Assembly: GCF_018381315.1 (NCBI RefSeq) | Contig: NZ_JAGZSD010000003.1 | Coordinates: 135,313-199,312, forward strand | Length of the DNA: 64,000 nucleotides | DNA from: Anaerostipes sp. | GTDB taxonomy: Bacteria > Bacillota > Clostridia > Lachnospirales > Lachnospiraceae | Direction: 5' to 3' | In this document: one piece after another, positions 1 through 64,000 of the stretch | Layout of the letters: every line of letters starts with the position of its first letter | Numbering within the stretch: the first letter of the stretch is position 1 | Notes under the pieces: model-generated | What the model saw: only the letters and a program-made list of their open reading frames with translations | Databases searched by the model: none | What the model was told of the DNA's origin: nothing | Position numbers and translations under genes: made by a program

Positions 1-501
1 TTTATATCGTGGGAGATTCCTGCAATCATTGTTTTGTTCTGCTCCTTGGCTGCTTCTTCTTTCTTTCTGGCTTCTCTGATTTCAGTTCTCATACAGTCAA
101 AGGCCCAGGTAAATGCCCCAAAAGTCTTAGAACGTTCCGCTGCTAAAGGAAAATCCAAGTTTCCTTTAGCAATCTCCCCGGCAAAGTGTTCCATTCTGGA
201 AATCGGACGTATATCATGAAAATAAAAGTACAGAAAAAAACACGACATACCTGCAAACAGTATGCCGCAGACTGTACCGTACACTCTTACTAATGACAGA
301 TTTCCTGTTCCGGCGGATAAACTCACTGCCTTTTTTAATAAAGCTTCTTGCTGGGCTTTTGTGAGAGATTGGTCGTGGAACATCTCATTCCATACAGGGA
401 GCATCTTATTGGAAGGATTTGAATTCTTTTTTATGTACAATCCCCCTATACATATAAGGACAAGGAACAAGATATAGGACACAAGGACAACTCTTAAAAA
501 A
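1..501 (-). CDS. Sensor histidine kinase, N-terminal part (TM segment, HAMP-like region, start of H-box); C-terminus lies beyond the window edge
   Basis: Minus-strand ORF from ATG at 501 (RBS GGAGTAGGAA) to the window edge. Translation MKKHFLRVVLVSYILFLVLICIGG... is hydrophobic N-terminally and ends ...IAGISHDIK (H-box). It lies immediately downstream of an OmpR-type response regulator on the same strand. Confidence 0.6.
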
Positions 502-515
502 TGCTTTTTCATTTC

Positions 516-1196
516 CTACTCCTCAAAACGGTAACCCTTACCGTAAACGGTCAGGATATGCTTCGGATCCGAGGGATCTTTTTCGATCTTCTCCCTCAGC
601 CACCGGATATGGACTGCCAGCACGGAGGGCGTGGATTCCGATCCATACCCCCATATTTCTGTAAACAACCGCTCTTTTGTCAGGATCTCCCCCGGATGGG
701 CCGCGAGATAAACAAGCAGCTCATACATCTTTAAGGTCAGTTCCAATGGTCTGCCCGCTTTCTTTACTGTCTGCCTTTTCTGGTCAATGATGATGTCGGA
801 AAAACTGAGCGGCTGTAAAACGGAATATCCATAGGTTCTCCGGAGCAGTGCCAGAACTCTGGAATGCAGTTCTGCCAGTGAATATGGTTTGGAGAGGTAA
901 TCATCTCCGCCGAGCATCAGCCCTTTTACCTTATCTGTATCACTGGTTCTTGCAGAGATGAAAATAACCGGGACCTGTGTTTCTTTTCTGAGTTTTTCTA
1001 TAAATTGAAAACCGTTCATTCCCGGCAGATTGATGTCCAGGATAATCAGCCTGATTGGATGCAGGTACAAAGCTTCAAATGCCTCTTCTGCACTGCCTGC
1101 ACGGAGACATCCAAGTTTCTTTTGTTCCATGTAATCTATGGCGATCTCTGCAAGATCCTTGTCGTCTTCTACGATCAATATTTCTGGTTGGAGCAT
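516..1196 (-). CDS. OmpR-family two-component response regulator (receiver + winged-helix)
   Basis: ILIVEDDKDLAEI...LDINLPGMNGF receiver motifs and a C-terminal LTLKMYELLVYLAAHPGEILTKERLFTEIWG...GYRF winged helix. Internal ATG at 1196 is preceded by GGAGGGAAAC. Confidence 0.85.
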   Translation of the reverse strand: MLQPEILIVEDDKDLAEIAIDYMEQKKLGCLRAGSAEEAFEALYLHPIRLIILDINLPGMNGFQFIEKLRKETQVPVIFISARTSDTDKVKGLMLGGDDYLSKPYSLAELHSRVLALLRRTYGYSVLQPLSFSDIIIDQKRQTVKKAGRPLELTLKMYELLVYLAAHPGEILTKERLFTEIWGYGSESTPSVLAVHIRWLREKIEKDPSDPKHILTVYGKGYRFEE

Positions 1197-1256
1197 ATGT
1201 TTCCCTCCTGTTTGTTTACTCATTATATCATAACTTTGGAGGGGAGTTGGTTCCAC

Positions 1257-3011
1257 TCAATGATCCTGCCTTGAAGCCTCTTCCAAAGCTTTCCTCAACT
1301 CTTTATCATAAGCATAAATATACAATCCATTAACTCCCCGAGTCATCAAAACCCTCACTTCATGCTGGATCAATGTATCTCCGAATTTCTTTTTAGTCCC
1401 ATCTGATAATTTACGATTTTGTTTTGCTTTTTGGTTAAAACTTTTGTTTGAATCAAAAACAATTTTTCCGTCACGATATTTTACGGACGGCCCAAGAATC
1501 AAACCTGCATAATTCAGATCGAATCCCTGAATTGTAAATGTGGATCCCACCTCATCAATGGTCTGCGGCTGCTCTGCCCAGGAAAGTGTTTTGTTTTTCC
1601 GCTTTTGTTTTCTTTCCATGTCTTTTGACAACTCACGGTTCCATGGTTTATGCCAATCACCAATCACTACCTCCCAATATTTCTGCATTCTCTTTTCCAT
1701 TGATGAATTCTGGCTGTATTCCCAATCATAAGTTGCAATGAGCCTGGATAATTTATGCTCCTGTTCTCCCGCTTTTTTCTTAATTGCTGCCTCAAGCTCC
1801 GATGGCTGAGCAAAAACTTTTATTTCATATCCGGTCTTATCCATTGGAATTTCTGACAGACTTTTATTCTTTGTAAAATTATCGATCCAAGAAATTGTTT
1901 CATCCGATGCATTCATTCTCATCTGTTTTGTCAATTCAAAATAGTTTCCGCTCTTTTTTGCTTTCTTCCGATATTTATCTAAGATCTGTTCTTCCCAATA
2001 TTGCTCTGTAGTTAATATTTGATTTTCGTCAAACATAATCACCGTAACCCTGGCCCTTTTTATAATATCCTCAAGCTGGTTTTTTCCTCGGTATGACTAT
2101 TTCCCACGTGTTAGCAATAAATGAGCCTCATCAATAAATGCTACATCAACTGGCTCATCCTCTGAATGGTTGTTGATAAATGACGTTGGTTTGCATACAA
2201 CTTCTTTTCCTTCTTTATTCTTCAGACCCAGTTTCCCGGCAATTTGTTTATAGACATTAATCTGCTCATCATGATTTACGAGTAGATAACATTGCAGATT
2301 TTCTTTTTTTCGTTCTTCTGCCTTCAGAAATACTTCATAAAAAGTGCTGCTGCTGAGAACAGTTTTGCCTGTCCCGGCTTCTCCGTCAATAAAAATAAAC
2401 TGCCCCCGTTTGTTCTTATCAAATGCGGTAAAAACCTTCTCAATTATTTTTTCTTTTATTTCTTCCTGCTCCTGCGTCAGCTTATGTAATGGTGATGCTT
2501 TAAAAAAGGCTGAATCTTTTATAGAACTTTCTGCTGGAAATAAAACTTCATCTCTTTTTCTTAAATCATTCCAGATTTTTCGGAAGATGGCATCTGCCTC
2601 ACAATCCGGATAATACCTGTTTTGGGGATTTGTCCTTTTATTGTGCATCCTTTTGACAGATTCTGCTCCCATCATGTAATGCATTAAACGATTTTCAATA
2701 TCCAGAGTAAAAGATTTATTAAAATGATCATATCCGATGATATATAACCTGGCTGATTTCTTTTTAAGTTGATACTGCCATTTTGTTTTATCTCCTGACT
2801 GGTCGAAATGTTGTTTTGTCCTCTGCAGCACGTTGTTTGATTCTCCAACATATACCTCATAGCCTTCTCCATTTTTCCAATTATGAATGTAAACTGTCGG
2901 ATAATCTAGCATAACAGACCGTTCCTTTTTAGAAGATTTATTTTCTAACTTTCCATGAAAAGATTGTAAACTTTCTATATCATCTTTTATTTCATTGACT
3001 ATAATCTCCAC
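1257..3011 (-). pseudogene. GIY-YIG nuclease-like + P-loop NTPase (DUF2075/SF1-helicase-like) gene interrupted by one in-frame TAG at 2097-2099; two ORFs (2097..3011 and 1257..2042) in the same frame
   Basis: N-terminal YEVYVGESNNVLQRTKQH (GIY-YIG-like), Walker A FIDGEAGTGKT and Walker B VAFIDEAHLL. Frame continuity was checked codon by codon: ...LLTRGK*SYRGKNQLEDIIKRARVTVIMFDENQ... Confidence 0.5.
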
Positions 3012-3302
3012 ATCCGTTCCTTGTATGATGCTTATGAAAATATAAGCTTCTACGTTTCCTTTCTAATAAAAATATTTATGTCTCATAAAATACCTATACT
3101 GTCTTACATTTTTCGTCTTAAATCTGCAAATTGGAATTATTCCTTCTTAAATTCTAATATCTCCCTCTGTAAATGTCAAACTTAGATCTGCCCAATCATA
3201 CCGCTATAAACTTCCATTCCACACTGTTTTACTTTCCCTATCTCAAGTGCTAAAATAAAACCAGAACAACTGACAAAAATCATAACAGCAAAGGAGGATT
3301 CA

Positions 3303-3890
3303 ATGGAAACGGCATTAACTCGGGATGAAGCTTTAGAACTTCTAAAGAAATATAATAAAGAGCCCTTCCACATCCAGCACGCACTGACAGTGGAAGGTGT
3401 CATGAGATGGTATGCCAATGAACTTGGTTATGGTCAGGAGGAAGAGTACTGGGGAATTGCAGGTCTCCTCCACGACATTGATTTTGAACTTTATCCGGAA
3501 GAACACTGCCAAAAGGCCCCGGAACTTTTGCGGGAAGTCGGTGCAGGAGAGGATATCATACATTCTGTCTGTTCCCATGGCTATGGGATTTGTTCCGATA
3601 TCAGTCCGGACCACCAAATGGAAAAAGTTTTGTTTGCTGCAGATGAACTGACCGGTCTCATCGGGGCTGCTGCGCTGATGAGGCCTTCTAAAAGTGTACA
3701 GGATATGAAGGTATCCAGCATCCGCAAAAAGTTTAAGGATAAAAAGTTTGCCGCAGGATGCTCCCGGGACATCATTTCACAGGGTGCCCAAAATCTCGGA
3801 TGGGAGCTGAGTGAACTTTTTGAGAAAACCATCCTCGCTATGCGTTCCTGTGAAGATTCCATCCTGCAGGAAATGCAGAGCTATAAATAA
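3303..3890 (+). CDS. HD-domain phosphohydrolase (HD superfamily, COG2316-like)
   Basis: H..H...HD motif context (HIQHALTVEGVMRW...GLLHDIDFELYPEEH), about 195 aa, RBS AAAGGAGG 7 nt upstream. A TGcTAAAAT -10 lies at about 3246-3254. Confidence 0.75.
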   Translation: METALTRDEALELLKKYNKEPFHIQHALTVEGVMRWYANELGYGQEEEYWGIAGLLHDIDFELYPEEHCQKAPELLREVGAGEDIIHSVCSHGYGICSDISPDHQMEKVLFAADELTGLIGAAALMRPSKSVQDMKVSSIRKKFKDKKFAAGCSRDIISQGAQNLGWELSELFEKTILAMRSCEDSILQEMQSYK

Positions 3891-4053
3891 CAGGGGGTGA
3901 TCGTTATGTGTATCAACAAAAAAAGAAAGACAGATGACAGTCTCCATGCAGGGCCTGCTGAAAGAAGCGCCGGCTGTATGGAGTAAAAAGGCGCTGTCTT
4001 ATTTTCACAGCCTTGCATCCAGAAACAACAATGTTTAAGGAGTGAGGCTAATT

Positions 4054-4317
4054 ATGAAATATCAAAACGCAGCTTCTGTTCTTCCCGCATCCCTTTTAGA
4101 ACAGCTTCAGGATTATGTACAGGGAGATTATCTGTATATTCCGAAAAAAGAAGACCAGTACAAAAAATGGGGCGACAGGACTGGAAGCCGGATCAGGACT
4201 GCTCAGCGCAATCAATGCATCCGTGAAGATTTTTATTCTGGAAAATCTATAGAAGAATTATCTGACATGTACTTTCTTTCCGTACACACCATACGGAAAA
4301 TCGTATATGGCAGATAA
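4054..4317 (+). CDS. Small helix-turn-helix DNA-binding protein (Mor/sigma-70 region-4-like, about 87 aa)
   Basis: RBS AAGGAGTGAGG before ATG 4054. C-terminal ...KSIEELSDMYFLSVHTIRKIVYG resembles an HTH. Followed by a strong terminator. Confidence 0.5.
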   Translation: MKYQNAASVLPASLLEQLQDYVQGDYLYIPKKEDQYKKWGDRTGSRIRTAQRNQCIREDFYSGKSIEELSDMYFLSVHTIRKIVYGR

Positions 4318-4336
4318 ATGAACTGAAATAAACTCA

Positions 4337-4381
4337 GAAAGCAGTGAATCATCCATATCTTGGTATTCACTGCTTTCTTTG
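4337..4381 (+). terminator. Rho-independent terminator after the small HTH gene
   Basis: GAAAGCAGTGAAT-loop-ATTCACTGCTTTC perfect 13-bp stem followed by TTTGATTG. Confidence 0.8.
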
Positions 4382-4382
4382 A

Positions 4383-4411
4383 TTGACTGCTGTTATAGGT
4401 GATATTAAACT
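4383..4411 (+). promoter_or_regulatory. Sigma-A type promoter for the ceramidase-like gene
   Basis: -35 TTGACT (4383-4388), 17-nt spacer, -10 TAAACT (4406-4411), roughly 90 nt upstream of ATG 4505. Confidence 0.45.
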
Positions 4412-4504
4412 ATCTGTTTCATAAGTATAAAACAATTCTGTATGATCTGAGATATAGATGATTCCTCACACTTCTGCTATCTTTTGATACAGGAGGTGTC
4501 AATT

Positions 4505-5833
4505 ATGAAACAACATCAAAACACAGCTTCTTTCGGATTTTCAGAAGCTGATATTACCCCTGAAAGGCCGGCAGAATTAGTGGGATTTCCCAGAACCGAT
4601 AATAGTTCCCGCGGTATCCTTCATCCTTTGAAATCCCAGATTCTCATCATTCAGGCTCCCGGAGAAACCGTTTGTCTGACAACAGTGGACAGCCTGGGCT
4701 TTACAGTGGAGCTGACTCTCAGCTTAAGAAAGCAGCTGGCCAAAGTACTGAAGATTCCCACGGAGAAGATTATGATTTGTTTTTCTCACACTCATTCTGC
4801 ACCCAATGCGGCAGCGGAACCCGCCTACTTTTCCTTTGTTTGCAGTCAGATCTGCGCTGCGGCAAAGCAGGCGGCAATAAATATGAATCCGTTCTTTGCC
4901 GCCTGGGGGATTGGGGATCATTTGATCGGCATAAACAGAAGATCAGAAACGTCCCCTGAAGAATCCAGACTTGGGATTTTAAAACTGTCAGATCCGGACG
5001 GAGTTCCTTCCTTTCTTCTTCTCAGAGTGTCCGCCCATGCTAATGTGCTCACCAGTGATAATTACAAAATTTCTTCTGATTATTTTTCTCTTACAAGGCA
5101 AAAGCTTTCGGAAGCCTTCGGATGTCCTGTTATGATGGTTCAGGGAGCATCCGGGAATCTCCGGCCAAGATTCCAACAGGAGAATGCAGCTTTTATGGAG
5201 ATTCAGGGCGTGGATGCCTTAGAAAAGCCTTACACTGATTTTGAAAAACAGTTATATTTTCAGCAGAGTATGGATGCATTGGAGAACATGGCTGCCTCTG
5301 TTTTTCACTCCGCAGCTCCTGTCATTGCTGGATTAAAAACAGAGCCGGTCCGCCGTCTGTCTATGTTCTCTGTAACCCACCAGTTTGATGCTGATGTCCC
5401 CTCGCTGGAATATGCAGATCAAATAGCAAATGAAGCAAAAGCCAAGGCCGGCATAGACGGAAGCGGATGGCTTACAGAAATCCGGAAACTTCACCGCCGG
5501 CAGATCCAAGTTCAGACAGCAGATGTAGAATTTCAGTATTTTATATTAAACAGCGGCTGTTTCTGCGGAGTTCCCAATGAAATCATGTGTGAAATTGCAC
5601 TGGACGTATGGCATCAGTCAGCAGAATCTCTATTTTTCCTGAACGGATACACCAACGGGATTGACAGCTATCTGCCGACTGCGGAAGAATATGACAAAGG
5701 CGGGTATGAGGTTCTCTGGTCCAATCTGATATACTATCCATATTACGGAAGAGTTATGGCGCTGAATCGGGAATCTGCCGGGCAGATGGCTTCCTTTGCA
5801 GTGACAGACTTCTTACACCGGCTTAAGAGTTAG
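4505..5833 (+). CDS. Neutral/alkaline ceramidase-like N-terminal-domain hydrolase (cytoplasmic, no signal peptide)
   Basis: RBS AGGAGGTG before ATG 4505. GFSEADITPERP... and ICFSHTHSAPN motifs resemble the ceramidase_alk family. Confidence 0.55.
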   Translation: MKQHQNTASFGFSEADITPERPAELVGFPRTDNSSRGILHPLKSQILIIQAPGETVCLTTVDSLGFTVELTLSLRKQLAKVLKIPTEKIMICFSHTHSAPNAAAEPAYFSFVCSQICAAAKQAAINMNPFFAAWGIGDHLIGINRRSETSPEESRLGILKLSDPDGVPSFLLLRVSAHANVLTSDNYKISSDYFSLTRQKLSEAFGCPVMMVQGASGNLRPRFQQENAAFMEIQGVDALEKPYTDFEKQLYFQQSMDALENMAASVFHSAAPVIAGLKTEPVRRLSMFSVTHQFDADVPSLEYADQIANEAKAKAGIDGSGWLTEIRKLHRRQIQVQTADVEFQYFILNSGCFCGVPNEIMCEIALDVWHQSAESLFFLNGYTNGIDSYLPTAEEYDKGGYEVLWSNLIYYPYYGRVMALNRESAGQMASFAVTDFLHRLKS

Positions 5834-5848
5834 GCTTCCTATTTCATT

Positions 5849-8020
5849 TTATTTCTTTAAATTTTTACTTAAGAGCTCATTAAACTGCTCTAAAGATACA
5901 GGTTTAGAAAAGAAAAATCCCTGGCCGAATTCACAGGAATAATCGGATAGAAGACGCAGCTGTCCCATAGTCTCAATTCCTTCTGCCAATGTATGTGTGC
6001 TGTCAAGTTCCTGACACATTTGAATTGCATTTTTTAATATAACACGGCTTTTACAGTTGCTTTCCAATCCTTCTACCAGCGTTTTATCCATTTTTACTAT
6101 ATCAAAATTCAAATCATTTAATATTGACAAATTGGAATATTGGGATCCAAAATCATCCAGTGAAATCGTAAACCCTTTTTTGATCAGATCATCAATCAGT
6201 GTTTGAAGCCTGCCATGATCCATCTTGCTGATACTTTCTGTAACTTCAATCGTTAAATTATCAGGTGAAACATGATATCTGCTGCAGATGTCCATAATTT
6301 CATCAACGATATCCGGCTCCATTAATGTGACTCTGGAGAAGTTCACAGAAATTTTCAGTGTAATCCCCTGTCTCTTCCACTTTTTCATTGTCCTGCAGAC
6401 ATCTTCCAGTACAAATAAATCTACATGCCGTATAACTCCTTCCATTTCATAATAAGAGATAAATTTATCAGGCGAAATCAATGTATCTTCTTTCCCTTTT
6501 TTTCGCACAAGTGCTTCCGCACCAATGACCTCACCCGTTTTAATATTAATCTGCGGCTGGTAAAATACGACAAATCTATTTTGTGCTATTTCTTCAAGAA
6601 CCTCACTTGCAATGCCGACTCTGACAGCCTGTCCATTGCTCAGCACCTGTTTATAATAGGACTGTTTTTCAGCGTACATCATTTCATCGGCTTTGGTAAC
6701 CTGACTGCTGACATCTGTATCTCCTTTCTCCCATGTACACCCTAAAGATACGTCACAGTCCTCTTCTTGAAATTTTTTTCTCAGATCAATTACTTTCTCA
6801 TAAAATTCATCTTTATCAAAATTTTCAAACAGCAGTACAAACTCATCTCCGCCTATTCGATAAAGATGTGACTCCCCGACTTCCTTCAAAATAGAAGCCA
6901 CCTTAACAAGCAGACTGTCCCCGTATTTGTGTCCGTAAATATCATTGATCATTTTCAGCCCGTTTACGTCAGCAAAGATAACCCCCAAACATCCGGGCGG
7001 ATCATTTTCATATCTCTTCAGGACCTCCATATACTTATTGCGGTTTTGTAACCCGGTCAGCATATCTGTATATGATGCAAATTCTAAACTTTTAATCAGA
7101 TGGCGTTTTTTTAATTCTTCTTTCACAAAATCCGACGATGCCCGCAACAGTGTCAAATCATCCGTAGATCTTGTAGGATCATCAACCCCTATAAACCCAA
7201 TGATTACTCCATTGTCAAAAAGAGGTGCGGCCAGAAGGCTCTCGATTCCCTGATCCTTTAAAATACGTGATTCTTCTGACTCTGCATCAATCTCTTTACC
7301 GACTGAAGTAATAAAAAACTCGCCTTTTTCCTGAAACTGCTTTATCCAGTCCTCAATATATTCCATAGGAATTTCCTGCAGATTGTCAATCTCTGCAGAC
7401 ACATTCGGTGCACACCACTCATAAGTGTTTTTAATTATCTGGCGTTCGAAATCAAACTCAAAAATGTAAGCTCGGCTGGCACGGTAAAAACGGCCTAACT
7501 GCTCTAAAAAACTATGAAAAGAGCTGTCATAATCATCACTTGAAGCTAATGTATGGATACACTTGACAAGAATCTGGTCCAGTGTCAGCTGATCTGACAT
7601 GCGCTGCATTTTTTCTTTTTGGTCCGTAATGTCAACGGCATGTTCCATTCGGCATAAACGGCCGTCAACTTCAATTAAAGTATCATCAACAGCCAGCCAG
7701 CAATTCAGCATCTCATTAAAATGTTCCCACTGGTAATGTTTGCCTAATACCAGCTTGTCATTCGTACAGAATGAACATGGTGCATCAAGATTTTGTATTA
7801 ACTTATAGCATTTTTTCTCCTTATACTCCTCCGGGGAATTTATTCCCAGCATTTTCATTGCAGCCCGCGTCAGATGGATTACCCCATAAGTTTTAACATC
7901 TGCTATATAACAAATGCTTTGTTCATGGCCAATGATTAAGGAATCATATTCTTCATAAGTCAAACCAAACCTCCTCTGCTCTTGACCTTTCATCCAGTCA
8001 AACATTATTTTTCGAATCAT
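5849..8020 (-). CDS. PAS-GAF-GGDEF-EAL c-di-GMP turnover protein (diguanylate cyclase/phosphodiesterase)
   Basis: RIGGDEFVLLF (GGDEF) and QPQINIKTGEVIGAEALVR (EAL) motifs. N-terminal CSFCTNDK and NTYEWC motifs are shared with the paralogue at 37107..39215. An alternative TTG start near 7963 sits behind GAGGAGG. Confidence 0.85.
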   Translation of the reverse strand: MIRKIMFDWMKGQEQRRFGLTYEEYDSLIIGHEQSICYIADVKTYGVIHLTRAAMKMLGINSPEEYKEKKCYKLIQNLDAPCSFCTNDKLVLGKHYQWEHFNEMLNCWLAVDDTLIEVDGRLCRMEHAVDITDQKEKMQRMSDQLTLDQILVKCIHTLASSDDYDSSFHSFLEQLGRFYRASRAYIFEFDFERQIIKNTYEWCAPNVSAEIDNLQEIPMEYIEDWIKQFQEKGEFFITSVGKEIDAESEESRILKDQGIESLLAAPLFDNGVIIGFIGVDDPTRSTDDLTLLRASSDFVKEELKKRHLIKSLEFASYTDMLTGLQNRNKYMEVLKRYENDPPGCLGVIFADVNGLKMINDIYGHKYGDSLLVKVASILKEVGESHLYRIGGDEFVLLFENFDKDEFYEKVIDLRKKFQEEDCDVSLGCTWEKGDTDVSSQVTKADEMMYAEKQSYYKQVLSNGQAVRVGIASEVLEEIAQNRFVVFYQPQINIKTGEVIGAEALVRKKGKEDTLISPDKFISYYEMEGVIRHVDLFVLEDVCRTMKKWKRQGITLKISVNFSRVTLMEPDIVDEIMDICSRYHVSPDNLTIEVTESISKMDHGRLQTLIDDLIKKGFTISLDDFGSQYSNLSILNDLNFDIVKMDKTLVEGLESNCKSRVILKNAIQMCQELDSTHTLAEGIETMGQLRLLSDYSCEFGQGFFFSKPVSLEQFNELLSKNLKK

Positions 8021-8069
8021 AAAGCTTACATATTATTCTAGTAAATTTCTATAATAAAAGCAATATAAT

Positions 8070-9443
8070 TCAGCTCAATTCGACAGTTTCTCTGTCTTCA
8101 GGACCAATTCCCAATATTTCATTCATTTTCCATGCAAACCGAACCGTCACCAGGGCAGCACATATATCTGCTGCCGGCTGTGCCCACAGTATCCCTGAAA
8201 GCCCGAACAGCTTCGGGAGAATGAGGATCAGAGGAAAGAAAAAAATCCCCTGCCTTCCAAGGCTTAAAACACTCCCTGCTCCGCCTTTTCCCGCTGAAAG
8301 ATAAAGGGATGCATATACCATCTGGAATCCGAACGTCAGCAGCAAGACTGCATTCAAACGCAGGGCCTGGCTGCCCAGCAGGATCATTTCAGGATCGGAT
8401 CCAAACAATCCGACAAGCTGTCCGGAGAAAATGAAACAGATAAACGACATAACAATACAAAAACCGGTGGACCAGAAAATACAGAGCTTTACTGCCTTTC
8501 TCAGACGCCTGTACTGTCCGGCTCCGTAATTAAAACCGGCAAATGGCTGAAAACCTTTCATAAAACCAAAAACCACATAAACTCCTACCGTTGTGATTCT
8601 GCTGACTGCACCCATAGCTGCCACTGCATAATCCCCATATTCTTTTGCTGCTGTATTGGTCAATCCTAACGCTATACTGGCAAACAGCTGAAATGTAAGT
8701 ACAGGAATCCCAATTTTTAAAACCTCACGGTAAATTTCCACTTTCGGTGTAATGTTTCGGACAGACAGATGAAGCACTCCTTTTCCTTTGATGATATAGA
8801 GTACATACATAAAAGAATTAACACACAGAGAAATCACTGTGGCTTGTGCTGCTCCCTGTATGCCCATGTGCAGTCCGTAGATCAGCAAAGGGTCCAAAAT
8901 AATATTGAGAACACTTCCGGTTACCATGGCTGCCATTGTAAAACGGGCTGCTCCCTGGGCGGTCAGCAGGTTATTCATCGTCACATTAAATACATTGAGA
9001 ATTGAACCTGTCACATAGATGACAGCATAGTCTCTGGCATAGGGAAGAATAGTTTCCGTGGCACCAAGCCCGGATAATACCGGTGTCAGGAAAAACAAAA
9101 TTCCGGCAATAACGCCTGCTCCAGTCAAAAGCCCTGTAAACAGAGCCGTTGATGCAGTCCGGTCAGCCAGTTCATACTCTTTTGCCCCAAGCAGTCTGGA
9201 TATATAAGAGGAAGCCCCTGCCCCAAACATCATCCCAAGTCCGATCACCAGCTGGACAATGGGGAAAACCACTGAGACAGCCCCCATTTGGCTGGTTCCC
9301 AGCCCTCCTACAAAATAAGCGTCTGCCGCATTGTACAGAGCTGAGATCAGCATGCCGATCATAGTTGGAATACCAAGCTTCAGCAATGCTTTTGCTGTCT
9401 TCTCCTCACCCAGCAAATTTTTGTTTTTGTTCATTTCTTTCAT
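8070..9443 (-). CDS. MATE-family multidrug efflux transporter
   Basis: 12-TM hydrophobic profile and N-terminal LLKLGIPTMIGMLISALYNAADAYFVGGLG signature. RBS GGAGGT before ATG 9443. Confidence 0.85.
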   Translation of the reverse strand: MKEMNKNKNLLGEEKTAKALLKLGIPTMIGMLISALYNAADAYFVGGLGTSQMGAVSVVFPIVQLVIGLGMMFGAGASSYISRLLGAKEYELADRTASTALFTGLLTGAGVIAGILFFLTPVLSGLGATETILPYARDYAVIYVTGSILNVFNVTMNNLLTAQGAARFTMAAMVTGSVLNIILDPLLIYGLHMGIQGAAQATVISLCVNSFMYVLYIIKGKGVLHLSVRNITPKVEIYREVLKIGIPVLTFQLFASIALGLTNTAAKEYGDYAVAAMGAVSRITTVGVYVVFGFMKGFQPFAGFNYGAGQYRRLRKAVKLCIFWSTGFCIVMSFICFIFSGQLVGLFGSDPEMILLGSQALRLNAVLLLTFGFQMVYASLYLSAGKGGAGSVLSLGRQGIFFFPLILILPKLFGLSGILWAQPAADICAALVTVRFAWKMNEILGIGPEDRETVELS

Positions 9444-9506
9444 CTTTCTTACCTCCAAAATTTATTTATCTGAACGGAACTGTTTTCCGGTCAAATCATA
9501 GCATTT

Positions 9507-9530
9507 AATATTGAATATAGATTCAATATT
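9507..9530. promoter_or_regulatory. TetR-type operator, 24-bp perfect palindrome AATATTGAAT-ATAG-ATTCAATATT, in the promoter region of the MATE pump
   Basis: Perfect 10-4-10 inverted repeat between the tetR stop (9553) and the MATE start (9443). A near-identical site lies at 10125-10148. Confidence 0.6.
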
Positions 9531-9535
9531 GTTCA

Positions 9536-9565
9536 ATAAAAAAGGAACCGGTTCAAAAACCGATT
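9536..9565 (-). terminator. Rho-independent terminator overlapping the tetR stop codon
   Basis: Minus strand GGAATCGGTTTTTGAACCGGTTCC (10-bp stem, one mismatch, tetR TGA in the loop) followed by TTTTTTATTG. Confidence 0.55.
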
Positions 9566-10113
9566 CCCTGTAAATACATATTTGATATCTTATTTAGTAA
9601 TTCCATCGCCCATTCCTCACTCTCATAGTGGTATGCGGTCTGCAGCAGTGCGTCTACAAAATTATTGGCTATGATATGCACAAACACCGGATCATAATGG
9701 CTTAACAAATCCCGGTGTGAGTTTAGATGATGTTCGATCTCGCTGACCAAACGTTCCTTCTCACCCTCATATTTTGTCTTTGTACTCTTATCCATCATGA
9801 TGATAAACTGCTTCCGGTGTCTGAAAAGACTGCGGATACAGTCTTCCTCCATCTGGCTCAAATACTGATATCCCCGATGATCCGAAGATCTTTCATCCTT
9901 CATGACCCGTTTCCAGTCAAAGCACACTGGTCTTAAAATCTCATCAAACAAGGCTTCTTTATTTTTATAATAGGAGTAAAGAAGACCGGCAGGAATCCCT
10001 GCCCTGTCAGCAATGCCGCGGATTGTAGCACGGACGTACCCATGGACATAAAACTCTTCCAGTCCGGCATTGAGTATATTCTCCCTGATTTGATCTTTTA
10101 AGACTTGTGCCAT
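9553..10113 (-). CDS. TetR/AcrR-family transcriptional repressor
   Basis: N-terminal HTH IRENILNAGLEEFYVHGYVRATIRGIADRAGIPAGLLYSYYKNKEALF. RBS AGGGAGGGG. Located between the operator copies. Confidence 0.85.
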   Translation of the reverse strand: MAQVLKDQIRENILNAGLEEFYVHGYVRATIRGIADRAGIPAGLLYSYYKNKEALFDEILRPVCFDWKRVMKDERSSDHRGYQYLSQMEEDCIRSLFRHRKQFIIMMDKSTKTKYEGEKERLVSEIEHHLNSHRDLLSHYDPVFVHIIANNFVDALLQTAYHYESEEWAMELLNKISNMYLQGIGF

Positions 10114-10124
10114 AGCCCCTCCCT

Positions 10125-10148
10125 AATATTGAATACTAGTTCAATATT
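10125..10148. promoter_or_regulatory. Second copy of the TetR-type operator (AATATTGAA-TACTAG-TTCAATATT) between a TATAAT -10 box and the tetR RBS
   Basis: 9-6-9 perfect inverted repeat sharing the AATATTGAA half-site with 9507-9530. On the minus strand it reads TATAAT-operator-AGGGAGGGG-ATG. Confidence 0.6.
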
Positions 10149-10172
10149 ATAAGAAGTCCGGGATTTTGTCAA

Positions 10173-10916
10173 CTACTGTTTCATCGCTGCTATGAATTTC
10201 ATCTTTATCGAACCCGGAGGAAGACGAAGCAGCCTGTTTCTCCATCCCGGAACAGAAACACTTTTATTTTTCATGAGGCGCCGATATGCGTACTTAGCTA
10301 CAGACTCCGGCTCCATGGCTCCGGCAGGGATTTTGGCTCCTTCTCTTTGAAAGAAATCTGTTCTTACTGCACCGGGACATAGAGTGCAGACTTGTATCCC
10401 ATACTTTCTGGCTTCGTATCTTACTGCCCTGCTGTAGCTTAAGACAAACGCTTTGCTTGCAAAATAAGTCGAAGTATAAGGACCGGGCTGAAAAGCTCCT
10501 GAGGATGATATATTAAGCACTTTTCCGCTCTTTTCTTTGTATCGGTCTTTGAGAAAAAGCTTTGTCAGTTCCACAACTGCTCCAACATTTAATGCCAGCA
10601 TTTTCTGATCTTCTTTCATATCAATGGACTGCGTCTCTCCCTTTAGACCAAACCCGGCATTATTTACAAGTACAGTAATATTCCGTTCTTTTTTTAAAAC
10701 TTCCCTGTACATTTCTCCTGCCGCACCTGTTTTTGATAAATCCTTTTCATAGACTTCTATTTCAGAATCAAATTCTTCCTTCAGCTTTTCTTTTGCTTTC
10801 CAAAGTTTCTCTCTATCAGAAGAAACAAGTATCACTCCAAACTTATTTTGGGCAAAAATCCTTGCAAGCTCAAATCCGATGCCGCCGGACCCGCCCGTTA
10901 TCAATACATATTCCAT
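10173..10916 (-). CDS. Short-chain dehydrogenase/reductase (SDR)
   Basis: LITGGSGGIGFELA Rossmann motif and NNAGFG. RBS AAAGGAG before ATG 10916. Confidence 0.8.
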   Translation of the reverse strand: MEYVLITGGSGGIGFELARIFAQNKFGVILVSSDREKLWKAKEKLKEEFDSEIEVYEKDLSKTGAAGEMYREVLKKERNITVLVNNAGFGLKGETQSIDMKEDQKMLALNVGAVVELTKLFLKDRYKEKSGKVLNISSSGAFQPGPYTSTYFASKAFVLSYSRAVRYEARKYGIQVCTLCPGAVRTDFFQREGAKIPAGAMEPESVAKYAYRRLMKNKSVSVPGWRNRLLRLPPGSIKMKFIAAMKQ

Positions 10917-10966
10917 AAGAATCGCTCCTTTCTTCCTATGTATTGTAAAACGGCAGAAGACGTCTG

Positions 10967-11557
10967 TCATTCACATAGGTGAAGATCTGCCAGCTGATTT
11001 TTAATGCGGCATAAGGATCCCGGCCGGATACCCAGATAAGATGCCAGATGCTTTTGGCTCAGCCGCCTTGCAAGATTTGGCTTATTGAACTGGAAGTCCA
11101 GATATCGTTTGGATGCACTTTTCGTCAAAAGTGCTTCTTCCCTTGCTTCTGCTGCCTTCAATGCCTTTTGTGTAAACCGGTGGATCACTTCAAGGATCAC
11201 ACTGTCTGTCTTCAAATCTTCGCTGAGAAATGCGTATGGAATCCTTATACATTGACACGCTTCCATAGTCTCTACGGAAAATGTTGCCTCTCCCGGTGTT
11301 CTCAGCCCTTCAGAACAGGCAAATTCTCCTTCCTCTGCAAAACATTTTGTTATATCATTTCCCTCTTCATCTATGTAGTATCCTCTCATCAGGCCTTCAC
11401 AGACAAAGTAAATGAAGACAGGCTGTTCTCCCTGATACAGCACCGTACTCCCTTTTTTCAGATGCACTATTTGAGCTGTCTCATCAATCCTATTACATAA
11501 ATCATTTGAAAATCTGAGAATTAATTTCTGCTCTAAATATTTACTTGGTTTATCCAT
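10967..11557 (-). CDS. Crp/Fnr-family transcriptional regulator (cNMP-binding + HTH)
   Basis: cNMP-binding-like beta-roll region (LKKGSTVLYQGEQPVFIYFVCEGLMRGYYIDEEGND) and C-terminal HTH (RLSQKHLASYLGIRPGSLCRIKNQL). ATG 11557 (MDKPSKYLEQ) preferred over the upstream ORF start. Confidence 0.7.
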   Translation of the reverse strand: MDKPSKYLEQKLILRFSNDLCNRIDETAQIVHLKKGSTVLYQGEQPVFIYFVCEGLMRGYYIDEEGNDITKCFAEEGEFACSEGLRTPGEATFSVETMEACQCIRIPYAFLSEDLKTDSVILEVIHRFTQKALKAAEAREEALLTKSASKRYLDFQFNKPNLARRLSQKHLASYLGIRPGSLCRIKNQLADLHLCE

Positions 11558-11604
11558 ATGCTTCACCTGCCTTTTTCTTATTATATCACACCTCCCGTAT
11601 CTTC

Positions 11605-11633
11605 TTGACAGCTTTATCATATATAGTTATAAT
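11605..11633 (+). promoter_or_regulatory. Consensus sigma-A promoter of the marR-TSUP operon
   Basis: -35 TTGACA (11605-11610), exact 17-nt spacer, -10 TATAAT (11628-11633). Confidence 0.7.
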
Positions 11634-11654
11634 TATAACTGTTATTAAAATAAC
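11625..11654. promoter_or_regulatory. Two adjacent perfect palindromes, AGTTATAATTATAACT (11625-11640, overlapping the -10) and GTTATTAAAATAAC (11641-11654); candidate MarR operator
   Basis: Read directly from sequence. MarR-family repressors classically bind palindromes overlapping the -10/-35 of their own promoter. Confidence 0.5.
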
Positions 11655-11680
11655 TAACCAAAAAGAAGGGAATGTGTTTC

Positions 11681-12127
11681 ATGCAGAATCATATTTTGAC
11701 CTATGCCAACCATTTTAAACATTTATACCGCCAGTCATTTCAGCCGCTGTCGGAACAGTATGGCCTGTCCCAGCTGGAAATTGATATTTTATTATTTCTT
11801 CGGAATAATCCGGAGCACAACACTGCCAAAGATATCTCCTCCATGAGGGGATTCGCAAAGTCCAATGTATCAAAAGCTGTCGAATCGCTTAGAGTACAAG
11901 GTTATCTCTCATCCTTCCAGGATCCTGACAATCGAAAGGTACACCGGCTGACCCTTTGTTCTGATATGGAGGACCGGATTATCTCTCTTTCCGTCTGCCA
12001 GGAGCAATGCTTTGCTCTCCTTCTCGATGGATTTACGGCTGAGGAACGCTGCATGCTTCAAAGGTTTTTTGACAGAATTGATGCAAATATTACCAAATCA
12101 CTAAATCATAAAAAATACGAATTATGA
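11681..12127 (+). CDS. MarR-family transcriptional regulator
   Basis: Winged-helix core LSQLEIDILLFLRNNPEHNTAKDISSMRGFAKSNVSKAVESLRVQGYL...DPDNRKVHRLTL. ATG 11681 has better RBS spacing than 11672. Confidence 0.8.
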   Translation: MQNHILTYANHFKHLYRQSFQPLSEQYGLSQLEIDILLFLRNNPEHNTAKDISSMRGFAKSNVSKAVESLRVQGYLSSFQDPDNRKVHRLTLCSDMEDRIISLSVCQEQCFALLLDGFTAEERCMLQRFFDRIDANITKSLNHKKYEL

Positions 12128-12137
12128 GGAAACCGCT

Positions 12138-12905
12138 ATGTTATATAAATTAATCATTTGTTTTTTAGCCGGCATCGGGGCCGGTCTCGGAACTGGCTTT
12201 GCAGGCATGAGTGCAGCTGCAGTCATAAGCCCTATGCTCATCACTTTTCTTGGGATGGAGCCTTATATGGCAGTGGGCATTGCGCTGGCCAGCGATGTCT
12301 TTGCCAGCGCCGTATCTGCCTATACATATGGAAAACACAAAAATCTGGATATTAAAAACGGACTTGTCATGATGATTTCTGTGCTTTGTTTCACACTGGT
12401 TGGAAGCTATATTTCCAGTCTTGTACCAAGCACAGCGATGGGCGGATTCTCCACCTTCATGACTTTAATGCTCGGAATCAAGTTCCTTGTCCGCCCTGTC
12501 ATGACAACAAGAAGCAGTATGGAATCTGTGAACAGCAAAAAGAGATTTCTTCAGTCAGTGCTCTGCGGATCTTTGGTCGGCTTTATCTGCGGTTTTGTAG
12601 GTGCCGGGGGAGGTATGATGATGCTTCTTCTCCTTACAAGTGTCTTAGGTTATGAACTGAAGACAGCTGTAGGCACCAGTGTCTTTATCATGACCTTTAC
12701 AGCTCTTACCGGTTCCTTAAGTCATTTTGCCATAGGAGGACGGCCGGACATGGCAAGTCTTTTGTTCTGTGTCCTCAATACATTTCTCTGGGCCAGAATT
12801 GCAGCTAAATTTGCCAATAAAGCTTCTGCCGTCGTATTAAACCGTGCAACCGGAGTTGTTCTTACTGTTCTCGGTCTGGCCATTGTGGCTGTAAATTACC
12901 TTTAA
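12138..12905 (+). CDS. TSUP (TauE/SafE, DUF81) family anion exporter-like membrane protein
   Basis: Two-repeat 4+4 TM profile and Gly-rich motifs (GIGAGLGTGFAGMSAAAV..., GAGGGMMMLLLL). Lies 11 nt downstream of marR. Confidence 0.7.
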   Translation: MLYKLIICFLAGIGAGLGTGFAGMSAAAVISPMLITFLGMEPYMAVGIALASDVFASAVSAYTYGKHKNLDIKNGLVMMISVLCFTLVGSYISSLVPSTAMGGFSTFMTLMLGIKFLVRPVMTTRSSMESVNSKKRFLQSVLCGSLVGFICGFVGAGGGMMMLLLLTSVLGYELKTAVGTSVFIMTFTALTGSLSHFAIGGRPDMASLLFCVLNTFLWARIAAKFANKASAVVLNRATGVVLTVLGLAIVAVNYL

Positions 12906-12910
12906 TACTT

Positions 12911-12958
12911 AAAACAAAAGCAGCCCGGATTGATTAAGATCCGAACTGCTTTTGTTTT
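12911..12958. terminator. Bidirectional rho-independent terminator between convergent TSUP and MATE genes
   Basis: AAAACAAAAGCAG-loop-CTGCTTTTGTTTT perfect 13-bp stem with A/T tracts on both sides. Confidence 0.8.
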
Positions 12959-12974
12959 ACATAAAAACGTTTCT

Positions 12975-14348
12975 TCATGGCTGGCTTTCTTCTTTGTCTT
13001 CCGGCAGCTTCCTGAAAAATTGTACTACAAATGGAATAGTTATAACAAACGTCAGAAAATCTGCCACTGTCTGAGATGTCTCCACACCAGTGAGCCCGAT
13101 CAGCCTTGGGAGTATAAAGATCACCGGTATAAAACAAATCCCGCTTCTCAGCATAGCTAAGAGAGCTGCGGTTCCATTTTTCCCAATACTCTGGAACATC
13201 ATATTGGCACATACGGCCATAGGCTGTAAAAACAAAGTGAGAAGCTGGGCCCTCAGAGCAAATGTTCCGATGAGAATTACCTCGGGATCATTTCTGAACC
13301 ACCCCACCAGCTGTGATGACAAGAAAAATCCTGCGGCGGCCAGGGTTCCCAGACATATTTCCCCTGCCCCTAAAGTAAAATAGAAAGCTTTCCGCACTCT
13401 TGAATATTTCCTGGCCCCATAGTTAAAGGCTGAGACCGGCTGGAACCCCTGTCCGATTCCAAGGCCAACCGCAAACAAAAAGAAACAGATCCGGTTTACA
13501 ATCGCCATCGCTGCCACTGCCGCATCTCCATAAAATCCCGCCTGGCCGTTTAGAACCATGGTGGATATACTGGTCAGGCCCTGACGGATTAAGCTCGGAA
13601 ACCCGGTTTTTATGATAGCGGATAATATCTGCCGGTCCCTGGAAAAGAAACACAGCGAAAGCCTGCTCTGGGTCTTTTTTGCAAAAAACATGCTGAACAG
13701 AATGAGAAAGCTTACAACCTGGGATACTGCCGTAGATAATCCTGCCCCCAGTATGCCCATATGGAATTTTGTCATCAGAATCCAGTCACCAAATATATTC
13801 AGGAAACCGCCCGCTGTTAAACCGATCATAGCTAAGGATGCCTTGCCCTCATATCTTAAAATGTTATTCAACACAAAGCTGCTTGTCATTAACGGTGCAG
13901 AGACGAGAATACATGCAGCATAGGTTCTTGCATACGGAAGGATCGTATCTGTACTTCCGAGCAGGCGCATCAAAGGATCCAGAAAAACCAGACCGGCAGC
14001 ACCAAGGAGGATTCCCAGGAGGATGGACCATATAAAACTGGTGGACGCAAAGGATGATGCACTCTCGGCATCTTTGGCTCCCAGCTTTCTGGAAATATTG
14101 CTTCCCGCCCCGTGTCCCAGCATAAAACCCACTGCCTGTATAATAGACATCAGGCCAAATACGATGCCGACTGCTCCGCTGGCGCTGGTTCCTATCTGTC
14201 CCACAAAATAGGTATCTGCCATATTGTAGATGTTTGTTACCAGCATACTGATGATCGTTGGTATCCCCAGAGAAATAACCAGCTTCGAAACAGGTGTTTC
14301 TGTCATCTTTTTATAATGCTCTGCGGCTTTGTCTTCCACTGTCCTCAC
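12975..14348 (-). CDS. MATE-family efflux transporter (second copy)
   Basis: LVISLGIPTIISMLVTNIYNMADTYFVGQIG signature. The start is ambiguous among GTG 14348, GTG 14339 and ATG 14306. Confidence 0.8.
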   Translation of the reverse strand: MRTVEDKAAEHYKKMTETPVSKLVISLGIPTIISMLVTNIYNMADTYFVGQIGTSASGAVGIVFGLMSIIQAVGFMLGHGAGSNISRKLGAKDAESASSFASTSFIWSILLGILLGAAGLVFLDPLMRLLGSTDTILPYARTYAACILVSAPLMTSSFVLNNILRYEGKASLAMIGLTAGGFLNIFGDWILMTKFHMGILGAGLSTAVSQVVSFLILFSMFFAKKTQSRLSLCFFSRDRQILSAIIKTGFPSLIRQGLTSISTMVLNGQAGFYGDAAVAAMAIVNRICFFLFAVGLGIGQGFQPVSAFNYGARKYSRVRKAFYFTLGAGEICLGTLAAAGFFLSSQLVGWFRNDPEVILIGTFALRAQLLTLFLQPMAVCANMMFQSIGKNGTAALLAMLRSGICFIPVIFILPRLIGLTGVETSQTVADFLTFVITIPFVVQFFRKLPEDKEESQP

Positions 14349-15233
14349 CTTCTTTTTTAATAGAATTTATAAAGTGTTCTAACATGAAATCAAAACTTTC
14401 ATCCTGACCGATCTCCAGATGATTCCGTAGAGAAAAGTAATCGGATCCATTTTCTTCTGTCAGGGTAACTGCTGTTTTTATAATCGTTTCATATAACAGA
14501 CCTTTTCTGACCATAACATTACTTCCTTTACTAGGGTAGAGGAATAATTGCTCTGAATTAATCCCCTCTCATTGAACCGTACGTATGGGTCTCGAATATG
14601 ACTCTACAATTTATATTCCAACTTTTCTTAGATAGCAATTAAAGAATTAAGCAATCCAACTCCGCCCTTTATTTTCTAGTAATTCTGGACTAATAATAAA
14701 ATTTACTACGTTCTTTCTACTTCTTTTGTTCCAACCTAATCTTAAGTTTGCAATATTGTAGAGTGCTTCATGGTCAAATCCATTTTTTTATTTCTAATTT
14801 AGATAAGCTAAATTCTGTATATTGTCTTAGCATGTTTCCATTGCTTTATCACAATCATTCTTATTTTATACCTAGCCATGCCCCTAACTTTTCTATAAAC
14901 TGTTTTTCATTCCAATTCTGAAATAATTTATCCATCCTCTTGTGTTTTCCTGTTCAGATCTATTGTATAACATTCCAAATTAAAGCGATAAAAAAAGTAA
15001 TTCTGTTAAAAACACAGAAATTGATGTTTGTTCGATGTCTTTCCGAGGCGATTTATTAAAACAAAAGTGTTTTATCATACTAATAATGATAGGAATATTT
15101 GAGATAAAACAAGTCTTGCTTTATATATGGATTTTACCTTGTCCCAAATCATTCATATTTATAGGGAAACATTATATAAAAACCAATTGTAGAAAAAAGT
15201 ACATACTTTTTTCATAAAATGAAAGGAGAGAAC

Positions 15234-15404
15234 ATGGAAGATTTATTTAATTTTTTTATCAAAAACTTAATCCATTCTTTGAAACACAGTAAACATTTGA
15301 CAAGAGAGTACTCTACATTAATCTACATAATTTTCCTGTTACTTGGTATGCTGATTGTAGCGATTCCTGAACTTCTGTTACTGTTGCGTTGGATTACAAA
15401 TTAA
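15234..15404 (+). CDS. Small hydrophobic protein (56 aa, one C-terminal TM helix) inside the AT-rich island
   Basis: Strong RBS AAAGGAGAG 6 nt before ATG 15234. C-terminus LIYIIFLLLGMLIVAIPELLLLLRW. A hairpin AAGCAGGGG-N9-CCCCTGCTT lies downstream at about 15417-15443. Confidence 0.35.
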   Translation: MEDLFNFFIKNLIHSLKHSKHLTREYSTLIYIIFLLLGMLIVAIPELLLLLRWITN

Positions 15405-15664
15405 TTCTCATTAAGACTAAGCAGGGGATCTTACTGCCCCTGCTTGTTATAGTATCCTTACTGCTAATGCTCTTTACGAAAGTACCCTTCTTGTTTTTAA
15501 AATTTCAATGACTGTTTTTATATTTTATTAAAAAGTCTTTGATAATTAAAAATGAACTCACAAATACAGTAGAGGATTTTATTAAAAAAAGAAATCAACA
15601 TTGTAAATTTAGAGAAATTAACTTTTGGTCAGTTTCGAAAAATTTATACTGATCAAAATAATCC

Positions 15665-16336
15665 TTATTGTACTTTTACGTTGGCCATTCCAAATGTAGT
15701 AAATCCGTCAATGCTTTCCCATGATATTTTTATAATTTCTGCTTCATTAATATTAACATCATAATGTTTTACAGGATCCTCAGGTTTCATAGAAATCACT
15801 TTGCATAAGTTCCCATCAGAATAAAAAGAAACAGAGAATTTCCCTTGTTTATCAGTATCATCCACATGTCCTAAATCAAAACTAATAGTATTATATTTTT
15901 TCTTTAAATTAAACTCAACTCCGTCTTCTCCACCATTACCCATAATAAATCCATTCGAATATGTTCTTCCTCTCAAAGACATAGTTTCACCCCGCCTTTC
16001 CTCATATGCGTAACATGAATTTATGGCTTTAGTTACATCAAGCAGATAAAGTTGTTTGTTATTGCTAGTTTTACTAATAGGAATCTTGTTAGCATCATTT
16101 CTTTGAATTTTATTGGATGCCTTTTTCAATTCATTATTTTCTTGCTCTAATTTGGCATTCTCTTTAACTAGTTTCTTGATTTCCTCTACATAATTTTTAG
16201 AATCCATATCAATATTAACTTCCTGTTGAATTTTTTGAATTGCTTTATCTTTTCCAAAAGTATTTCCACCATATACTCCAATTACCGCAGTAATAATAGG
16301 CACCCCGACTTTTATAATCCATTTTGATTTTTCCAT
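15665..16336 (-). CDS. Membrane-anchored hypothetical protein (N-terminal TM, coiled-coil, C-terminal beta-rich domain)
   Basis: RBS GGGGAGGAAC before ATG 16336. KWIIKVGVPIITAVIGVY TM segment, lysine/glutamate-rich coiled region, no recognisable catalytic motif. Low-GC codon usage. Confidence 0.55.
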   Translation of the reverse strand: MEKSKWIIKVGVPIITAVIGVYGGNTFGKDKAIQKIQQEVNIDMDSKNYVEEIKKLVKENAKLEQENNELKKASNKIQRNDANKIPISKTSNNKQLYLLDVTKAINSCYAYEERRGETMSLRGRTYSNGFIMGNGGEDGVEFNLKKKYNTISFDLGHVDDTDKQGKFSVSFYSDGNLCKVISMKPEDPVKHYDVNINEAEIIKISWESIDGFTTFGMANVKVQ

Positions 16337-16836
16337 ATTAGTTCCTCCCCAGATATTCTTTTAAATAACATTAATATAATATCATAACTCTACAAATATC
16401 TCTATAAAAACCAGAATTAAACGGAAACATAAAACACAGCGACATTTAAAAATGCAGATGTTTGCATTTAGTATAACAAATTTTGTATCCTCCTGTCGTG
16501 TCTGGAAATACGTTTGAAAACACATTTATCATTTAGAAGACATGATCACAAACTCACAAATGCTTTCACAACAGTGTTCCTTTAAACAGACTAATTTCAT
16601 TTCTTGTTCTCTTTGACATAATAATACCTCCAACCTATTGTGATTATCTTACATCAGATTGGAGATTTAATTAATCTTTGGATACCCTCTCCAAAGATTA
16701 CCTTGATATTACTCGCAACCATAGCTATTACAGTGGTAAGTTGTTTTATTAAGCTTTTGACGTCACTTCTATTTTTAAAATATATGTCCCCTGTTTGTCA
16801 GCATAATATACAACTTACACTCGAACTCTTACTTCT

Positions 16837-17469
16837 CTATTTTTCCACCATATACAAAAGTGCATTTACAATACAGGCTGCAATGCTGCTTCCGCCTTTT
16901 CTACCCCGTGCCACAATATACGGCACTCCGGCTCCCATAATTAATTCTTTGGACTGCACCACATTGACAAATCCCACCGGCACCCCAATCACCAGGTGGG
17001 GATCCAGCTTTCCTTCTTTTATGAGTTCATACAGCCTGATCAGTGCCGTAGGGGCATTTCCCACCGCAAAAATAAACCGTTCTCCCAGCTCTGCCGCCTT
17101 GTCCATACTGGCCACAGCCCTTGTAGTCCCGTTTTCTTCCGCCTTTTTGGCCACGTCTTCATCTGACATAAAGCAGTGGACAGAGCCTCCATACTCAGCC
17201 AGCTTCTTTTTGTTGATTCCTGCCTTCCCCATCTGCGTATCTGTCACAATAGACGCACCGTCTCGGATAGCATTCAGTGCTTTTTCTGCCGCATGTTCGG
17301 AAAAACAAAGATTTTTGGCATAGTCAAAATCCGCACTGGTATGAATACACCGCTTCACAATGGGTTCTGTCCCGGGAATCAGCTGTATTTCTCCCAATTC
17401 CTCTGTTATAATCTCAAAGCTTCTGGCTTCGATCTGTGCAGGCTTTATATTTTCGATTTCTGTTCTCAT
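16837..17469 (-). CDS. cbiC: Precorrin-8X (cobalt-precorrin-8) methylmutase
   Basis: About 210 aa with GNAPTALIRLYELI and VIGVPVGFV motifs. Last gene of the cob operon. Confidence 0.9.
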   Translation of the reverse strand: MRTEIENIKPAQIEARSFEIITEELGEIQLIPGTEPIVKRCIHTSADFDYAKNLCFSEHAAEKALNAIRDGASIVTDTQMGKAGINKKKLAEYGGSVHCFMSDEDVAKKAEENGTTRAVASMDKAAELGERFIFAVGNAPTALIRLYELIKEGKLDPHLVIGVPVGFVNVVQSKELIMGAGVPYIVARGRKGGSSIAACIVNALLYMVEK

Positions 17470-18983
17470 CAGTCTTCCGCCCCTTCTCTCAAGATTTCAT
17501 ATATTTTGTTCATATCCAGATGTTTTCTAAGTTCATCCGCCAGCTGGTCATATTGGCTTTCTTTCAGCTGCCTGACATCTGTCACCGGAAGTTCTGAAAG
17601 GTCAATCCCTTTCTTTTTACCGATAGCCCGGACAACTTTCTCCGCCGTGTCTCCCAAGTCAAAGATTCCGTGAAGATAAGTGCCGTAAACATTTCCTTCC
17701 CAAGTCCCGCACAGCTTTGTAATGCCGTTGACCTTATCTTCAAAGAAGGTCAGCGGCCTGGCCTCTCCATGCTGAATTGAACTGCCCATATGTATCTCAT
17801 ATCCTTCAATGGCTGTGCCTGAAAGCAAAGACAAGTCCCCTTCAAGTGACAGAAAATTTCCTTTCACTCTGCTCCTTGTCTTTGTTTTGGAAAATACAGT
17901 GTCTATGGGGAGCAGACCCATCCCCTGGATCATTCCTCCTGTCTCCACATGGCAGGGATCGGACAGAACCTCCCCGAGCATTTGATAACCGCCACAGATG
18001 CCGAAAATTATGGTTCCCTGGGCAGCCTGCCTCAAAATCGTATTTTCGAAACCAGATTGGCGCAGCCATAAAAGATCCTCAATCGTATTTTTGCTGCCGG
18101 GAAGCAGAATCATATCCGGGCTGCCTAACTCTCTGGGATTTTTGACATAGCGCAGGGAAACATTCGGGATCAGTTCAAATACATTAAAGTCCGTAAAGTT
18201 TGAGATCCGCGGCAGCCGGATCACGGCGATATCCACCAGTCCCTTTTCTTTTACCTGTTCAAATCTATCTGTCAGGCTGTCCTCGTCGTCAAGTTCCAGG
18301 TCCATGTAAGGTGTCACGCCGACTACAGGAATCTGAGCCTTTTCCTCCAGCATGGAAACTCCCGGGTCCAGGATGGTTTTATCTCCGCGGAACTTATTAA
18401 TGACAAGTCCTTTAATCCTTTTCTGTTCTTCCTCAGACAGAAGCATAACCGTTCCGATCAGCTGGGCAAAGACGCCGCCCCGGTCAATATCCCCTACCAA
18501 GAGAACCGGCGCACTGGCAAGCTTCGCCATACCCATGTTGACAATATCATCCTGCTTTAAATTGATCTCGGCAGGACTTCCCGCACCTTCAATGACAACA
18601 ATGTCATTCTCTTGGCTCAGAGTATCAAAAGCCTTTTGTATTTCGGGAACCAATGTCTTTTTATATGCAAAGTAATCCCTTGCACTCATATTCCCAAGAA
18701 CCCTGCCGTTGACAATAACCTGGGAACCAATGTCACTGGATGGTTTTAAAAGAATCGGATTCATATAAACGGACGGCTCAATTCCAGCTGCTTCCGCCTG
18801 CATGACCTGGGCCCGTCCCATTTCAAGTCCGTCTGTGGTTATATAAGAATTCAGCGACATATTCTGTGATTTAAACGGTGCAGTTTTATATCCGTCCTGT
18901 TTAAAAATTCTGCAGAGCCCTGCGGTGATAAGGCTTTTCCCTACATTTGACATTGTTCCCTGGATCATTATTGTCTTAGCCAT
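17469..18983 (-). CDS. cobQ: Cobyric acid synthase
   Basis: [26 protein letters not shown]-terminal ATPase domain and C-terminal glutamine amidotransferase domain ([10 protein letters not shown]). RBS AAAGGAG before ATG 18983. Confidence 0.9.
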
Positions 18984-20032
18984 GATGCTTCTCCTTTCGT
19001 AAACGTCAAAAGCATTTGAATAAACCGGCGGTTTTCTTCCTGTGTCCGGACAGCGATCCGAAACCACCCTGGGCAGAGCCCCCGGTAGTTGCTGCAGTCT
19101 CTGATCAAGAATCCTCTCTTTAGACAGTAGTCATAAAAATCCGGTCTTCCCTTAAAAAACAAATAATTAGCTCTGGAGCCGTACACTTGGAATCCCGCAT
19201 CTGTAAGTGCAATTCTCAAAAGACCTTTTTGTTCTTCCACAAAGCGGACCGACTTCTCTGCATAAACTGTTTCCAAAAGCGCCGCTCTCCCTGCGGCCTG
19301 TGCGGGAGCCGACACTCTCCACGGCTGAGTTACCTCCTCCATTTTTTTAATAATACCCTCATCGGAACACATCCCGTATCCAAGACGGATGCCTGGCATA
19401 GCATAACGTTTTGTAAACGCTTTCAGCAAAAACAAATTTGCATATTCTTCCATACAGCCTGAAAGTTCATAAGCTTTGCCGTCCGGCACAAAGTCTAGAA
19501 AACACTCATCCACTGCCAGCAAAACATGATATTTTCTGCATACTTCCAGCATCCTGACCAGAAATCCCTTGTGTATCAGCTCTCCTGTGGGATTGTTTGG
19601 ATTACATAAAAAAATCATATCTAAAGAAGGTGTGATCTGCGAAAGAATCCTTTCTGTCACCTGGAACCCTTCCGTCTCTTCCAGGTAAAAATAGTCTGTC
19701 TTACAGCCCACACTGTCCAGTGCCTGTTCATATTCTGCAAAGGTAGGTGCCAAAACAAGCGCATGTCTCGGCTTGACAGCCAGCGTCAGGGCAAAGATCA
19801 GATCCGCTGCTCCGTTTCCGCAGATCAGCCGGGATTTGGGCACCTGCTCATAGGAAGATAAAGCTTTCTTCAGTTCCCCGCACCGTACATCCGGATAATG
19901 CTCCACATAGTCTGCCGACTTTCTGACCGCTTCTCTGACACTTTCCGGGGTTCCGAGCGGATTTACGTTAGCTGAAAAATCAATGACATCCCCATGCAGA
20001 TAAATATCTCCTCCGTGTTTGTGCTGCTTCAT
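18968..20032 (-). CDS. cobD: L-threonine-O-3-phosphate decarboxylase (class I/II aminotransferase fold)
   Basis: HGGDIY...NPNNPTG PLP-enzyme motifs. GGAAGGAG RBS favours ATG 20032. Overlaps the cobQ start. Confidence 0.85.
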
Positions 20033-20049
20033 GTCCATACTCCTTCCAG

Positions 20050-21018
20050 TCAAAAATTTAAACCAATCATGATGAGAATAAATCCAAAAACGACTGCTGC
20101 CAAAAGGCTGCATCCATACATCAGTTCATTAGCTCTCTGTATGTCTTCCGGCTCCGGTTTTCTTAAATCATCGCCGATAGACGGCTTTTCATACAGTCTG
20201 CCGAAATACCATGCATTGCCGGCAAGCTGGATATGAAGAGCCCCTGCTGTCACTGCCTCTGTATGGGCAGCATTGGGACTCTTGTGGTTTCTGCGGTCCC
20301 TGATGTAAATCTTTTTTGCCATAGATACGTCTTTTTTTGTAAAAAAACACGCCGCGATCATGAACCATGCAGAAATCCTGGCGGGCAGGAAATTTGCCAG
20401 ATCATCCAGCTTTGCCGGATATCTTCCGAAGTTCAAATACTTTTCATTTCGGTACCCGACCATAGAATCCATCGTATTGATTCCCTTATAAAGAAACATA
20501 AGGGGTGCCCCGCCCAATGCCATATAAAAGAGCGGCGCTACAACCCCGTCCGAGGTATTTTCTGCTACCGTCTCTACTGCCGCTTTAATAACGCCTGTTT
20601 CATTCAGCCTCTGGGTATCTCTTCCCACAATCATGGAAACTTCTCTTCTTGCCCCGGAGAGGGACCCCTTTTTCAGTTCTGCAAAAACTTTCATGCTCTC
20701 ATCCTTTAAAGCTTTTGCGGCAATCATCTGATAGCAAAACAAAGATTCCAAGAGAAAACCGGCAGTTCTGTTCCATCCGTAACACAGCTTTAACAGAAAA
20801 AAAGGAATACAAAAGCATCCCGCTCCAATCAAAAGGATCAAAAGGATTCCGCCCGCCCGCTCTCCCCTGTCTGTTTCAGGCAGAACCGAGCGGATTCCTC
20901 TGCTTAGGACCGATATTGCCGATCCGATCAGACGAACAGGATGGTAAAGCCAGTGAGGATCTCCTATCAGGAAATCCAGAAAAAATCCAAGAAATAATGC
21001 TGCCGCTCTCAGTTCCAT
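20050..21018 (-). CDS. cbiB: Adenosylcobinamide-phosphate synthase
   Basis: Membrane protein with MELRAAALFLGFFLDFLIGDPHWLYHPVRLIG signature. RBS AGGAAAGGA. Confidence 0.85.
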   Translation of the reverse strand: MELRAAALFLGFFLDFLIGDPHWLYHPVRLIGSAISVLSRGIRSVLPETDRGERAGGILLILLIGAGCFCIPFFLLKLCYGWNRTAGFLLESLFCYQMIAAKALKDESMKVFAELKKGSLSGARREVSMIVGRDTQRLNETGVIKAAVETVAENTSDGVVAPLFYMALGGAPLMFLYKGINTMDSMVGYRNEKYLNFGRYPAKLDDLANFLPARISAWFMIAACFFTKKDVSMAKKIYIRDRRNHKSPNAAHTEAVTAGALHIQLAGNAWYFGRLYEKPSIGDDLRKPEPEDIQRANELMYGCSLLAAVVFGFILIMIGLNF

Positions 21019-21617
21019 AGTTCTGTATCCTTTCCTGCCACACAGACACGACGGCTGCCGGCAGTCCAATGTTCTTCTTCTATCCGGATCTCATATCCCT
21101 CCAGGTTATTTACCTGCCATTCAAAATAATCCCGGGACGGGACTGCCAGCGCATCTAAAATGCTCATGATGGTTCCTCCATGGGCTACCATAACAAAGCT
21201 GTGATAATGATTTTGCATACAGTGCTCCATACAGAGAAAAAAACCTTTCAGACACCTGGACTGAAACTGAGCTCTGCTTTCCCCTCCGGGAAAAGGAAGG
21301 GTGCCGCCGCTGTCAATCCATTGCTGGTATCGTGGTTCTCCCGATAATTCTTTATAATTCTTTCCTTCAAATATGCCGAAATCACACTCAGAAAGCAGCT
21401 CCTGAATGACTGCATCTCTGTCAGGATAAAGCAACGAAGCTGTCTGTACGCACCTTTTCATGGGACTTGTATAAATCACATCCGCCTGCAGACAAATCCT
21501 TCTTTTGCACAACGCTTTTCCTTCCGGGCTCAAATTTTCATCTGTTCTTCTGCCCACATAACGTCCGTCAAGATTTCCCCCTGTCATTCCATGACGGATC
21601 AGATACCCTTTGATCAT
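21009..21617 (-). CDS. cobC: Alpha-ribazole phosphatase (histidine phosphatase family)
   Basis: MIKGYLIRHGMTGGN (RHG catalytic motif). ATGA stop/start overlap with the upstream cobU-like gene. Confidence 0.75.
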   Translation of the reverse strand: MIKGYLIRHGMTGGNLDGRYVGRRTDENLSPEGKALCKRRICLQADVIYTSPMKRCVQTASLLYPDRDAVIQELLSECDFGIFEGKNYKELSGEPRYQQWIDSGGTLPFPGGESRAQFQSRCLKGFFLCMEHCMQNHYHSFVMVAHGGTIMSILDALAVPSRDYFEWQVNNLEGYEIRIEEEHWTAGSRRVCVAGKDTELWN

Positions 21618-21997
21618 CCTTTGATCACCGTCCCTATACCGCATACCACCCTGTGCACTTCCCTGCTTTCTTTTGCCAGGCAGGTCAGAAGCCTTCCTTC
21701 CATCTCGCGGAACTTCCGGTCGGCTGCATCCGCCGGAACGATTCCGCAACCCAGCTCATCAGCGATGAGAACCACATCAGGATTCGCCTGAACAATACGT
21801 TCTGCTTCTCTCTCCCAATCTTCTGTCTCCGGCATTCTGCGCCTTACCCAATCCTGAAAATGAAACATACAGCGGCAGGTATCAATTTCTCCTTCACCGC
21901 ATACAGCTCCGTCAGCCATTTGTTCAGGCAAAATACCCAGTATCTCTTCTGCATATCTTTTTTTTCCCTGAAAAGCTCCTCCAATGATTAATATCAT
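21614..21997 (-). CDS. CobU-family paralogue, short (127 aa) with a degenerate P-loop
   Basis: RBS AAAGGAG before ATG 21997. C-terminal VVLIADELGCGIVPADAADRKFREMEGRLL...VVCGIGTVIKG matches the CobU C-terminal region, but the P-loop is GGAFQGKK (no Ser/Thr after the Lys). Confidence 0.55.
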   Translation of the reverse strand: MILIIGGAFQGKKRYAEEILGILPEQMADGAVCGEGEIDTCRCMFHFQDWVRRRMPETEDWEREAERIVQANPDVVLIADELGCGIVPADAADRKFREMEGRLLTCLAKESREVHRVVCGIGTVIKG

Positions 21998-22008
21998 TTT
22001 TTTCTCCT

Positions 22009-22773
22009 TTAGATAATGCTGCCTGCGGCAGCCAGACATACTGCAGTGGACAGTTCGCACACCTGCAGAAACCATCCGGCAAGATCGCCGGTGATGCCTC
22101 CAAACTGTTTTTTTGACATCCTGTAATACAAAACAAAAGTTATAAGCGCGGCAAAAGTACACAGAATACCGGCAGGAAAATGAAACAGGCACATCAGCAC
22201 TGCCGAACCTGCAGTCCAGACAGCGGATGACACACAGACAGTCTGCTTATGGGCAGCCCCCGAAAAAGAGGCCGCAAGCCCTGTTTCCTTTGCCATAGGA
22301 AAGGAGGCTATGGACCATGCACTCAGTGCCCGTGACATTACAAACCCACAGGCCAGCAGCGGAAGCATAGACGGACTGATCTCGCTGGCTGCCGCTCCGT
22401 AAGCTGTAAAATAGCAGACACAGGCAATGACTGCGAATGCCCCGCAGTGAGGGTCCTTCAGAATCTCAAGCTTTTTCCCCCGATCCTGATAAGAGGCCAG
22501 TGCATCTGCTGTATCCATGAATCCGTCCAGATGAATTCCTCCCGTAACAATGACTGGAATCAGGACGATACCTGCCGTATAGGCAGGTGTCCCTAACTGA
22601 AGAAAAGCTCCGGCCTTTGCCCACAGCATTACAAAAATGCCTGCGGCTGCTCCAACCACAGGAAAAAAGCAAAGCGTATACTTCATATTCCTGTCTGTCC
22701 ATTCACTTTTGGGCACAGGTATTCTGGAATACATAGAAACTGCAATTTTAAAGCTGTTCCACAGCTGTTTCAT
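22009..22773 (-). CDS. cobS: Adenosylcobinamide-GDP ribazoletransferase (cobalamin synthase)
   Basis: Polytopic membrane protein with MKQLWNSFKIAVSMYSRIPVP N-terminal signature. Confidence 0.85.
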   Translation of the reverse strand: MKQLWNSFKIAVSMYSRIPVPKSEWTDRNMKYTLCFFPVVGAAAGIFVMLWAKAGAFLQLGTPAYTAGIVLIPVIVTGGIHLDGFMDTADALASYQDRGKKLEILKDPHCGAFAVIACVCYFTAYGAAASEISPSMLPLLACGFVMSRALSAWSIASFPMAKETGLAASFSGAAHKQTVCVSSAVWTAGSAVLMCLFHFPAGILCTFAALITFVLYYRMSKKQFGGITGDLAGWFLQVCELSTAVCLAAAGSII

Positions 22774-22779
22774 TTTAGG

Positions 22780-23292
22780 TCATCCTTTCTGTATCAGCGG
22801 AATGCCGTATACGACCTCCACCACCCGGTCTGCCATCTGTGCCATCCGGCAGTTAAGAAACCCCAGATACTCCTGATACTGCACCGTTTCCGGAGGATAC
22901 TTTATCCCATCGGAAAAAATCTCGTTGGTGACGATACAAATATCCTCTGCTTCTTTAAGAAGCTTCTCTATCCCGGCCAGGATTTCCTCTGGTGTTCCTG
23001 TACCTGCCCCTTCTTCCATAAACATCTCGTTGGCTGCCAGATTTGACATACAGTCTAAGAGTACATGTGCCCCCTCCGGCAGTCTGACCGCAGACAGGCC
23101 GGTGAAGCACTCCAGGGTTACAAATCCTCTATCCCGGCGCATTTCCCGGTGTCTTTGAATCTTCTTTTCGGTTTCTTCATCATAAGGAAACATGGTAGCT
23201 ATATAGATTTTTGGCTCTTTCCAGGAATCTGTGAATCCTTCGGCATATTCTGACTTTCCGCTGCCGCTGCCTCCGGTAATTAACGTAAACAT
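22780..23292 (-). CDS. cobU: Bifunctional adenosylcobinamide kinase / adenosylcobinamide-phosphate guanylyltransferase
   Basis: MFTLITGGSGSGKSEYAE intact P-loop, about 170 aa. Confidence 0.85.
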   Translation of the reverse strand: MFTLITGGSGSGKSEYAEGFTDSWKEPKIYIATMFPYDEETEKKIQRHREMRRDRGFVTLECFTGLSAVRLPEGAHVLLDCMSNLAANEMFMEEGAGTGTPEEILAGIEKLLKEAEDICIVTNEIFSDGIKYPPETVQYQEYLGFLNCRMAQMADRVVEVVYGIPLIQKG

Positions 23293-23304
23293 CAGGCTCT
23301 CCTT

Positions 23305-24354
23305 TCACACAAGCGGGACATACTGCTCTATGTCAACTTCCTCAAACGTACTCATCTCATGATAAACTGCCAGTGCCAGGTCCAACAGCGGAAACAGCGC
23401 CAGTGCCCCCGTGCCTTCCCCAAGGCTCATGGAACAGTCCAGGCAGGGCTCCAGCCCAAGAGCATCTAACAAAATTCCTGCAGCGGGCTCCTTTGATCTG
23501 TGAGACGGAAGGATATAGTGGACAGTGTCCGGACATATGCGGACCGCTGCCAGCGCCGCGGTGCCGGAAATAAAACCATCCATCACGATGGGAAGCTTTG
23601 CCGCGGCTCCCCCGAGGAACAGTCCGGTCAAAGCAGCCAGGTCAAATCCTCCCACCTTTGAAAGCACATCCAAAGGATCTTGTTTGTCTGGTTTATGCAG
23701 CCTTACTGCCTGTTCAATCACCCGGATCTTCCGGCAGAGTCCATCGCTGTCCAAACCGGCCCCGCGTCCGGTCATCTCACCTGCCGGACGGTCCAGAAGA
23801 ACTGAGGCAGCGGCACTGCTTGTAGTTGTATTACCGATTCCCATCTCCCCTGTAGCAGCAATCCGGTATCCCTTGCTGTGCAGGTCATATGCCATGGATA
23901 TTCCGGCATTGACGGCGCTGAGAGTTTCCTCTTTGGTCATAGCCGGCTCTTTTGCCATATTCCTTGTCCCGTAAGCAGTCTTTTTCTGAATGAGCTGGGT
24001 TTCACAGGCAATTCCCACATCCACGGCAAACAGATCCACACCCAGATGCCTGCACATAACGCTGGATGTCGCTTTTCCCCTGAGCAGATTTTCTGACACC
24101 ACAGCAGTGACGTCCTGTCCGGACTGGGATATTCCTTCCTCCACCACACCGTTGTCAGCGCACATGCAGACCAGCGCTTTTTTTGAAAGGTTCAGGTTCT
24201 TCTCTCCGGTAATCCCGGCAAGCTTTACCGTCAGGTCCTCCAGCTTTCCAAGGCTGTTCAGCGGTTTCGCTATATTGTTCCACCGCTTTCTGCATTGTTC
24301 CATTGCTGTCTCATCAGGCAAAGTAATCTTACCGCATAGTTCCCTGATATCCAT
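23305..24354 (-). CDS. cobT: Nicotinate-nucleotide--dimethylbenzimidazole phosphoribosyltransferase
   Basis: GEMGIGNTTTSSAAASVLL signature. RBS AAGAGGAAAC before ATG 24354. Confidence 0.9.
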   Translation of the reverse strand: MDIRELCGKITLPDETAMEQCRKRWNNIAKPLNSLGKLEDLTVKLAGITGEKNLNLSKKALVCMCADNGVVEEGISQSGQDVTAVVSENLLRGKATSSVMCRHLGVDLFAVDVGIACETQLIQKKTAYGTRNMAKEPAMTKEETLSAVNAGISMAYDLHSKGYRIAATGEMGIGNTTTSSAAASVLLDRPAGEMTGRGAGLDSDGLCRKIRVIEQAVRLHKPDKQDPLDVLSKVGGFDLAALTGLFLGGAAAKLPIVMDGFISGTAALAAVRICPDTVHYILPSHRSKEPAAGILLDALGLEPCLDCSMSLGEGTGALALFPLLDLALAVYHEMSTFEEVDIEQYVPLV

Positions 24355-25744
24355 CTTGTTTCCTCTTTTCCGTCTGATATTCATGGCACTTCATTAAAAA
24401 TGCCTTCGGCACTTCCTGGTTTCCATAATAATAAAAATGAGGAAACCCTGCAAATAAAGTACTGCTCCCGTGGATACACTCCCATTCCTGCCTTCCCACA
24501 GGCTTTTTGGCACAAAACCCTTTTCCGCAGCTGTCTGAGTCATAATAGTGAAATTCATGGGCTGTCAGTTCTGGGCTGTCAGTTCCGAACAAAGTTCCCG
24601 CCTTTTGATGCAGGGTAATGTATCCAAATCTTGAAAGCTTGTCTTTTTTCAATGCTTTTCCGGGGATCACCCCGGCCATCTTTCTGAGAATTCCGGCCTG
24701 GTCTTCCATCTCTCTGTGCAGATACAGAAATCCCCCGCATTCTGCCATACAGGGAAGTCCGGAAGAGACAGCCGAAAAGATTTCACGTCTCATGGAGACG
24801 TTTTTCTCCAGTTCCCTGCCATATAGCTCAGGATAGCCTCCGTAAAGAATCAGCCCGTCCAGATTTTCAGGCAGACAGCTGTCATGAAGCGGTGAAAAAG
24901 GAACTATTTCCGCTCCCATTTTCTGAAGCAGCTCTAAATTCTCTCTGTATATAAAGCAAAATGCTTCATCCCGGGCCACCCCGATCTTGACCGTCTTATA
25001 TCCGGACCTTTCAAGTGAAAATTGCGGCGCTGAAACGCACTCATCCTCCAGTTTCGGAGCATTTTCTGCGATCCGAAGCAGGGTTTCCCATTCTATGGTT
25101 TCCTTCATAATGTCGGCAAGCTGCATAAGCTTTTCCCGGATATCTCTAATCTCATCCGGCAGCACCAGACCAAGATGACGGCTTTTAAACGTACATCCGC
25201 AGACCTCCGGTACGTATCCGGCAACCGGGATATGCAGTTCTTCCTCGATAAGTTTTTTCAACCGCGGATACATCATGGGAGAAATGCGGTTCAGCAAAAT
25301 CCCTTTGATCTGGCTGTCCTTTTTCCATGACAAAAAACCATGGATCTGAGCAAGAAGGGATGTACTCATGCCTTTGGCATTGACTGCCAGCACCGCCGGT
25401 GTTTTTGTAATCCTGCAAAGTTCATAGGCACTGGCTTTTGCCGTCGTGCCCCCTAGGCCGTCATAATATCCCATGACACCCTCCATCACAGCCAGACCGG
25501 CATTCTCTGCATGTGCAGCCAGGAAAGCTCTGATCTGCTCAGGAGAAGAAAAAAAGGGATCCAGATTCCATGATTCTGTTCCGATGGCTTTTCGGTGAAA
25601 CATAGGGTCAATATAATCCGGCCCGCATTTAAAAGAAACAGGATTTTTCCCCATTTCAGAAAGAGCTGCAAGGATACCGCAGGTAATCATGGTTTTGCCT
25701 CCTGCACTTGCCGGGGCTGTAATCATAAGTCTGTCAATCTTCAC
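24329..25744 (-). CDS. cbiA: Cobyrinic acid a,c-diamide synthase
   Basis: MKIDRLMITAPASAGGKTMITCGILAAL CobB/CbiA ATPase N-terminus plus GATase domain. Confidence 0.9.
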   Translation of the reverse strand: MKIDRLMITAPASAGGKTMITCGILAALSEMGKNPVSFKCGPDYIDPMFHRKAIGTESWNLDPFFSSPEQIRAFLAAHAENAGLAVMEGVMGYYDGLGGTTAKASAYELCRITKTPAVLAVNAKGMSTSLLAQIHGFLSWKKDSQIKGILLNRISPMMYPRLKKLIEEELHIPVAGYVPEVCGCTFKSRHLGLVLPDEIRDIREKLMQLADIMKETIEWETLLRIAENAPKLEDECVSAPQFSLERSGYKTVKIGVARDEAFCFIYRENLELLQKMGAEIVPFSPLHDSCLPENLDGLILYGGYPELYGRELEKNVSMRREIFSAVSSGLPCMAECGGFLYLHREMEDQAGILRKMAGVIPGKALKKDKLSRFGYITLHQKAGTLFGTDSPELTAHEFHYYDSDSCGKGFCAKKPVGRQEWECIHGSSTLFAGFPHFYYYGNQEVPKAFLMKCHEYQTEKRKQDGYQGTMR

Positions 25745-27746
25745 GGTTTACCTCCCCATTTCCCGTGCATGAAAGGATAAAAACCGGATTTTCCCCCATC
25801 ATCAGATGATAGTTTCCCGCTTTTTTTGCCTTCCCTACGGACACATTCACCACATCAAGGTCTGTTACCGCAAGCTTTTGAAAGGCTTTGACCGCCTCGG
25901 AAAGTGTCTCCAGAGTAATGCAGTTTATAACGATCCTGACCTTCGGATTTTTGTAAAGAACCGTTTCCAGTATTCTGTAAAGATTCCCTGAAGAACCGCC
26001 GATAAATACATGCGTAGGCGCTTCCAGGCCGCTTAAAGCTTCCGGTGCCGTCCCCTCAATGATCTGTATAGAGTCTGCATAGAATTTTCTTCGGTTTTCA
26101 TATAAAAGTTCTGCTGCCTCCGGATTTTTTTCCACCGCATACACCCGTCCTCCGGATGCCCTCAATGCCATTTCTACCGACACAGAACCCGTTCCTGCCC
26201 CGATATCATAACAAACCGCATCCTCTGTAAGACAAAGCTTAGACAGGGTGATGCTCCTGACTTCCTCCTTGGTCATCGGCACCTTTCCCCGCAGAAACAG
26301 GTCATCTCTCATCCCATGAGTGACATCGGGTTTTTCTGCTCTATCATTTACCGCACAAAGTACACTTAAGGCATCCGTTTTGCAGTTCAGAAACTCTGAA
26401 GGCTTCCCGGATCTTATGTTCTCATCCGGATATGAAAGCCGTTCCCCTACATAAAGAGTTACATCATCCATGCCATACTCTAAAAGCTCCTCTGCCAGCT
26501 CACTGGTTTCAGTTCCTGTGCCCAGAACAGCAAAAACTTTCCGGTTTGACGCAATTGTATGGATGAATCCGGCCTTTTGGCTGTGGCTGTTTACAACAAC
26601 AGCATCCTCCCAGGACAGATGGATCCGGGACATAAAATACGACAAAGAAGAGATGCCGCAGACGGCCTTCAGGCTCCATTCCTTCTCTGCCAAAAGAAGC
26701 TGATAAAGTTTTTTCGCTCCGCTGTAAAATCCAAGATCCCCGGACATGGCAATGACAATCTGTTCATAAAAAGGATGCTTTCGAATAAAGGATAAAATCT
26801 CTTCTGCCCTGTATTCCTGAAATGTATCTGCTCTGCTGCTTTCTCCGGCTGCCTTTCGGGCTGTCTCTAAAGGTCTCTTTGCTCCGATGAGAAGATCTGC
26901 CTTTCGGCAGGCACTGACAGCTTCCGCAGTCATCGTCTCTGTACCGCCCATGCCGATCCCTGCCAGACAGACGGCAGGATGAAACGGAATCCTGCAGCGT
27001 TTATAAAGCATCTGTCTGCACTCTTTTAAAGTCAGCCCAGATTCTTTAACCGGGCGGCCGATAACCAGGAGTCTTGCCCCCGCCTGCCTGGCTGCCTTCT
27101 GTTTTTCCAGAAACCCTCCTTCTTTTCCGGAATCCTTTGTCACCATCCATCTGCAGTTATACTGTCTGAGCATTGCTGTATTCAATTCTGCGGAAAACGG
27201 GCCCTGCATACAGATCAGATGGCTCCCCTGAAATCCCAGCTCTGCACAATCTTTGACAACCTCCGGCAGGGAAAGCACCCTGGCATAGATTCTTTTCCCG
27301 TAATCCGGAACTGCTGTATATAGGGCCAGATCTTTACTCCCGGTTGTCAGAAGAATATTTCCTTCGGTCCCGGAAAGAAACTCCGAGGCTTCCTGGGCTG
27401 AATCAGCATAAACTACATCTTCAGCATCCTTTTCTATTTCCTCTCTCACTAACCGCACATACTCTGTATGCGTATTGATACAGGCTGTACGAATATTTTC
27501 TGTAACCTGCTGCGCATAGGGATGTGTGGCATCCAAAACCAGATCCGGCTTCTCTCTGCGGATCTGAGCTTCCATCTCCTCAGCAGAAAGTCTCTCATGG
27601 GACAAAATCATGTTTTTCCCATGTTCCACAAGACTTTCTCCATATTCTGTAGCTGTAAAAACATACACTGCTGCCTCAGCCCGGTTTAAAAACTCTGACA
27701 GCTTCCGCCCTTCTGTAGTTCCTGCGAATAAAAATATTTTATACAT
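25734..27746 (-). CDS. Triple fusion: precorrin-6A reductase (CbiJ) - precorrin-6Y C5,15-methyltransferase (CbiE) - decarboxylating methyltransferase (CbiT)
   Basis: N-terminal MYKIFLFAGTTEGRKL (CbiJ/CobK), middle CLAGIGMGGTETMTAEAV (tetrapyrrole methylase, CbiE), C-terminal VCYDIGAGTGSVSVEMAL (SAM-binding, CbiT). ATG 27746 with RBS GAGGGGAT. Confidence 0.8.
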   Translation of the reverse strand: MYKIFLFAGTTEGRKLSEFLNRAEAAVYVFTATEYGESLVEHGKNMILSHERLSAEEMEAQIRREKPDLVLDATHPYAQQVTENIRTACINTHTEYVRLVREEIEKDAEDVVYADSAQEASEFLSGTEGNILLTTGSKDLALYTAVPDYGKRIYARVLSLPEVVKDCAELGFQGSHLICMQGPFSAELNTAMLRQYNCRWMVTKDSGKEGGFLEKQKAARQAGARLLVIGRPVKESGLTLKECRQMLYKRCRIPFHPAVCLAGIGMGGTETMTAEAVSACRKADLLIGAKRPLETARKAAGESSRADTFQEYRAEEILSFIRKHPFYEQIVIAMSGDLGFYSGAKKLYQLLLAEKEWSLKAVCGISSLSYFMSRIHLSWEDAVVVNSHSQKAGFIHTIASNRKVFAVLGTGTETSELAEELLEYGMDDVTLYVGERLSYPDENIRSGKPSEFLNCKTDALSVLCAVNDRAEKPDVTHGMRDDLFLRGKVPMTKEEVRSITLSKLCLTEDAVCYDIGAGTGSVSVEMALRASGGRVYAVEKNPEAAELLYENRRKFYADSIQIIEGTAPEALSGLEAPTHVFIGGSSGNLYRILETVLYKNPKVRIVINCITLETLSEAVKAFQKLAVTDLDVVNVSVGKAKKAGNYHLMMGENPVFILSCTGNGEVNRED

Positions 27747-28473
27747 CTTTATATCCCCTCGGAGTGACCATGGCGCCGGACACGATTTTAGTCTGAGAAT
27801 TGCCGACAAACACGGTCGTAAACATATCCGCATGGGCGTTCCTCAGTTCATGCAGTGTAAGAATCTCTTTTTCCTCACCCTGCCTTCCGATATTCTTTAC
27901 CATGCCGCACACGGTATCCGGAGATTTATACCGGAGCATCAGATCACATGCCTTCTTCAAGTGGTCCCTCCTTTTTTTGCTGGAAGGATTATAAAGACAT
28001 ACAGAAAAATCAGCCTTTGCCGCCGCAAGAAGCCGGTCCTCAATAAGGGGCCACGGAGTCAGCAGATCGCTTAAACTAATCACACAGAAGTCGTGGGTCA
28101 GCGGTGCCCCAAGCAATGCGGCTCCTGCAGTGGCGGCCGTAACTCCCGGCACAATCTCCACTTCTATGTCCGGATAATCTGCACCGATTTCATACATCAG
28201 CCCGGCCATTCCATATACACCGGCATCCCCGCTGCAGATCATTGATACCGTCCGGTTCTTTTCGGCTTCTTTATATGCCATGCGGCACCGTTCTGCCTCC
28301 TTTGTCATGGAAGTGGACAAAAACTCCCTGCCCGGCAGATGTTCTCTGACCAAGTCAATATACACAGTATACCCGATGATGACATCACTTTTTTTCAGAG
28401 TCTCTGCTGCCTTTACGGTCATCTGTTCAAAGTCTCCCGGACCAATGCCTACCACATAAACTTTATGACTCAA
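27739..28473 (-). CDS. cbiH: Cobalt-precorrin-3B C17-methyltransferase
   Basis: MSHKVYVVGIGPGDFEQMTVKAAETL tetrapyrrole methylase signature. Confidence 0.9.
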   Translation of the reverse strand: MSHKVYVVGIGPGDFEQMTVKAAETLKKSDVIIGYTVYIDLVREHLPGREFLSTSMTKEAERCRMAYKEAEKNRTVSMICSGDAGVYGMAGLMYEIGADYPDIEVEIVPGVTAATAGAALLGAPLTHDFCVISLSDLLTPWPLIEDRLLAAAKADFSVCLYNPSSKKRRDHLKKACDLMLRYKSPDTVCGMVKNIGRQGEEKEILTLHELRNAHADMFTTVFVGNSQTKIVSGAMVTPRGYKDV

Positions 28474-29509
28474 ACCTAATCCTCCAATCTTTTAAAGCAA
28501 GAGCAGTTGTAACTCCATGTTCTGCCTGCTTCCCTGCAATCAGCCGTCCGCCGTCTCCGGCCGCAAGCACGGCACTTCTCTCACAGACATTATCTGCTCC
28601 TGTCACTCTGCTGACAAAGTCAGATGCAGAAAATCTTCCCCCGGCCTGCATCAGCTCCCCGGCAGAAAATGTTGTAAAGGAAAGATTCTGTTCCCTGCAG
28701 AAAGCAAGGATGCCCTGCTCTTCCCTTTTCAGATCAATGCTTGCTGCCTCCCCAACCGCACACAGTTCAATCTGTTCCTTTTTCAAAATCTCCATCACTG
28801 ACTGCCGGATGATGTCTGCTTTTGTTTCTTTCCTGCATCCGATCCCCAGCACCACTGCCTTTGGTACAAGCCTCAGTGTACGCGGAAAAGGACGGCAGTT
28901 TTTTCTTACAGAGATACAAATGCCAAGCTCCGTATCCGTTCCTACCGCCAGTCCCCCGGGGAGTTCCCCTGATACAGGAAATTCACTGTAAAACCCAACC
29001 GGAATTCCTGCCAGAAGAGAAGCAGATATTTCTTTTGCCATTCCAAGATCGGTGATGTACAGATCATTTTCCTTTGCAAATAAATCGACTGCGAACAGCT
29101 GATGAACATCAGTTGCTGTGGTGATGACCGGGACAGCGCCGGTAACGGATGCTGCCTGTTCTGCCAGACGGTTGGCTCCCCCGAGATGTCCGGACAGCAG
29201 CGGCACGGCAAAAGTTCCTTTTTCATCAATGGCTGCCACAGCCGGATCTGTATCCTTGCTGCTGACACAGGGAGCAATCGCCCGCACTGCAATGCCGCAG
29301 GCTCCTATAAAAAGAAGGGCATCTTTTTCGGAAAACTGCCTTCTGGCCCAGTCTTTTAACGGCTCTTCAACGAAGAGTACCTCTTTCTCCTGAATATACC
29401 GGGATTTTACCGAAATCTCTGTCTCATGTCCGTACTTTTCCAGCCCATCCTTTAATGTATATGCAAGGGCCAGCCCCTGCCGGCTGAAACAGATAACAGC
29501 GGTCTTCAT
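28463..29509 (-). CDS. cbiG: Cobalt-precorrin-5A hydrolase
   Basis: CbiG-type N- and C-terminal domains (MKTAVICFSRQG...). Position between cbiF and cbiH. Confidence 0.85.
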   Translation of the reverse strand: MKTAVICFSRQGLALAYTLKDGLEKYGHETEISVKSRYIQEKEVLFVEEPLKDWARRQFSEKDALLFIGACGIAVRAIAPCVSSKDTDPAVAAIDEKGTFAVPLLSGHLGGANRLAEQAASVTGAVPVITTATDVHQLFAVDLFAKENDLYITDLGMAKEISASLLAGIPVGFYSEFPVSGELPGGLAVGTDTELGICISVRKNCRPFPRTLRLVPKAVVLGIGCRKETKADIIRQSVMEILKKEQIELCAVGEAASIDLKREEQGILAFCREQNLSFTTFSAGELMQAGGRFSASDFVSRVTGADNVCERSAVLAAGDGGRLIAGKQAEHGVTTALALKDWRIRFES

Positions 29510-30267
29510 TCAGACCTTCCTTCTCTATATCCGGTTGTAAACTCCGGATGATAAAGTCTGGATCTTTTATAGTGGTGATGGGAAACAGCATCCCCTACAA
29601 TAATCAGGGCTGTCTTTGTAATTCCGTACTTCCCTGCAGTCTCGGAGAGTGTCCCAACAGTGCACAGCAGGGTCTTTTCATCCTCCCAGGTTGCCTTATA
29701 TACAATAGCCGCCGGTGTTTCCAGAGAATATCCTCCATCGGCCAGTCTCCCGGACAGTTCTTCCAACATACCTGTGCTTAAAAAGATGATCATTGTGGCC
29801 TGATGGGCTGCAAAGGATTCAATGCTTTCCTTTTCCGGAACCGGAGTCCTCCCTGCCATTCTTGTAATGACCACACTCTGGGATACATCCGGAAGGGTAT
29901 ATTCCAGATTCAGAGCAGACGCAGCTCCGCAGAATGAGCTGACACCGGGACAGGAATCATAGGCAATTCCTTTCTCATCCAAAAGGTCCATCTGCTCCCG
30001 GACAGCACCATAAAGGGACGGATCTCCGGTATGCAGCCGGACAGTGTCTTTTCCTGCTGCTTCCCCCTCCATCATTACCTGAAACACTTCCTCCAGAGTC
30101 ATCCCGGCACTGTTATAAATCCTGCATTCCGGCTTTGTATAGGAGAGAAGCTCAGGATTCACCAGAGAGCCTGCGTAAATGACAATATCTGCTGTTTCCA
30201 AAAGCTGCTTTCCCCTCAGAGTAATTAAATCTGGCGCTCCAGGTCCCGCACCTACAAAATGAATCAT
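29506..30267 (-). CDS. cbiF: Cobalt-precorrin-4 C11-methyltransferase
   Basis: MIHFVGAGPGAPDLITLRGKQLLETADIVIYAGSLV signature. Confidence 0.9.
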   Translation of the reverse strand: MIHFVGAGPGAPDLITLRGKQLLETADIVIYAGSLVNPELLSYTKPECRIYNSAGMTLEEVFQVMMEGEAAGKDTVRLHTGDPSLYGAVREQMDLLDEKGIAYDSCPGVSSFCGAASALNLEYTLPDVSQSVVITRMAGRTPVPEKESIESFAAHQATMIIFLSTGMLEELSGRLADGGYSLETPAAIVYKATWEDEKTLLCTVGTLSETAGKYGITKTALIIVGDAVSHHHYKRSRLYHPEFTTGYREGRSE

Positions 30268-30959
30268 CTTGCGTCCTCCTGTTCCTTTACGATAATCAAA
30301 GAATAATACCCTGCTTCCCGGGGAATTTCCGCCGTGCTTTCATAGAGTCTCTCATCCCCCATACCGCAGTTTTCCACCATTCTTCCGGCAAGGTTTTCCT
30401 GGACCAGTTTTTCCTTCAGCTTCGGCAGATTTTTCCCAGCCTTCATAAATACCTTTGTCCCCGAAAGCTTCAGACAGTTTTCAACTTCATAGGCTGCCGG
30501 AATAATATGAAGCGGCTGGTTTTTTTCCGCAAGTCCTGTGTCCATCCTGGCTGCCGCTGCACAAAAGGACGGTATCCCGTTTATAATCTCCGCTACAAAT
30601 CCCTGTGTTTTCAGCATTCTGTGAAGATAAAGATAAGTAGAGTATACTGTAGGGTCCCCTAATGTTAAAAAAGCCACATCCTTTCCCTTGGAAAGACAGC
30701 TGCCCAAAACTCCGGCACCTGCCTCATGGCTTTCCCGGAGCCTGTCCTCATCTTTAGTCATAGGCATATGGATTCCCACTAATTCTTTCTCTCTGATCTC
30801 CGGGCATGCCTTTACCGCAATCTGAAACGCTGTGCTTTCCTCCGGCTGCCTGCCGGGAACTGCAATCACACTGCATTCCCTGATTTTGCGCACCGCTTTT
30901 AAGGTCATAAGCTCCGGATCTCCGGGCCCCACTCCGATTCCATATAATATTCCGCTCAT
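30264..30959 (-). CDS. cbiL: Cobalt-precorrin-2 C20-methyltransferase
   Basis: MSGILYGIGVGPGDPELMTLKAVRKI. RBS GAAGGAGA before ATG 30959. Confidence 0.85.
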   Translation of the reverse strand: MSGILYGIGVGPGDPELMTLKAVRKIRECSVIAVPGRQPEESTAFQIAVKACPEIREKELVGIHMPMTKDEDRLRESHEAGAGVLGSCLSKGKDVAFLTLGDPTVYSTYLYLHRMLKTQGFVAEIINGIPSFCAAAARMDTGLAEKNQPLHIIPAAYEVENCLKLSGTKVFMKAGKNLPKLKEKLVQENLAGRMVENCGMGDERLYESTAEIPREAGYYSLIIVKEQEDAR

Positions 30960-32104
30960 TTTATCTCCTTCAGTCTCTTCCATAATGTATCTGTGTGTTC
31001 TGTCTGTCCAAGGAATCCGTAAATATCGGAAAACACCACCGCCCCGGTCATGATTCTTCCATAAGTCCGCCGGGAAAGGTTCTCTCCGATTCTCCCCAGC
31101 ACATCGTCCATGGCCGGTTTCAAAAGCCCTTCTGAATGCAGATGGCCGAGAGCTTCCTCCGTTGTCTTTGTCCCAAGGATCTCCTTTACTGTTTGAAGTC
31201 CTGCGCCGCTCCTTACAGCCGCCGCTGCCAAAAGTTCCGCCCGGCAGTCTGCCTCTCTGGAATGGGTATTCATGATCCCTCCTGCCAGCTTGATAAACTT
31301 ACCGATATGTGAGACAAACAACAGGCCTTCTGCCCGCAAATTTACTGCCATGTCAATGGATTCACCGACAAAGTTGCTGCACTTTAATATGCGGTCCTGT
31401 CTTATTCCATACTGAGCTTTCACAAAATCCGCTCCATAATTTCCTGGTGTCACCAAAAGGAAGCCGTTTCCCTCACAAAGGCGGATCCGCATCTCTGCTT
31501 CCATACTTTTTACTAACGCTTCCTCACTCATAGGTTCTACGATGCCGGTAGTTCCAAGAATTGAAATCCCGCCCTCAATTCCCAGACGGGGATTGAACGT
31601 CTTTTTTGCGGTTTCTTCCCCCTCCGGGGTCCACACAGTGACCAGCAGTCCCCCTTCATAATCCGATCGGTCAAGAACCTCCCGGACAGCTTCCGTAATC
31701 ATCTCCCGGGGCACCCGGTTGATCGCTGCCTCCCCCGGCGCCTGAGAAAGCCCTTTTCTTGTAACTCTTCCGACCCCCATTCCCCCTTCAATCAAAATTT
31801 CAGGAGAAGGGATCTTCTTTACATCCGCATAAATATGAATGCCGTCTGTCACATCCGGATCATCTCCTGCATCTTTTACAACACAGCAGGACACTGAATC
31901 CTCCCATGCTGTGACATCCTCCAAGTCAAGAAAGAGCCTGATCCCCGCAGGAGTCATCAGAGAAACTTTCTGCTCCCTGCTGCCCAGAAGAAGGATTTCT
32001 GCTGCTCCCCTGGCCGCTGCTGCCGCACAGGATCCTGTCGTGTATCCGCACCTTAACTCCTTATTCTGTTTAATCACCACACAGCTTTCTAGTCCTTTTC
32101 CCAT
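30956..32104 (-). CDS. cbiD: Cobalt-precorrin-5B (C1)-methyltransferase
   Basis: LRCGYTTGSCAAAAARGAAE CbiD signature. Confidence 0.9.
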   Translation of the reverse strand: MGKGLESCVVIKQNKELRCGYTTGSCAAAAARGAAEILLLGSREQKVSLMTPAGIRLFLDLEDVTAWEDSVSCCVVKDAGDDPDVTDGIHIYADVKKIPSPEILIEGGMGVGRVTRKGLSQAPGEAAINRVPREMITEAVREVLDRSDYEGGLLVTVWTPEGEETAKKTFNPRLGIEGGISILGTTGIVEPMSEEALVKSMEAEMRIRLCEGNGFLLVTPGNYGADFVKAQYGIRQDRILKCSNFVGESIDMAVNLRAEGLLFVSHIGKFIKLAGGIMNTHSREADCRAELLAAAAVRSGAGLQTVKEILGTKTTEEALGHLHSEGLLKPAMDDVLGRIGENLSRRTYGRIMTGAVVFSDIYGFLGQTEHTDTLWKRLKEIK

Positions 32105-32119
32105 GAAAAATTCCCCTGC

Positions 32120-33400
32120 CTATGGCTGAAAATAAGAATCCATTGCCTGAAGGATCTGATCCACGTCTGACTGCTCCATGGCATTGTTAAAGAAAACAGC
32201 TTCAAACTGAGACGGGGCCAGATGAATTCCGCGGTCCAGCATATAATGAAAATAGTCTGCAAATGCCTTTACATCTGAGGTTTTTGCTTTTTCATAGTTG
32301 GTGACCGGCACATCTGTAAAAAACAGACAGCTCAAAGATCCGGTCCCTGTAATCTGGCATTCTGCACCATGTTTTTTCAGGATCTCCTTCACTCCGTTTC
32401 GGAAGGACACACCCAATTCATCCAGATGTCCATATATCTCGGGATTCTCCTTTAAGATTGTAAGTTCTTTCAGTCCAGCCGCCATGGCTACCGGATTGCC
32501 GCTCAGTGTTCCTGCCTGGTAGACACTTCCCAGAGGAGCGATCATCTCCATGATCTCCCGGCGCCCGCCGTAGCATCCCACCGGCATTCCGCCTCCGATG
32601 ATCTTTCCGAAGGTGGCCAGATCCGGTATAACACCATAGGTCCCCTGTGCCCCCTGAAGGCCCAGCCGGAAGCCGGTGATTACTTCATCGAAAATCAGAA
32701 GGGTTCCGTTCTGCGTACAGATGTTTCTCAGTTCTGTTAAAAATCCTTCTTCCGGCAGCACCACTCCCATGTTGGCCGCCACCGGCTCTATGATCAATGC
32801 CGCGATCTGGCCCTTATTATCTTCAAACAATGTCCTCACGCTGTCCAAATCATTGTATACCGCAGTCAGGGTATCCTTGGCGCATCCCTTTGGCACGCCG
32901 GAACTGTCCGGAATTCCTGCAGTCATCACTCCGGACCCTGCCTTAACTAACAGTGCATCAAAATGCCCATGGTAACAGCCTTCAAACTTAATGATCTTAT
33001 CTCTTCCGGTGAATCCCCTGGCAGCCCGGATGGCACTCATCACTGCCTCAGTTCCGGAATTGACCATGCGGACCATATCAAAGCAGGGAACCAGTTCACA
33101 GAGCAGTTCTCCCATCTCCACCTCAATTTCCGTGGCTGTGCCGAAACTCAGCCCATTTTGGGCAGCACTGACCACAGCTTCCTGAATCTCCGGATGATTA
33201 TGTCCCAAAATCATCGGTCCCCACGAACCAATGCAGTCTATATAGCGTTTTTCATCTTCGTCATACACATAGGTGCCCTCCGCTTTTTTAATAAAGCGGG
33301 GACAGCCTCCCACAGACTGGTAGGCTCTGACCGGGCTGTTGACTCCTCCCGGCAGCACCCGCTTTGCGCGTTCAAACAGGCTTTCTGATCTGGTCATCAT
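32120..33400 (-). CDS. hemL: Glutamate-1-semialdehyde 2,1-aminomutase
   Basis: LFERAKRVLPGGVNSPVRAY and PLP-aminotransferase class III motifs. Confidence 0.9.
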   Translation of the reverse strand: MMTRSESLFERAKRVLPGGVNSPVRAYQSVGGCPRFIKKAEGTYVYDEDEKRYIDCIGSWGPMILGHNHPEIQEAVVSAAQNGLSFGTATEIEVEMGELLCELVPCFDMVRMVNSGTEAVMSAIRAARGFTGRDKIIKFEGCYHGHFDALLVKAGSGVMTAGIPDSSGVPKGCAKDTLTAVYNDLDSVRTLFEDNKGQIAALIIEPVAANMGVVLPEEGFLTELRNICTQNGTLLIFDEVITGFRLGLQGAQGTYGVIPDLATFGKIIGGGMPVGCYGGRREIMEMIAPLGSVYQAGTLSGNPVAMAAGLKELTILKENPEIYGHLDELGVSFRNGVKEILKKHGAECQITGTGSLSCLFFTDVPVTNYEKAKTSDVKAFADYFHYMLDRGIHLAPSQFEAVFFNNAMEQSDVDQILQAMDSYFQP

Positions 33401-34380
33401 CCGATTCTCCCTTCCTTCATAAATCCGGCAATCTCCTTGGCAAAATAGGTCAGCAGAATATCACAGCCTGCCCGGTAGATTCCGGCTGCTGTTTCACAGA
33501 TCATCTGATCCTCATCAATCCATCCTTTCGCAGCTGCCGCCTTAATCATTGCATATTCTCCGCTGACACTGTATGCAGCTACGGGCAGATCCACCGTATT
33601 CCGCACTTCCCTTACAATATCCAGATAAGAAAGCGCCGGTTTTACCATAATGATATCTGCTCCCTCCTGACAGTCCTGTTTCACTTCTTTTAAGGCTTCC
33701 AGACGGTTGTGATAATCCATCTGGTAACTTTTCCGGTCCCCGAAAGAAGGCGCGGACCCGGCAGCATCCCGGAACGGTCCATAAAACGCAGAGGCATATT
33801 TGGCCGCATAGGACATGATCGGCACATCCGTGCGGCCGTTTTTATCCAGCAGATGTCTGATCTCACGGACCCGGCCGTCCATCATATCGGAAGGGGCCAC
33901 CATATCAGCTCCTGCCTGCACCTGGGACAGGGCAATCTGTGCAATGACCGGAAGTGTCTTATCGTTGTCCACCTGTTCTCCGTTCAGAATGCCGCAGTGG
34001 CCGTGCGAAGTATATTCACACATACAAACATCTGTAATGTAATAAAGATCCGGTACTTCCTTTTTCGCTTTCACAAGTGCTTTCTGAATAACGCCGTCTT
34101 CCGCCCATGCTCCGGTACCGCACTCATCTTTTTCTCCCGGTATCCCAAACAGCATGACACTCGGCACACCTGCATCTGCCATTTCTGTGAGAACTTCCGG
34201 CATACGGTCCAGGCTGTATCTGTACTGGCCGGGCATGGAAGGAATCTCTTCCTTTTTACCTTCCCCTTCCGTCACAAAAAGGGGATAAATAAGAGAAGAT
34301 GCATCCATCCTTGTCTCCCGCACCATTTTCCTCAATACCGGCACGGACCGGAGTCTTCTTGATCGTACTGTCATATCCAT
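33397..34380 (-). CDS. hemB: Porphobilinogen synthase (delta-aminolevulinate dehydratase)
   Basis: RRLRSVPVLRKMVRETRMDASSLIYPLFV N-terminus and active-site lysine region (MVKPALSYLDIV). Confidence 0.9.
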   Translation of the reverse strand: MDMTVRSRRLRSVPVLRKMVRETRMDASSLIYPLFVTEGEGKKEEIPSMPGQYRYSLDRMPEVLTEMADAGVPSVMLFGIPGEKDECGTGAWAEDGVIQKALVKAKKEVPDLYYITDVCMCEYTSHGHCGILNGEQVDNDKTLPVIAQIALSQVQAGADMVAPSDMMDGRVREIRHLLDKNGRTDVPIMSYAAKYASAFYGPFRDAAGSAPSFGDRKSYQMDYHNRLEALKEVKQDCQEGADIIMVKPALSYLDIVREVRNTVDLPVAAYSVSGEYAMIKAAAAKGWIDEDQMICETAAGIYRAGCDILLTYFAKEIAGFMKEGRIG

Positions 34381-34404
34381 TCTACTTCCTTCTTTCTATA
34401 TCAT

Positions 34405-35286
34405 TTATTCCGATTTGATCTGCTTTGCAAGGCAGCGGCCAAGTTCTTCCGCATTCTGAGGATTTCCCCCGATGCTTCTTTTCCGGTATGTCTCCGACGT
34501 CTCATCATAAAAAAGTCCGGTAAGAGAAAGCTTCTTTCCGGTCACTGACGCGTAGGCCGCAATCGGAGACGAACAGCCCCCGTCCAATGTCCGCACAAAA
34601 CTCCGCTCTGCCAATGTAACAAGCTCCGTCTGCCTGTCATGAATACAGGAAAAAAAGGACCGGTCAAAATCTTTTCTCACCTGAATGCACAGGGTCCCCT
34701 GCCCTGCCGAAGGCAGCATCTCTTCCACTGAAAAATATCGGCTGATCCTATCCTGAAGCCCTGCCCTGCAAAGCCCTGCAGCTGCCATAATCAATGCCGA
34801 ATACCGGCCTTCATCCAGCTTATTGAGCCTGGTATGGATGTTTCCCCGGATACTCTGAAAACTTGCATCCGGAAACAGCTTTTTCGCCTGCAGTACCCTT
34901 CTTGCACTGGAAGAACCGATTACCTGACCTTTGTCCGTTCCGGACTCTGTAACAGGCAGCACCAGAACATCTCTGGGATCCCCCCGTTTCGGAACCGCTG
35001 CAATGGGAAGCTCGGAAGAAATCTCCATAGGAAGGTCCTTCATACTGTGGACTGCCATATCAATCCTGCCGTCCAAAAGTGCCTGATCCAGTTCCTTAAC
35101 AAAAAGCCCCTTTCCGCCAATCTGATCCAATGTTTTATTCAATATTTTATCGCCGGTGGTCTTCAGTGTCACCAGTTCTATTGTAAGCCCCGGATAATAC
35201 TTTTTTAACTGCTTGATCACAAGCTCTGTCTGGGCCACGGCCAAAAGGCTTTCGCGGCTGCCGATCCTCAATCTTTTTGGTTCCAT
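34405..35286 (-). CDS. hemC: Porphobilinogen deaminase (hydroxymethylbilane synthase)
   Basis: LRIGSRESLLAVAQTELV...TTGDKI signature. RBS CAGGAG before ATG 35286. The longer ORF start at 35403 is rejected. Confidence 0.85.
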   Translation of the reverse strand: MEPKRLRIGSRESLLAVAQTELVIKQLKKYYPGLTIELVTLKTTGDKILNKTLDQIGGKGLFVKELDQALLDGRIDMAVHSMKDLPMEISSELPIAAVPKRGDPRDVLVLPVTESGTDKGQVIGSSSARRVLQAKKLFPDASFQSIRGNIHTRLNKLDEGRYSALIMAAAGLCRAGLQDRISRYFSVEEMLPSAGQGTLCIQVRKDFDRSFFSCIHDRQTELVTLAERSFVRTLDGGCSSPIAAYASVTGKKLSLTGLFYDETSETYRKRSIGGNPQNAEELGRCLAKQIKSE

Positions 35287-35726
35287 ATCATACTCCTGAT
35301 TCTGTCTGCTGTCTGCTTTGTTTTTTTGTGGTCCGTACCTCCCGATGTGACACCAATAACAATATCCCCGTCCTTTATGACAGAAGGAAAATAAAAACTG
35401 CACTCCTCCTTGCAGTCACTGATATTAACCGGAAGCTTTCTTTTTCCGGCCTCAGCAAAGACCGCATGATTGACTTCTCTGCTGTCGGTTGCCGCAAACA
35501 CCATGTCAAACCCGTTCAGATCCCCGGGAGCATACGGCCTTTGTATCCACCGGACGAACCCGTTATGTATCATTTCCTCTATGCCGCTGCATACGGAAGG
35601 AGAGATGACCGTTACCTGATTATGAAACATCCGCAGGGTACTGAGCCTGCGCAGGGCTATGCTGCCCCCTCCCACCATGACAAGCTTTAAATCCTGAATG
35701 TCAATATATAACGGAAAATAGGCCAT
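35268..35726 (-). CDS. Precorrin-2 dehydrogenase / sirohydrochlorin ferrochelatase-like (CysG N-terminal domain, SirC/Met8-type)
   Basis: FPLYIDIQDLKLVMVGGGSIALRRL Rossmann signature typical of the siroheme synthase N-domain, about 150 aa. Confidence 0.75.
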   Translation of the reverse strand: MAYFPLYIDIQDLKLVMVGGGSIALRRLSTLRMFHNQVTVISPSVCSGIEEMIHNGFVRWIQRPYAPGDLNGFDMVFAATDSREVNHAVFAEAGKRKLPVNISDCKEECSFYFPSVIKDGDIVIGVTSGGTDHKKTKQTADRIRSMIWNQKD

Positions 35727-35736
35727 TTCATCCTCC

Positions 35737-36966
35737 TTAATAAATACTTACTTCCTCTGCAGAAGCTTCCAGAGACTTTAAAACCTGCTGCCATTCTTCT
35801 CTTGGAAGGATGTCCTTGAGCCCAAAGAGAATCCTCTCTACCGCCGATGATGATGCTCTCTCAACCTCCTGCTTTAACGCACAGACATCTGCTCCCTCTT
35901 TGCGAAGCTTCTTATAAGATTTCTTCAGTTTGGCGCTTGTCAGGTCTGCAGCTGCACTGCCGACTGCACGGACCAAAGGAATATAGCTTCTGAAGTAATA
36001 CCAGTTAATAAATTCACCGGTCTGTTCCCGCAGAATCTCCCGGGCTTTTTTCATCTCTTCGCCGTTTACCGATGTCTGAATCCCCAGATCGTCCATACTA
36101 AGCAGCCGGCAGCCCGGAAGTTGGGCCAGTTTTGGATCCAGATCCCTGGGCACTGCCAGATCCGCAAACACATAAGAACGCTGTTTTTGAAATACCTCTG
36201 CAGCCTGCTGTGCCTGAACTGTATAGTGAGGGCTTCTCGTAGCACTGAAAATAAAATCCATAGATCCCATAGCTTCATAGCGTGCTTTATAAGGAATAAC
36301 CCCGCAGCCTGCCGGAATCAGTACATCTTGTTTTCTATACTGTCTCAAAGTCATGGAAACCTGGGCTTTTTTATGTACAAGCCATGAAGCCAGCAGACGG
36401 CCCATCTCTCCATTGCCTATGACCAGACACTGCTTCTCCCTAAAACTCCCATATCGTTCTTCCAGGATTGACACTGCTCTCTCCGGGACAGAGGTGTCTC
36501 TGCTGCCGATCCGCGTGTCTGTCTTGACTTTTTTTGCCGCAGTCACAGCCATTCTGAACAGCGTGTCCAGCACCGGGTCCGGCTTACAGCATTCCCTTGC
36601 CCGCTCCAGGGCGTCCCGGACCTGGGAGATGATCTGGTCTTCCCCAAGGATCTGGGAATGGATCCCGCTGGCCAGTTCCATAAGATAAAATACTGCCTCT
36701 TCATCTTCCCTGCAGACAAACAGGCTGCGTTTGGAATCCTCCGTTATGGAAAGCTGTGAAAACAGGTAATCCAGAGGATCTCTGTCCAGATGATAAAACC
36801 ACAGTTCAGTCCGATTGCATGTTGACAAAACAATACAGGAGGCCTCAGGGTCTGCTTCCTTCACAGACTGCATAAAACGGACTGCTCCCGAATCTGTAAA
36901 CGCAAAGGGTTCCCGCTCGTCCACCGATGCCGTATGATAATCAATTCCTATCATCGAAAGTTTCAT
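35737..36966 (-). CDS. hemA: Glutamyl-tRNA reductase
   Basis: MKLSMIGIDYHTASVDEREPF...LSTCNRTELW signature. First gene of the operon. Confidence 0.9.
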   Translation of the reverse strand: MKLSMIGIDYHTASVDEREPFAFTDSGAVRFMQSVKEADPEASCIVLSTCNRTELWFYHLDRDPLDYLFSQLSITEDSKRSLFVCREDEEAVFYLMELASGIHSQILGEDQIISQVRDALERARECCKPDPVLDTLFRMAVTAAKKVKTDTRIGSRDTSVPERAVSILEERYGSFREKQCLVIGNGEMGRLLASWLVHKKAQVSMTLRQYRKQDVLIPAGCGVIPYKARYEAMGSMDFIFSATRSPHYTVQAQQAAEVFQKQRSYVFADLAVPRDLDPKLAQLPGCRLLSMDDLGIQTSVNGEEMKKAREILREQTGEFINWYYFRSYIPLVRAVGSAAADLTSAKLKKSYKKLRKEGADVCALKQEVERASSSAVERILFGLKDILPREEWQQVLKSLEASAEEVSIY

Positions 36967-36993
36967 AAATAACTCCTTTTTATATCTGAAAGA

Positions 36994-37023
36994 ATTTTAG
37001 CACGTTTTGTGGAAAGTCCGCAA
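36994..37023 (-). promoter_or_regulatory. Promoter of the hem/cbi/cob operon
   Basis: Minus strand -35 TTGCGG (37018-37023), 18-nt spacer, extended -10 TGCTAAAAT (-10 at 36994-36999), RBS AAAAAGGAG. No B12-riboswitch-like element is present in the 140-nt leader. Confidence 0.5.
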
Positions 37024-37060
37024 CTTTATTGCTCAATATCTCTTACAAAACATCTATAGG

Positions 37061-37105
37061 GAAAGAAAAAGGAAGGCTGTCCCGTTTGGCAGGACAGAGC
37101 TTCCC
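37061..37105 (-). terminator. Rho-independent terminator of the GGDEF-EAL gene 37107..39215
   Basis: Minus strand GGAAGCTCTGTCC-loop-GGACAGCCTTCC followed by TTTTTCTTTC. Confidence 0.7.
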
Positions 37106-37106
37106 T

Positions 37107-39215
37107 CTATTTTACATATTCTTTTATAAAGGTTTCTGTATCAACCGGTCTGGAAAAATAATATCCCTGTCCGCAGTCACACTGAAACTCCCGGAGAAAC
37201 TCCATCTGCTCCTCTGTCTCAATTCCTTCTGCCGTGGTTTTGGTGTTCCCGAATCCTCTGCACATATAAATAGTAGAACGGACAATAGCTCTGGCCCTTT
37301 CATTGGTCATAATCTCCGAAATAATGCTTTTATCCAGCTTAACCTCATCAAACTTAATGTTGGAGAGCAGCGTGATATTAGAGTATTTCGCACCATAATC
37401 ATCTAAAGAAAGATAGAATCCGGCGTCCTTGATTTTCTGGGCAAGGACTACCAATTCTGTCGTCTTAAGTTTTGAGACAGACTCCGTCACTTCAATACAG
37501 ATCTGGCCTGCATCCACATCATATTTTTTGCAGACTGCCAGGATCCGGTTTACAATATCATACTCTAACAGAGTGACCCTGGAAAAATTCACTGAAATCT
37601 TTCCTATATCATGTCCTTCATCATGCATCTGCCTGATAAGCCTGCAGACACATTCCAGTGCATAGAAGTCAATGTGCCGGATCACTCCCTCTGCCTCATA
37701 CAGCGGAATGAACCGGTCCGGAAAAATCAGTTCTCCGCTGCTGTCCACTCTTCTGATCAGGGCTTCTGCCCCTGAAAGCTCCCCTGTATGAAGATACACT
37801 TTTGGCTGCAGAAACACCTGGTATCTGTCCTGGCGGATATCCTTCAGGACCTGCTCTGCGACGGCAGAATCATGATTATAGCCGCCGTATACTGAGAACT
37901 CATAATACTTTTGTTTATTGGCATACATGAGTTCATCTGCATGATTAATTAATTCATTGATATTTGTGATCTCTTCTTCCCATGTAGTTCCAATAGACGC
38001 ACTGATCTCCCTGTGCTCCTTTACTTTCTTTCTCAGCATAAGTTCCTTGTCCTGAAACTCCTTCCGGCTGATATTCCTGCACAGGACAACAAATTCATCT
38101 CCTCCAATGCGGTAAATCTGCTTCCCGAAAATGGATTCTAAAATCTCTGCTGTGCGGATAATCAGTTTATCGCCGTACTCATGCCCATACCGGTTGTTTG
38201 CAATCTTCAGCCCGTTTAAGTCAACATAGGCTACGCCGATATTGCGGCAGCCGTGGTGCTCAATGTCAAATACCTCTTCCATATACTTATTACGGTTCCA
38301 GAGCCCTGTCAGAATATCTACATAACTCAGATACTCAAGCCTGGCAACCATTCTCCGCTTCTCCAGATCATTGGCAATGAAATAAGTCACAGACTTTAAG
38401 AGATCCGGATTTTCCCGGTTTCTCTTTGGATCATCTACTCCGATAAATCCGCTGAGTTTTCCTCTCTCATACAGAGGAGCCGCCATCAGACTCTTTATCC
38501 CCTGTCTCCTGAGTATTCCATAAGCCTCACTTTCCTGATTCATTTCCTGATCAAGGGAAGAAATAGAAAAGCTTCCGCACTTTTTAAACTGACTGAGCCA
38601 GTTTTCCAGAGCTGACAATGGAACTCCCTGAAGCTGGTCAATTTCACTTGTGATGTTCTTGTCACACCACTCATATGTATTGTTTGCAGTCTTTTGGTCA
38701 TGATCGATCTCAAAAATATAAGTTCTGTCCCCGCCGTAATAATCTGCAATTAATTCCAAAAGCCTGTTGATGGCACAGTCCAAATCCAGCGTGTCATTTA
38801 AAGTTTTGATGCACAGCAAAAGAGTCTCATCCTGTTTTATCTTACTGCCAAGACGCTTTTTCTGACGCTCCTTTTCCGTAATATCTGTCGCGATTTCCAT
38901 CCGGACGTGGTAGCCCGGAGTAAGTTCTATCAGATAATCTGCAATCGCAAAATATCTGTCTAAATATTTGTTATGGCGGATCCACCGGCAGCTTCCCTCC
39001 CAGAGGATTTTTTCATTGGTGCAGAATTCACAGGGTTTTTTCTTTCCCTGAAGAAGCTCATAACACTTCTGCCTTTTATAATCATCTCCGTTGATCTGAT
39101 ACCGTTTTTTCCCTGCCCCGTTGATGTACAGCACTTCATAAGTATCAATGTCACTGACATATATAATGTTGTCCGTACTGTCCAAAATCACTTTTCTGAG
39201 GATGTTATCATTCAT
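37107..39215 (-). CDS. PAS-GAF-GGDEF-EAL c-di-GMP turnover protein (paralogue of 5849..8020)
   Basis: RIGGDEFVVLC, QPKVYLHTGELSGAEALIRR (EAL), and N-terminal CEFCTNEK and NTYEWC motifs shared with the other copy. Confidence 0.85.
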   Translation of the reverse strand: MNDNILRKVILDSTDNIIYVSDIDTYEVLYINGAGKKRYQINGDDYKRQKCYELLQGKKKPCEFCTNEKILWEGSCRWIRHNKYLDRYFAIADYLIELTPGYHVRMEIATDITEKERQKKRLGSKIKQDETLLLCIKTLNDTLDLDCAINRLLELIADYYGGDRTYIFEIDHDQKTANNTYEWCDKNITSEIDQLQGVPLSALENWLSQFKKCGSFSISSLDQEMNQESEAYGILRRQGIKSLMAAPLYERGKLSGFIGVDDPKRNRENPDLLKSVTYFIANDLEKRRMVARLEYLSYVDILTGLWNRNKYMEEVFDIEHHGCRNIGVAYVDLNGLKIANNRYGHEYGDKLIIRTAEILESIFGKQIYRIGGDEFVVLCRNISRKEFQDKELMLRKKVKEHREISASIGTTWEEEITNINELINHADELMYANKQKYYEFSVYGGYNHDSAVAEQVLKDIRQDRYQVFLQPKVYLHTGELSGAEALIRRVDSSGELIFPDRFIPLYEAEGVIRHIDFYALECVCRLIRQMHDEGHDIGKISVNFSRVTLLEYDIVNRILAVCKKYDVDAGQICIEVTESVSKLKTTELVVLAQKIKDAGFYLSLDDYGAKYSNITLLSNIKFDEVKLDKSIISEIMTNERARAIVRSTIYMCRGFGNTKTTAEGIETEEQMEFLREFQCDCGQGYYFSRPVDTETFIKEYVK

Positions 39216-39339
39216 GTATGTTACCTCTTTTGTTTATCTGCATGGTTATATAAAAGCTATTATAGCACATTTTTCCTGAACAAAATATTCCGAATTCAGA
39301 TTGCTGCATAAAGTTTAATATCTTCTTAAAGCCCTGCCG

Positions 39340-39368
39340 TTGCTGTCTTTTTCAGATTCATGTATAAT
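39340..39368 (+). promoter_or_regulatory. Promoter of the fic gene
   Basis: -35 TTGCTG (39340-39345), 17-nt spacer, TG-TATAAT (39361-39368). The ORF-track ATG at 39360 lies inside this -10 box and is rejected as a start. Confidence 0.5.
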
Positions 39369-39410
39369 AGGGTTCCAAACAATAACAGCCAATATCCAGG
39401 AGGAAACATC

Positions 39411-39995
39411 ATGTCAAAATTACAGGAACTGCTCCGACGTGCAGATGCATATAAAGAAATCATACAGAAATCCGGTGTACCGGCAGAAACATATATTAAC
39501 TCTGAATTTAAAACAGCTGATATAACAGAAGATTTTATCAGAAATCTGCACAGGTCTGTATATAACGGAACAGACTCATCACAGGCAGGCCGGTACCGCA
39601 CTTCTGCGGCAGCAGATCCGTCTGAATCTCCCATCCTGCCCTCCCCCAAAGATCTGCCGCGGCTCATGAGCCATTTAGAAAACCAGATCTATTCCTCAAA
39701 GTCCGCCCTTCATCCTGTCGAACTTGCGGCAATGGCACACAAACGCCTGCTTGATATCCATCCTTTTGCAGACGGAAATGAAAAAACAGCAGAAATTTTA
39801 AGGGATGTAATTCTGTCCCGGTCAGGGTACTGTCCTGTCTCAGTACCTTCCGGCAGAAAAAAAGAATTTGCAGATACTCTTGCCTCATCAAGAAAATCCA
39901 GCGATATGGAACCACTGTCAATTCTGACTGCCCAGCTTGTTATAAAGGCTCAGGAAGATTACATCCGAAAACATCAAATATCTCTTACAGAATAA
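39411..39995 (+). CDS. Fic/Doc-family protein with a non-canonical active-site motif HPFADGNEKTAE
   Basis: RBS CAGGAGGAAAC before ATG 39411. Fic-like core (...GRYR..., HPFADGNEKTAEIL) instead of HPFx[DE]GNGRxxR. Confidence 0.7.
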   Translation: MSKLQELLRRADAYKEIIQKSGVPAETYINSEFKTADITEDFIRNLHRSVYNGTDSSQAGRYRTSAAADPSESPILPSPKDLPRLMSHLENQIYSSKSALHPVELAAMAHKRLLDIHPFADGNEKTAEILRDVILSRSGYCPVSVPSGRKKEFADTLASSRKSSDMEPLSILTAQLVIKAQEDYIRKHQISLTE

Positions 39996-40092
39996 ATGTT
40001 TCATGAAAATTGTTTGAAATGATTAAATATTTTCATTTTTTATGTCACAAAGGATGATTCCTGATGTCTAATCAGACAAGGAGGTAACATAC

Positions 40093-40944
40093 ATGATAAA
40101 AAATACAAACGAAGAACTGTCAAAATTAATTGAAGATGCAGCAAACGGCGATAAGGAAGCTCTGGAAGCTGTCATTCTAAGTGTCCGGGATCTGATTTTT
40201 AACCTATCCTTAAGAATGCTGGGAACCTTTGCGGACGCAGAGGATGCCACACAGGACATCATTTTGAAGATCATGACCCATCTGTCCACGTTCAGAAAGG
40301 AAAGTTCTTTTTCCACATGGGTATTCAGCATTTCCAAAAATCATCTGATCAATTATAAAAAACACATGTTTGTCCATGCTCCATTAAGCTTTGAATTTTA
40401 CGGAAATGATATCGAAAATGCTCCGATTCAGGATATTCCTGACCTGACACAAAATGTTGAGGAAGAACTTTTGGCAGAGGAACTGAAAATGTCCTGCACC
40501 AATGTTATGCTTCAATGTCTGGATCCGGAGAGCCGGTGCATCTTCATCCTCGGAACCATGTTTCAGCTGGACAGCCGGACTGCAGGTGAGGTCCTCCATC
40601 TGTCTCCGGAGGCCTACCGCCAGCGTCTGTCAAGAATCCGCCGCAAAATGGCTGATTTTCTTGAGGCTTACTGCGGCGAGTACGGCAGCGGCAAATGCCG
40701 GTGTAAAAACAGAATCAACTATGCAGTCCAGAGCCGGAGGCTGGACCCTTCACATCTGGAGTACACATGCTCCAATGCCGCTTCTGATCAAATCTGCCGT
40801 GACTTTAAAAATGCAATGGAAGATATCGACGGCCTCTCACAGAAATTCTCCTTCTGCAGACTGTATGAATCTCCGGAAAAGGTCAGAGCATTTGTTTCAG
40901 ATTTTCTGGATTCCGTGTCACTTTCTGTCGTAAAAAATTCATAA
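40093..40944 (+). CDS. ECF-type sigma-70 factor with a roughly 95-aa Cys-rich C-terminal extension
   Basis: RBS CAAGGAGGT. Region 2 (DATQDIILKI...FSTWVFSISKNHLINYKK) and region 4 (LDPESRCIFILGTMFQLDSRTAGEVLHLSPEAYRQRLSRIRRKM), then AYCGEYGSGKCRCKNR...YTCS...ICRDF...FCRL. Confidence 0.75.
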   Translation: MIKNTNEELSKLIEDAANGDKEALEAVILSVRDLIFNLSLRMLGTFADAEDATQDIILKIMTHLSTFRKESSFSTWVFSISKNHLINYKKHMFVHAPLSFEFYGNDIENAPIQDIPDLTQNVEEELLAEELKMSCTNVMLQCLDPESRCIFILGTMFQLDSRTAGEVLHLSPEAYRQRLSRIRRKMADFLEAYCGEYGSGKCRCKNRINYAVQSRRLDPSHLEYTCSNAASDQICRDFKNAMEDIDGLSQKFSFCRLYESPEKVRAFVSDFLDSVSLSVVKNS

Positions 40945-40956
40945 AGGAGATATTTC

Positions 40957-41643
40957 ATGAACACAGATATGATATTGACTTATTTATCAGAATTAAGCAA
41001 AAATAACAGCCGTGATTGGTACCATGACCACAAAAAAGAATATAAAGAAGCAAATACCCAGTTTGAATCCTTAGTACAGGAATTGATTTTTAAAATAGGA
41101 GAATTCGACAGCAGCATACTGGACTGCCAGCCAAAAGATCTGACGTTTAAAATTGTCAGGGATACCAGATTCAGCCGCGACAAGACTCCGTATCTTCCGG
41201 CCTTCCGCGCACACATAGGCCCAAAGGGCAAACTCCCTGTGCCTGTGGGCTACTATCTTATGGTTATGCCGGGAAACCGGTCCTTCCTCGGCGGCGGGCT
41301 GTTTGCAGGCATGTTTAAGGATGCGACTGCCATGGTCCGGGACTATATTTCAGAACATCCTGAAGAATGGGAAAAGATTCTCCATTCGGAAGAATTCCAG
41401 CCATACTTTTCGGTACAGGGGATTTCCTTAAAAAATGTTCCCAGCGGATATGACAAAGAACATCCTCAGGCTGAGTATCTGAAATTTAAGAGCTGGTATG
41501 TGGAATACCCGGTCAAAGACACTGATGTTATGGATGCAGATTGTTTTATTTCACACGCTGCAGATATATACAAAAGGATGAAGCCTTTTAATGACTTTCT
41601 TAACAAGGCACTGTCCGAATTTGAGATGCCGAAAAGACCTTAA
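40957..41643 (+). CDS. DUF2461 (TIGR02453) family protein
   Basis: NNSRDWYHDHKKEYKEANTQF signature. RBS AAAGGAGA. Confidence 0.7.
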   Translation: MNTDMILTYLSELSKNNSRDWYHDHKKEYKEANTQFESLVQELIFKIGEFDSSILDCQPKDLTFKIVRDTRFSRDKTPYLPAFRAHIGPKGKLPVPVGYYLMVMPGNRSFLGGGLFAGMFKDATAMVRDYISEHPEEWEKILHSEEFQPYFSVQGISLKNVPSGYDKEHPQAEYLKFKSWYVEYPVKDTDVMDADCFISHAADIYKRMKPFNDFLNKALSEFEMPKRP

Positions 41644-41668
41644 ATTTCCCCCTTGCCCGCTCAGCTGC

Positions 41669-41712
41669 AAAAAGCCGCCTGCCGGAATAACTCCCGGCAG
41701 GCGGCTTTTCTT
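41669..41712. terminator. Bidirectional rho-independent terminator between DUF2461 and vat
   Basis: AAAGCCGCCTGCCGG-AATAACTC-CCGGCAGGCGGCTTT (15-bp stem) followed by TCTT. Confidence 0.8.
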
Positions 41713-41723
41713 AAGCGGTCCTG

Positions 41724-42353
41724 TCATCTCAGCTGTTTCACACAGCCGGATTGTATCGCTTTGATATTTCTTTTAATCTTTTCCTTCGGCCAGTCCCACC
41801 ACTTGACATCAAGCAGAAAAGAGACAGTCTCGTCCGAAAATCTTTTTTTAATGGGCTTTGCTGGAACGCCGCCCACAACCGTATAGGCAGGGACATCTTT
41901 TGTCACCACTGCACGGCTTCCGATCACCGCACCGTCGCCGATATGAACGCCGGCCATGATAACAGCTTCATAACCAATCCATACGTCATTTCCAATGATG
42001 ATGTCTCCTTTGTTATCCCACGAATCAGTCACATCTTCCATCCTGAGATCCCACTCTTCAAAGAAAAGAGGAAAAGGATAGGTGGATAATGATGACATGG
42101 CATGATTGGCACTGTTAAACAGAAACTTTGCACCGCATGCGATGGAACAAAACTTCCCGATCACAAGCCTGTCGCGGTTGACAGGATAGTGGTATAAAAC
42201 ATTGTTTCTCTCAAATAAAACCGGATCATTGACAAAGTCGTTATACATTGTGTAATCTCCGACAATGATATTTGGATCCGTGATCACATTCTTTAAATAT
42301 ATTGTTTCTTTATCTCCCGTGCGGGGATATATTTGTTTCTCTGGAACAGCCAT
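41724..42353 (-). CDS. vat: Streptogramin A O-acetyltransferase (Vat/xenobiotic acetyltransferase, hexapeptide-repeat)
   Basis: 209 aa. [67 protein letters not shown] and [10 protein letters not shown] are close to the VatD/SatA consensus. RBS CAGGAGGA. Confidence 0.85.
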
Positions 42354-42470
42354 TTGAAATCCTCCTGTATTCTCATGTTTTCTGCAGCTATTCCAGGAAA
42401 TGCAATACAGCGTTTCAACAGCCTCACTCCTTTTGATTTATTCATACCTTCTTATCATAGCATGAATCTT

Positions 42471-44348
42471 TTACTCTTCAAAGTTTAATTTTAATGCGCG
42501 CATAGAATTCAGAATTGCGATAACTGACACACCCACATCTGCAAAGACTGCCTCCCACATATTTGCCATGCCGAGTGCTCCAAGGGCCAGCACAAGTGCC
42601 TTGACAACCAAGGCAAACACAATATTCTGCTTTACGATACGCAGTGTCTTTCTGGAAATGTGCACAACGGATGCAATCTTTCTTACATCATCATCCATAA
42701 GTACAACGTCTGCAGCTTCAATAGCTGCATCAGATCCCATGCTTCCCATGGCGATGCCGATATCGGCCCTTGTGAGAACCGGTGCATCATTGATGCCATC
42801 TCCGGCAAATGCAAGCTTTTCTTTCTCCCTCTGGCTTTCTAATAAGCGTTCCACCTGGGTCACTTTATCACCCGGGAGAAGTTCAGAATATACCTCATCA
42901 ATCCCAAGCTCTGCAGCCACTGACTCCGCCGCTTCTTTTCTGTCTCCGGTGAGCATGACACATTTCTTCACTCCCACACGCTTCATGCTGCTGATTGCCT
43001 CTTTTGCCCCATCCTTTACCGAATCGGATATGACGATGGCTCCTGCAAATTTACCTTGAACTGCCACGTAGACAACCGTACCCGCCTCAGTGCTGGAAAC
43101 ATACTCTATGTTCTGCTGTTTCATCAGTTTGCTGTTTCCCACTAAGACCTCTTTGCCGTCAATCAAAACACGGATTCCGTGGCCGGCAATTTCTTCTGCA
43201 TCAGACACACGGTTCATATCCAGAGCCTCTGCGTATGCTTCTTTAATAGAACCGGCAATCGGATGGTTGGAATAACCCTCGCCAAGCGCGGCAAGTTCCA
43301 GAAGTTCCTCCTCCCTGCATCCCTGCGGCAGGATATGTGTCACCTTAAATTCACCTTTTGTCAGTGTTCCGGTCTTGTCAAACACGATCGTTGTCATCTC
43401 AGACACTGCTTCCAGATAATTGCTTCCCTTTACCAGCACACCGATCTTGGATGCGGCTCCGATGCCGCCGAAAAATCCCATAGGCACTGAGATAACAAGA
43501 GCGCAGGGGCAGGAAATAACAAGAAAGATACAGGCTCTCTGGATCCATTCACCCCATCCGCCGCCAAACATCAGCGGAGGAAGGACTGCCAGGAGCACTG
43601 CTCCCACGGTCACAACCGGAGTATAATATTTTGCGAATTTGGTAATAAAGTTCTCAACATTTGCCTTCTTGCTGCTGGCATTTTCCACAAGCTCCAGAAT
43701 CTTGGCCACCGTGGAATCTTCAAACTCTTTTGTCACCCTGACTTTTAATGTTCCGCTTCCGTTGACACAGCCGCTGATGATTTCATCACCTTTTGCTGCC
43801 TTTCTGGGGACAGACTCCCCTGTCAGGGCTGCTGTATCAATGAGAGACTCACCCTCTGCCACGACTCCGTCCAGAGGAATCCGCTCACCTGGCTTAACCA
43901 CAATGAAGCTTCCTACTTCCACATCATCCGGATCTACCTGAATAAGCTTTCCGTCTGCCTCTATATTAGCATACTCCGGGCAGATATCCATCATAGCAGA
44001 AATAGACTGGCGGGATTTCCCCACAGCATAGCTCTGAAAAAGTTCTCCAACCTGATAAAAAAGCATAACAGCCACAGCTTCAGAATATTCCTTTACCCCA
44101 AAAGCTCCGAAAGTGGCAATCATCATAAGGAAATTCTCGTCAAAAATCTGTCCGTTGCTGATATTTCTGGCTGCTTTGTAAATAATGTCATAACCGATTA
44201 CTAAATACGGAACCAGATAGATCACGAACAAAATCCATGAACTATTAAGACTGTCAAGCCTTCCTGTGTGCTCCGAAATCATAAGTCCCGCCAGCAAAAG
44301 AAACGCTGTGACAATGCGGATCAGCATTTTTTTGTGTTTTTTTGTCAT
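42471..44348 (-). CDS. cadA: P1B-type heavy-metal (Cd2+/Zn2+-type) translocating ATPase, no fused N-terminal metal-binding domain
   Basis: CPC motif (VISCPCALVISVP), DKTGTLT, TGDRKE and GDGINDAP. 625 aa. Confidence 0.9.
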   Translation of the reverse strand: MTKKHKKMLIRIVTAFLLLAGLMISEHTGRLDSLNSSWILFVIYLVPYLVIGYDIIYKAARNISNGQIFDENFLMMIATFGAFGVKEYSEAVAVMLFYQVGELFQSYAVGKSRQSISAMMDICPEYANIEADGKLIQVDPDDVEVGSFIVVKPGERIPLDGVVAEGESLIDTAALTGESVPRKAAKGDEIISGCVNGSGTLKVRVTKEFEDSTVAKILELVENASSKKANVENFITKFAKYYTPVVTVGAVLLAVLPPLMFGGGWGEWIQRACIFLVISCPCALVISVPMGFFGGIGAASKIGVLVKGSNYLEAVSEMTTIVFDKTGTLTKGEFKVTHILPQGCREEELLELAALGEGYSNHPIAGSIKEAYAEALDMNRVSDAEEIAGHGIRVLIDGKEVLVGNSKLMKQQNIEYVSSTEAGTVVYVAVQGKFAGAIVISDSVKDGAKEAISSMKRVGVKKCVMLTGDRKEAAESVAAELGIDEVYSELLPGDKVTQVERLLESQREKEKLAFAGDGINDAPVLTRADIGIAMGSMGSDAAIEAADVVLMDDDVRKIASVVHISRKTLRIVKQNIVFALVVKALVLALGALGMANMWEAVFADVGVSVIAILNSMRALKLNFEE

Positions 44349-44381
44349 ACTTACAGTCTCCTCTGTATCCGGGTTTCTCTG

Positions 44382-44600
44382 CTACATTAAAATCCTGCAG
44401 TCCGGCTCTACCTTGGCACAGGCACTCACAACCTTCTGCATAATATCATCAAACTGATCGTCATCTGCATTGATTGTCATTTTCTGTGTCATAAAGCTCA
44501 CCGTTGCATCATTCACACCCGGAATTTTTTTAATAGCCTCTTCCATCTTTGCAGCACAGTTTGCACAGTCTAAATCCTCTAATTTAAATTTTTTCTTCAT
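44382..44600 (-). CDS. Heavy-metal-associated (HMA) domain metallochaperone
   Basis: 72 aa with an LDCANCAAKMEEA metal-binding loop (CxxC), as in CadA N-termini. Confidence 0.8.
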   Translation of the reverse strand: MKKKFKLEDLDCANCAAKMEEAIKKIPGVNDATVSFMTQKMTINADDDQFDDIMQKVVSACAKVEPDCRILM

Positions 44601-44623
44601 ACTTATCTTCCTTCCTTTTATGT

Positions 44624-44983
44624 TTATTCCTCAATATGATCTCTTCCCTGGGCAATGATTGTCCTTACATGACCATCTGCCAGTGAATAAAATACTGATT
44701 TCCCTTCTCTCCTGGACTTTACAAGCTTTGCCTGCTTCAGGATCTTTAACTGATGTGAGATCGCAGACTGAGTCATATTAAGAGTCTCAGCCAAATCGCA
44801 CACACAGACCTCAACTTCAAACAGGACAAACAAAATCCTGATTCTTGTAAAATCACCGAATACTTTAAACAGTTCGGCTAAGTCGTGCAGTTCTTCTTCC
44901 TCAGGCATCTTCTCGCTTACGATTTTCAGCAAATCGTCATGTACCTGAAATGTATCACAGCATTCTACGTCATTTACAGCCAA
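44624..44983 (-). CDS. cadC: ArsR/SmtB-family metalloregulator (CadC-like)
   Basis: N-terminal Cys pair (VECCDT), alpha3 site EVCVCDLAETL, HTH SAISHQLKILKQAKLV. TTG start with RBS AGGTGGGAAA. Confidence 0.85.
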   Translation of the reverse strand: MAVNDVECCDTFQVHDDLLKIVSEKMPEEEELHDLAELFKVFGDFTRIRILFVLFEVEVCVCDLAETLNMTQSAISHQLKILKQAKLVKSRREGKSVFYSLADGHVRTIIAQGRDHIEE

Positions 44984-45010
44984 TTTCCCACCTGCTTTCT
45001 TTTATCTTCA

Positions 45011-45066
45011 TTCATATGAACAATTATTCATATGTTTATAATATAACTCTTTTTCCAAAATGTCAA
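45011..45066 (-). promoter_or_regulatory. cadC promoter (-35 TTGACA, 17 nt, -10 TATTAT on the minus strand) with an ArsR/SmtB-type operator CATATGAA-CAATTA-TTCATATG between the -10 and the RBS
   Basis: -35 at 45061-45066 and -10 at 45038-45043 (plus-strand coordinates). 8-6-8 perfect inverted repeat at 45013-45034 containing the palindrome TTCATATGAA. Additional IR TCAATAAAT-N10-ATTTATTGA at 45063-45090 flanks the -35. Confidence 0.5.
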
Positions 45067-45124
45067 TAAATAAGTACATTGATTTATTGATAAATTTTTT
45101 CAGGAAGAATACAGGAATTTTCTA

Positions 45125-45179
45125 CAGAATAAAACAGGAGGATGGACAAGCTGTTATCAACTGCCTGTTCATCCTCCTG
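45125..45179 (-). terminator. Rho-independent terminator after sufU
   Basis: Minus strand CAGGAGGATG-loop-CATCCTCCTG (10-bp stem) followed by TTTTATTCTG. Confidence 0.7.
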
Positions 45180-45199
45180 TAATAAAAGTATCCTGGTAC

Positions 45200-45631
45200 T
45201 TATGCTCCTCCCTGTTTCAGCATTTCTTCCATTGTATGCCAGCCCAGCACTGCACATTTTACTCTCGCAGGCATGTGTCCGATATCTTTAAGCGAAACAG
45301 CTTCTTCAAGATCCTCCATCTCTTCCTCTGAAGCTTTTCCCTGTATCATGCGCAGAAACAGATCTGAAAGTTTGAGCGCCTCTTCTTCTGTCTTCCCTAT
45401 TACCAAATCGAGCATCATATCTGCAGACGCCTGTGACACAGCGCAGCCGCAGCCTTCAAAGGCTCCGTCTATGATACGCCCGTCCTCTGTCCTAAGCTGC
45501 AGGATAATATCATCCCCGCAGCTTGGATTGACACCCTCCAGCACCAGATTGGCATCTTCCAGTTTCTTTTTATTTATAGGGTGCAGATTGTGTTCCGTTA
45601 AAATCTCATTATAAAAGGTCCTGTTGTCCAT
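45200..45631 (-). CDS. sufU: SUF Fe-S assembly scaffold/sulfur acceptor (IscU/NifU-like)
   Basis: NPSCGD, GCGCAVSQAS and PARVKCA motifs. Confidence 0.85.
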   Translation of the reverse strand: MDNRTFYNEILTEHNLHPINKKKLEDANLVLEGVNPSCGDDIILQLRTEDGRIIDGAFEGCGCAVSQASADMMLDLVIGKTEEEALKLSDLFLRMIQGKASEEEMEDLEEAVSLKDIGHMPARVKCAVLGWHTMEEMLKQGGA

Positions 45632-46832
45632 AACCCATTTTCCTCCTGATATCTTTTAAACTCGTAATAAAACGCTGAATATCTTCTTCTGTATTGTAAA
45701 AAGATATGCTGGCTCTTGCCGCCGAAGGCACACCCAGATACTGAAGCAGCGGCTGTGCACAGTGATGTCCTGCTCTGACGGCTATATGCTCTGCATCCAG
45801 AACAGAGGCAATGTCATGGGGATGCACTCCTTCCAGAGTGAAGCTTAAAATACCGCTGTGATCCTCTGCATTCCTGCTGCCCAGAACCCGGATGCCCGGA
45901 ATTTTCTGCATTTCTTCCAATGCTGCAGCCGTGAGCATTTCTTCCCTTTGGCGTATCTTTTCCATTCCGACCGTATCTATATATTCAATGGCTGCCCGAA
46001 GCCCTGCAGCCCCGGCTCCGTTTACCGTGCCGGCTTCAAATTTATGGGGAAGGGGTGCATAGACCGCTCCATTTCTTGTAACTGAGTCGATCATCTCGCC
46101 TCCTGTAAGAAACGGCGGCATCTTGTCAAGAATCTCCTTCTTCCCATAGAGAACCCCAATTCCCATAGGCCCCATAAGCTTATGTCCGGAAAACGCCAGA
46201 AAATCAGCGTCCATGGAAACCACATCCACAGGCATATGCGGTGCACTCTGAGCCGCATCAATGAACACCATACCTCCATTTTTATGGACCAGATCAATGA
46301 TCTCCTTTACCGGGCTGACACGCCCGGACACATTGGAGATGTGAGTGACCGCTGCAAATTTTGTTTTGGAGCTCACGGCCCTTCTGACAGCTTCCCGGCT
46401 GAATGTGCCGTCTTCCCCACATTCCAGAAAAACAAGAGATGCCCCGGTCTGTTTCGAAACCATCTGCCACGGAAGCAGATTGCTGTGATGTTCTGCGATG
46501 GTGACAAGAATCTCGTCTCCCTCTTTCAAATGATGCAGTCCATAGCTGTAAGCCACAAGATTGATACTCTCCGTTGTGTTTCTTGTAAAAATGATTTCTT
46601 CAGCCCTGGACGCATGGATAAAATTTCTCACACTTTCCCGGGCCTGTTCATATTGGTCTGTAGCTTTTATGCCCAGGCTGTAAAGTCCTCTCATCGGATT
46701 CGCGTTATACCGTTCATAAAACTCCTGCTCTGCCTTTAAAACAGGCCACGGGCGCTGGGAAGTTGCCGCATTGTCCAGATAAACAAGTTCTGTCCGGCAA
46801 AGCAGAGGAAAGTCTTTTTTAAAGTTCTCCAT
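45609..46832 (-). CDS. sufS: Cysteine desulfurase (group II, SufS)
   Basis: LVYLDNAATSQRP, SGHKLMGPMGIGVLY (PLP lysine) and RAGHHCAQP. RBS GGAAGGAGGG before ATG 46832. Confidence 0.9.
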   Translation of the reverse strand: MENFKKDFPLLCRTELVYLDNAATSQRPWPVLKAEQEFYERYNANPMRGLYSLGIKATDQYEQARESVRNFIHASRAEEIIFTRNTTESINLVAYSYGLHHLKEGDEILVTIAEHHSNLLPWQMVSKQTGASLVFLECGEDGTFSREAVRRAVSSKTKFAAVTHISNVSGRVSPVKEIIDLVHKNGGMVFIDAAQSAPHMPVDVVSMDADFLAFSGHKLMGPMGIGVLYGKKEILDKMPPFLTGGEMIDSVTRNGAVYAPLPHKFEAGTVNGAGAAGLRAAIEYIDTVGMEKIRQREEMLTAAALEEMQKIPGIRVLGSRNAEDHSGILSFTLEGVHPHDIASVLDAEHIAVRAGHHCAQPLLQYLGVPSAARASISFYNTEEDIQRFITSLKDIRRKMGYGQQDLL

Positions 46833-47895
46833 CTCTTTTCCCTCCTTCCAGATATAAATCCACTTGTTTTCTAATCTCTCTGACCGGAATCTGTTCACAT
46901 AAAGCGTCAATTTTAGCCCGTGCCAGCATCCGTTTAGCCTCTTCCCCGGAAAATCCCCTGGAGCATAGGTAAAACATCATCTGCTCGTCCAGCCTTCCGA
47001 TCGTTGCCCCGTGGTTTCCTTCCACATCATCCTCTCCGCAAAGAATCAGCGGAACGGTCTGGTTGACCATATGACCGCCCAGCAGAAGTACATCTTCTTT
47101 TTCTTCTCCTTTTGAGCCGGAAGACCCGGAAATAAAATCAATGGTGCCCCGGAACAGTTTAAATGCACCTTCTGCCAGGACACCAGAAACATCCATCAGG
47201 CTTTCTGTTCTTCTGCCTCTGTGCCGGGCTGTATAGTTCATGTCCAGATGCTGCTTTTGGCTTCCGGAATACCCGATTTGAGCTTTAAAACTGCTACCGT
47301 CACCCAGAAGTTCCACAAGTCCTCCCGCATAAGCTTTCCTGGCTCCCAGTTCAAGCCTCACCACTTCCACCTGGGCACCCTCTCTGCAGATTCCTCCGAT
47401 ATCGTTGAGGCTGACAGAAGACTCATTGAGGATCTGTACCATAAATAAACGAACCCTGGCACCTTCCCCGGCATAGATTTTGGTCTGGAGAGCGGAAATC
47501 CCCTCCCCTTTATCCGAAGAGCGGCAGATGACCGCTGCTGTCATAGAACTGCCTTTCCCGGCATATAAATGCAGTGTATTAAAACATTTCTCACCTGCCC
47601 GGAGATTAAAATCAATCACTGCCGGTTCTTCATTCAAGTACCCCGGTTTGGACACCAGCAGATCCGGTTCTGTACTCCTGCCCAAGAAGTCCATATCCGT
47701 TCCCATGCCGGTTTGGATCTCTGTCCAGACGCCGTCTGCCATCTCCGGGTCTTTTGGATTCCATTGAAGCCCCGGCCCGGAAAACTTTGGGGCAGCGGGA
47801 TATTTCTTCTCTGTTTCAATGCCGGAAATCCGGCTTTCATTCATGCCAAGCTGATTCCATGTGCGGGAAGGCAGCCTGTTTACTGTTATATCCAT
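46819..47895 (-). CDS. sufD: Fe-S cluster assembly protein SufD
   Basis: SufBD-family beta-helix protein located between sufB and sufS. RBS AAAGGAGGAAG. Confidence 0.8.
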   Translation of the reverse strand: MDITVNRLPSRTWNQLGMNESRISGIETEKKYPAAPKFSGPGLQWNPKDPEMADGVWTEIQTGMGTDMDFLGRSTEPDLLVSKPGYLNEEPAVIDFNLRAGEKCFNTLHLYAGKGSSMTAAVICRSSDKGEGISALQTKIYAGEGARVRLFMVQILNESSVSLNDIGGICREGAQVEVVRLELGARKAYAGGLVELLGDGSSFKAQIGYSGSQKQHLDMNYTARHRGRRTESLMDVSGVLAEGAFKLFRGTIDFISGSSGSKGEEKEDVLLLGGHMVNQTVPLILCGEDDVEGNHGATIGRLDEQMMFYLCSRGFSGEEAKRMLARAKIDALCEQIPVREIRKQVDLYLEGGKRDGEL

Positions 47896-47911
47896 TCTTT
47901 CTTCCTCCTTT

Positions 47912-49321
47912 TTAACCGATACTGCCCTTCATTTCCAGCTGAATCAGATTGTTCATTTCCAGAGCATATTCCAGCGGCAGTTCTTTCGATATGTTATCTG
48001 CAAATCCGCTCACGATCATTGCCCTGGCATCTTCTTCGCTGATGCCTCTGGACATAAGATAGAATATGGCGTCATCACTGATTCTTCCGATCTTTGCCTC
48101 ATGTCCCACGTCAGCGTCGTCTGTACGTATATCCATGGCAGGAATCGTATCTGACCGGGAAATATTATCCAGCATCAGGGACTGGCAGGAAACGGCTGCT
48201 TTACTGTTCCTGGCATGTTTTCCGATCACCACAGAACTTCTGAAAGTGCTGGCACCCCCATCCTTGGAAATAGACTTTGTATTGATAAAGGATGATGTTT
48301 CTGCCCCGCTGTGCACTACTTTTGCTCCCGTGTCCAGATTCTGGCCGTTCCCTGCAAATGTAATTCCGGTAAAATCCATTCTCGATTTCTTCCCCTTTAA
48401 TATAGTCATAGGATACAGATACGAAACACGGGAGCCGAATGACCCGGATACCCACTCCATCGTTCCGCCTTCTTCGACCAGAGCTCTTTTTGTGTTCAGG
48501 TTATACATATTTTTTGACCAGTTCTCAATGGTGGAATACCTGAGTTTGGCGTTTTTACCGACAAACAGTTCCACGCAGCCTGCGTGAAGATTTGCGGTAT
48601 TGTATTTGGGCGCAGAACAGCCTTCAATAAAATGCAGTCTTGCTCCCTCGTCCACAATGATCAATGTATGTTCGAACTGCCCGGCTCCCGGCGCATTCAG
48701 CCGGAAATAAGACTGCAGCGGTATGTCCACTGACACTCCTGGAGGTACATAGACAAAGGAGCCTCCGGACCATACAGCGCCGTGCAGAGCTGCAAATTTA
48801 TGATCTCCCGGTTTTACAAGCTTCATAAAATGTCTTCGTATCATATCTGCATATTCACCCCTGAGAGCACTTTCAAGATCCGTATAGACAACTCCCTGCG
48901 CAGCCACTTCCTCCCTGACACTGTGGTACACCAGTTCAGAATCATACTGTGCACCTACCCCTGCCAGAGATTTTTTCTCGGCCTTAGGAATACCCAGAAG
49001 TTCAAATGTATTTTTAATATCCTCGGGTACTTCCGACCACTTGGCACTCATATGGGTATTAGGGCGAACATAGGTAACAATACGGTCCATATTTAATCCC
49101 TCAATGGACGGCCCCCAGTCCGGAACCTTCATAGAATCATAAATTTGAAGAGCCTGGAGCCGGAACGTCTCCATCCACACCGGGTCTTTCTTTTCCCGTG
49201 AAATCTGCTCTACAATACCGGCGGTCAGCCCTTCCTTTACTTTGTAGGCATCTTTCCCCTCATTTTTTATGTCATAGATGCTCCTGTCAACATCGTCCAC
49301 ATACGTTCTTTCCTTCATCAT
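47912..49321 (-). CDS. sufB: Fe-S cluster assembly protein SufB
   Basis: 469 aa, strong SufB signature throughout (e.g. GAETSSFINTKSISKDGGASTFR). Confidence 0.9.
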   Translation of the reverse strand: MMKERTYVDDVDRSIYDIKNEGKDAYKVKEGLTAGIVEQISREKKDPVWMETFRLQALQIYDSMKVPDWGPSIEGLNMDRIVTYVRPNTHMSAKWSEVPEDIKNTFELLGIPKAEKKSLAGVGAQYDSELVYHSVREEVAAQGVVYTDLESALRGEYADMIRRHFMKLVKPGDHKFAALHGAVWSGGSFVYVPPGVSVDIPLQSYFRLNAPGAGQFEHTLIIVDEGARLHFIEGCSAPKYNTANLHAGCVELFVGKNAKLRYSTIENWSKNMYNLNTKRALVEEGGTMEWVSGSFGSRVSYLYPMTILKGKKSRMDFTGITFAGNGQNLDTGAKVVHSGAETSSFINTKSISKDGGASTFRSSVVIGKHARNSKAAVSCQSLMLDNISRSDTIPAMDIRTDDADVGHEAKIGRISDDAIFYLMSRGISEEDARAMIVSGFADNISKELPLEYALEMNNLIQLEMKGSIG

Positions 49322-50082
49322 GCTTCCTCCCTTCCGGCAGGTGTATCAAACTGTTCATATCCTTCATCATTGATCTTCTCCACCAGAGAGCCGTCCCCTG
49401 TTTTAACGATCTTCCCGTCTGCCATGATGTGTGTATAATCTACGTCCAGCGCATCCAGAATCCTTGTACTGTGGGTTATGATCAGAAGCGAGCCTTTTCT
49501 GTTCTTCTGATATTCTTCAATCCCCTTGGATACCAGCTTCACGGCATCCACATCCAGACCGGAATCTGTCTCATCCAACACTGCAAGATCAGGTTTGAGC
49601 ATCATGAGCTGAAGAATTTCAGACTTTTTCTTCTCCCCTCCGGAAAAGCCCACGTTCAGGCTTCTCTCCCCATATGACGGATCCATCTGAAGGATTTCCA
49701 TCGCCTTATTTAATTCTTTTTTAAAATTCCACAGTTTAATCCGGCGTCCGCTCTGCTGTTCCATGGCATTTTTTAAAAACCGGTTCAAAGGAAGCCCAGG
49801 CACCTCCAAGGGTTCCTGAAAGGACATAAACATTCCCATTCTGGCCCGCTTATCTGCCGGCTCTCTTGTAATATCTTCTCCTTTCAGCAGAATCTCTCCT
49901 TCTTTTATCCTATATTTGGAATTCCCCATCAGCACAGCCCCCAGGGTTGATTTTCCAGCGCCGTTGGGCCCCATCAGCACATGGGTTTCTCCCTTTTTGA
50001 TGTTAAGACTGACCTTGTGAAGAATTTCCTTATCTTCTATATCCACTGTAAGGTTTTCTACCTTTAGTATTTGTTCTGACAT
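49318..50082 (-). CDS. sufC: Fe-S cluster assembly ATPase SufC
   Basis: LMGPNGAGKST Walker A, LSGGEKK ABC signature and LAVLDETDSGLD Walker B. RBS GGAGGAAA before ATG 50082. Confidence 0.9.
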   Translation of the reverse strand: MSEQILKVENLTVDIEDKEILHKVSLNIKKGETHVLMGPNGAGKSTLGAVLMGNSKYRIKEGEILLKGEDITREPADKRARMGMFMSFQEPLEVPGLPLNRFLKNAMEQQSGRRIKLWNFKKELNKAMEILQMDPSYGERSLNVGFSGGEKKKSEILQLMMLKPDLAVLDETDSGLDVDAVKLVSKGIEEYQKNRKGSLLIITHSTRILDALDVDYTHIMADGKIVKTGDGSLVEKINDEGYEQFDTPAGREEA

Positions 50083-50168
50083 AATTTCCTCCATTCTGCC
50101 GCTTAACGGCAACTTCTATATAAAAGTATGTTAAATCCTACTATTTTTATAGGAATTATTGCAGTTTC

Positions 50169-50197
50169 ATTGTAGTCCTGTTTTCTGTTTTATTCAA
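50169..50197 (-). promoter_or_regulatory. Promoter of the suf operon
   Basis: Minus strand -35 TTGAAT (50192-50197), 17-nt spacer, -10 TACAAT (50169-50174). Confidence 0.5.
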
Positions 50198-50266
50198 GAA
50201 ATACGGCGGTTAATAAGAACTTTTCTCAAAACGACAAGATTTGTTGTATAAAATCCATAAATACGG

Positions 50267-50296
50267 AAAGGAGCCGGAATTCTATCCGGCTCCTTT
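50267..50296. repeat. Perfect 11-8-11 palindrome AAAGGAGCCGG-AATTCTAT-CCGGCTCCTTT between divergent suf and small-protein promoters
   Basis: Read directly from sequence. A GC-rich palindrome in an AT-rich intergenic region, abutting the -35 of the plus-strand promoter. Confidence 0.6.
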
Positions 50297-50323
50297 GAAT
50301 AATATGGAATCAAGGTGTATAAT
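50295..50323 (+). promoter_or_regulatory. Strong sigma-A promoter for the 72-aa protein gene
   Basis: -35 TTGAAT (50295-50300), 17-nt spacer, TG-TATAAT (50316-50323). Confidence 0.6.
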
Positions 50324-50360
50324 ATAAAAGACTTTTTAACAACAACTAAGGAGGTTCCCC

Positions 50361-50579
50361 ATGAAAATCAAAACAGAAGTGCAGTTTCAGGGCCACAACG
50401 TATCTGTTGCGGATGTGGAAAAAATGGTAAAGGAAGATATTAAATCCAAAGGAATCAAACTGAATTCCTTAAGTTCACTGGAGATCTACTACCAGCCGGA
50501 AAACCGTTCCGTTTTCTATGTGGCAGCGGCCAAAGACGGCAGTGTAATTGACAATGAAGATGCACTGACCGTTGAGTAA
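50361..50579 (+). CDS. Small conserved-looking hypothetical protein (72 aa, soluble)
   Basis: RBS TAAGGAGGT 6 nt before the ATG. Has its own near-consensus promoter and a strong terminator. No recognisable motif. Confidence 0.5.
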   Translation: MKIKTEVQFQGHNVSVADVEKMVKEDIKSKGIKLNSLSSLEIYYQPENRSVFYVAAAKDGSVIDNEDALTVE

Positions 50580-50596
50580 TTTCTTATGAACTACAT

Positions 50597-50655
50597 ATCC
50601 CCCTGCTGCTTTTTACTGTCATGGCTATAAAAAGCGGCAGGGGGATTTCTATTCT
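50597..50655. terminator. Bidirectional rho-independent terminator between the small gene and the GPH transporter
   Basis: ATCCCCCTGCTGCTTTTT-loop-AAAAAGCGGCAGGGGGAT (18-bp stem, one mismatch) followed by TTCTATTCT. Confidence 0.8.
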
Positions 50656-50656
50656 C

Positions 50657-52054
50657 TTACAATTCTCCCCTTGACTCCCGTTCTGTCAGTTCTTCCATAA
50701 TATGAGGATAAATTTTATCCAGCTTGTATAAAAACAGAGTTATGATCACGGCAGTCCACACGATCATCGGCCCGAATTTATAAATGTTAATAATCATATG
50801 TATGGCACTGTCCGGCTGCACCATGCTTCCGGCAGTAGAACTCAAATAGCCTGCAGCAGACAAAAGACTTGTGATAATGGCGGATGTCAGCCCTGCCCCA
50901 AGTTTCATTCCAACAGAACTTCCTGCAAAGATCAAACTTTCCTGCCGGATGTGGGTCTTCCACTGTCCGAATTCCACCACATCTCCCAAAAATCCAAACA
51001 CAATCGAATTAAGCGGTGCCAGTCCGATTCCACGGATCACACAGCTGAACACCATAAAACCAAAATTCTGAGGATTGATAAAGAAAATTATATGTCCGGC
51101 AAATGCAAGACAGGCACCGGCTAATGACATATTTCTTTTTCCGAAACGTCTAAGCAGGATAGGACTCATAAAGGTGACGCCCACGATAATGAGTGTCTCT
51201 GTCAAATACAAGGCACTGTACATCCATGTATCATTGTGAAAAATATATTTACAGTAATAAGGCAGGATCGTTCCTGTTACACAGTAAATTCCGTTCTGCA
51301 TGGTCCAAAGTATAACCACTGCCCAAAAATACTGATTTGTCACTAAGGCTTTCAGCGCCTTCTTGGCAGGTACTTTAGACTGCCTTTTTTTGGCCTCAAT
51401 GACCACGGTCTCCCTGCACTTGAAAAAGCAGATCAGCAGCAACAGCAGTGCAATAGAAGCCCAAAGAGCCATGGTTTTAATCCATGCCGCCTGGTCATTT
51501 CCAAACAACTTTACTACCGGCATAGTACAGGTAACTGCCAGGATCCTTCCGAACGGAGACAGTCCCATTCTCACTACACTCAGCATATCCCGCTCTGAAG
51601 ATATCCTGGTCATCATAGCAGATAAGCTGCTGTACGGCAGGTTGATCGCTGTATAACAGACAGTGTTGCAGAAATTATAAGTCACGAACATATAGGCAAA
51701 CTGCACTGTGGCTGTGCTGTCGGGAACCGCAAATAAAAGAACTGCTGAGAGAGCAAAGGGCACACACATCCAGAGAAGCCACGGTCTTGATTTACCCCAT
51801 CTGGTTTCTGTCTTCTCTACAATCACACCCATTACAGCATCTGATACTCCGTCAAACATTCTGGATAAAAGCATAACAAGGCCCACGGTCGCCGCACTTA
51901 CCCCTACATAATCTGTATAAAATAATGTAAGCAGCGTACTGATCATACCGAATACCACATTACATGCAGTATCTCCGCAGCCATAAGCAAATCTGGTGCC
52001 CCATCCCAGCCTCCCGGCGGCTAAATTTTCCCTGGACTTTTTATTTTCATTCAT
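50657..52054 (-). CDS. Glycoside-pentoside-hexuronide (GPH):cation symporter family transporter
   Basis: GPH-type N-terminus (RLGWGTRFAYGCGDTACNVVFGMISTLLTLFYTDYVGVSAATVG, WGKSRPW). RBS GGAAGGGAGA before ATG 52054. Confidence 0.8.
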   Translation of the reverse strand: MNENKKSRENLAAGRLGWGTRFAYGCGDTACNVVFGMISTLLTLFYTDYVGVSAATVGLVMLLSRMFDGVSDAVMGVIVEKTETRWGKSRPWLLWMCVPFALSAVLLFAVPDSTATVQFAYMFVTYNFCNTVCYTAINLPYSSLSAMMTRISSERDMLSVVRMGLSPFGRILAVTCTMPVVKLFGNDQAAWIKTMALWASIALLLLLICFFKCRETVVIEAKKRQSKVPAKKALKALVTNQYFWAVVILWTMQNGIYCVTGTILPYYCKYIFHNDTWMYSALYLTETLIIVGVTFMSPILLRRFGKRNMSLAGACLAFAGHIIFFINPQNFGFMVFSCVIRGIGLAPLNSIVFGFLGDVVEFGQWKTHIRQESLIFAGSSVGMKLGAGLTSAIITSLLSAAGYLSSTAGSMVQPDSAIHMIINIYKFGPMIVWTAVIITLFLYKLDKIYPHIMEELTERESRGEL

Positions 52055-52073
52055 TCTTATCTCCCTTCCGCAT

Positions 52074-52991
52074 TCATAAGATAAGCTCTTTCTCAATCCG
52101 TTCTCTGGCTTCCGGCGCCTGCTTCTCCATCTTCTCCGGAAATCCAAACATGGATACGCATGCAATATTGTCTCCTCCCGCCTTCGGTGCATCTTCCCTT
52201 AACTGGCGGTTTGCGAAATCCATTTCTCTCAGCGTCTCAAAAATTCCGTCAAAATCCACATCCCCTTCACCCATAGCCAAATGCTGATGTATCGTCACAT
52301 CCGATTTTCCTCTTTGGTTTAACCACGGCGGGTTGGCAATATAACGGCAGTCTAAGGTCTGGTTAAATGTGTCGGCAAACAGCACATGTGTCAATTCCTC
52401 ACCTGCATACTGCAGCATAGAACGCACATCTCCTTTTCCTTCATCGTAGAAAAACCCATGCGGAGAAGAATATACATATCCTAAATTGGGCGAACGGAAA
52501 GATTTTACTAAGTCACAGGTCTCATTATTCAGTTCACAAAAATCATAGGGATGAGACTGAATCTCTACACGAAGTCCCTCTCTCTCAATGATAGGCAGCA
52601 GTTCTTCCATAGATTTAAACCACATGCCATTGCATAATTCCTGCTGATTCGGATCCCCGGAAAGCTCCGTGTTGATCACCGGCACACCCATGTCCACAGC
52701 GATCTCAATCATCCTCTTCCAGTTGGCTACTGCCATCTGTCTCTGTTCCTCTGTCGGCCCGGACCAACGGTAAACCACGATAAAGGAGGAAATCTCCAGC
52801 CCGGTCTCCTTCAGTGCTTTCCGGTACTCTGACTCACATTCTTTGGAAAACAGTGGATGTTTATAAAACGGATTGATTCTCGGATGGGGAGATTGTTCAA
52901 TGTACTTATAGCCCCAGTCTGCCGCCTGATGTACCATCCGGTTAATATCCATCTGTTTTGCAAGGACATCTACGTCAAATGCTATCTTCAT
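52074..52991 (-). CDS. Xylose-isomerase-like TIM-barrel protein (sugar phosphate isomerase/epimerase family)
   Basis: AP-endonuclease-2/xylose-isomerase-like TIM barrel profile. RBS AAGGAGG before ATG 52991. Confidence 0.75.
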   Translation of the reverse strand: MKIAFDVDVLAKQMDINRMVHQAADWGYKYIEQSPHPRINPFYKHPLFSKECESEYRKALKETGLEISSFIVVYRWSGPTEEQRQMAVANWKRMIEIAVDMGVPVINTELSGDPNQQELCNGMWFKSMEELLPIIEREGLRVEIQSHPYDFCELNNETCDLVKSFRSPNLGYVYSSPHGFFYDEGKGDVRSMLQYAGEELTHVLFADTFNQTLDCRYIANPPWLNQRGKSDVTIHQHLAMGEGDVDFDGIFETLREMDFANRQLREDAPKAGGDNIACVSMFGFPEKMEKQAPEARERIEKELIL

Positions 52992-53079
52992 ATATAATAC
53001 CTCCTTCTTAAGAAAGCGGATATTCATTCCGAAATAGGGTTATGAATATCCGCTTATGTCTTGCATACTTTGGTCTGTT

Positions 53080-54018
53080 TTATTTGCTGATGGTCTGGTT
53101 CAGTGCGTCAATAGAAGTAAGAACCCCCGCTTCCACAGACATAGTCAGATCTTCCATTTCAAGGGATACGTCTCCGTCATATCCCATCATGCTGAGTACG
53201 GAGAAGAATTCCTTCCACCATTGCAAATCTTTCCCGCATCCTACTGCTACATAGTTCCATACGCGGTCTGCAGACTCTGTAACCGGTCTTGGTTCCAGAA
53301 TACCGTTGGTATCAGCAAGCCCCCGCTCGATGCGGGCATCCTTTCCATGCACGTGGAAAATACAGCCTTTTAGTGCTCTTGCCGCCGCAATGGGATCAGC
53401 TCCCAGAATCATCATATGTGACGGATCGAGATTGATTCCGATCATAGGATCTGTGGCTTCTCTAAGTTTTAACATAGTCTCTGCACTCCACACCATAGTT
53501 CCCGGAAATTCCTCGATGGCAATCTGCTCTACTCCGCACGTTTTACAGTGTGCGGCAAACTCCTTCCAGAAATCAATAGTCACTCTCCACTGGTACTCAT
53601 AAGCGGGTGCCATAAAGTCAGGCCATGATATGGTGGAGGTAATCCAGTTGGGAGTTGTATCCGTCTCGTTTCCTGCAGGAAGCCCTGCCATGGCAACAAT
53701 CTTCTTAACACCCAGCTTTCCGGCTAACCTGGCACATGCATACATAGAATCCTTATATTCTTCCCCGGTTTTTGTTGGCCAGAGCGGATTGCAGGAGGTA
53801 TTCAGGGCTGAAATCCGCATTCCTCTCTTAGTAAGTTCCGCCTGAAAGGCTTCCAGTTTAGACGGATCTTCCAGTAATTCTACGGTATTGCAGTGTTTTC
53901 GTGCGCCCCAGCCTCCTGCGGTCATCTCCACCGCATCAATTCCAAGAGATTTTACCTTGTCAAGCATATCTGTAAAAGAAAGCTCTGCAAATACATCGGT
54001 ACATATTGCTAACTGCAT
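53080..54018 (-). CDS. Xylose-isomerase-like TIM-barrel protein (second copy, sugar phosphate isomerase/epimerase family)
   Basis: MQLAICTDVFAELSFTDMLDKVKSLGIDAVEMTAGG... typical N-terminus of the family. Confidence 0.75.
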   Translation of the reverse strand: MQLAICTDVFAELSFTDMLDKVKSLGIDAVEMTAGGWGARKHCNTVELLEDPSKLEAFQAELTKRGMRISALNTSCNPLWPTKTGEEYKDSMYACARLAGKLGVKKIVAMAGLPAGNETDTTPNWITSTISWPDFMAPAYEYQWRVTIDFWKEFAAHCKTCGVEQIAIEEFPGTMVWSAETMLKLREATDPMIGINLDPSHMMILGADPIAAARALKGCIFHVHGKDARIERGLADTNGILEPRPVTESADRVWNYVAVGCGKDLQWWKEFFSVLSMMGYDGDVSLEMEDLTMSVEAGVLTSIDALNQTISK

Positions 54019-54033
54019 ATCATTTCCTCCTAA

Positions 54034-55212
54034 TTATTTAAAGTCAACCCAGACTCCGCCTTTATCAGCAGATTCTACACATTTGGTTACCCAGCGGATT
54101 CCTTCGATACCTGCATTAATATCAGGATATACCAGATTTTTTAACGTCTCTTCGTCACCGCGGTCTTTCGCATCCATTGCGACAGCAAATTTCAGATAAA
54201 TATTTGCCCAGCTCTCCGGAAGTCCTTCCGCATGGAGTGCACCGAGACGCTCATCTTCATTACACTCATCATATAGATAAGGCATAGAACGGATCATCTT
54301 TCTGATCGGTTCTCCCTGTACCTGATACAGCAGTTCATTAGGCTGATTGTCTGAAAATTCAACGGAGGCTTTGGAACCGACAATGCGGATTCTGTGCCCA
54401 TCCATGCATCCGGCATTCACCGCGGAGGCCCACATCCGTCCTACGGCTCCGTTTTCATAACGCATCATCACATAGGCATTGTCCTCCAATGGTGCACGGG
54501 ATTTCACAAAGCTCTGGCGGTCACATAGGATTTCTTTCAGCTTCAATTCCGGGCATACCAGTTCGGACATATAAAATGTATGCGTGGATAAATCGCCAAG
54601 TACAAAGGACGGACCTGATTTTTCCGGATCCACACGCCATTTCTGTCCTTCTGACTCTTTATCTCCAATCTCATCGCAGGCAAATCCATGAGTATACTGG
54701 AGTTCTACCATATGGATATCTCCCAGATCACCATTCTTTACCATCTGACGCATCTGCAAGAGGAGCTGGCTTCCTGAAAATCCGTAGGTAACCCCCACAA
54801 TCTTGTTCATTTTTTCTGCCAAAGCTTTGATTTCTTCTCCCTGCTCTGTTTTAAAGAATAACGGCTTCTCACAGATTACATGAAGACCTGCCTCTAAAGC
54901 AGCCTTTGCAATCTCAAAGTGCGTAAAATTTGGTGTTGCAATGGATACAACTTCAATTCCATCCGGACGTTTTGCCTCTTCTTCAAACATAGTCTTATAA
55001 TCAGGGTAAAGCCGTTCTTCACTGACACCTAAATTTTTTCCAAAATCCCTGCAGCGCTCAAAGTCAATATCAAATGCTCCTGCTACAAGTTCAAATGCTG
55101 TATTGTCTCTTAGTGCTCCCAGGCGGTGCTTGTAGCCTACATTCCCTGTACGTCCGCCCCCAACCATAGCCCAGCGGTAAGGTCTCTTGATCTTCTTTTC
55201 ACCGTTTAACAT
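54034..55212 (-). CDS. Gfo/Idh/MocA-family NAD(P)-dependent oxidoreductase
   Basis: N-terminal Rossmann fold (WAMVGGGRTGNVGYKHRLG), EKPL motif, 392 aa. Confidence 0.85.
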   Translation of the reverse strand: MLNGEKKIKRPYRWAMVGGGRTGNVGYKHRLGALRDNTAFELVAGAFDIDFERCRDFGKNLGVSEERLYPDYKTMFEEEAKRPDGIEVVSIATPNFTHFEIAKAALEAGLHVICEKPLFFKTEQGEEIKALAEKMNKIVGVTYGFSGSQLLLQMRQMVKNGDLGDIHMVELQYTHGFACDEIGDKESEGQKWRVDPEKSGPSFVLGDLSTHTFYMSELVCPELKLKEILCDRQSFVKSRAPLEDNAYVMMRYENGAVGRMWASAVNAGCMDGHRIRIVGSKASVEFSDNQPNELLYQVQGEPIRKMIRSMPYLYDECNEDERLGALHAEGLPESWANIYLKFAVAMDAKDRGDEETLKNLVYPDINAGIEGIRWVTKCVESADKGGVWVDFK

Positions 55213-55459
55213 TTTTCATTTCTCCTTCACATAAATTTCATTATTATTGTTTTCCTAAATAAGCAGGGAATCCCTTATGATACAGAGCGCGCATTTCGGA
55301 TATATTGAACAAATACTATGTATTTATCTCACTTTCTTTGTTCATTTCCTTTACTGTAATTGCATTATAATCTATAATAGACCCATGGTAAATACTGCAT
55401 CTTGTCTAAAACTTCATCATTCTTGCTTTATTAAAAAAGAACAAAAAGGAGAGATTATT

Positions 55460-56305
55460 ATGAGAAGTGTTGATCCCGGAATTCTGCCTCAGTCTGTGTG
55501 TTTTTCTTTTACCCCTTCGGAGACAGCAAAACAGCTTTACTTTTATCCTACATGGTGCGGACATTATTTCTGCAATAAAAATTACTATATGAAGCGCCAG
55601 TCTTTCCCTCCCCTTCTGATCGTGTTTGTGAGGGAAGGCGTCTTTCATTTTGAATACAGGAATATGATATTTGATGCCCAGAAAGGCGATGTGGTTTTGC
55701 TTGACTGCAGTGAGCCTCACTATTATTATGCGGATGATGGGCTGGAGTTTTTATATATGCATTTCGACGGTTCCAATGCCCATGAGATCTGCCAAAACAT
55801 TTTAGACCAGACCGGTCCTCTGATTCAGCAGGAAAACAACGTGCTGATCGGACAGCAGTTATATAGTATGGTGGACTTTCACATGCATGACGGGATCGAG
55901 ACAATGTTTCAAAGCTCCATGAGAGTGTATAAGATATTTGAATGCCTGCTGGCCCCCGACAGACAGCAGCTTAAAGAAGATAATCCGATTGATAATGTAA
56001 TCCGCTATATCCGCTCAAATATAGGAAAAGATATTACTTTGGAAGAAATGTCTGAAGTGGCAAATTTGAGCACCTTCTATCTTGCACACTGCTTCAAGCA
56101 GCAGACTGGCTTCTCACCAAAGGAATATGTAATCAATACAAGACTGGACCAGACTAAAATCCTTCTTGCGCGCACAACCAAATCCATTTCCGAAATCGCC
56201 TATGAGGTCGGCTACTCGTCAGGCAGCAGCCTTACCAATATGTTTGTAAAACGAATGGACATGTCTCCCCGTCAGTACCGGATGATCTATCAGAGTACAT
56301 CGTAA
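55460..56305 (+). CDS. AraC-family transcriptional regulator (cupin-like sensor + AraC HTH), divergent from the sugar operon
   Basis: C-terminal ...LEEMSEVANLSTFYLAHCFKQQTGFSPKEYVINTRLDQTKILLARTTKSISEIAYEVGYSSGSSLTNMFVKRMDMSPRQYR. RBS AAAGGAGAG before ATG 55460. Confidence 0.8.
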   Translation: MRSVDPGILPQSVCFSFTPSETAKQLYFYPTWCGHYFCNKNYYMKRQSFPPLLIVFVREGVFHFEYRNMIFDAQKGDVVLLDCSEPHYYYADDGLEFLYMHFDGSNAHEICQNILDQTGPLIQQENNVLIGQQLYSMVDFHMHDGIETMFQSSMRVYKIFECLLAPDRQQLKEDNPIDNVIRYIRSNIGKDITLEEMSEVANLSTFYLAHCFKQQTGFSPKEYVINTRLDQTKILLARTTKSISEIAYEVGYSSGSSLTNMFVKRMDMSPRQYRMIYQSTS

Positions 56306-56502
56306 GCTGCATATGATGTACTCCACTTTCCGGTTGCCGGTTTTACATGAATTGGTTATAATCAATAGTAGAAAAGAAACGTTGTATGAAGTAAAAAGAT
56401 TTACCGGAAAACGCCGTTTAATCCATAGATAAACATCGGTCTGAAAGGCCGCCGTGCTTTGCTGCAGCCAATAATAAATAAAAGAAATGAGAGGGTGTTA
56501 TT

Positions 56503-59382
56503 TTGGGAAAATTTACGCTACAGGAAATAGAGACATTTGCCGATAAAATATTGCGGACTTACTTCTGTGACTCTGACCAGGAGTTTATGATTTCATCATT
56601 TGCTGATGATATTATATGGCTGGGCGGCGGTGAATATCAGAAAGCGGAAGGAAAGGAAGCTGTCACAGCCTGTTTTCAGATGGGAAAGGATGAGATGATT
56701 GCCTGTGACATGACAGATGAAGTCTACCATTCTATGGAACTTGGGGGAGGAAGTTATCTGTGTGAAGGCGTCAGCCGCCTCCGCAGTAAACCGGAGTCTG
56801 AAACCTATATGGATGTTCAGCAGCGTGTTACCTTTATTTTTCGGGAAAAAGGAGACACACTGGAAACTGTACATATCCATAATTCAATTCCCTACTCAGC
56901 CATCAAGGAAACGGAACTGTTTCCCGTAGAAGCCGGCAGAGAAGAATTTATACGTCTTCAGCTGGCCCTGGATGAAAAGACCCAGGAATATGCACAGCAG
57001 GCTCAGTTTCTTGAACATCTGTACAACAGTGTACCCTGCGGCATTGTACAGCTGACCGTGGAGCCTCCTCATTCAGTTGTCACCGCCAATCCCATGGCCT
57101 GGAAGCTTTATGGATCCTCCCCTGAAAGTCCTGACACCATACAGAATCCTCTGTTTACGGTCAACAATGAAGATTATGACTGGGTAATATCTCTGTTGGA
57201 AAACCTTGATCCCGATGGAGAGACCGTCACCTACCGCCGTAAGTGCATACAGGAGAACGGATCAGAATCATGGATTAATGTAGTCATGGGAAGGATTATT
57301 AATGACAACGGACAGGATGTTATTCAGGCAGTTCTCACAGATATTACTGAACAGACACTGCTGGAAATGGCACAGGCACAGGAACAGGCTTTGGAAAACC
57401 GTTTTCTGCGCACTGCAATCTATACAGCCTATCCCCTGATCATGAGTATCAATCTGACTCAGGATACTTATAAATGCCTGGCCTACGGACAGGAACATTT
57501 TATATTTCCGCTGGAAGGCAGCTACAGTGACATGCTGAACATTACAAAAGAAAATACCTACCCTTCCTATCAAAAAGATTACTATGAGACTTTAAACCGC
57601 GATGAAATTCTGCGCCATTTTGAGAATGGAGAACATGAAGTCTATATGGAACTGCAGGAAAAGGACGTGCGCGGGGACTACCACTGGATTTCCAACCATA
57701 TCATATATGTAGAAAATCCATATAACAGTGACGTATTGGCTATTAACCTGGTCAAGGTCCTGGATGCGCAAAGGCAGGAACAGGCACGGCAGGAACAGCT
57801 TTTGAGAGATGCCCTTGCTTCTGCAAAAGCTGCCAACTCTGCCAAGTCTGACTTTTTATCCCGTATGAGCCATGATATCAGGACTCCTATGAATGCTATT
57901 GTCGGCATGAGCACCATAGGCAAGCTGAAAGCAGACGACATCAGAATAGTTCAGGACTGCTTTCAGAAGATTGATGCTTCCTCCCAGTATCTGCTCTCTC
58001 TGATCAATGACATTCTGGATATGTCAAAAATAGAGACCGACAAGATGGAGATTGCCCGGGAACTCTTTGATTTCAGCTCTTTTCTAAAGGATATCAATCA
58101 AATCATATACTCACAGACGGTGGAAAAAGGTGTATCCTATGAGATGCGCCATAAAGAACCTCTGGAAAGTTACTATATCGGAGATCCGCTGCGCATGAAA
58201 CAGATTCTCATGAATCTTCTGTCCAATGCCTTAAAGTTCACTCCAAAAGGAGGCAGCATCGGCATTGACATACAGGAAGAACGGCGGACAAATGGTTTTG
58301 CCTATCTGAAATTTAAGGTCTGGGATACAGGCATCGGAATGTCCGAAGAATTCATGTCCCGGATGTTCCAGCCTTTTGAACAGGAATCCCCCGGGAATGC
58401 GCGCAACAATATAGGAAGCGGGCTCGGGCTGTCTATTGTATATAATCTGGTGAATCTGATGGGCGGAGATATTCAGGTAAAGAGCAAAAAACAATCCGGC
58501 AGTACCTTCACTGCAGTTGTTCCATTCCAGCTGGTCACAGATAACGAAGAAAAAGAATGGGAAAGAAAACGCCGGAATCTCCTGAAAGATTTTCATGTAC
58601 TGGTGGTGGATGATGATCCTGCCGTGGGAAAACAGACTGCGGATATCTTAGATGATATCGGAGCCAAAACTGTGTGGACAGACTCAGGGATCAAGGCTGT
58701 ACAGGAGGTTGAAACATGTATCCGGGAAGAGAGAATGTTTGACATTGCCATGATTGACTGGAAAATGCCCGGAATCGACGGCATAGAAACAGCCCGCCGG
58801 ATCCGTCAGATTGTAGGCCCTGATACGATGATTATCATGATCACCGCCTACAACTGGAGTGAGATCGAAGACGAAGCACGTGAAGCAGGCATCAATTATT
58901 TTATTGCTAAACCTCTGCTGCGTTCAGCTATTTATGAAACCTTCTCCAAACTGGATGAAAACGAAAGCCTGCCGCCTTCTCCTTCTGAAATTTCGCTGGC
59001 GGGGAAACGAATCCTTCTTGCAGAGGACAATGAATTAAACCGGGAGATTGCTGTAACTCTTCTGGAAATGCATGGAGCCGCAGTCGATACCGCACAAAAC
59101 GGAGAGGAAGCAGCAGCCTGCTACCGCACTCATGATGCAGGTACTTATCAGGCCATTCTTATGGATATCCGGATGCCGGTCATGGACGGACTGGACGCCA
59201 CAAGAAACATACGGGCTTCCGGCAGGGCAGATGCCCTTTCTGTCCCGATTCTCGCTATGACAGCGAATGCATTTGAGGAAGACAAAAAAGAAGCCTTTCA
59301 GGCCGGCATGACCAGCTACCTTATCAAACCTCTGGATATCAAAGTTCTTTTGAAGGAACTTCAGAAAGTTATCAATACATAA
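56503..59382 (+). CDS. Hybrid sensor histidine kinase / response regulator (NTF2-like N-domain, PAS, HisKA-HATPase, two receiver domains)
   Basis: H-box LSRMSHDIRTPMNAIVGM, G-boxes (GSGLGLSIV) and receivers (VLVVDDDP...DWKMPGIDG; ILLAEDNELNREI...DIRMPVMDG). TTG start with RBS GAGAGGGTG. Confidence 0.85.
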   Translation: MGKFTLQEIETFADKILRTYFCDSDQEFMISSFADDIIWLGGGEYQKAEGKEAVTACFQMGKDEMIACDMTDEVYHSMELGGGSYLCEGVSRLRSKPESETYMDVQQRVTFIFREKGDTLETVHIHNSIPYSAIKETELFPVEAGREEFIRLQLALDEKTQEYAQQAQFLEHLYNSVPCGIVQLTVEPPHSVVTANPMAWKLYGSSPESPDTIQNPLFTVNNEDYDWVISLLENLDPDGETVTYRRKCIQENGSESWINVVMGRIINDNGQDVIQAVLTDITEQTLLEMAQAQEQALENRFLRTAIYTAYPLIMSINLTQDTYKCLAYGQEHFIFPLEGSYSDMLNITKENTYPSYQKDYYETLNRDEILRHFENGEHEVYMELQEKDVRGDYHWISNHIIYVENPYNSDVLAINLVKVLDAQRQEQARQEQLLRDALASAKAANSAKSDFLSRMSHDIRTPMNAIVGMSTIGKLKADDIRIVQDCFQKIDASSQYLLSLINDILDMSKIETDKMEIARELFDFSSFLKDINQIIYSQTVEKGVSYEMRHKEPLESYYIGDPLRMKQILMNLLSNALKFTPKGGSIGIDIQEERRTNGFAYLKFKVWDTGIGMSEEFMSRMFQPFEQESPGNARNNIGSGLGLSIVYNLVNLMGGDIQVKSKKQSGSTFTAVVPFQLVTDNEEKEWERKRRNLLKDFHVLVVDDDPAVGKQTADILDDIGAKTVWTDSGIKAVQEVETCIREERMFDIAMIDWKMPGIDGIETARRIRQIVGPDTMIIMITAYNWSEIEDEAREAGINYFIAKPLLRSAIYETFSKLDENESLPPSPSEISLAGKRILLAEDNELNREIAVTLLEMHGAAVDTAQNGEEAAACYRTHDAGTYQAILMDIRMPVMDGLDATRNIRASGRADALSVPILAMTANAFEEDKKEAFQAGMTSYLIKPLDIKVLLKELQKVINT

Positions 59383-59388
59383 AATTAT

Positions 59389-59452
59389 AAAAAGCTCTCC
59401 AGCGCCGTGATACCATTCCGTATACCGGCAGCCAGAGAGCTTTTTTATTTTA
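59389..59452. terminator. Bidirectional terminator between the hybrid kinase and hydA
   Basis: AAAGCTCTC...GAGAGCTTT stem with a long structured loop, followed by TTTTTTATTTT. An A-tract on the other side serves the minus-strand hydA. Confidence 0.65.
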
Positions 59453-59468
59453 GAAAGGCCCTAAAACC

Positions 59469-61154
59469 TTATTTCTCATTGTGGAGCAGCTTATGTTCCT
59501 TTCCTTTCAAAAGGCCGTCATAGACTGTTGCAACGATAGGATTCTGGCTGGAAAGCTTAATCTGAGCCATTTTATCAATCTTATAGAGACCTTCCACCCT
59601 TGCTTTCTTTGTTCTCGGTCCGATCGGCACCGGCTGGCCTCCTCCTGTAATACAGCCCCTTTTGCACGCCATGACTTCTACAAAATCATAGTGTACTTCT
59701 CCTGCTTCGATCTGATCCAGCACGTCAGAAGCACAGCGCAGGCCATTGACTACCGCAATGTTTACATCCCGGTCTCCAAGCTTTACCGAAGCTTCTTTGA
59801 TCCCGTCCACACCGCGCACACCGGTAAAGCTGATCGCTTCCAGGTCTTCTGCCCTGTCGCTGTTCATCAGCCGGCGAAGAACGGCCTCAGTCACACCTCC
59901 GGTCACACCGAAGATCGCCCCTGCCCCGGATGCAATGCCAAACGGCATATCCAAAGCTTCCGGTTCCATCTGGGCAAGATCAATTCCTGCTTCCTGAATC
60001 ATTCGGGCTGCCTCCGTAGTTGTAAGCACATAGTCTACATTTTGTTCTCCGTCATTAAAGTGCTCCGGCCTTGTGATCTCCGCCTTTTTTGCAGTACAGG
60101 GCATGATGGACACCACCATGATTTTTCTGGAATCACCGGCATCGTCCATACGTGCTTCCTCTTTTATCAGCGCCCCGAACATTTCCTGAGGAGAGCGGCA
60201 GGTAGAAATGTGATCCCTGAACTGAGGATACCTGTTTTCACAGAATTTCACCCATGCCGGACAGCAGGATGTAAACAGAGGGAGCTTATCCCCTGCTTCC
60301 AGCCTCTCCACCAGTTCCTTGGACTCTTCCATAACGGTTAAGTCCGCACCAAAGTTGGTGTCATATACTTCATCAAATCCAATCCTCCGGAGGGCAGCCA
60401 CAAGACGGCCAAGCACATTCTCCCCTTTTGGAATGCCGAACTTATCGCCCACAGCCACACGAACTGCCGGTGCTATCTGCACTACCACCCGGATTTCAGG
60501 ATCAGAGAGGGCATCCCATACCTGCTCTATATTCTGCTTAATGGTAATAGCACCTGTAGGACAGACCGCCCGGCACTGTCCGCAGCCCACACAGTCCGTC
60601 TGTGCCAGATCCTTATTGAAGGCCGTTGTCACCTGCATCTTAGATCCCCGGAATGCAAAATCCAAAATTCCCATCCCCTGGATTTCGTCACAGGTCCTGA
60701 CACAGTCACCGCACAAAATACATTTATTAGGATCTCTTATGATACATTCGGAAGACAGATCTTTCGGAAGCTGCTTTTTATTATTCGGAAAACGCACTTC
60801 CTTGATGCCCAGCTGCCTGGATAACTTCTGAAGAACACAGACACCATTCTTTGTACAGGTGGTACAGTCTCTGCAGTGAGAAGCAAGCAGCAGTTCAATA
60901 ATCATTTTTCTGTGATGTTTCAGCCTCGGAGTGTTGGTATAAATCACCATCTTATCCCTCGGTGTCTCAGAACAGGATGCAAAAATTCTTCCCCTGTCAT
61001 CTTCAACAACACACATGCGGCATGCACCGTATGTGGAAAGTTCTGAATGATAGCAGAAGGTAGGAAGATCTATTCCGGACTTGCGGATTACAGACAGAAC
61101 ATTTTTTTCGTCGGTAAATTCCACCCTTCTGTTATTGATCGTCATATAACTCAT
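59469..61154 (-). CDS. hydA: [FeFe]-hydrogenase catalytic subunit (group A, HydA/HndD-type, with N-terminal 2Fe-2S and 4Fe-4S domains)
   Basis: H-cluster motifs FTSCCPAWVKF and MPCTAKKAE. N-terminal CxxC ferredoxin-like cysteines. Confidence 0.9.
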   Translation of the reverse strand: MSYMTINNRRVEFTDEKNVLSVIRKSGIDLPTFCYHSELSTYGACRMCVVEDDRGRIFASCSETPRDKMVIYTNTPRLKHHRKMIIELLLASHCRDCTTCTKNGVCVLQKLSRQLGIKEVRFPNNKKQLPKDLSSECIIRDPNKCILCGDCVRTCDEIQGMGILDFAFRGSKMQVTTAFNKDLAQTDCVGCGQCRAVCPTGAITIKQNIEQVWDALSDPEIRVVVQIAPAVRVAVGDKFGIPKGENVLGRLVAALRRIGFDEVYDTNFGADLTVMEESKELVERLEAGDKLPLFTSCCPAWVKFCENRYPQFRDHISTCRSPQEMFGALIKEEARMDDAGDSRKIMVVSIMPCTAKKAEITRPEHFNDGEQNVDYVLTTTEAARMIQEAGIDLAQMEPEALDMPFGIASGAGAIFGVTGGVTEAVLRRLMNSDRAEDLEAISFTGVRGVDGIKEASVKLGDRDVNIAVVNGLRCASDVLDQIEAGEVHYDFVEVMACKRGCITGGGQPVPIGPRTKKARVEGLYKIDKMAQIKLSSQNPIVATVYDGLLKGKEHKLLHNEK

Positions 61155-61166
61155 GTTCGTCTCCTC

Positions 61167-63053
61167 CTACCCTTCAATATGGATCGCACCAAATGCACAG
61201 GCACTCTCACAAGCCCCGCATTTAATACATTTGTCATTATCAATTACATATGGTTCCTTGATCTGCCCGCTGATAGCACCTGCCGGACAGTTCCTTGCGC
61301 ATTTAGAACATCCTTTACAGCGCTCCGGACTGATGACAAATCTCCGGAGAGCACTGCAGTTGTGTGATGCACACTTTTTGTCAACCACATGTTCCACATA
61401 CTCATCCCGGAACAGTTTTAAGGTACTCATAACCGGGAGGGCAGCACTTTTCCCCAACCCGCACAGTGCAGTTTCTGTGATCGTTGTGGCAAGCTCCTCC
61501 AGAAGCATCAGATCCTCCGGCTCACCCTTGCCTCCTACAATTCTCTCCAGGATCTCCAGCATCCGCTTTGTGCCTTCCCGGCATGGGACACATTTCCCGC
61601 AGCTCTCATTCTGGGTAAAGTTCATGAAAAACCTTGCCACTTCTACCATACAGGTGCTGTCATCCATGACAACTAATCCGCCGGAGCCGATCATTGCACC
61701 CATTTTTTTCAGGGAATCAAAATCCAGATTCACATCCAGATGAGGTGTAATCAGACAGCCTCCTGACGGCCCGCCGATCTGTACGGCCTTAAATTTGCCG
61801 TCTCCTTTGATTCCTCCTCCGATGTCGTAAATAACCTCCCGCAGAGTTGTACCCATAGGGACTTCGATCAGACCCGTATGCTTGACGCTTCCGGTAAGGG
61901 CAAACGCTTTTGTTCCCGGACTGTTTTCCGGACCAATTCCTTTAAACCACTGTGCCCCTTCTGCAATGATCATAGGAACATTGGCAAAGGTCTCCACATT
62001 ATTCAGCACCGTCGGTTTTCCAAACAGCCCCTGCTCCACTGTTCTCGGCGGTTTTACGCGGGGCATTCCCCGGTTTCCTTCAATAGATGCGGTCAGTGCA
62101 CTTCCCTCTCCGCATACAAATGCCCCCGCTCCCTTATTGATATGTAAATGAAACGAAAACTCTGTCCCTAAAATATGGTCTCCCAGCAGGCCGCACTCTT
62201 CTGCCTGTCCAATAGCTCTTTTAAGCCGGCTGATGGCCAAAGGATATTCTGCCCGGACATAGATATATCCCTCTTCTGCACCTACAGCATAGGCGGCAAG
62301 CATAATCCCCTCTATCATCTTGTGGGGATCACCTTCCATAATACTCCGGTCCATAAAAGCACCCGGATCACCTTCATCTCCGTTGCAGACCACATAGCGC
62401 ACCTTTTCCGGCTGTCCTGCCACCTGGGACCACTTATATCCTGTAGGGAATCCTCCGCCTCCCCGTCCTCTCAGATTTGACTCGGTGATCTCCCGGATCA
62501 CATCCTCCGGCTTCATTTCAAACAAAGCTTTTTCCAAGGCTTCATACCCGCCAACGGACAGGTACTCTTCTATATGCTCTGCATCAATATGCCCGCAGTT
62601 TTTCAGTACATTTCTTGTCTGTTTTTTATAAAAAGGGATGTCTTCCTGTTTCTGATACTCAATCCCGTCTCCCTTAAACAGCAGATGACGGATCGGCTCA
62701 CCTTTTTCTATGGTCCTGTGAAAAATCTCATCACAGTCCTCCGGCTGGACTTTCGTATATAAGATGCCATGAGGTTCGATCCGCATCAGCGGTCCCATCT
62801 CACAAAATCCGTGGCAGCCGCTTTTCTTAATACCGATCTCCCCGTCTCCGTGTGCAATTTCAGGGCCGAATTGTACTTCTACGTCAGGATACTCAGCGGC
62901 CAGCTCACACATCCTGTCATAAATCTCCCCTGACCCGCCGGAAAGGCAGCCTGTACCCGCACAGATCAGAACTCTGCATTTACTTTTTTTCACCTGTTCT
63001 CTGGAAGCTTCGCGGACCCGGCCGAGAGCTTCTCTGTTTTCTATCTTTTTCAT
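61167..63053 (-). CDS. hydB: NuoF-like flavoprotein subunit of trimeric hydrogenase (NADH-binding, FMN, 4Fe-4S; HydB/HndC-type)
   Basis: GRGGGGFPTGYKW FMN/NADH motif, N-terminal thioredoxin-like 2Fe-2S, C-terminal two 4Fe-4S ferredoxin motifs (CIKCGACESAC). Confidence 0.9.
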   Translation of the reverse strand: MKKIENREALGRVREASREQVKKSKCRVLICAGTGCLSGGSGEIYDRMCELAAEYPDVEVQFGPEIAHGDGEIGIKKSGCHGFCEMGPLMRIEPHGILYTKVQPEDCDEIFHRTIEKGEPIRHLLFKGDGIEYQKQEDIPFYKKQTRNVLKNCGHIDAEHIEEYLSVGGYEALEKALFEMKPEDVIREITESNLRGRGGGGFPTGYKWSQVAGQPEKVRYVVCNGDEGDPGAFMDRSIMEGDPHKMIEGIMLAAYAVGAEEGYIYVRAEYPLAISRLKRAIGQAEECGLLGDHILGTEFSFHLHINKGAGAFVCGEGSALTASIEGNRGMPRVKPPRTVEQGLFGKPTVLNNVETFANVPMIIAEGAQWFKGIGPENSPGTKAFALTGSVKHTGLIEVPMGTTLREVIYDIGGGIKGDGKFKAVQIGGPSGGCLITPHLDVNLDFDSLKKMGAMIGSGGLVVMDDSTCMVEVARFFMNFTQNESCGKCVPCREGTKRMLEILERIVGGKGEPEDLMLLEELATTITETALCGLGKSAALPVMSTLKLFRDEYVEHVVDKKCASHNCSALRRFVISPERCKGCSKCARNCPAGAISGQIKEPYVIDNDKCIKCGACESACAFGAIHIEG

Positions 63054-63056
63054 GAT

Positions 63057-63530
63057 TTAAGCTCCTCTCAGTTCGCGGATCAGTTCAGCTGCTGCATCCG
63101 GTGTCATTGCCGGGTATACCTTATCGTTCACCGTAAGTACCGGTGCAAGGCCGCAGGCACCCAGACAGGATACCGTCTCCAGTGTAAACAGCATATCATC
63201 AGTGGTGGCCTTTTCCCCCGAAAGCCCCAGTTCACTGTACAGCCGTTCCAGAATAGCCGCCGACTTGCGTACATGGCAGGCTGTTCCATTACATACTTTA
63301 ATGATATATTTTCCTTTTGGTTCAAAAGAAAAATTTTCATAAAATGTCGCAACACTGTACGCCTTTGCTTCATCAATAGACAGCCTGTCAGCAACATAGC
63401 TCAAAAGCTCCGGCGGCAGATAGCGGTATTCAGCCTGAATATCCTGAATAACCGGAATCAAAGCCGCCTGGTTCAGCCCGTGAGATGCTATGATTTCATC
63501 TGTTCTGTCATAATAGGCCTGATCTAACAT
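63057..63530 (-). CDS. hydC: NuoE-like 2Fe-2S subunit of trimeric hydrogenase (HydC/HndA-type)
   Basis: CNGTACHV and CLGACGLAPV thioredoxin-like [2Fe-2S] motifs, 157 aa. Confidence 0.9.
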   Translation of the reverse strand: MLDQAYYDRTDEIIASHGLNQAALIPVIQDIQAEYRYLPPELLSYVADRLSIDEAKAYSVATFYENFSFEPKGKYIIKVCNGTACHVRKSAAILERLYSELGLSGEKATTDDMLFTLETVSCLGACGLAPVLTVNDKVYPAMTPDAAAELIRELRGA

Positions 63531-63555
63531 GTGATACCTCCTCCAATTTGTGCAT

Positions 63556-63612
63556 TTTGGTTAAAATTTTATCAATCAATGATAATTATATGTCAAAATT
63601 GTCTGATTATCA
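63556..63612 (-). promoter_or_regulatory. hydCBA promoter (-35 TTGATA, 17 nt, -10 TATAAT, minus strand) with a Rex-like site TTGATAA-AATT-TTAACCA between the -10 and the RBS
   Basis: -35 at 63607-63612 and -10 at 63584-63589 (plus coordinates). 7-4-7 site at 63557-63574 matches the clostridial Rex consensus TTGTTAA-N4-TTAACAA in 16 of 18 positions. Confidence 0.45.
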
Positions 63613-63752
63613 ATAAAAACGTTCGGATTCTAAGTCAAAACAGCACAAAAAAACCAGATGCTCTTTTTAAGAGAACCTGGTATTGGTGAATTTGTCAGGC
63701 TTTGTTATAATCAAACCATCTTGTTCCAATGTGCGCTGAAAAAAGAATCTGA

Positions 63753-64000
63753 TTACACAGCCTGATAGAAAAAGCCGTGCTTTGTACAGTGCCAAACAAG
63801 CATTCCATGTCCCACCGCAGGAATCCTTGTCTGGAAATCCCATTCAGGGTACAGTTTCTTTAATATGATACCGTCTCCCGTCACCAGCGCAGCAAATGAA
63901 ATATAATGATCTCTTGTCATCTCATGGCTCGATGATATGAAATAGTCGTTTTCAATCATTTCCACTGTAAGCTTTTCATCTTCTTCTGCTTTTACTGGCT
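63753..64000 (-). CDS. C-terminal part of a hypothetical protein (ORF continues beyond the window edge)
   Basis: The minus-strand ORF stays open to position 64000 (...PVKAEEDEKLTVEMIENDYFISSSHEMTRDHYISFAALVTGDGIILKKL...). No recognisable motif. Confidence 0.3.
   Translation of the reverse strand, partial: PVKAEEDEKLTVEMIENDYFISSSHEMTRDHYISFAALVTGDGIILKKLYPEWDFQTRIPAVGHGMLVWHCTKHGFFYQAV

Follow-up and report, generated by a model that had tools for sequence, protein, structure and literature searches.

An AraC-linked Anaerostipes operon as a candidate front-end module for cyclitol catabolism

The canonical front end of inositol (iol) catabolism, as described for Bacillus subtilis and Salmonella, pairs the dehydrogenase IolG with the dehydratase IolE and includes IolH/IolI; in Salmonella iolE-iolG1 is driven by the AraC-type activator ReiD (PMC9430895, PMC10783015), while IolH is without an established activity (PMC10783015). 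In Anaerostipes (Lachnospiraceae), copies of iolG and iolE are scattered far from iolCDB (PMC8355322). The locus described here, which lies in a 64 kb stretch of Anaerostipes DNA (the window), would follow the same logic of dehydrogenase then dehydratase, and would have in common with the canonical system an IolH-like TIM barrel in an accessory role and a regulator of its own from the AraC family, resembling such activators (PMC9430895, PMC10783015). It differs in that its dehydrogenase (OX) and one of its TIM barrels (TIM1) fall outside the IolG and IolE equivalogs, in that its carrier is of the GPH family rather than an IolT-type sugar porter, and in that iolBCDJ are not adjacent. The locus also shares the Gfo/Idh/MocA and PF01261 superfamilies, and a logic of oxidation followed by elimination, with DgpA/DgpB-DgpC, CarA/B/C and BT2156-2160/AL1, but we found no orthology to these systems, no small beta subunit and no specific resemblance to their lyases, and its genomic context is different.

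On balance, we lean towards the locus being an AraC-activated front-end module for the catabolism of a cyclitol, either a stereoisomer of inositol or a compound closely derived from one. The initial annotation had given first place to oxidative deglycosylation, of the DgpA/DgpB-DgpC or the 3-keto-glycoside kind, whereas the comparative evidence points to inositol clusters instead. That evidence favours what had been its fallback, an inositol module, with the amendment that the enzymes are not canonical IolG and IolE; accordingly, the match to the inositol system that it had named as contrary to its own reading came about by half, in that iol clusters give the best matches in context and the proteins themselves are not of the canonical types.

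Organization of the locus

The five open reading frames first proposed were recovered at the positions listed in Table 1, and Pfam and NCBIfam profile matches bear out both their order and their assigned families; the exception is the start of the AraC gene. We consider the ATG at 55460, which has AAAGGAGAG upstream of it, the likely start, giving a product of ~281 aa, while 55277 merely marks the longest ORF. With the start placed there, the divergent control region comes to 247 bp. This region is AT-rich and has promoter-like hexamers on both strands (from 55392 to 55364 on the minus strand and from 55350 to 55378 on the plus strand), which are consensus matches only and as a class not enriched (18 vs 13.6 +/- 3.9 in shuffles), as well as an imperfect 25-nt direct repeat whose copies, at 55223-55247 and 55347-55371, are 76% identical. 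The regulator matches PF02311, PF12833 and PF00165 above their cut-offs and thus has the cupin and double HTH of the AraC/XylS family; in most OX-type loci a homologue (50-77% identity) lies divergent to OX-TIM1. We predict that this regulator activates the operon, a direction of regulation that we infer.

The spacing of the four minus-strand genes (OX-TIM1 15 nt, TIM1-TIM2 88 nt, TIM2-transporter 19 nt) is compatible with one operon. The ATG of the transporter is placed at 52054; a longer ORF from 52192 would run into TIM2. A stem-loop located between the convergent transporter gene and DUF6465 ORF (-31.8 kcal/mol, z = -6.5 against 200 shuffles), with a T-rich tail on its plus-strand side, is likely the terminator at the operon end. 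The flanking genes, encoding SUF Fe-S assembly, the DUF6465 ORF, a hybrid histidine kinase and an [FeFe]-hydrogenase, are unrelated to the module; the kinase (56503..59382) was considered as a part of the system and rejected, being beside the module in one near-identical contig only and in 0/79 other loci.

Table 1. Features of the locus, in window coordinates
Feature	Position	Strand	Details
Stem-loop	50597..50646		3' of transporter stop codon; RNA fold
GPH/MFS_2 transporter	50657..52054	-	465 aa; PF13347 E=2e-80
TIM2, xylose-isomerase-like TIM barrel	52074..52991	-	305 aa; PF01261 E=8e-38
TIM1, xylose-isomerase-like TIM barrel	53080..54018	-	312 aa; PF01261 E=3e-31
OX, Gfo/Idh/MocA NAD(P)-dependent oxidoreductase	54034..55212	-	392 aa; N- and C-terminal domains
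Divergent control region	55213..55459		between operon and AraC gene
AraC-type regulator	55277..56305 as longest ORF; likely 55460..56305	+	AraC_binding and HTH_18

Relatives of the module and their inositol genes

The TIM1 family is very tightly conserved. We surveyed 82 TIM1 copies of at least 60% identity in 79 genomes, counting a dehydrogenase if it was within 3.5 kb, and a Gfo/Idh/MocA dehydrogenase adjoins 70 of them; the partner is of the OX type (392 aa) in 39/82 copies and an IolG-like inositol dehydrogenase in 31/82. OX replaces the IolG-like protein in operons that otherwise match, and as TIM1 is 87-93% identical across the two operon types, OX and IolG should feed it the same kind of substrate. 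In Lucifera butyrica, for instance, TIM1 (85%) and TIM2 (80%) come directly after an IolG-like protein that passes the equivalog cut-off (589 vs 540).

Complete Vibrio chromosomes place the same proteins in an iol cluster comprising IolB, an IolG-like protein, a sugar porter (iolT), TIM2, a LacI regulator, TIM1, IolC-DUF2090, AdhE and IolD, in which IolB scores 319 bits (cut-off 205) and IolC-DUF2090 890 bits (cut-off 600), and in which TIM1 and TIM2 are 83% and 79% identical to the window proteins. These two are the only PF01261 genes of the cluster and canonical IolE is absent, so that TIM1 occupies the slot of the inosose dehydratase. TIM1 and TIM2 are likewise the sole PF01261 genes of the iol clusters of V. 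viridaestus (L048) and of a Clostridiales genome (L055), the latter ordered TIM1-GPH-TIM2-IolJ-IolC-IolD-IolB. Judged by gene content, TIM1 appears as the only dehydratase candidate of an otherwise complete iol cluster for orthologues only, namely in Clostridiales L055 and in the Vibrio loci L045, L048 and L083-85. Modules of the OX type also touch iol genes, namely IolC-DUF2090 (L077), IolD and an IolE-like gene (L087), an IolG-like gene, an IolE-like gene and DeoR (pBM700), and an IolG-like gene in the same block (L059/L068).

Most modules nevertheless stand alone, with iolB/C/D/J within 8 kb in only 5/79 related loci. The initial annotation's remark that the remaining iol genes lie outside the window holds: tblastn with the Vibrio and Clostridiales IolB/C/D/J gave zero matches in the 64 kb. 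The proteomically induced IolE of Anaerostipes, AR1Y2_0345, was considered as a TIM1-type protein and is probably not one, as at 299 aa and 33.8 kDa it has the size of canonical IolE (PMC8355322). In Bacillaceae a TIM1-like protein, 54% identical, occurs together with an IolE-like protein and is therefore not simply a substitute for IolE. Points against an inositol substrate are the lack of iolB/C/D/J in the window, the scores of OX, TIM1 and TIM2 below the curated iol models, the weak match of an orthologue-only TIM1 profile to IolE, the closest characterized structure to TIM1, the classical GPH cargo and this coexistence in Bacillaceae.

Candidate roles of the proteins and alternative chemistries

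GPH carriers have glycosides as their classical cargo, and the initial annotation had taken the transporter as an argument for a glycoside. It is a GPH-family member by a full-length match to TIGR00792 (304 bits vs cut-off 231), and falls short of every substrate-specific equivalog (MelB 155/456, glucuronide transporter 218/528). Homologues of 77-82% identity come after OX-TIM1-TIM2 in Lachnospiraceae/Blautia loci, and modules of IolG-like+TIM1 have carriers that are 58-59% and 34-36% identical. In related modules the GPH slot is also taken by SSS, sugar-porter MFS or CUT2-type ABC systems (2x ABC_tran, BPD_transp_2, Peripla_BP_4), the last of a class that transports monosaccharides and polyols (TCDB 3.A.1.2). 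These replacements argue for a monosaccharide-sized substrate and speak against bulky glycosides.

OX has PF01408 and PF02894/PF22725 above their cut-offs, that is, the Rossmann and C-terminal alpha/beta domains of the Gfo/Idh/MocA family, with the EKP motif (as CEKP) and D207-x3-H211 in its translation. Its best PDB match is 7d5m (7d5n alike; E=8e-159), in an alignment that spans all 392 residues and in which the majority of positions match, about two-thirds as judged by eye; 3dty follows at E=7e-152, and the remaining dehydrogenases are at 1e-15 or weaker. All three entries are structural-genomics oxidoreductases of the same 390-aa clade as OX. In the PDB copy searched 7d5m/7d5n carry no functional name; we take them to be an Azotobacter 'inositol dehydrogenase homolog', presumably with myo-inositol bound in one entry. 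Literature searches on 7D5M and Azotobacter vinelandii inositol dehydrogenase gave nothing relevant. The curated IolG models score OX far below their cut-offs (TIGR04380 60.1 vs 355 bits; NF052679 27.6 vs 540), and database names for its homologues are generic only. B. sonorensis has a locus of the form AraC-TIM(313 aa)-OX(393 aa), and we presume that yfiF-I is the B. subtilis counterpart; a literature search on yfiG/yfiH/yfiI gave nothing useful, and the literature yielded no biochemistry for any OX- or TIM1-family member. We predict that OX is a cyclitol (inositol-isomer) dehydrogenase that would feed a keto substrate to TIM1.

The two TIM barrels had been described as a pair, and both do belong to PF01261; they are, though, not similar, being remote paralogues (hhalign probability 61%, ~108 columns). 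TIM1 scores 37.5 bits against the curated IolE model TIGR04379 (cut-off 290), 35/38 members of its family give weak matches only, and an orthologue-only profile reaches PDB IolE 3cny at E=0.14. The closest functionally characterized structure is the Agrobacterium tumefaciens 2-hydroxy-3-keto-glucal hydratase AtHYD (PDB 8ro4) of the 3-keto-glycoside route, whose chemistry is equivalent to inosose dehydration; AtHYD and SCO6571 (2zds) have 19-24% sequence identity with TIM1. The genomic partners of TIM1 are inositol genes, and glucoside 3-dehydrogenase or lyase genes are not among them. Our prediction for TIM1, the anchor of the module, is a non-canonical dehydratase of inososes (keto-cyclitols) within the structural clade of SCO6571/AtHYD.

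TIM2 homologues at 78-81% identity carry the JGI name IolH. Among solved structures its nearest relative is T. maritima TM0416 (2zvr, labelled 'Uncharacterized protein TM_0416'), which we take to be IolO, the 5-keto-L-gluconate epimerase of the T. maritima inositol pathway. TM0416 and the ketose 3-epimerases are among the closest known systems; the curated IolO model gives TIM2 25 bits vs a cut-off of 300, and the structural model of TIM2 is of moderate confidence only (pLDDT 74.8). We take TIM2 as accessory to the module and predict that it is an IolH-like epimerase/isomerase acting on a keto-cyclitol intermediate.

Under the cyclitol reading, the substrate would be imported by the GPH-family symporter and oxidized by OX with NAD(P)+ at one ring hydroxyl to an inosose (keto-inositol), from which TIM1, as a metal-dependent TIM barrel, would remove water beta to the ketone in the IolE reaction, giving trihydroxycyclohexane-1,2-dione. 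TIM2 might interconvert keto-cyclitol isomers and so allow the entry of non-myo isomers, while the genes that open the ring and carry out the lower pathway (IolD, IolB, IolC, IolJ/DUF2090) would lie elsewhere in the genome. What the data show directly are the genes, their families and folds, how conserved they are and the placement of orthologues beside iol genes; the catalytic roles, the substrate and the downstream genes of this genome are inferred.

Alternatively, the substrate might be a different polyol or rare sugar of monosaccharide size, for instance a 1,5-anhydro-hexitol, L-glucose or a scyllo-inosose-like carbasugar, or the module might be a shunt of keto-sugar epimerization as in E. 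coli YcjQRS; OX would then make a keto intermediate that the TIM barrels epimerize or dehydrate towards central metabolism. We regard this as a minority possibility: it agrees with OX being equidistant (E ~1e-15) from scyllo-inositol/L-glucose dehydrogenase, levoglucosan dehydrogenase and others, and with most modules standing alone and having monosaccharide-type transporters, but it leaves the repeated linkage to IolG, IolB, IolC, IolD and IolJ without a positive explanation, and a candidate downstream kinase or aldolase is absent from the locus.

An unlikely alternative in our estimation is a self-contained module for 3-keto-glycosides (O-glycosides), as in Bacteroides/Alistipes, Agrobacterium or the levoglucosan pathway, in which OX would oxidize an imported glycoside at C3, TIM2 would eliminate the aglycone and OX would reduce the 3-keto-glucose to glucose. 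A broad TIM1 family profile does find AtHYD (E=1.5e-18) ahead of IolE (1.5e-7), the carrier is of the GPH family, and a dehydrogenase with two TIM barrels would be self-sufficient, which could account for the lack of iolBCD near most modules. Levoglucosan dehydrogenase is, moreover, the top NCBIfam match of OX, though a weak one (NF052479, 73.9 bits, cut-off 650; 6a3f, E=9e-16), and LgdB entries were not among the PDB matches. Against this, the orthologue-only TIM1 profile misses AtHYD at E<1, the BT_2158, BT_2159 and levoglucosan-dehydrogenase models give 34-74 bits vs cut-offs of 650-750, and we found at the locus neither NF058561/NF058563 dehydrogenases nor an AL1-like 1,2-lyase. The same reading is hard to square with complete iol clusters in which TIM1 and TIM2 are present and IolE is otherwise missing, with the Lucifera IolG upstream of TIM1-TIM2, or with the carriers of equivalent operons.

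We consider quite improbable a self-contained 3-keto module that oxidizes, beta-eliminates, hydrates and reduces a substituted cyclitol (candidates being an O-methyl-inositol such as pinitol, or a glycosyl-cyclitol) or a GPH-imported glycoside, with TIM1 as an AtHYD-like hydratase/eliminase and OX performing both redox steps. If true, it would represent a new non-hydrolytic ether/glycoside cleavage system in gut Firmicutes, with TIM1 founding a widespread uncharacterized enzyme family that has homologues in Bacillus, Vibrio, Blautia and Megamonas.

To our knowledge DgpB does not have a TIM-barrel fold, and equating two TIM barrels with DgpB-DgpC was therefore a wrong premise. A deglycosidase of the DgpA/DgpB-DgpC or CarA/B/C type for C-glycosyl flavonoids such as puerarin has superfamily-level support only (Gfo/Idh/MocA and PF01261 in a gut Lachnospiraceae genome) and is very improbable, effectively refuted at the level of sequence, since the DgpA chain 7xr9 matches only the Rossmann half of OX (residues 23-175, E=2.4e-15; other DgpA-type chains 1e-13 and 2e-4), the intergenic gaps have no space for a DgpB/CarC-type small subunit gene, and a CarA-like FAD/GMC gene is absent from the locus.

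Implications

In the gut, inositols derived from dietary phytate and plant cyclitols serve as significant substrates, whose microbial use has been linked to the metabolism of the host (PMC8355322). Should TIM1 prove to be a second inosose dehydratase family and OX an unrecognized cyclitol dehydrogenase, surveys in which iolE and iolG are counted from homology with their B. subtilis and Salmonella counterparts would undercount inositol-using taxa and would mis-score clusters like that of Vibrio as lacking IolE. We caution that 'Gfo/Idh/MocA + TIM barrels' in gut Firmicutes should not be equated with C- or O-glycoside deglycosylation. The OX-TIM1 pair has a broad distribution that takes in Lachnospiraceae, Oscillospiraceae, Negativicutes, Bacillaceae, Vibrio, Pantoea and Burkholderiales, and is annotated everywhere just as 'Gfo/Idh/MocA oxidoreductase' and 'sugar phosphate isomerase/epimerase', so that one biochemical assignment would spread to thousands of genes.

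Organization of the operon and its surroundings

The gene coordinates proposed in the initial annotation were matched exactly by our ORF list, and its protein family assignments were each upheld by family scans. A Gfo/Idh/MocA oxidoreductase (OX, 392 aa), two xylose-isomerase-like TIM barrels that are only remote paralogues of one another (TIM1, 312 aa, and TIM2, 305 aa) and a GPH transporter are encoded by four minus-strand genes joined by gaps of 15, 88 and 19 nt, and a strong hairpin ends the operon. The divergent AraC-type regulator is also present, but its gene most likely starts at 55460, after a AAAGGAGAG ribosome-binding site, rather than at 55277.

Features of the operon and of the rest of the window
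Feature	Position	Strand	Content or basis
ORF, 449 aa	4484..5833	+	TTG start; no Pfam match at E<=1e-8
GGDEF-EAL protein, ~700 aa	5849..8020	-	paralogue of 37107..39215
MatE efflux gene	8070..9458		
MatE efflux gene	12975..14348		
Long cobalamin/tetrapyrrole biosynthesis operon	~17469..36966	-	CobQ-like and CbiA-like amidotransferases, CbiJ-methylase fusion, class-III aminotransferase (HemL-like), glutamyl-tRNA reductase; GC up to ~0.50 vs ~0.42 around
GGDEF-EAL protein, ~700 aa	37107..39215	-	paralogue of 5849..8020
Small ORF, 72 aa	50361..50579	+	DUF6465, E=6e-10
Hairpin	50597..50646		z = -6.5
GPH/MFS_2 symporter	50657..52054	-	TIGR00792, 304 bits (cut-off 231)
TIM2	52074..52991	-	PF01261, family scan
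TIM1	53080..54018	-	PF01261, family scan
OX	54034..55212	-	Gfo/Idh/MocA, family scan
Cytoplasmic hybrid sensor kinase, 959 aa	56503..59382	+	PAS, HisKA, HATPase_c, two receiver domains
Hydrogenase genes	59469..63530	-	[FeFe]-hydrogenase large subunit, NuoF-like flavoprotein, 2Fe-2S thioredoxin-like subunit

The flanking genes (SUF, the DUF6465 ORF, the hybrid histidine kinase and the [FeFe]-hydrogenase) are unrelated to the module, and in our 79-locus comparison they are not kept beside it in other genomes; it is for this reason that the kinase, directly after the AraC gene, is considered probably unrelated. The DUF6465 ORF has its own promoter-like site and ribosome-binding site, and is convergent with the transporter gene, the hairpin being common to both. 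The hydrogenase genes look like an electron-bifurcating hydrogenase operon.

Gene context in related genomes

We somewhat favor the reading of this operon as a front-end module for an inositol isomer or derivative, and the decisive evidence for an inositol-type role, as far as sequence can indicate, is gene context in other genomes. A scan with one genome per species, mapped by tblastn and ORF clustering, yielded 79 loci, and counts were taken over 82 TIM1 copies of at least 60% identity. An OX homologue stands beside TIM1 in 39 of the 82, usually in the order AraC<->OX-TIM1(-TIM2)-transporter, and an IolG-like dehydrogenase of 335-360 aa in 31, usually as LacI...IolG-like-(TIM2)-TIM1-transporter; TIM1 is 87-93% identical to the window copy equally in both operon types. 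Measured against the B. subtilis-type IolG equivalog, whose cut-off is 540, these IolG-like partners reach 451-484 bits, and in Lucifera such a protein passes at 589 bits, with TIM1 (85%) and TIM2 (80%) directly after it.

On complete Vibrio chromosomes the iol cluster comprises IolB, an IolG-like protein, a sugar porter, TIM2, LacI, TIM1, IolC-DUF2090, AdhE and IolD, the TIM1 and TIM2 orthologues being its sole TIM barrels, and canonical IolE is absent from the Vibrio iol clusters L083-L085 (complete chromosomes), L048 and L045. Since the canonical inositol pathway requires a dehydratase between IolG and IolD, TIM1 is the sole candidate for this step in the Vibrio cluster. The AdhE-type bifunctional aldehyde/alcohol dehydrogenase there possibly handles malonic semialdehyde or an aldehyde product. 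A Clostridiales MAG has the order TIM1-GPH-TIM2-IolJ-IolC-IolD-IolB, and iol genes adjoin OX-type modules in a Burkholderiales MAG, a Bacillaceae-like contig and P. megaterium pBM700.

The transporter slot in related modules is filled by GPH, SSS, sugar-porter MFS or CUT2-type ABC systems, and this variety is indicative of a solute the size of a monosaccharide. Two kinds of GPH carrier, one of the type seen in the window (58-59% identical) and a second one (34-36%), occur with IolG-like protein and TIM1 as well. OX-type and IolG-type modules are found together in genomes such as those of Blautia celeris and Intestinibacillus, so OX probably serves an isomer or derivative different from myo-inositol.

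Several other loci are of note in their own right. In an uncultured Vibrio sp. MAG (L046, 4968..13611) an OX, sugar-porter MFS and TIM1 unit occurs in tandem as two near-identical copies. A record labelled Vibrio vulnificus (L087, GCA_004358745.1) has IolD, an IolE-like gene, a TIM1-like gene, OX, a sugar porter and AraC side by side; it carries Bacillus-type genes (YolD, YndA_coil, an IS110 fragment), its OX is nearest Peribacillus proteins, and it may be mislabelled or contaminated. In Bacillus sonorensis (L086, 5018..8182) AraC, a TIM barrel (313 aa) and OX (393 aa, 74% identical) sit between a GH43/GPH xyloside locus and a levanase PTS operon; we take this trio to be, probably, the uncharacterised B. 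subtilis yfiF/yfiH/yfiI genes.

Enzyme relationships and alternative readings

The inositol-type fallback of the initial annotation thus gained from TIM1 and TIM2 orthologues inside iol clusters, but OX and TIM1 are not canonical IolG (TIGR04380, 60 bits, cut-off 355) or IolE (TIGR04379, 37.5 bits, cut-off 290). None of the curated functional models was reached by OX, TIM1 or TIM2, including levoglucosan dehydrogenase for OX (74 bits, cut-off 650) and IolO for TIM2 (25 bits, cut-off 300). OX aligns end to end across its 392 residues with its best PDB match, 7d5m (7d5n alike, E=8e-159), with about two-thirds of positions matched as judged by eye from the printed alignment, not as a computed identity; 3dty follows at E=7e-152, and all three are unnamed oxidoreductases. 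OX homologues bear generic names only, the closest named being a Blautia protein (93% identity). TIM2 homologues are named IolH by JGI, and its nearest solved relatives are ketose 3-epimerases and TM0416, uncharacterised in its database entry, which we take to be T. maritima IolO. In the literature we found no experimental work on homologues of OX, TIM1 or TIM2.

Some observations bear against the inositol reading. As initially annotated, iolB/C/D/J are absent from the 64-kb window, and most related modules stand alone, so the lower pathway must be assumed elsewhere in the genome; in Anaerostipes, copies of iolG and iolE are scattered, far from iolCDB (PMC8355322). In Bacillaceae, moreover, a TIM1-like protein (54% identical) occurs together with an IolE-like protein.

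Among the alternatives, a module for some other polyol or rare sugar is unlikely, and one for 3-keto-glycoside deglycosylation rather unlikely. A lone dehydrogenase with two TIM barrels and a GPH carrier is the expected look of a self-contained deglycosylation module, and while the top structural match of TIM1, SCO6571 (2zds), is of no known function, its sole functionally characterised close neighbor, the Agrobacterium 2-hydroxy-3-keto-glucal hydratase AtHYD (8ro4), belongs to the 3-keto-glycoside route. OX, however, falls far under the cut-offs for BT_2158 (45 bits against 750) and BT_2159 (34 against 650). The carbocyclic analogue of 3-keto-glucopyranose is scyllo-inosose, and from established chemistry TIM1 and AtHYD would each catalyse hydration or dehydration at the position beta to a ring ketone with an alpha-hydroxyl; with substrates analogous and water chemistry equivalent, the likeness is chemically compatible with an inositol route. 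The DgpA/DgpB-DgpC match first suggested did not hold: a Dgp/Car-type C-glycoside deglycosidase is effectively excluded by the lack of orthology (OX matches DgpA only at ~1e-15, as it does levoglucosan dehydrogenase and scyllo-inositol dehydrogenase), of a beta-subunit gene at the locus and of any specific structural resemblance.

A possible inositol route and its implications

For the favored inositol module, we propose that the GPH carrier would bring the substrate into the cell and OX would oxidize it to a keto-cyclitol, which TIM1 would dehydrate beta to the carbonyl, while TIM2 might epimerise or isomerise keto intermediates and so admit other stereoisomers. On the model of ReiD, the activator of AraC type that controls iolE-iolG1 in Salmonella (PMC9430895, PMC10783015), the AraC protein may switch the operon on in response to the substrate or an intermediate. 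The locus would then work much like an IolG-IolE(-IolH) inositol front end under a ReiD-like activator, yet its enzymes belong to neither the canonical IolG nor the canonical IolE family and, unlike the canonical front end, it employs a GPH carrier.

A further inositol module as such would not astonish a specialist. The TIM1 family, by contrast, is probably a second inosose-dehydratase family, very widespread and un-annotated, and TIM1-type loci offer a corrective to interpreting similar gene sets as glycoside-cleaving systems.
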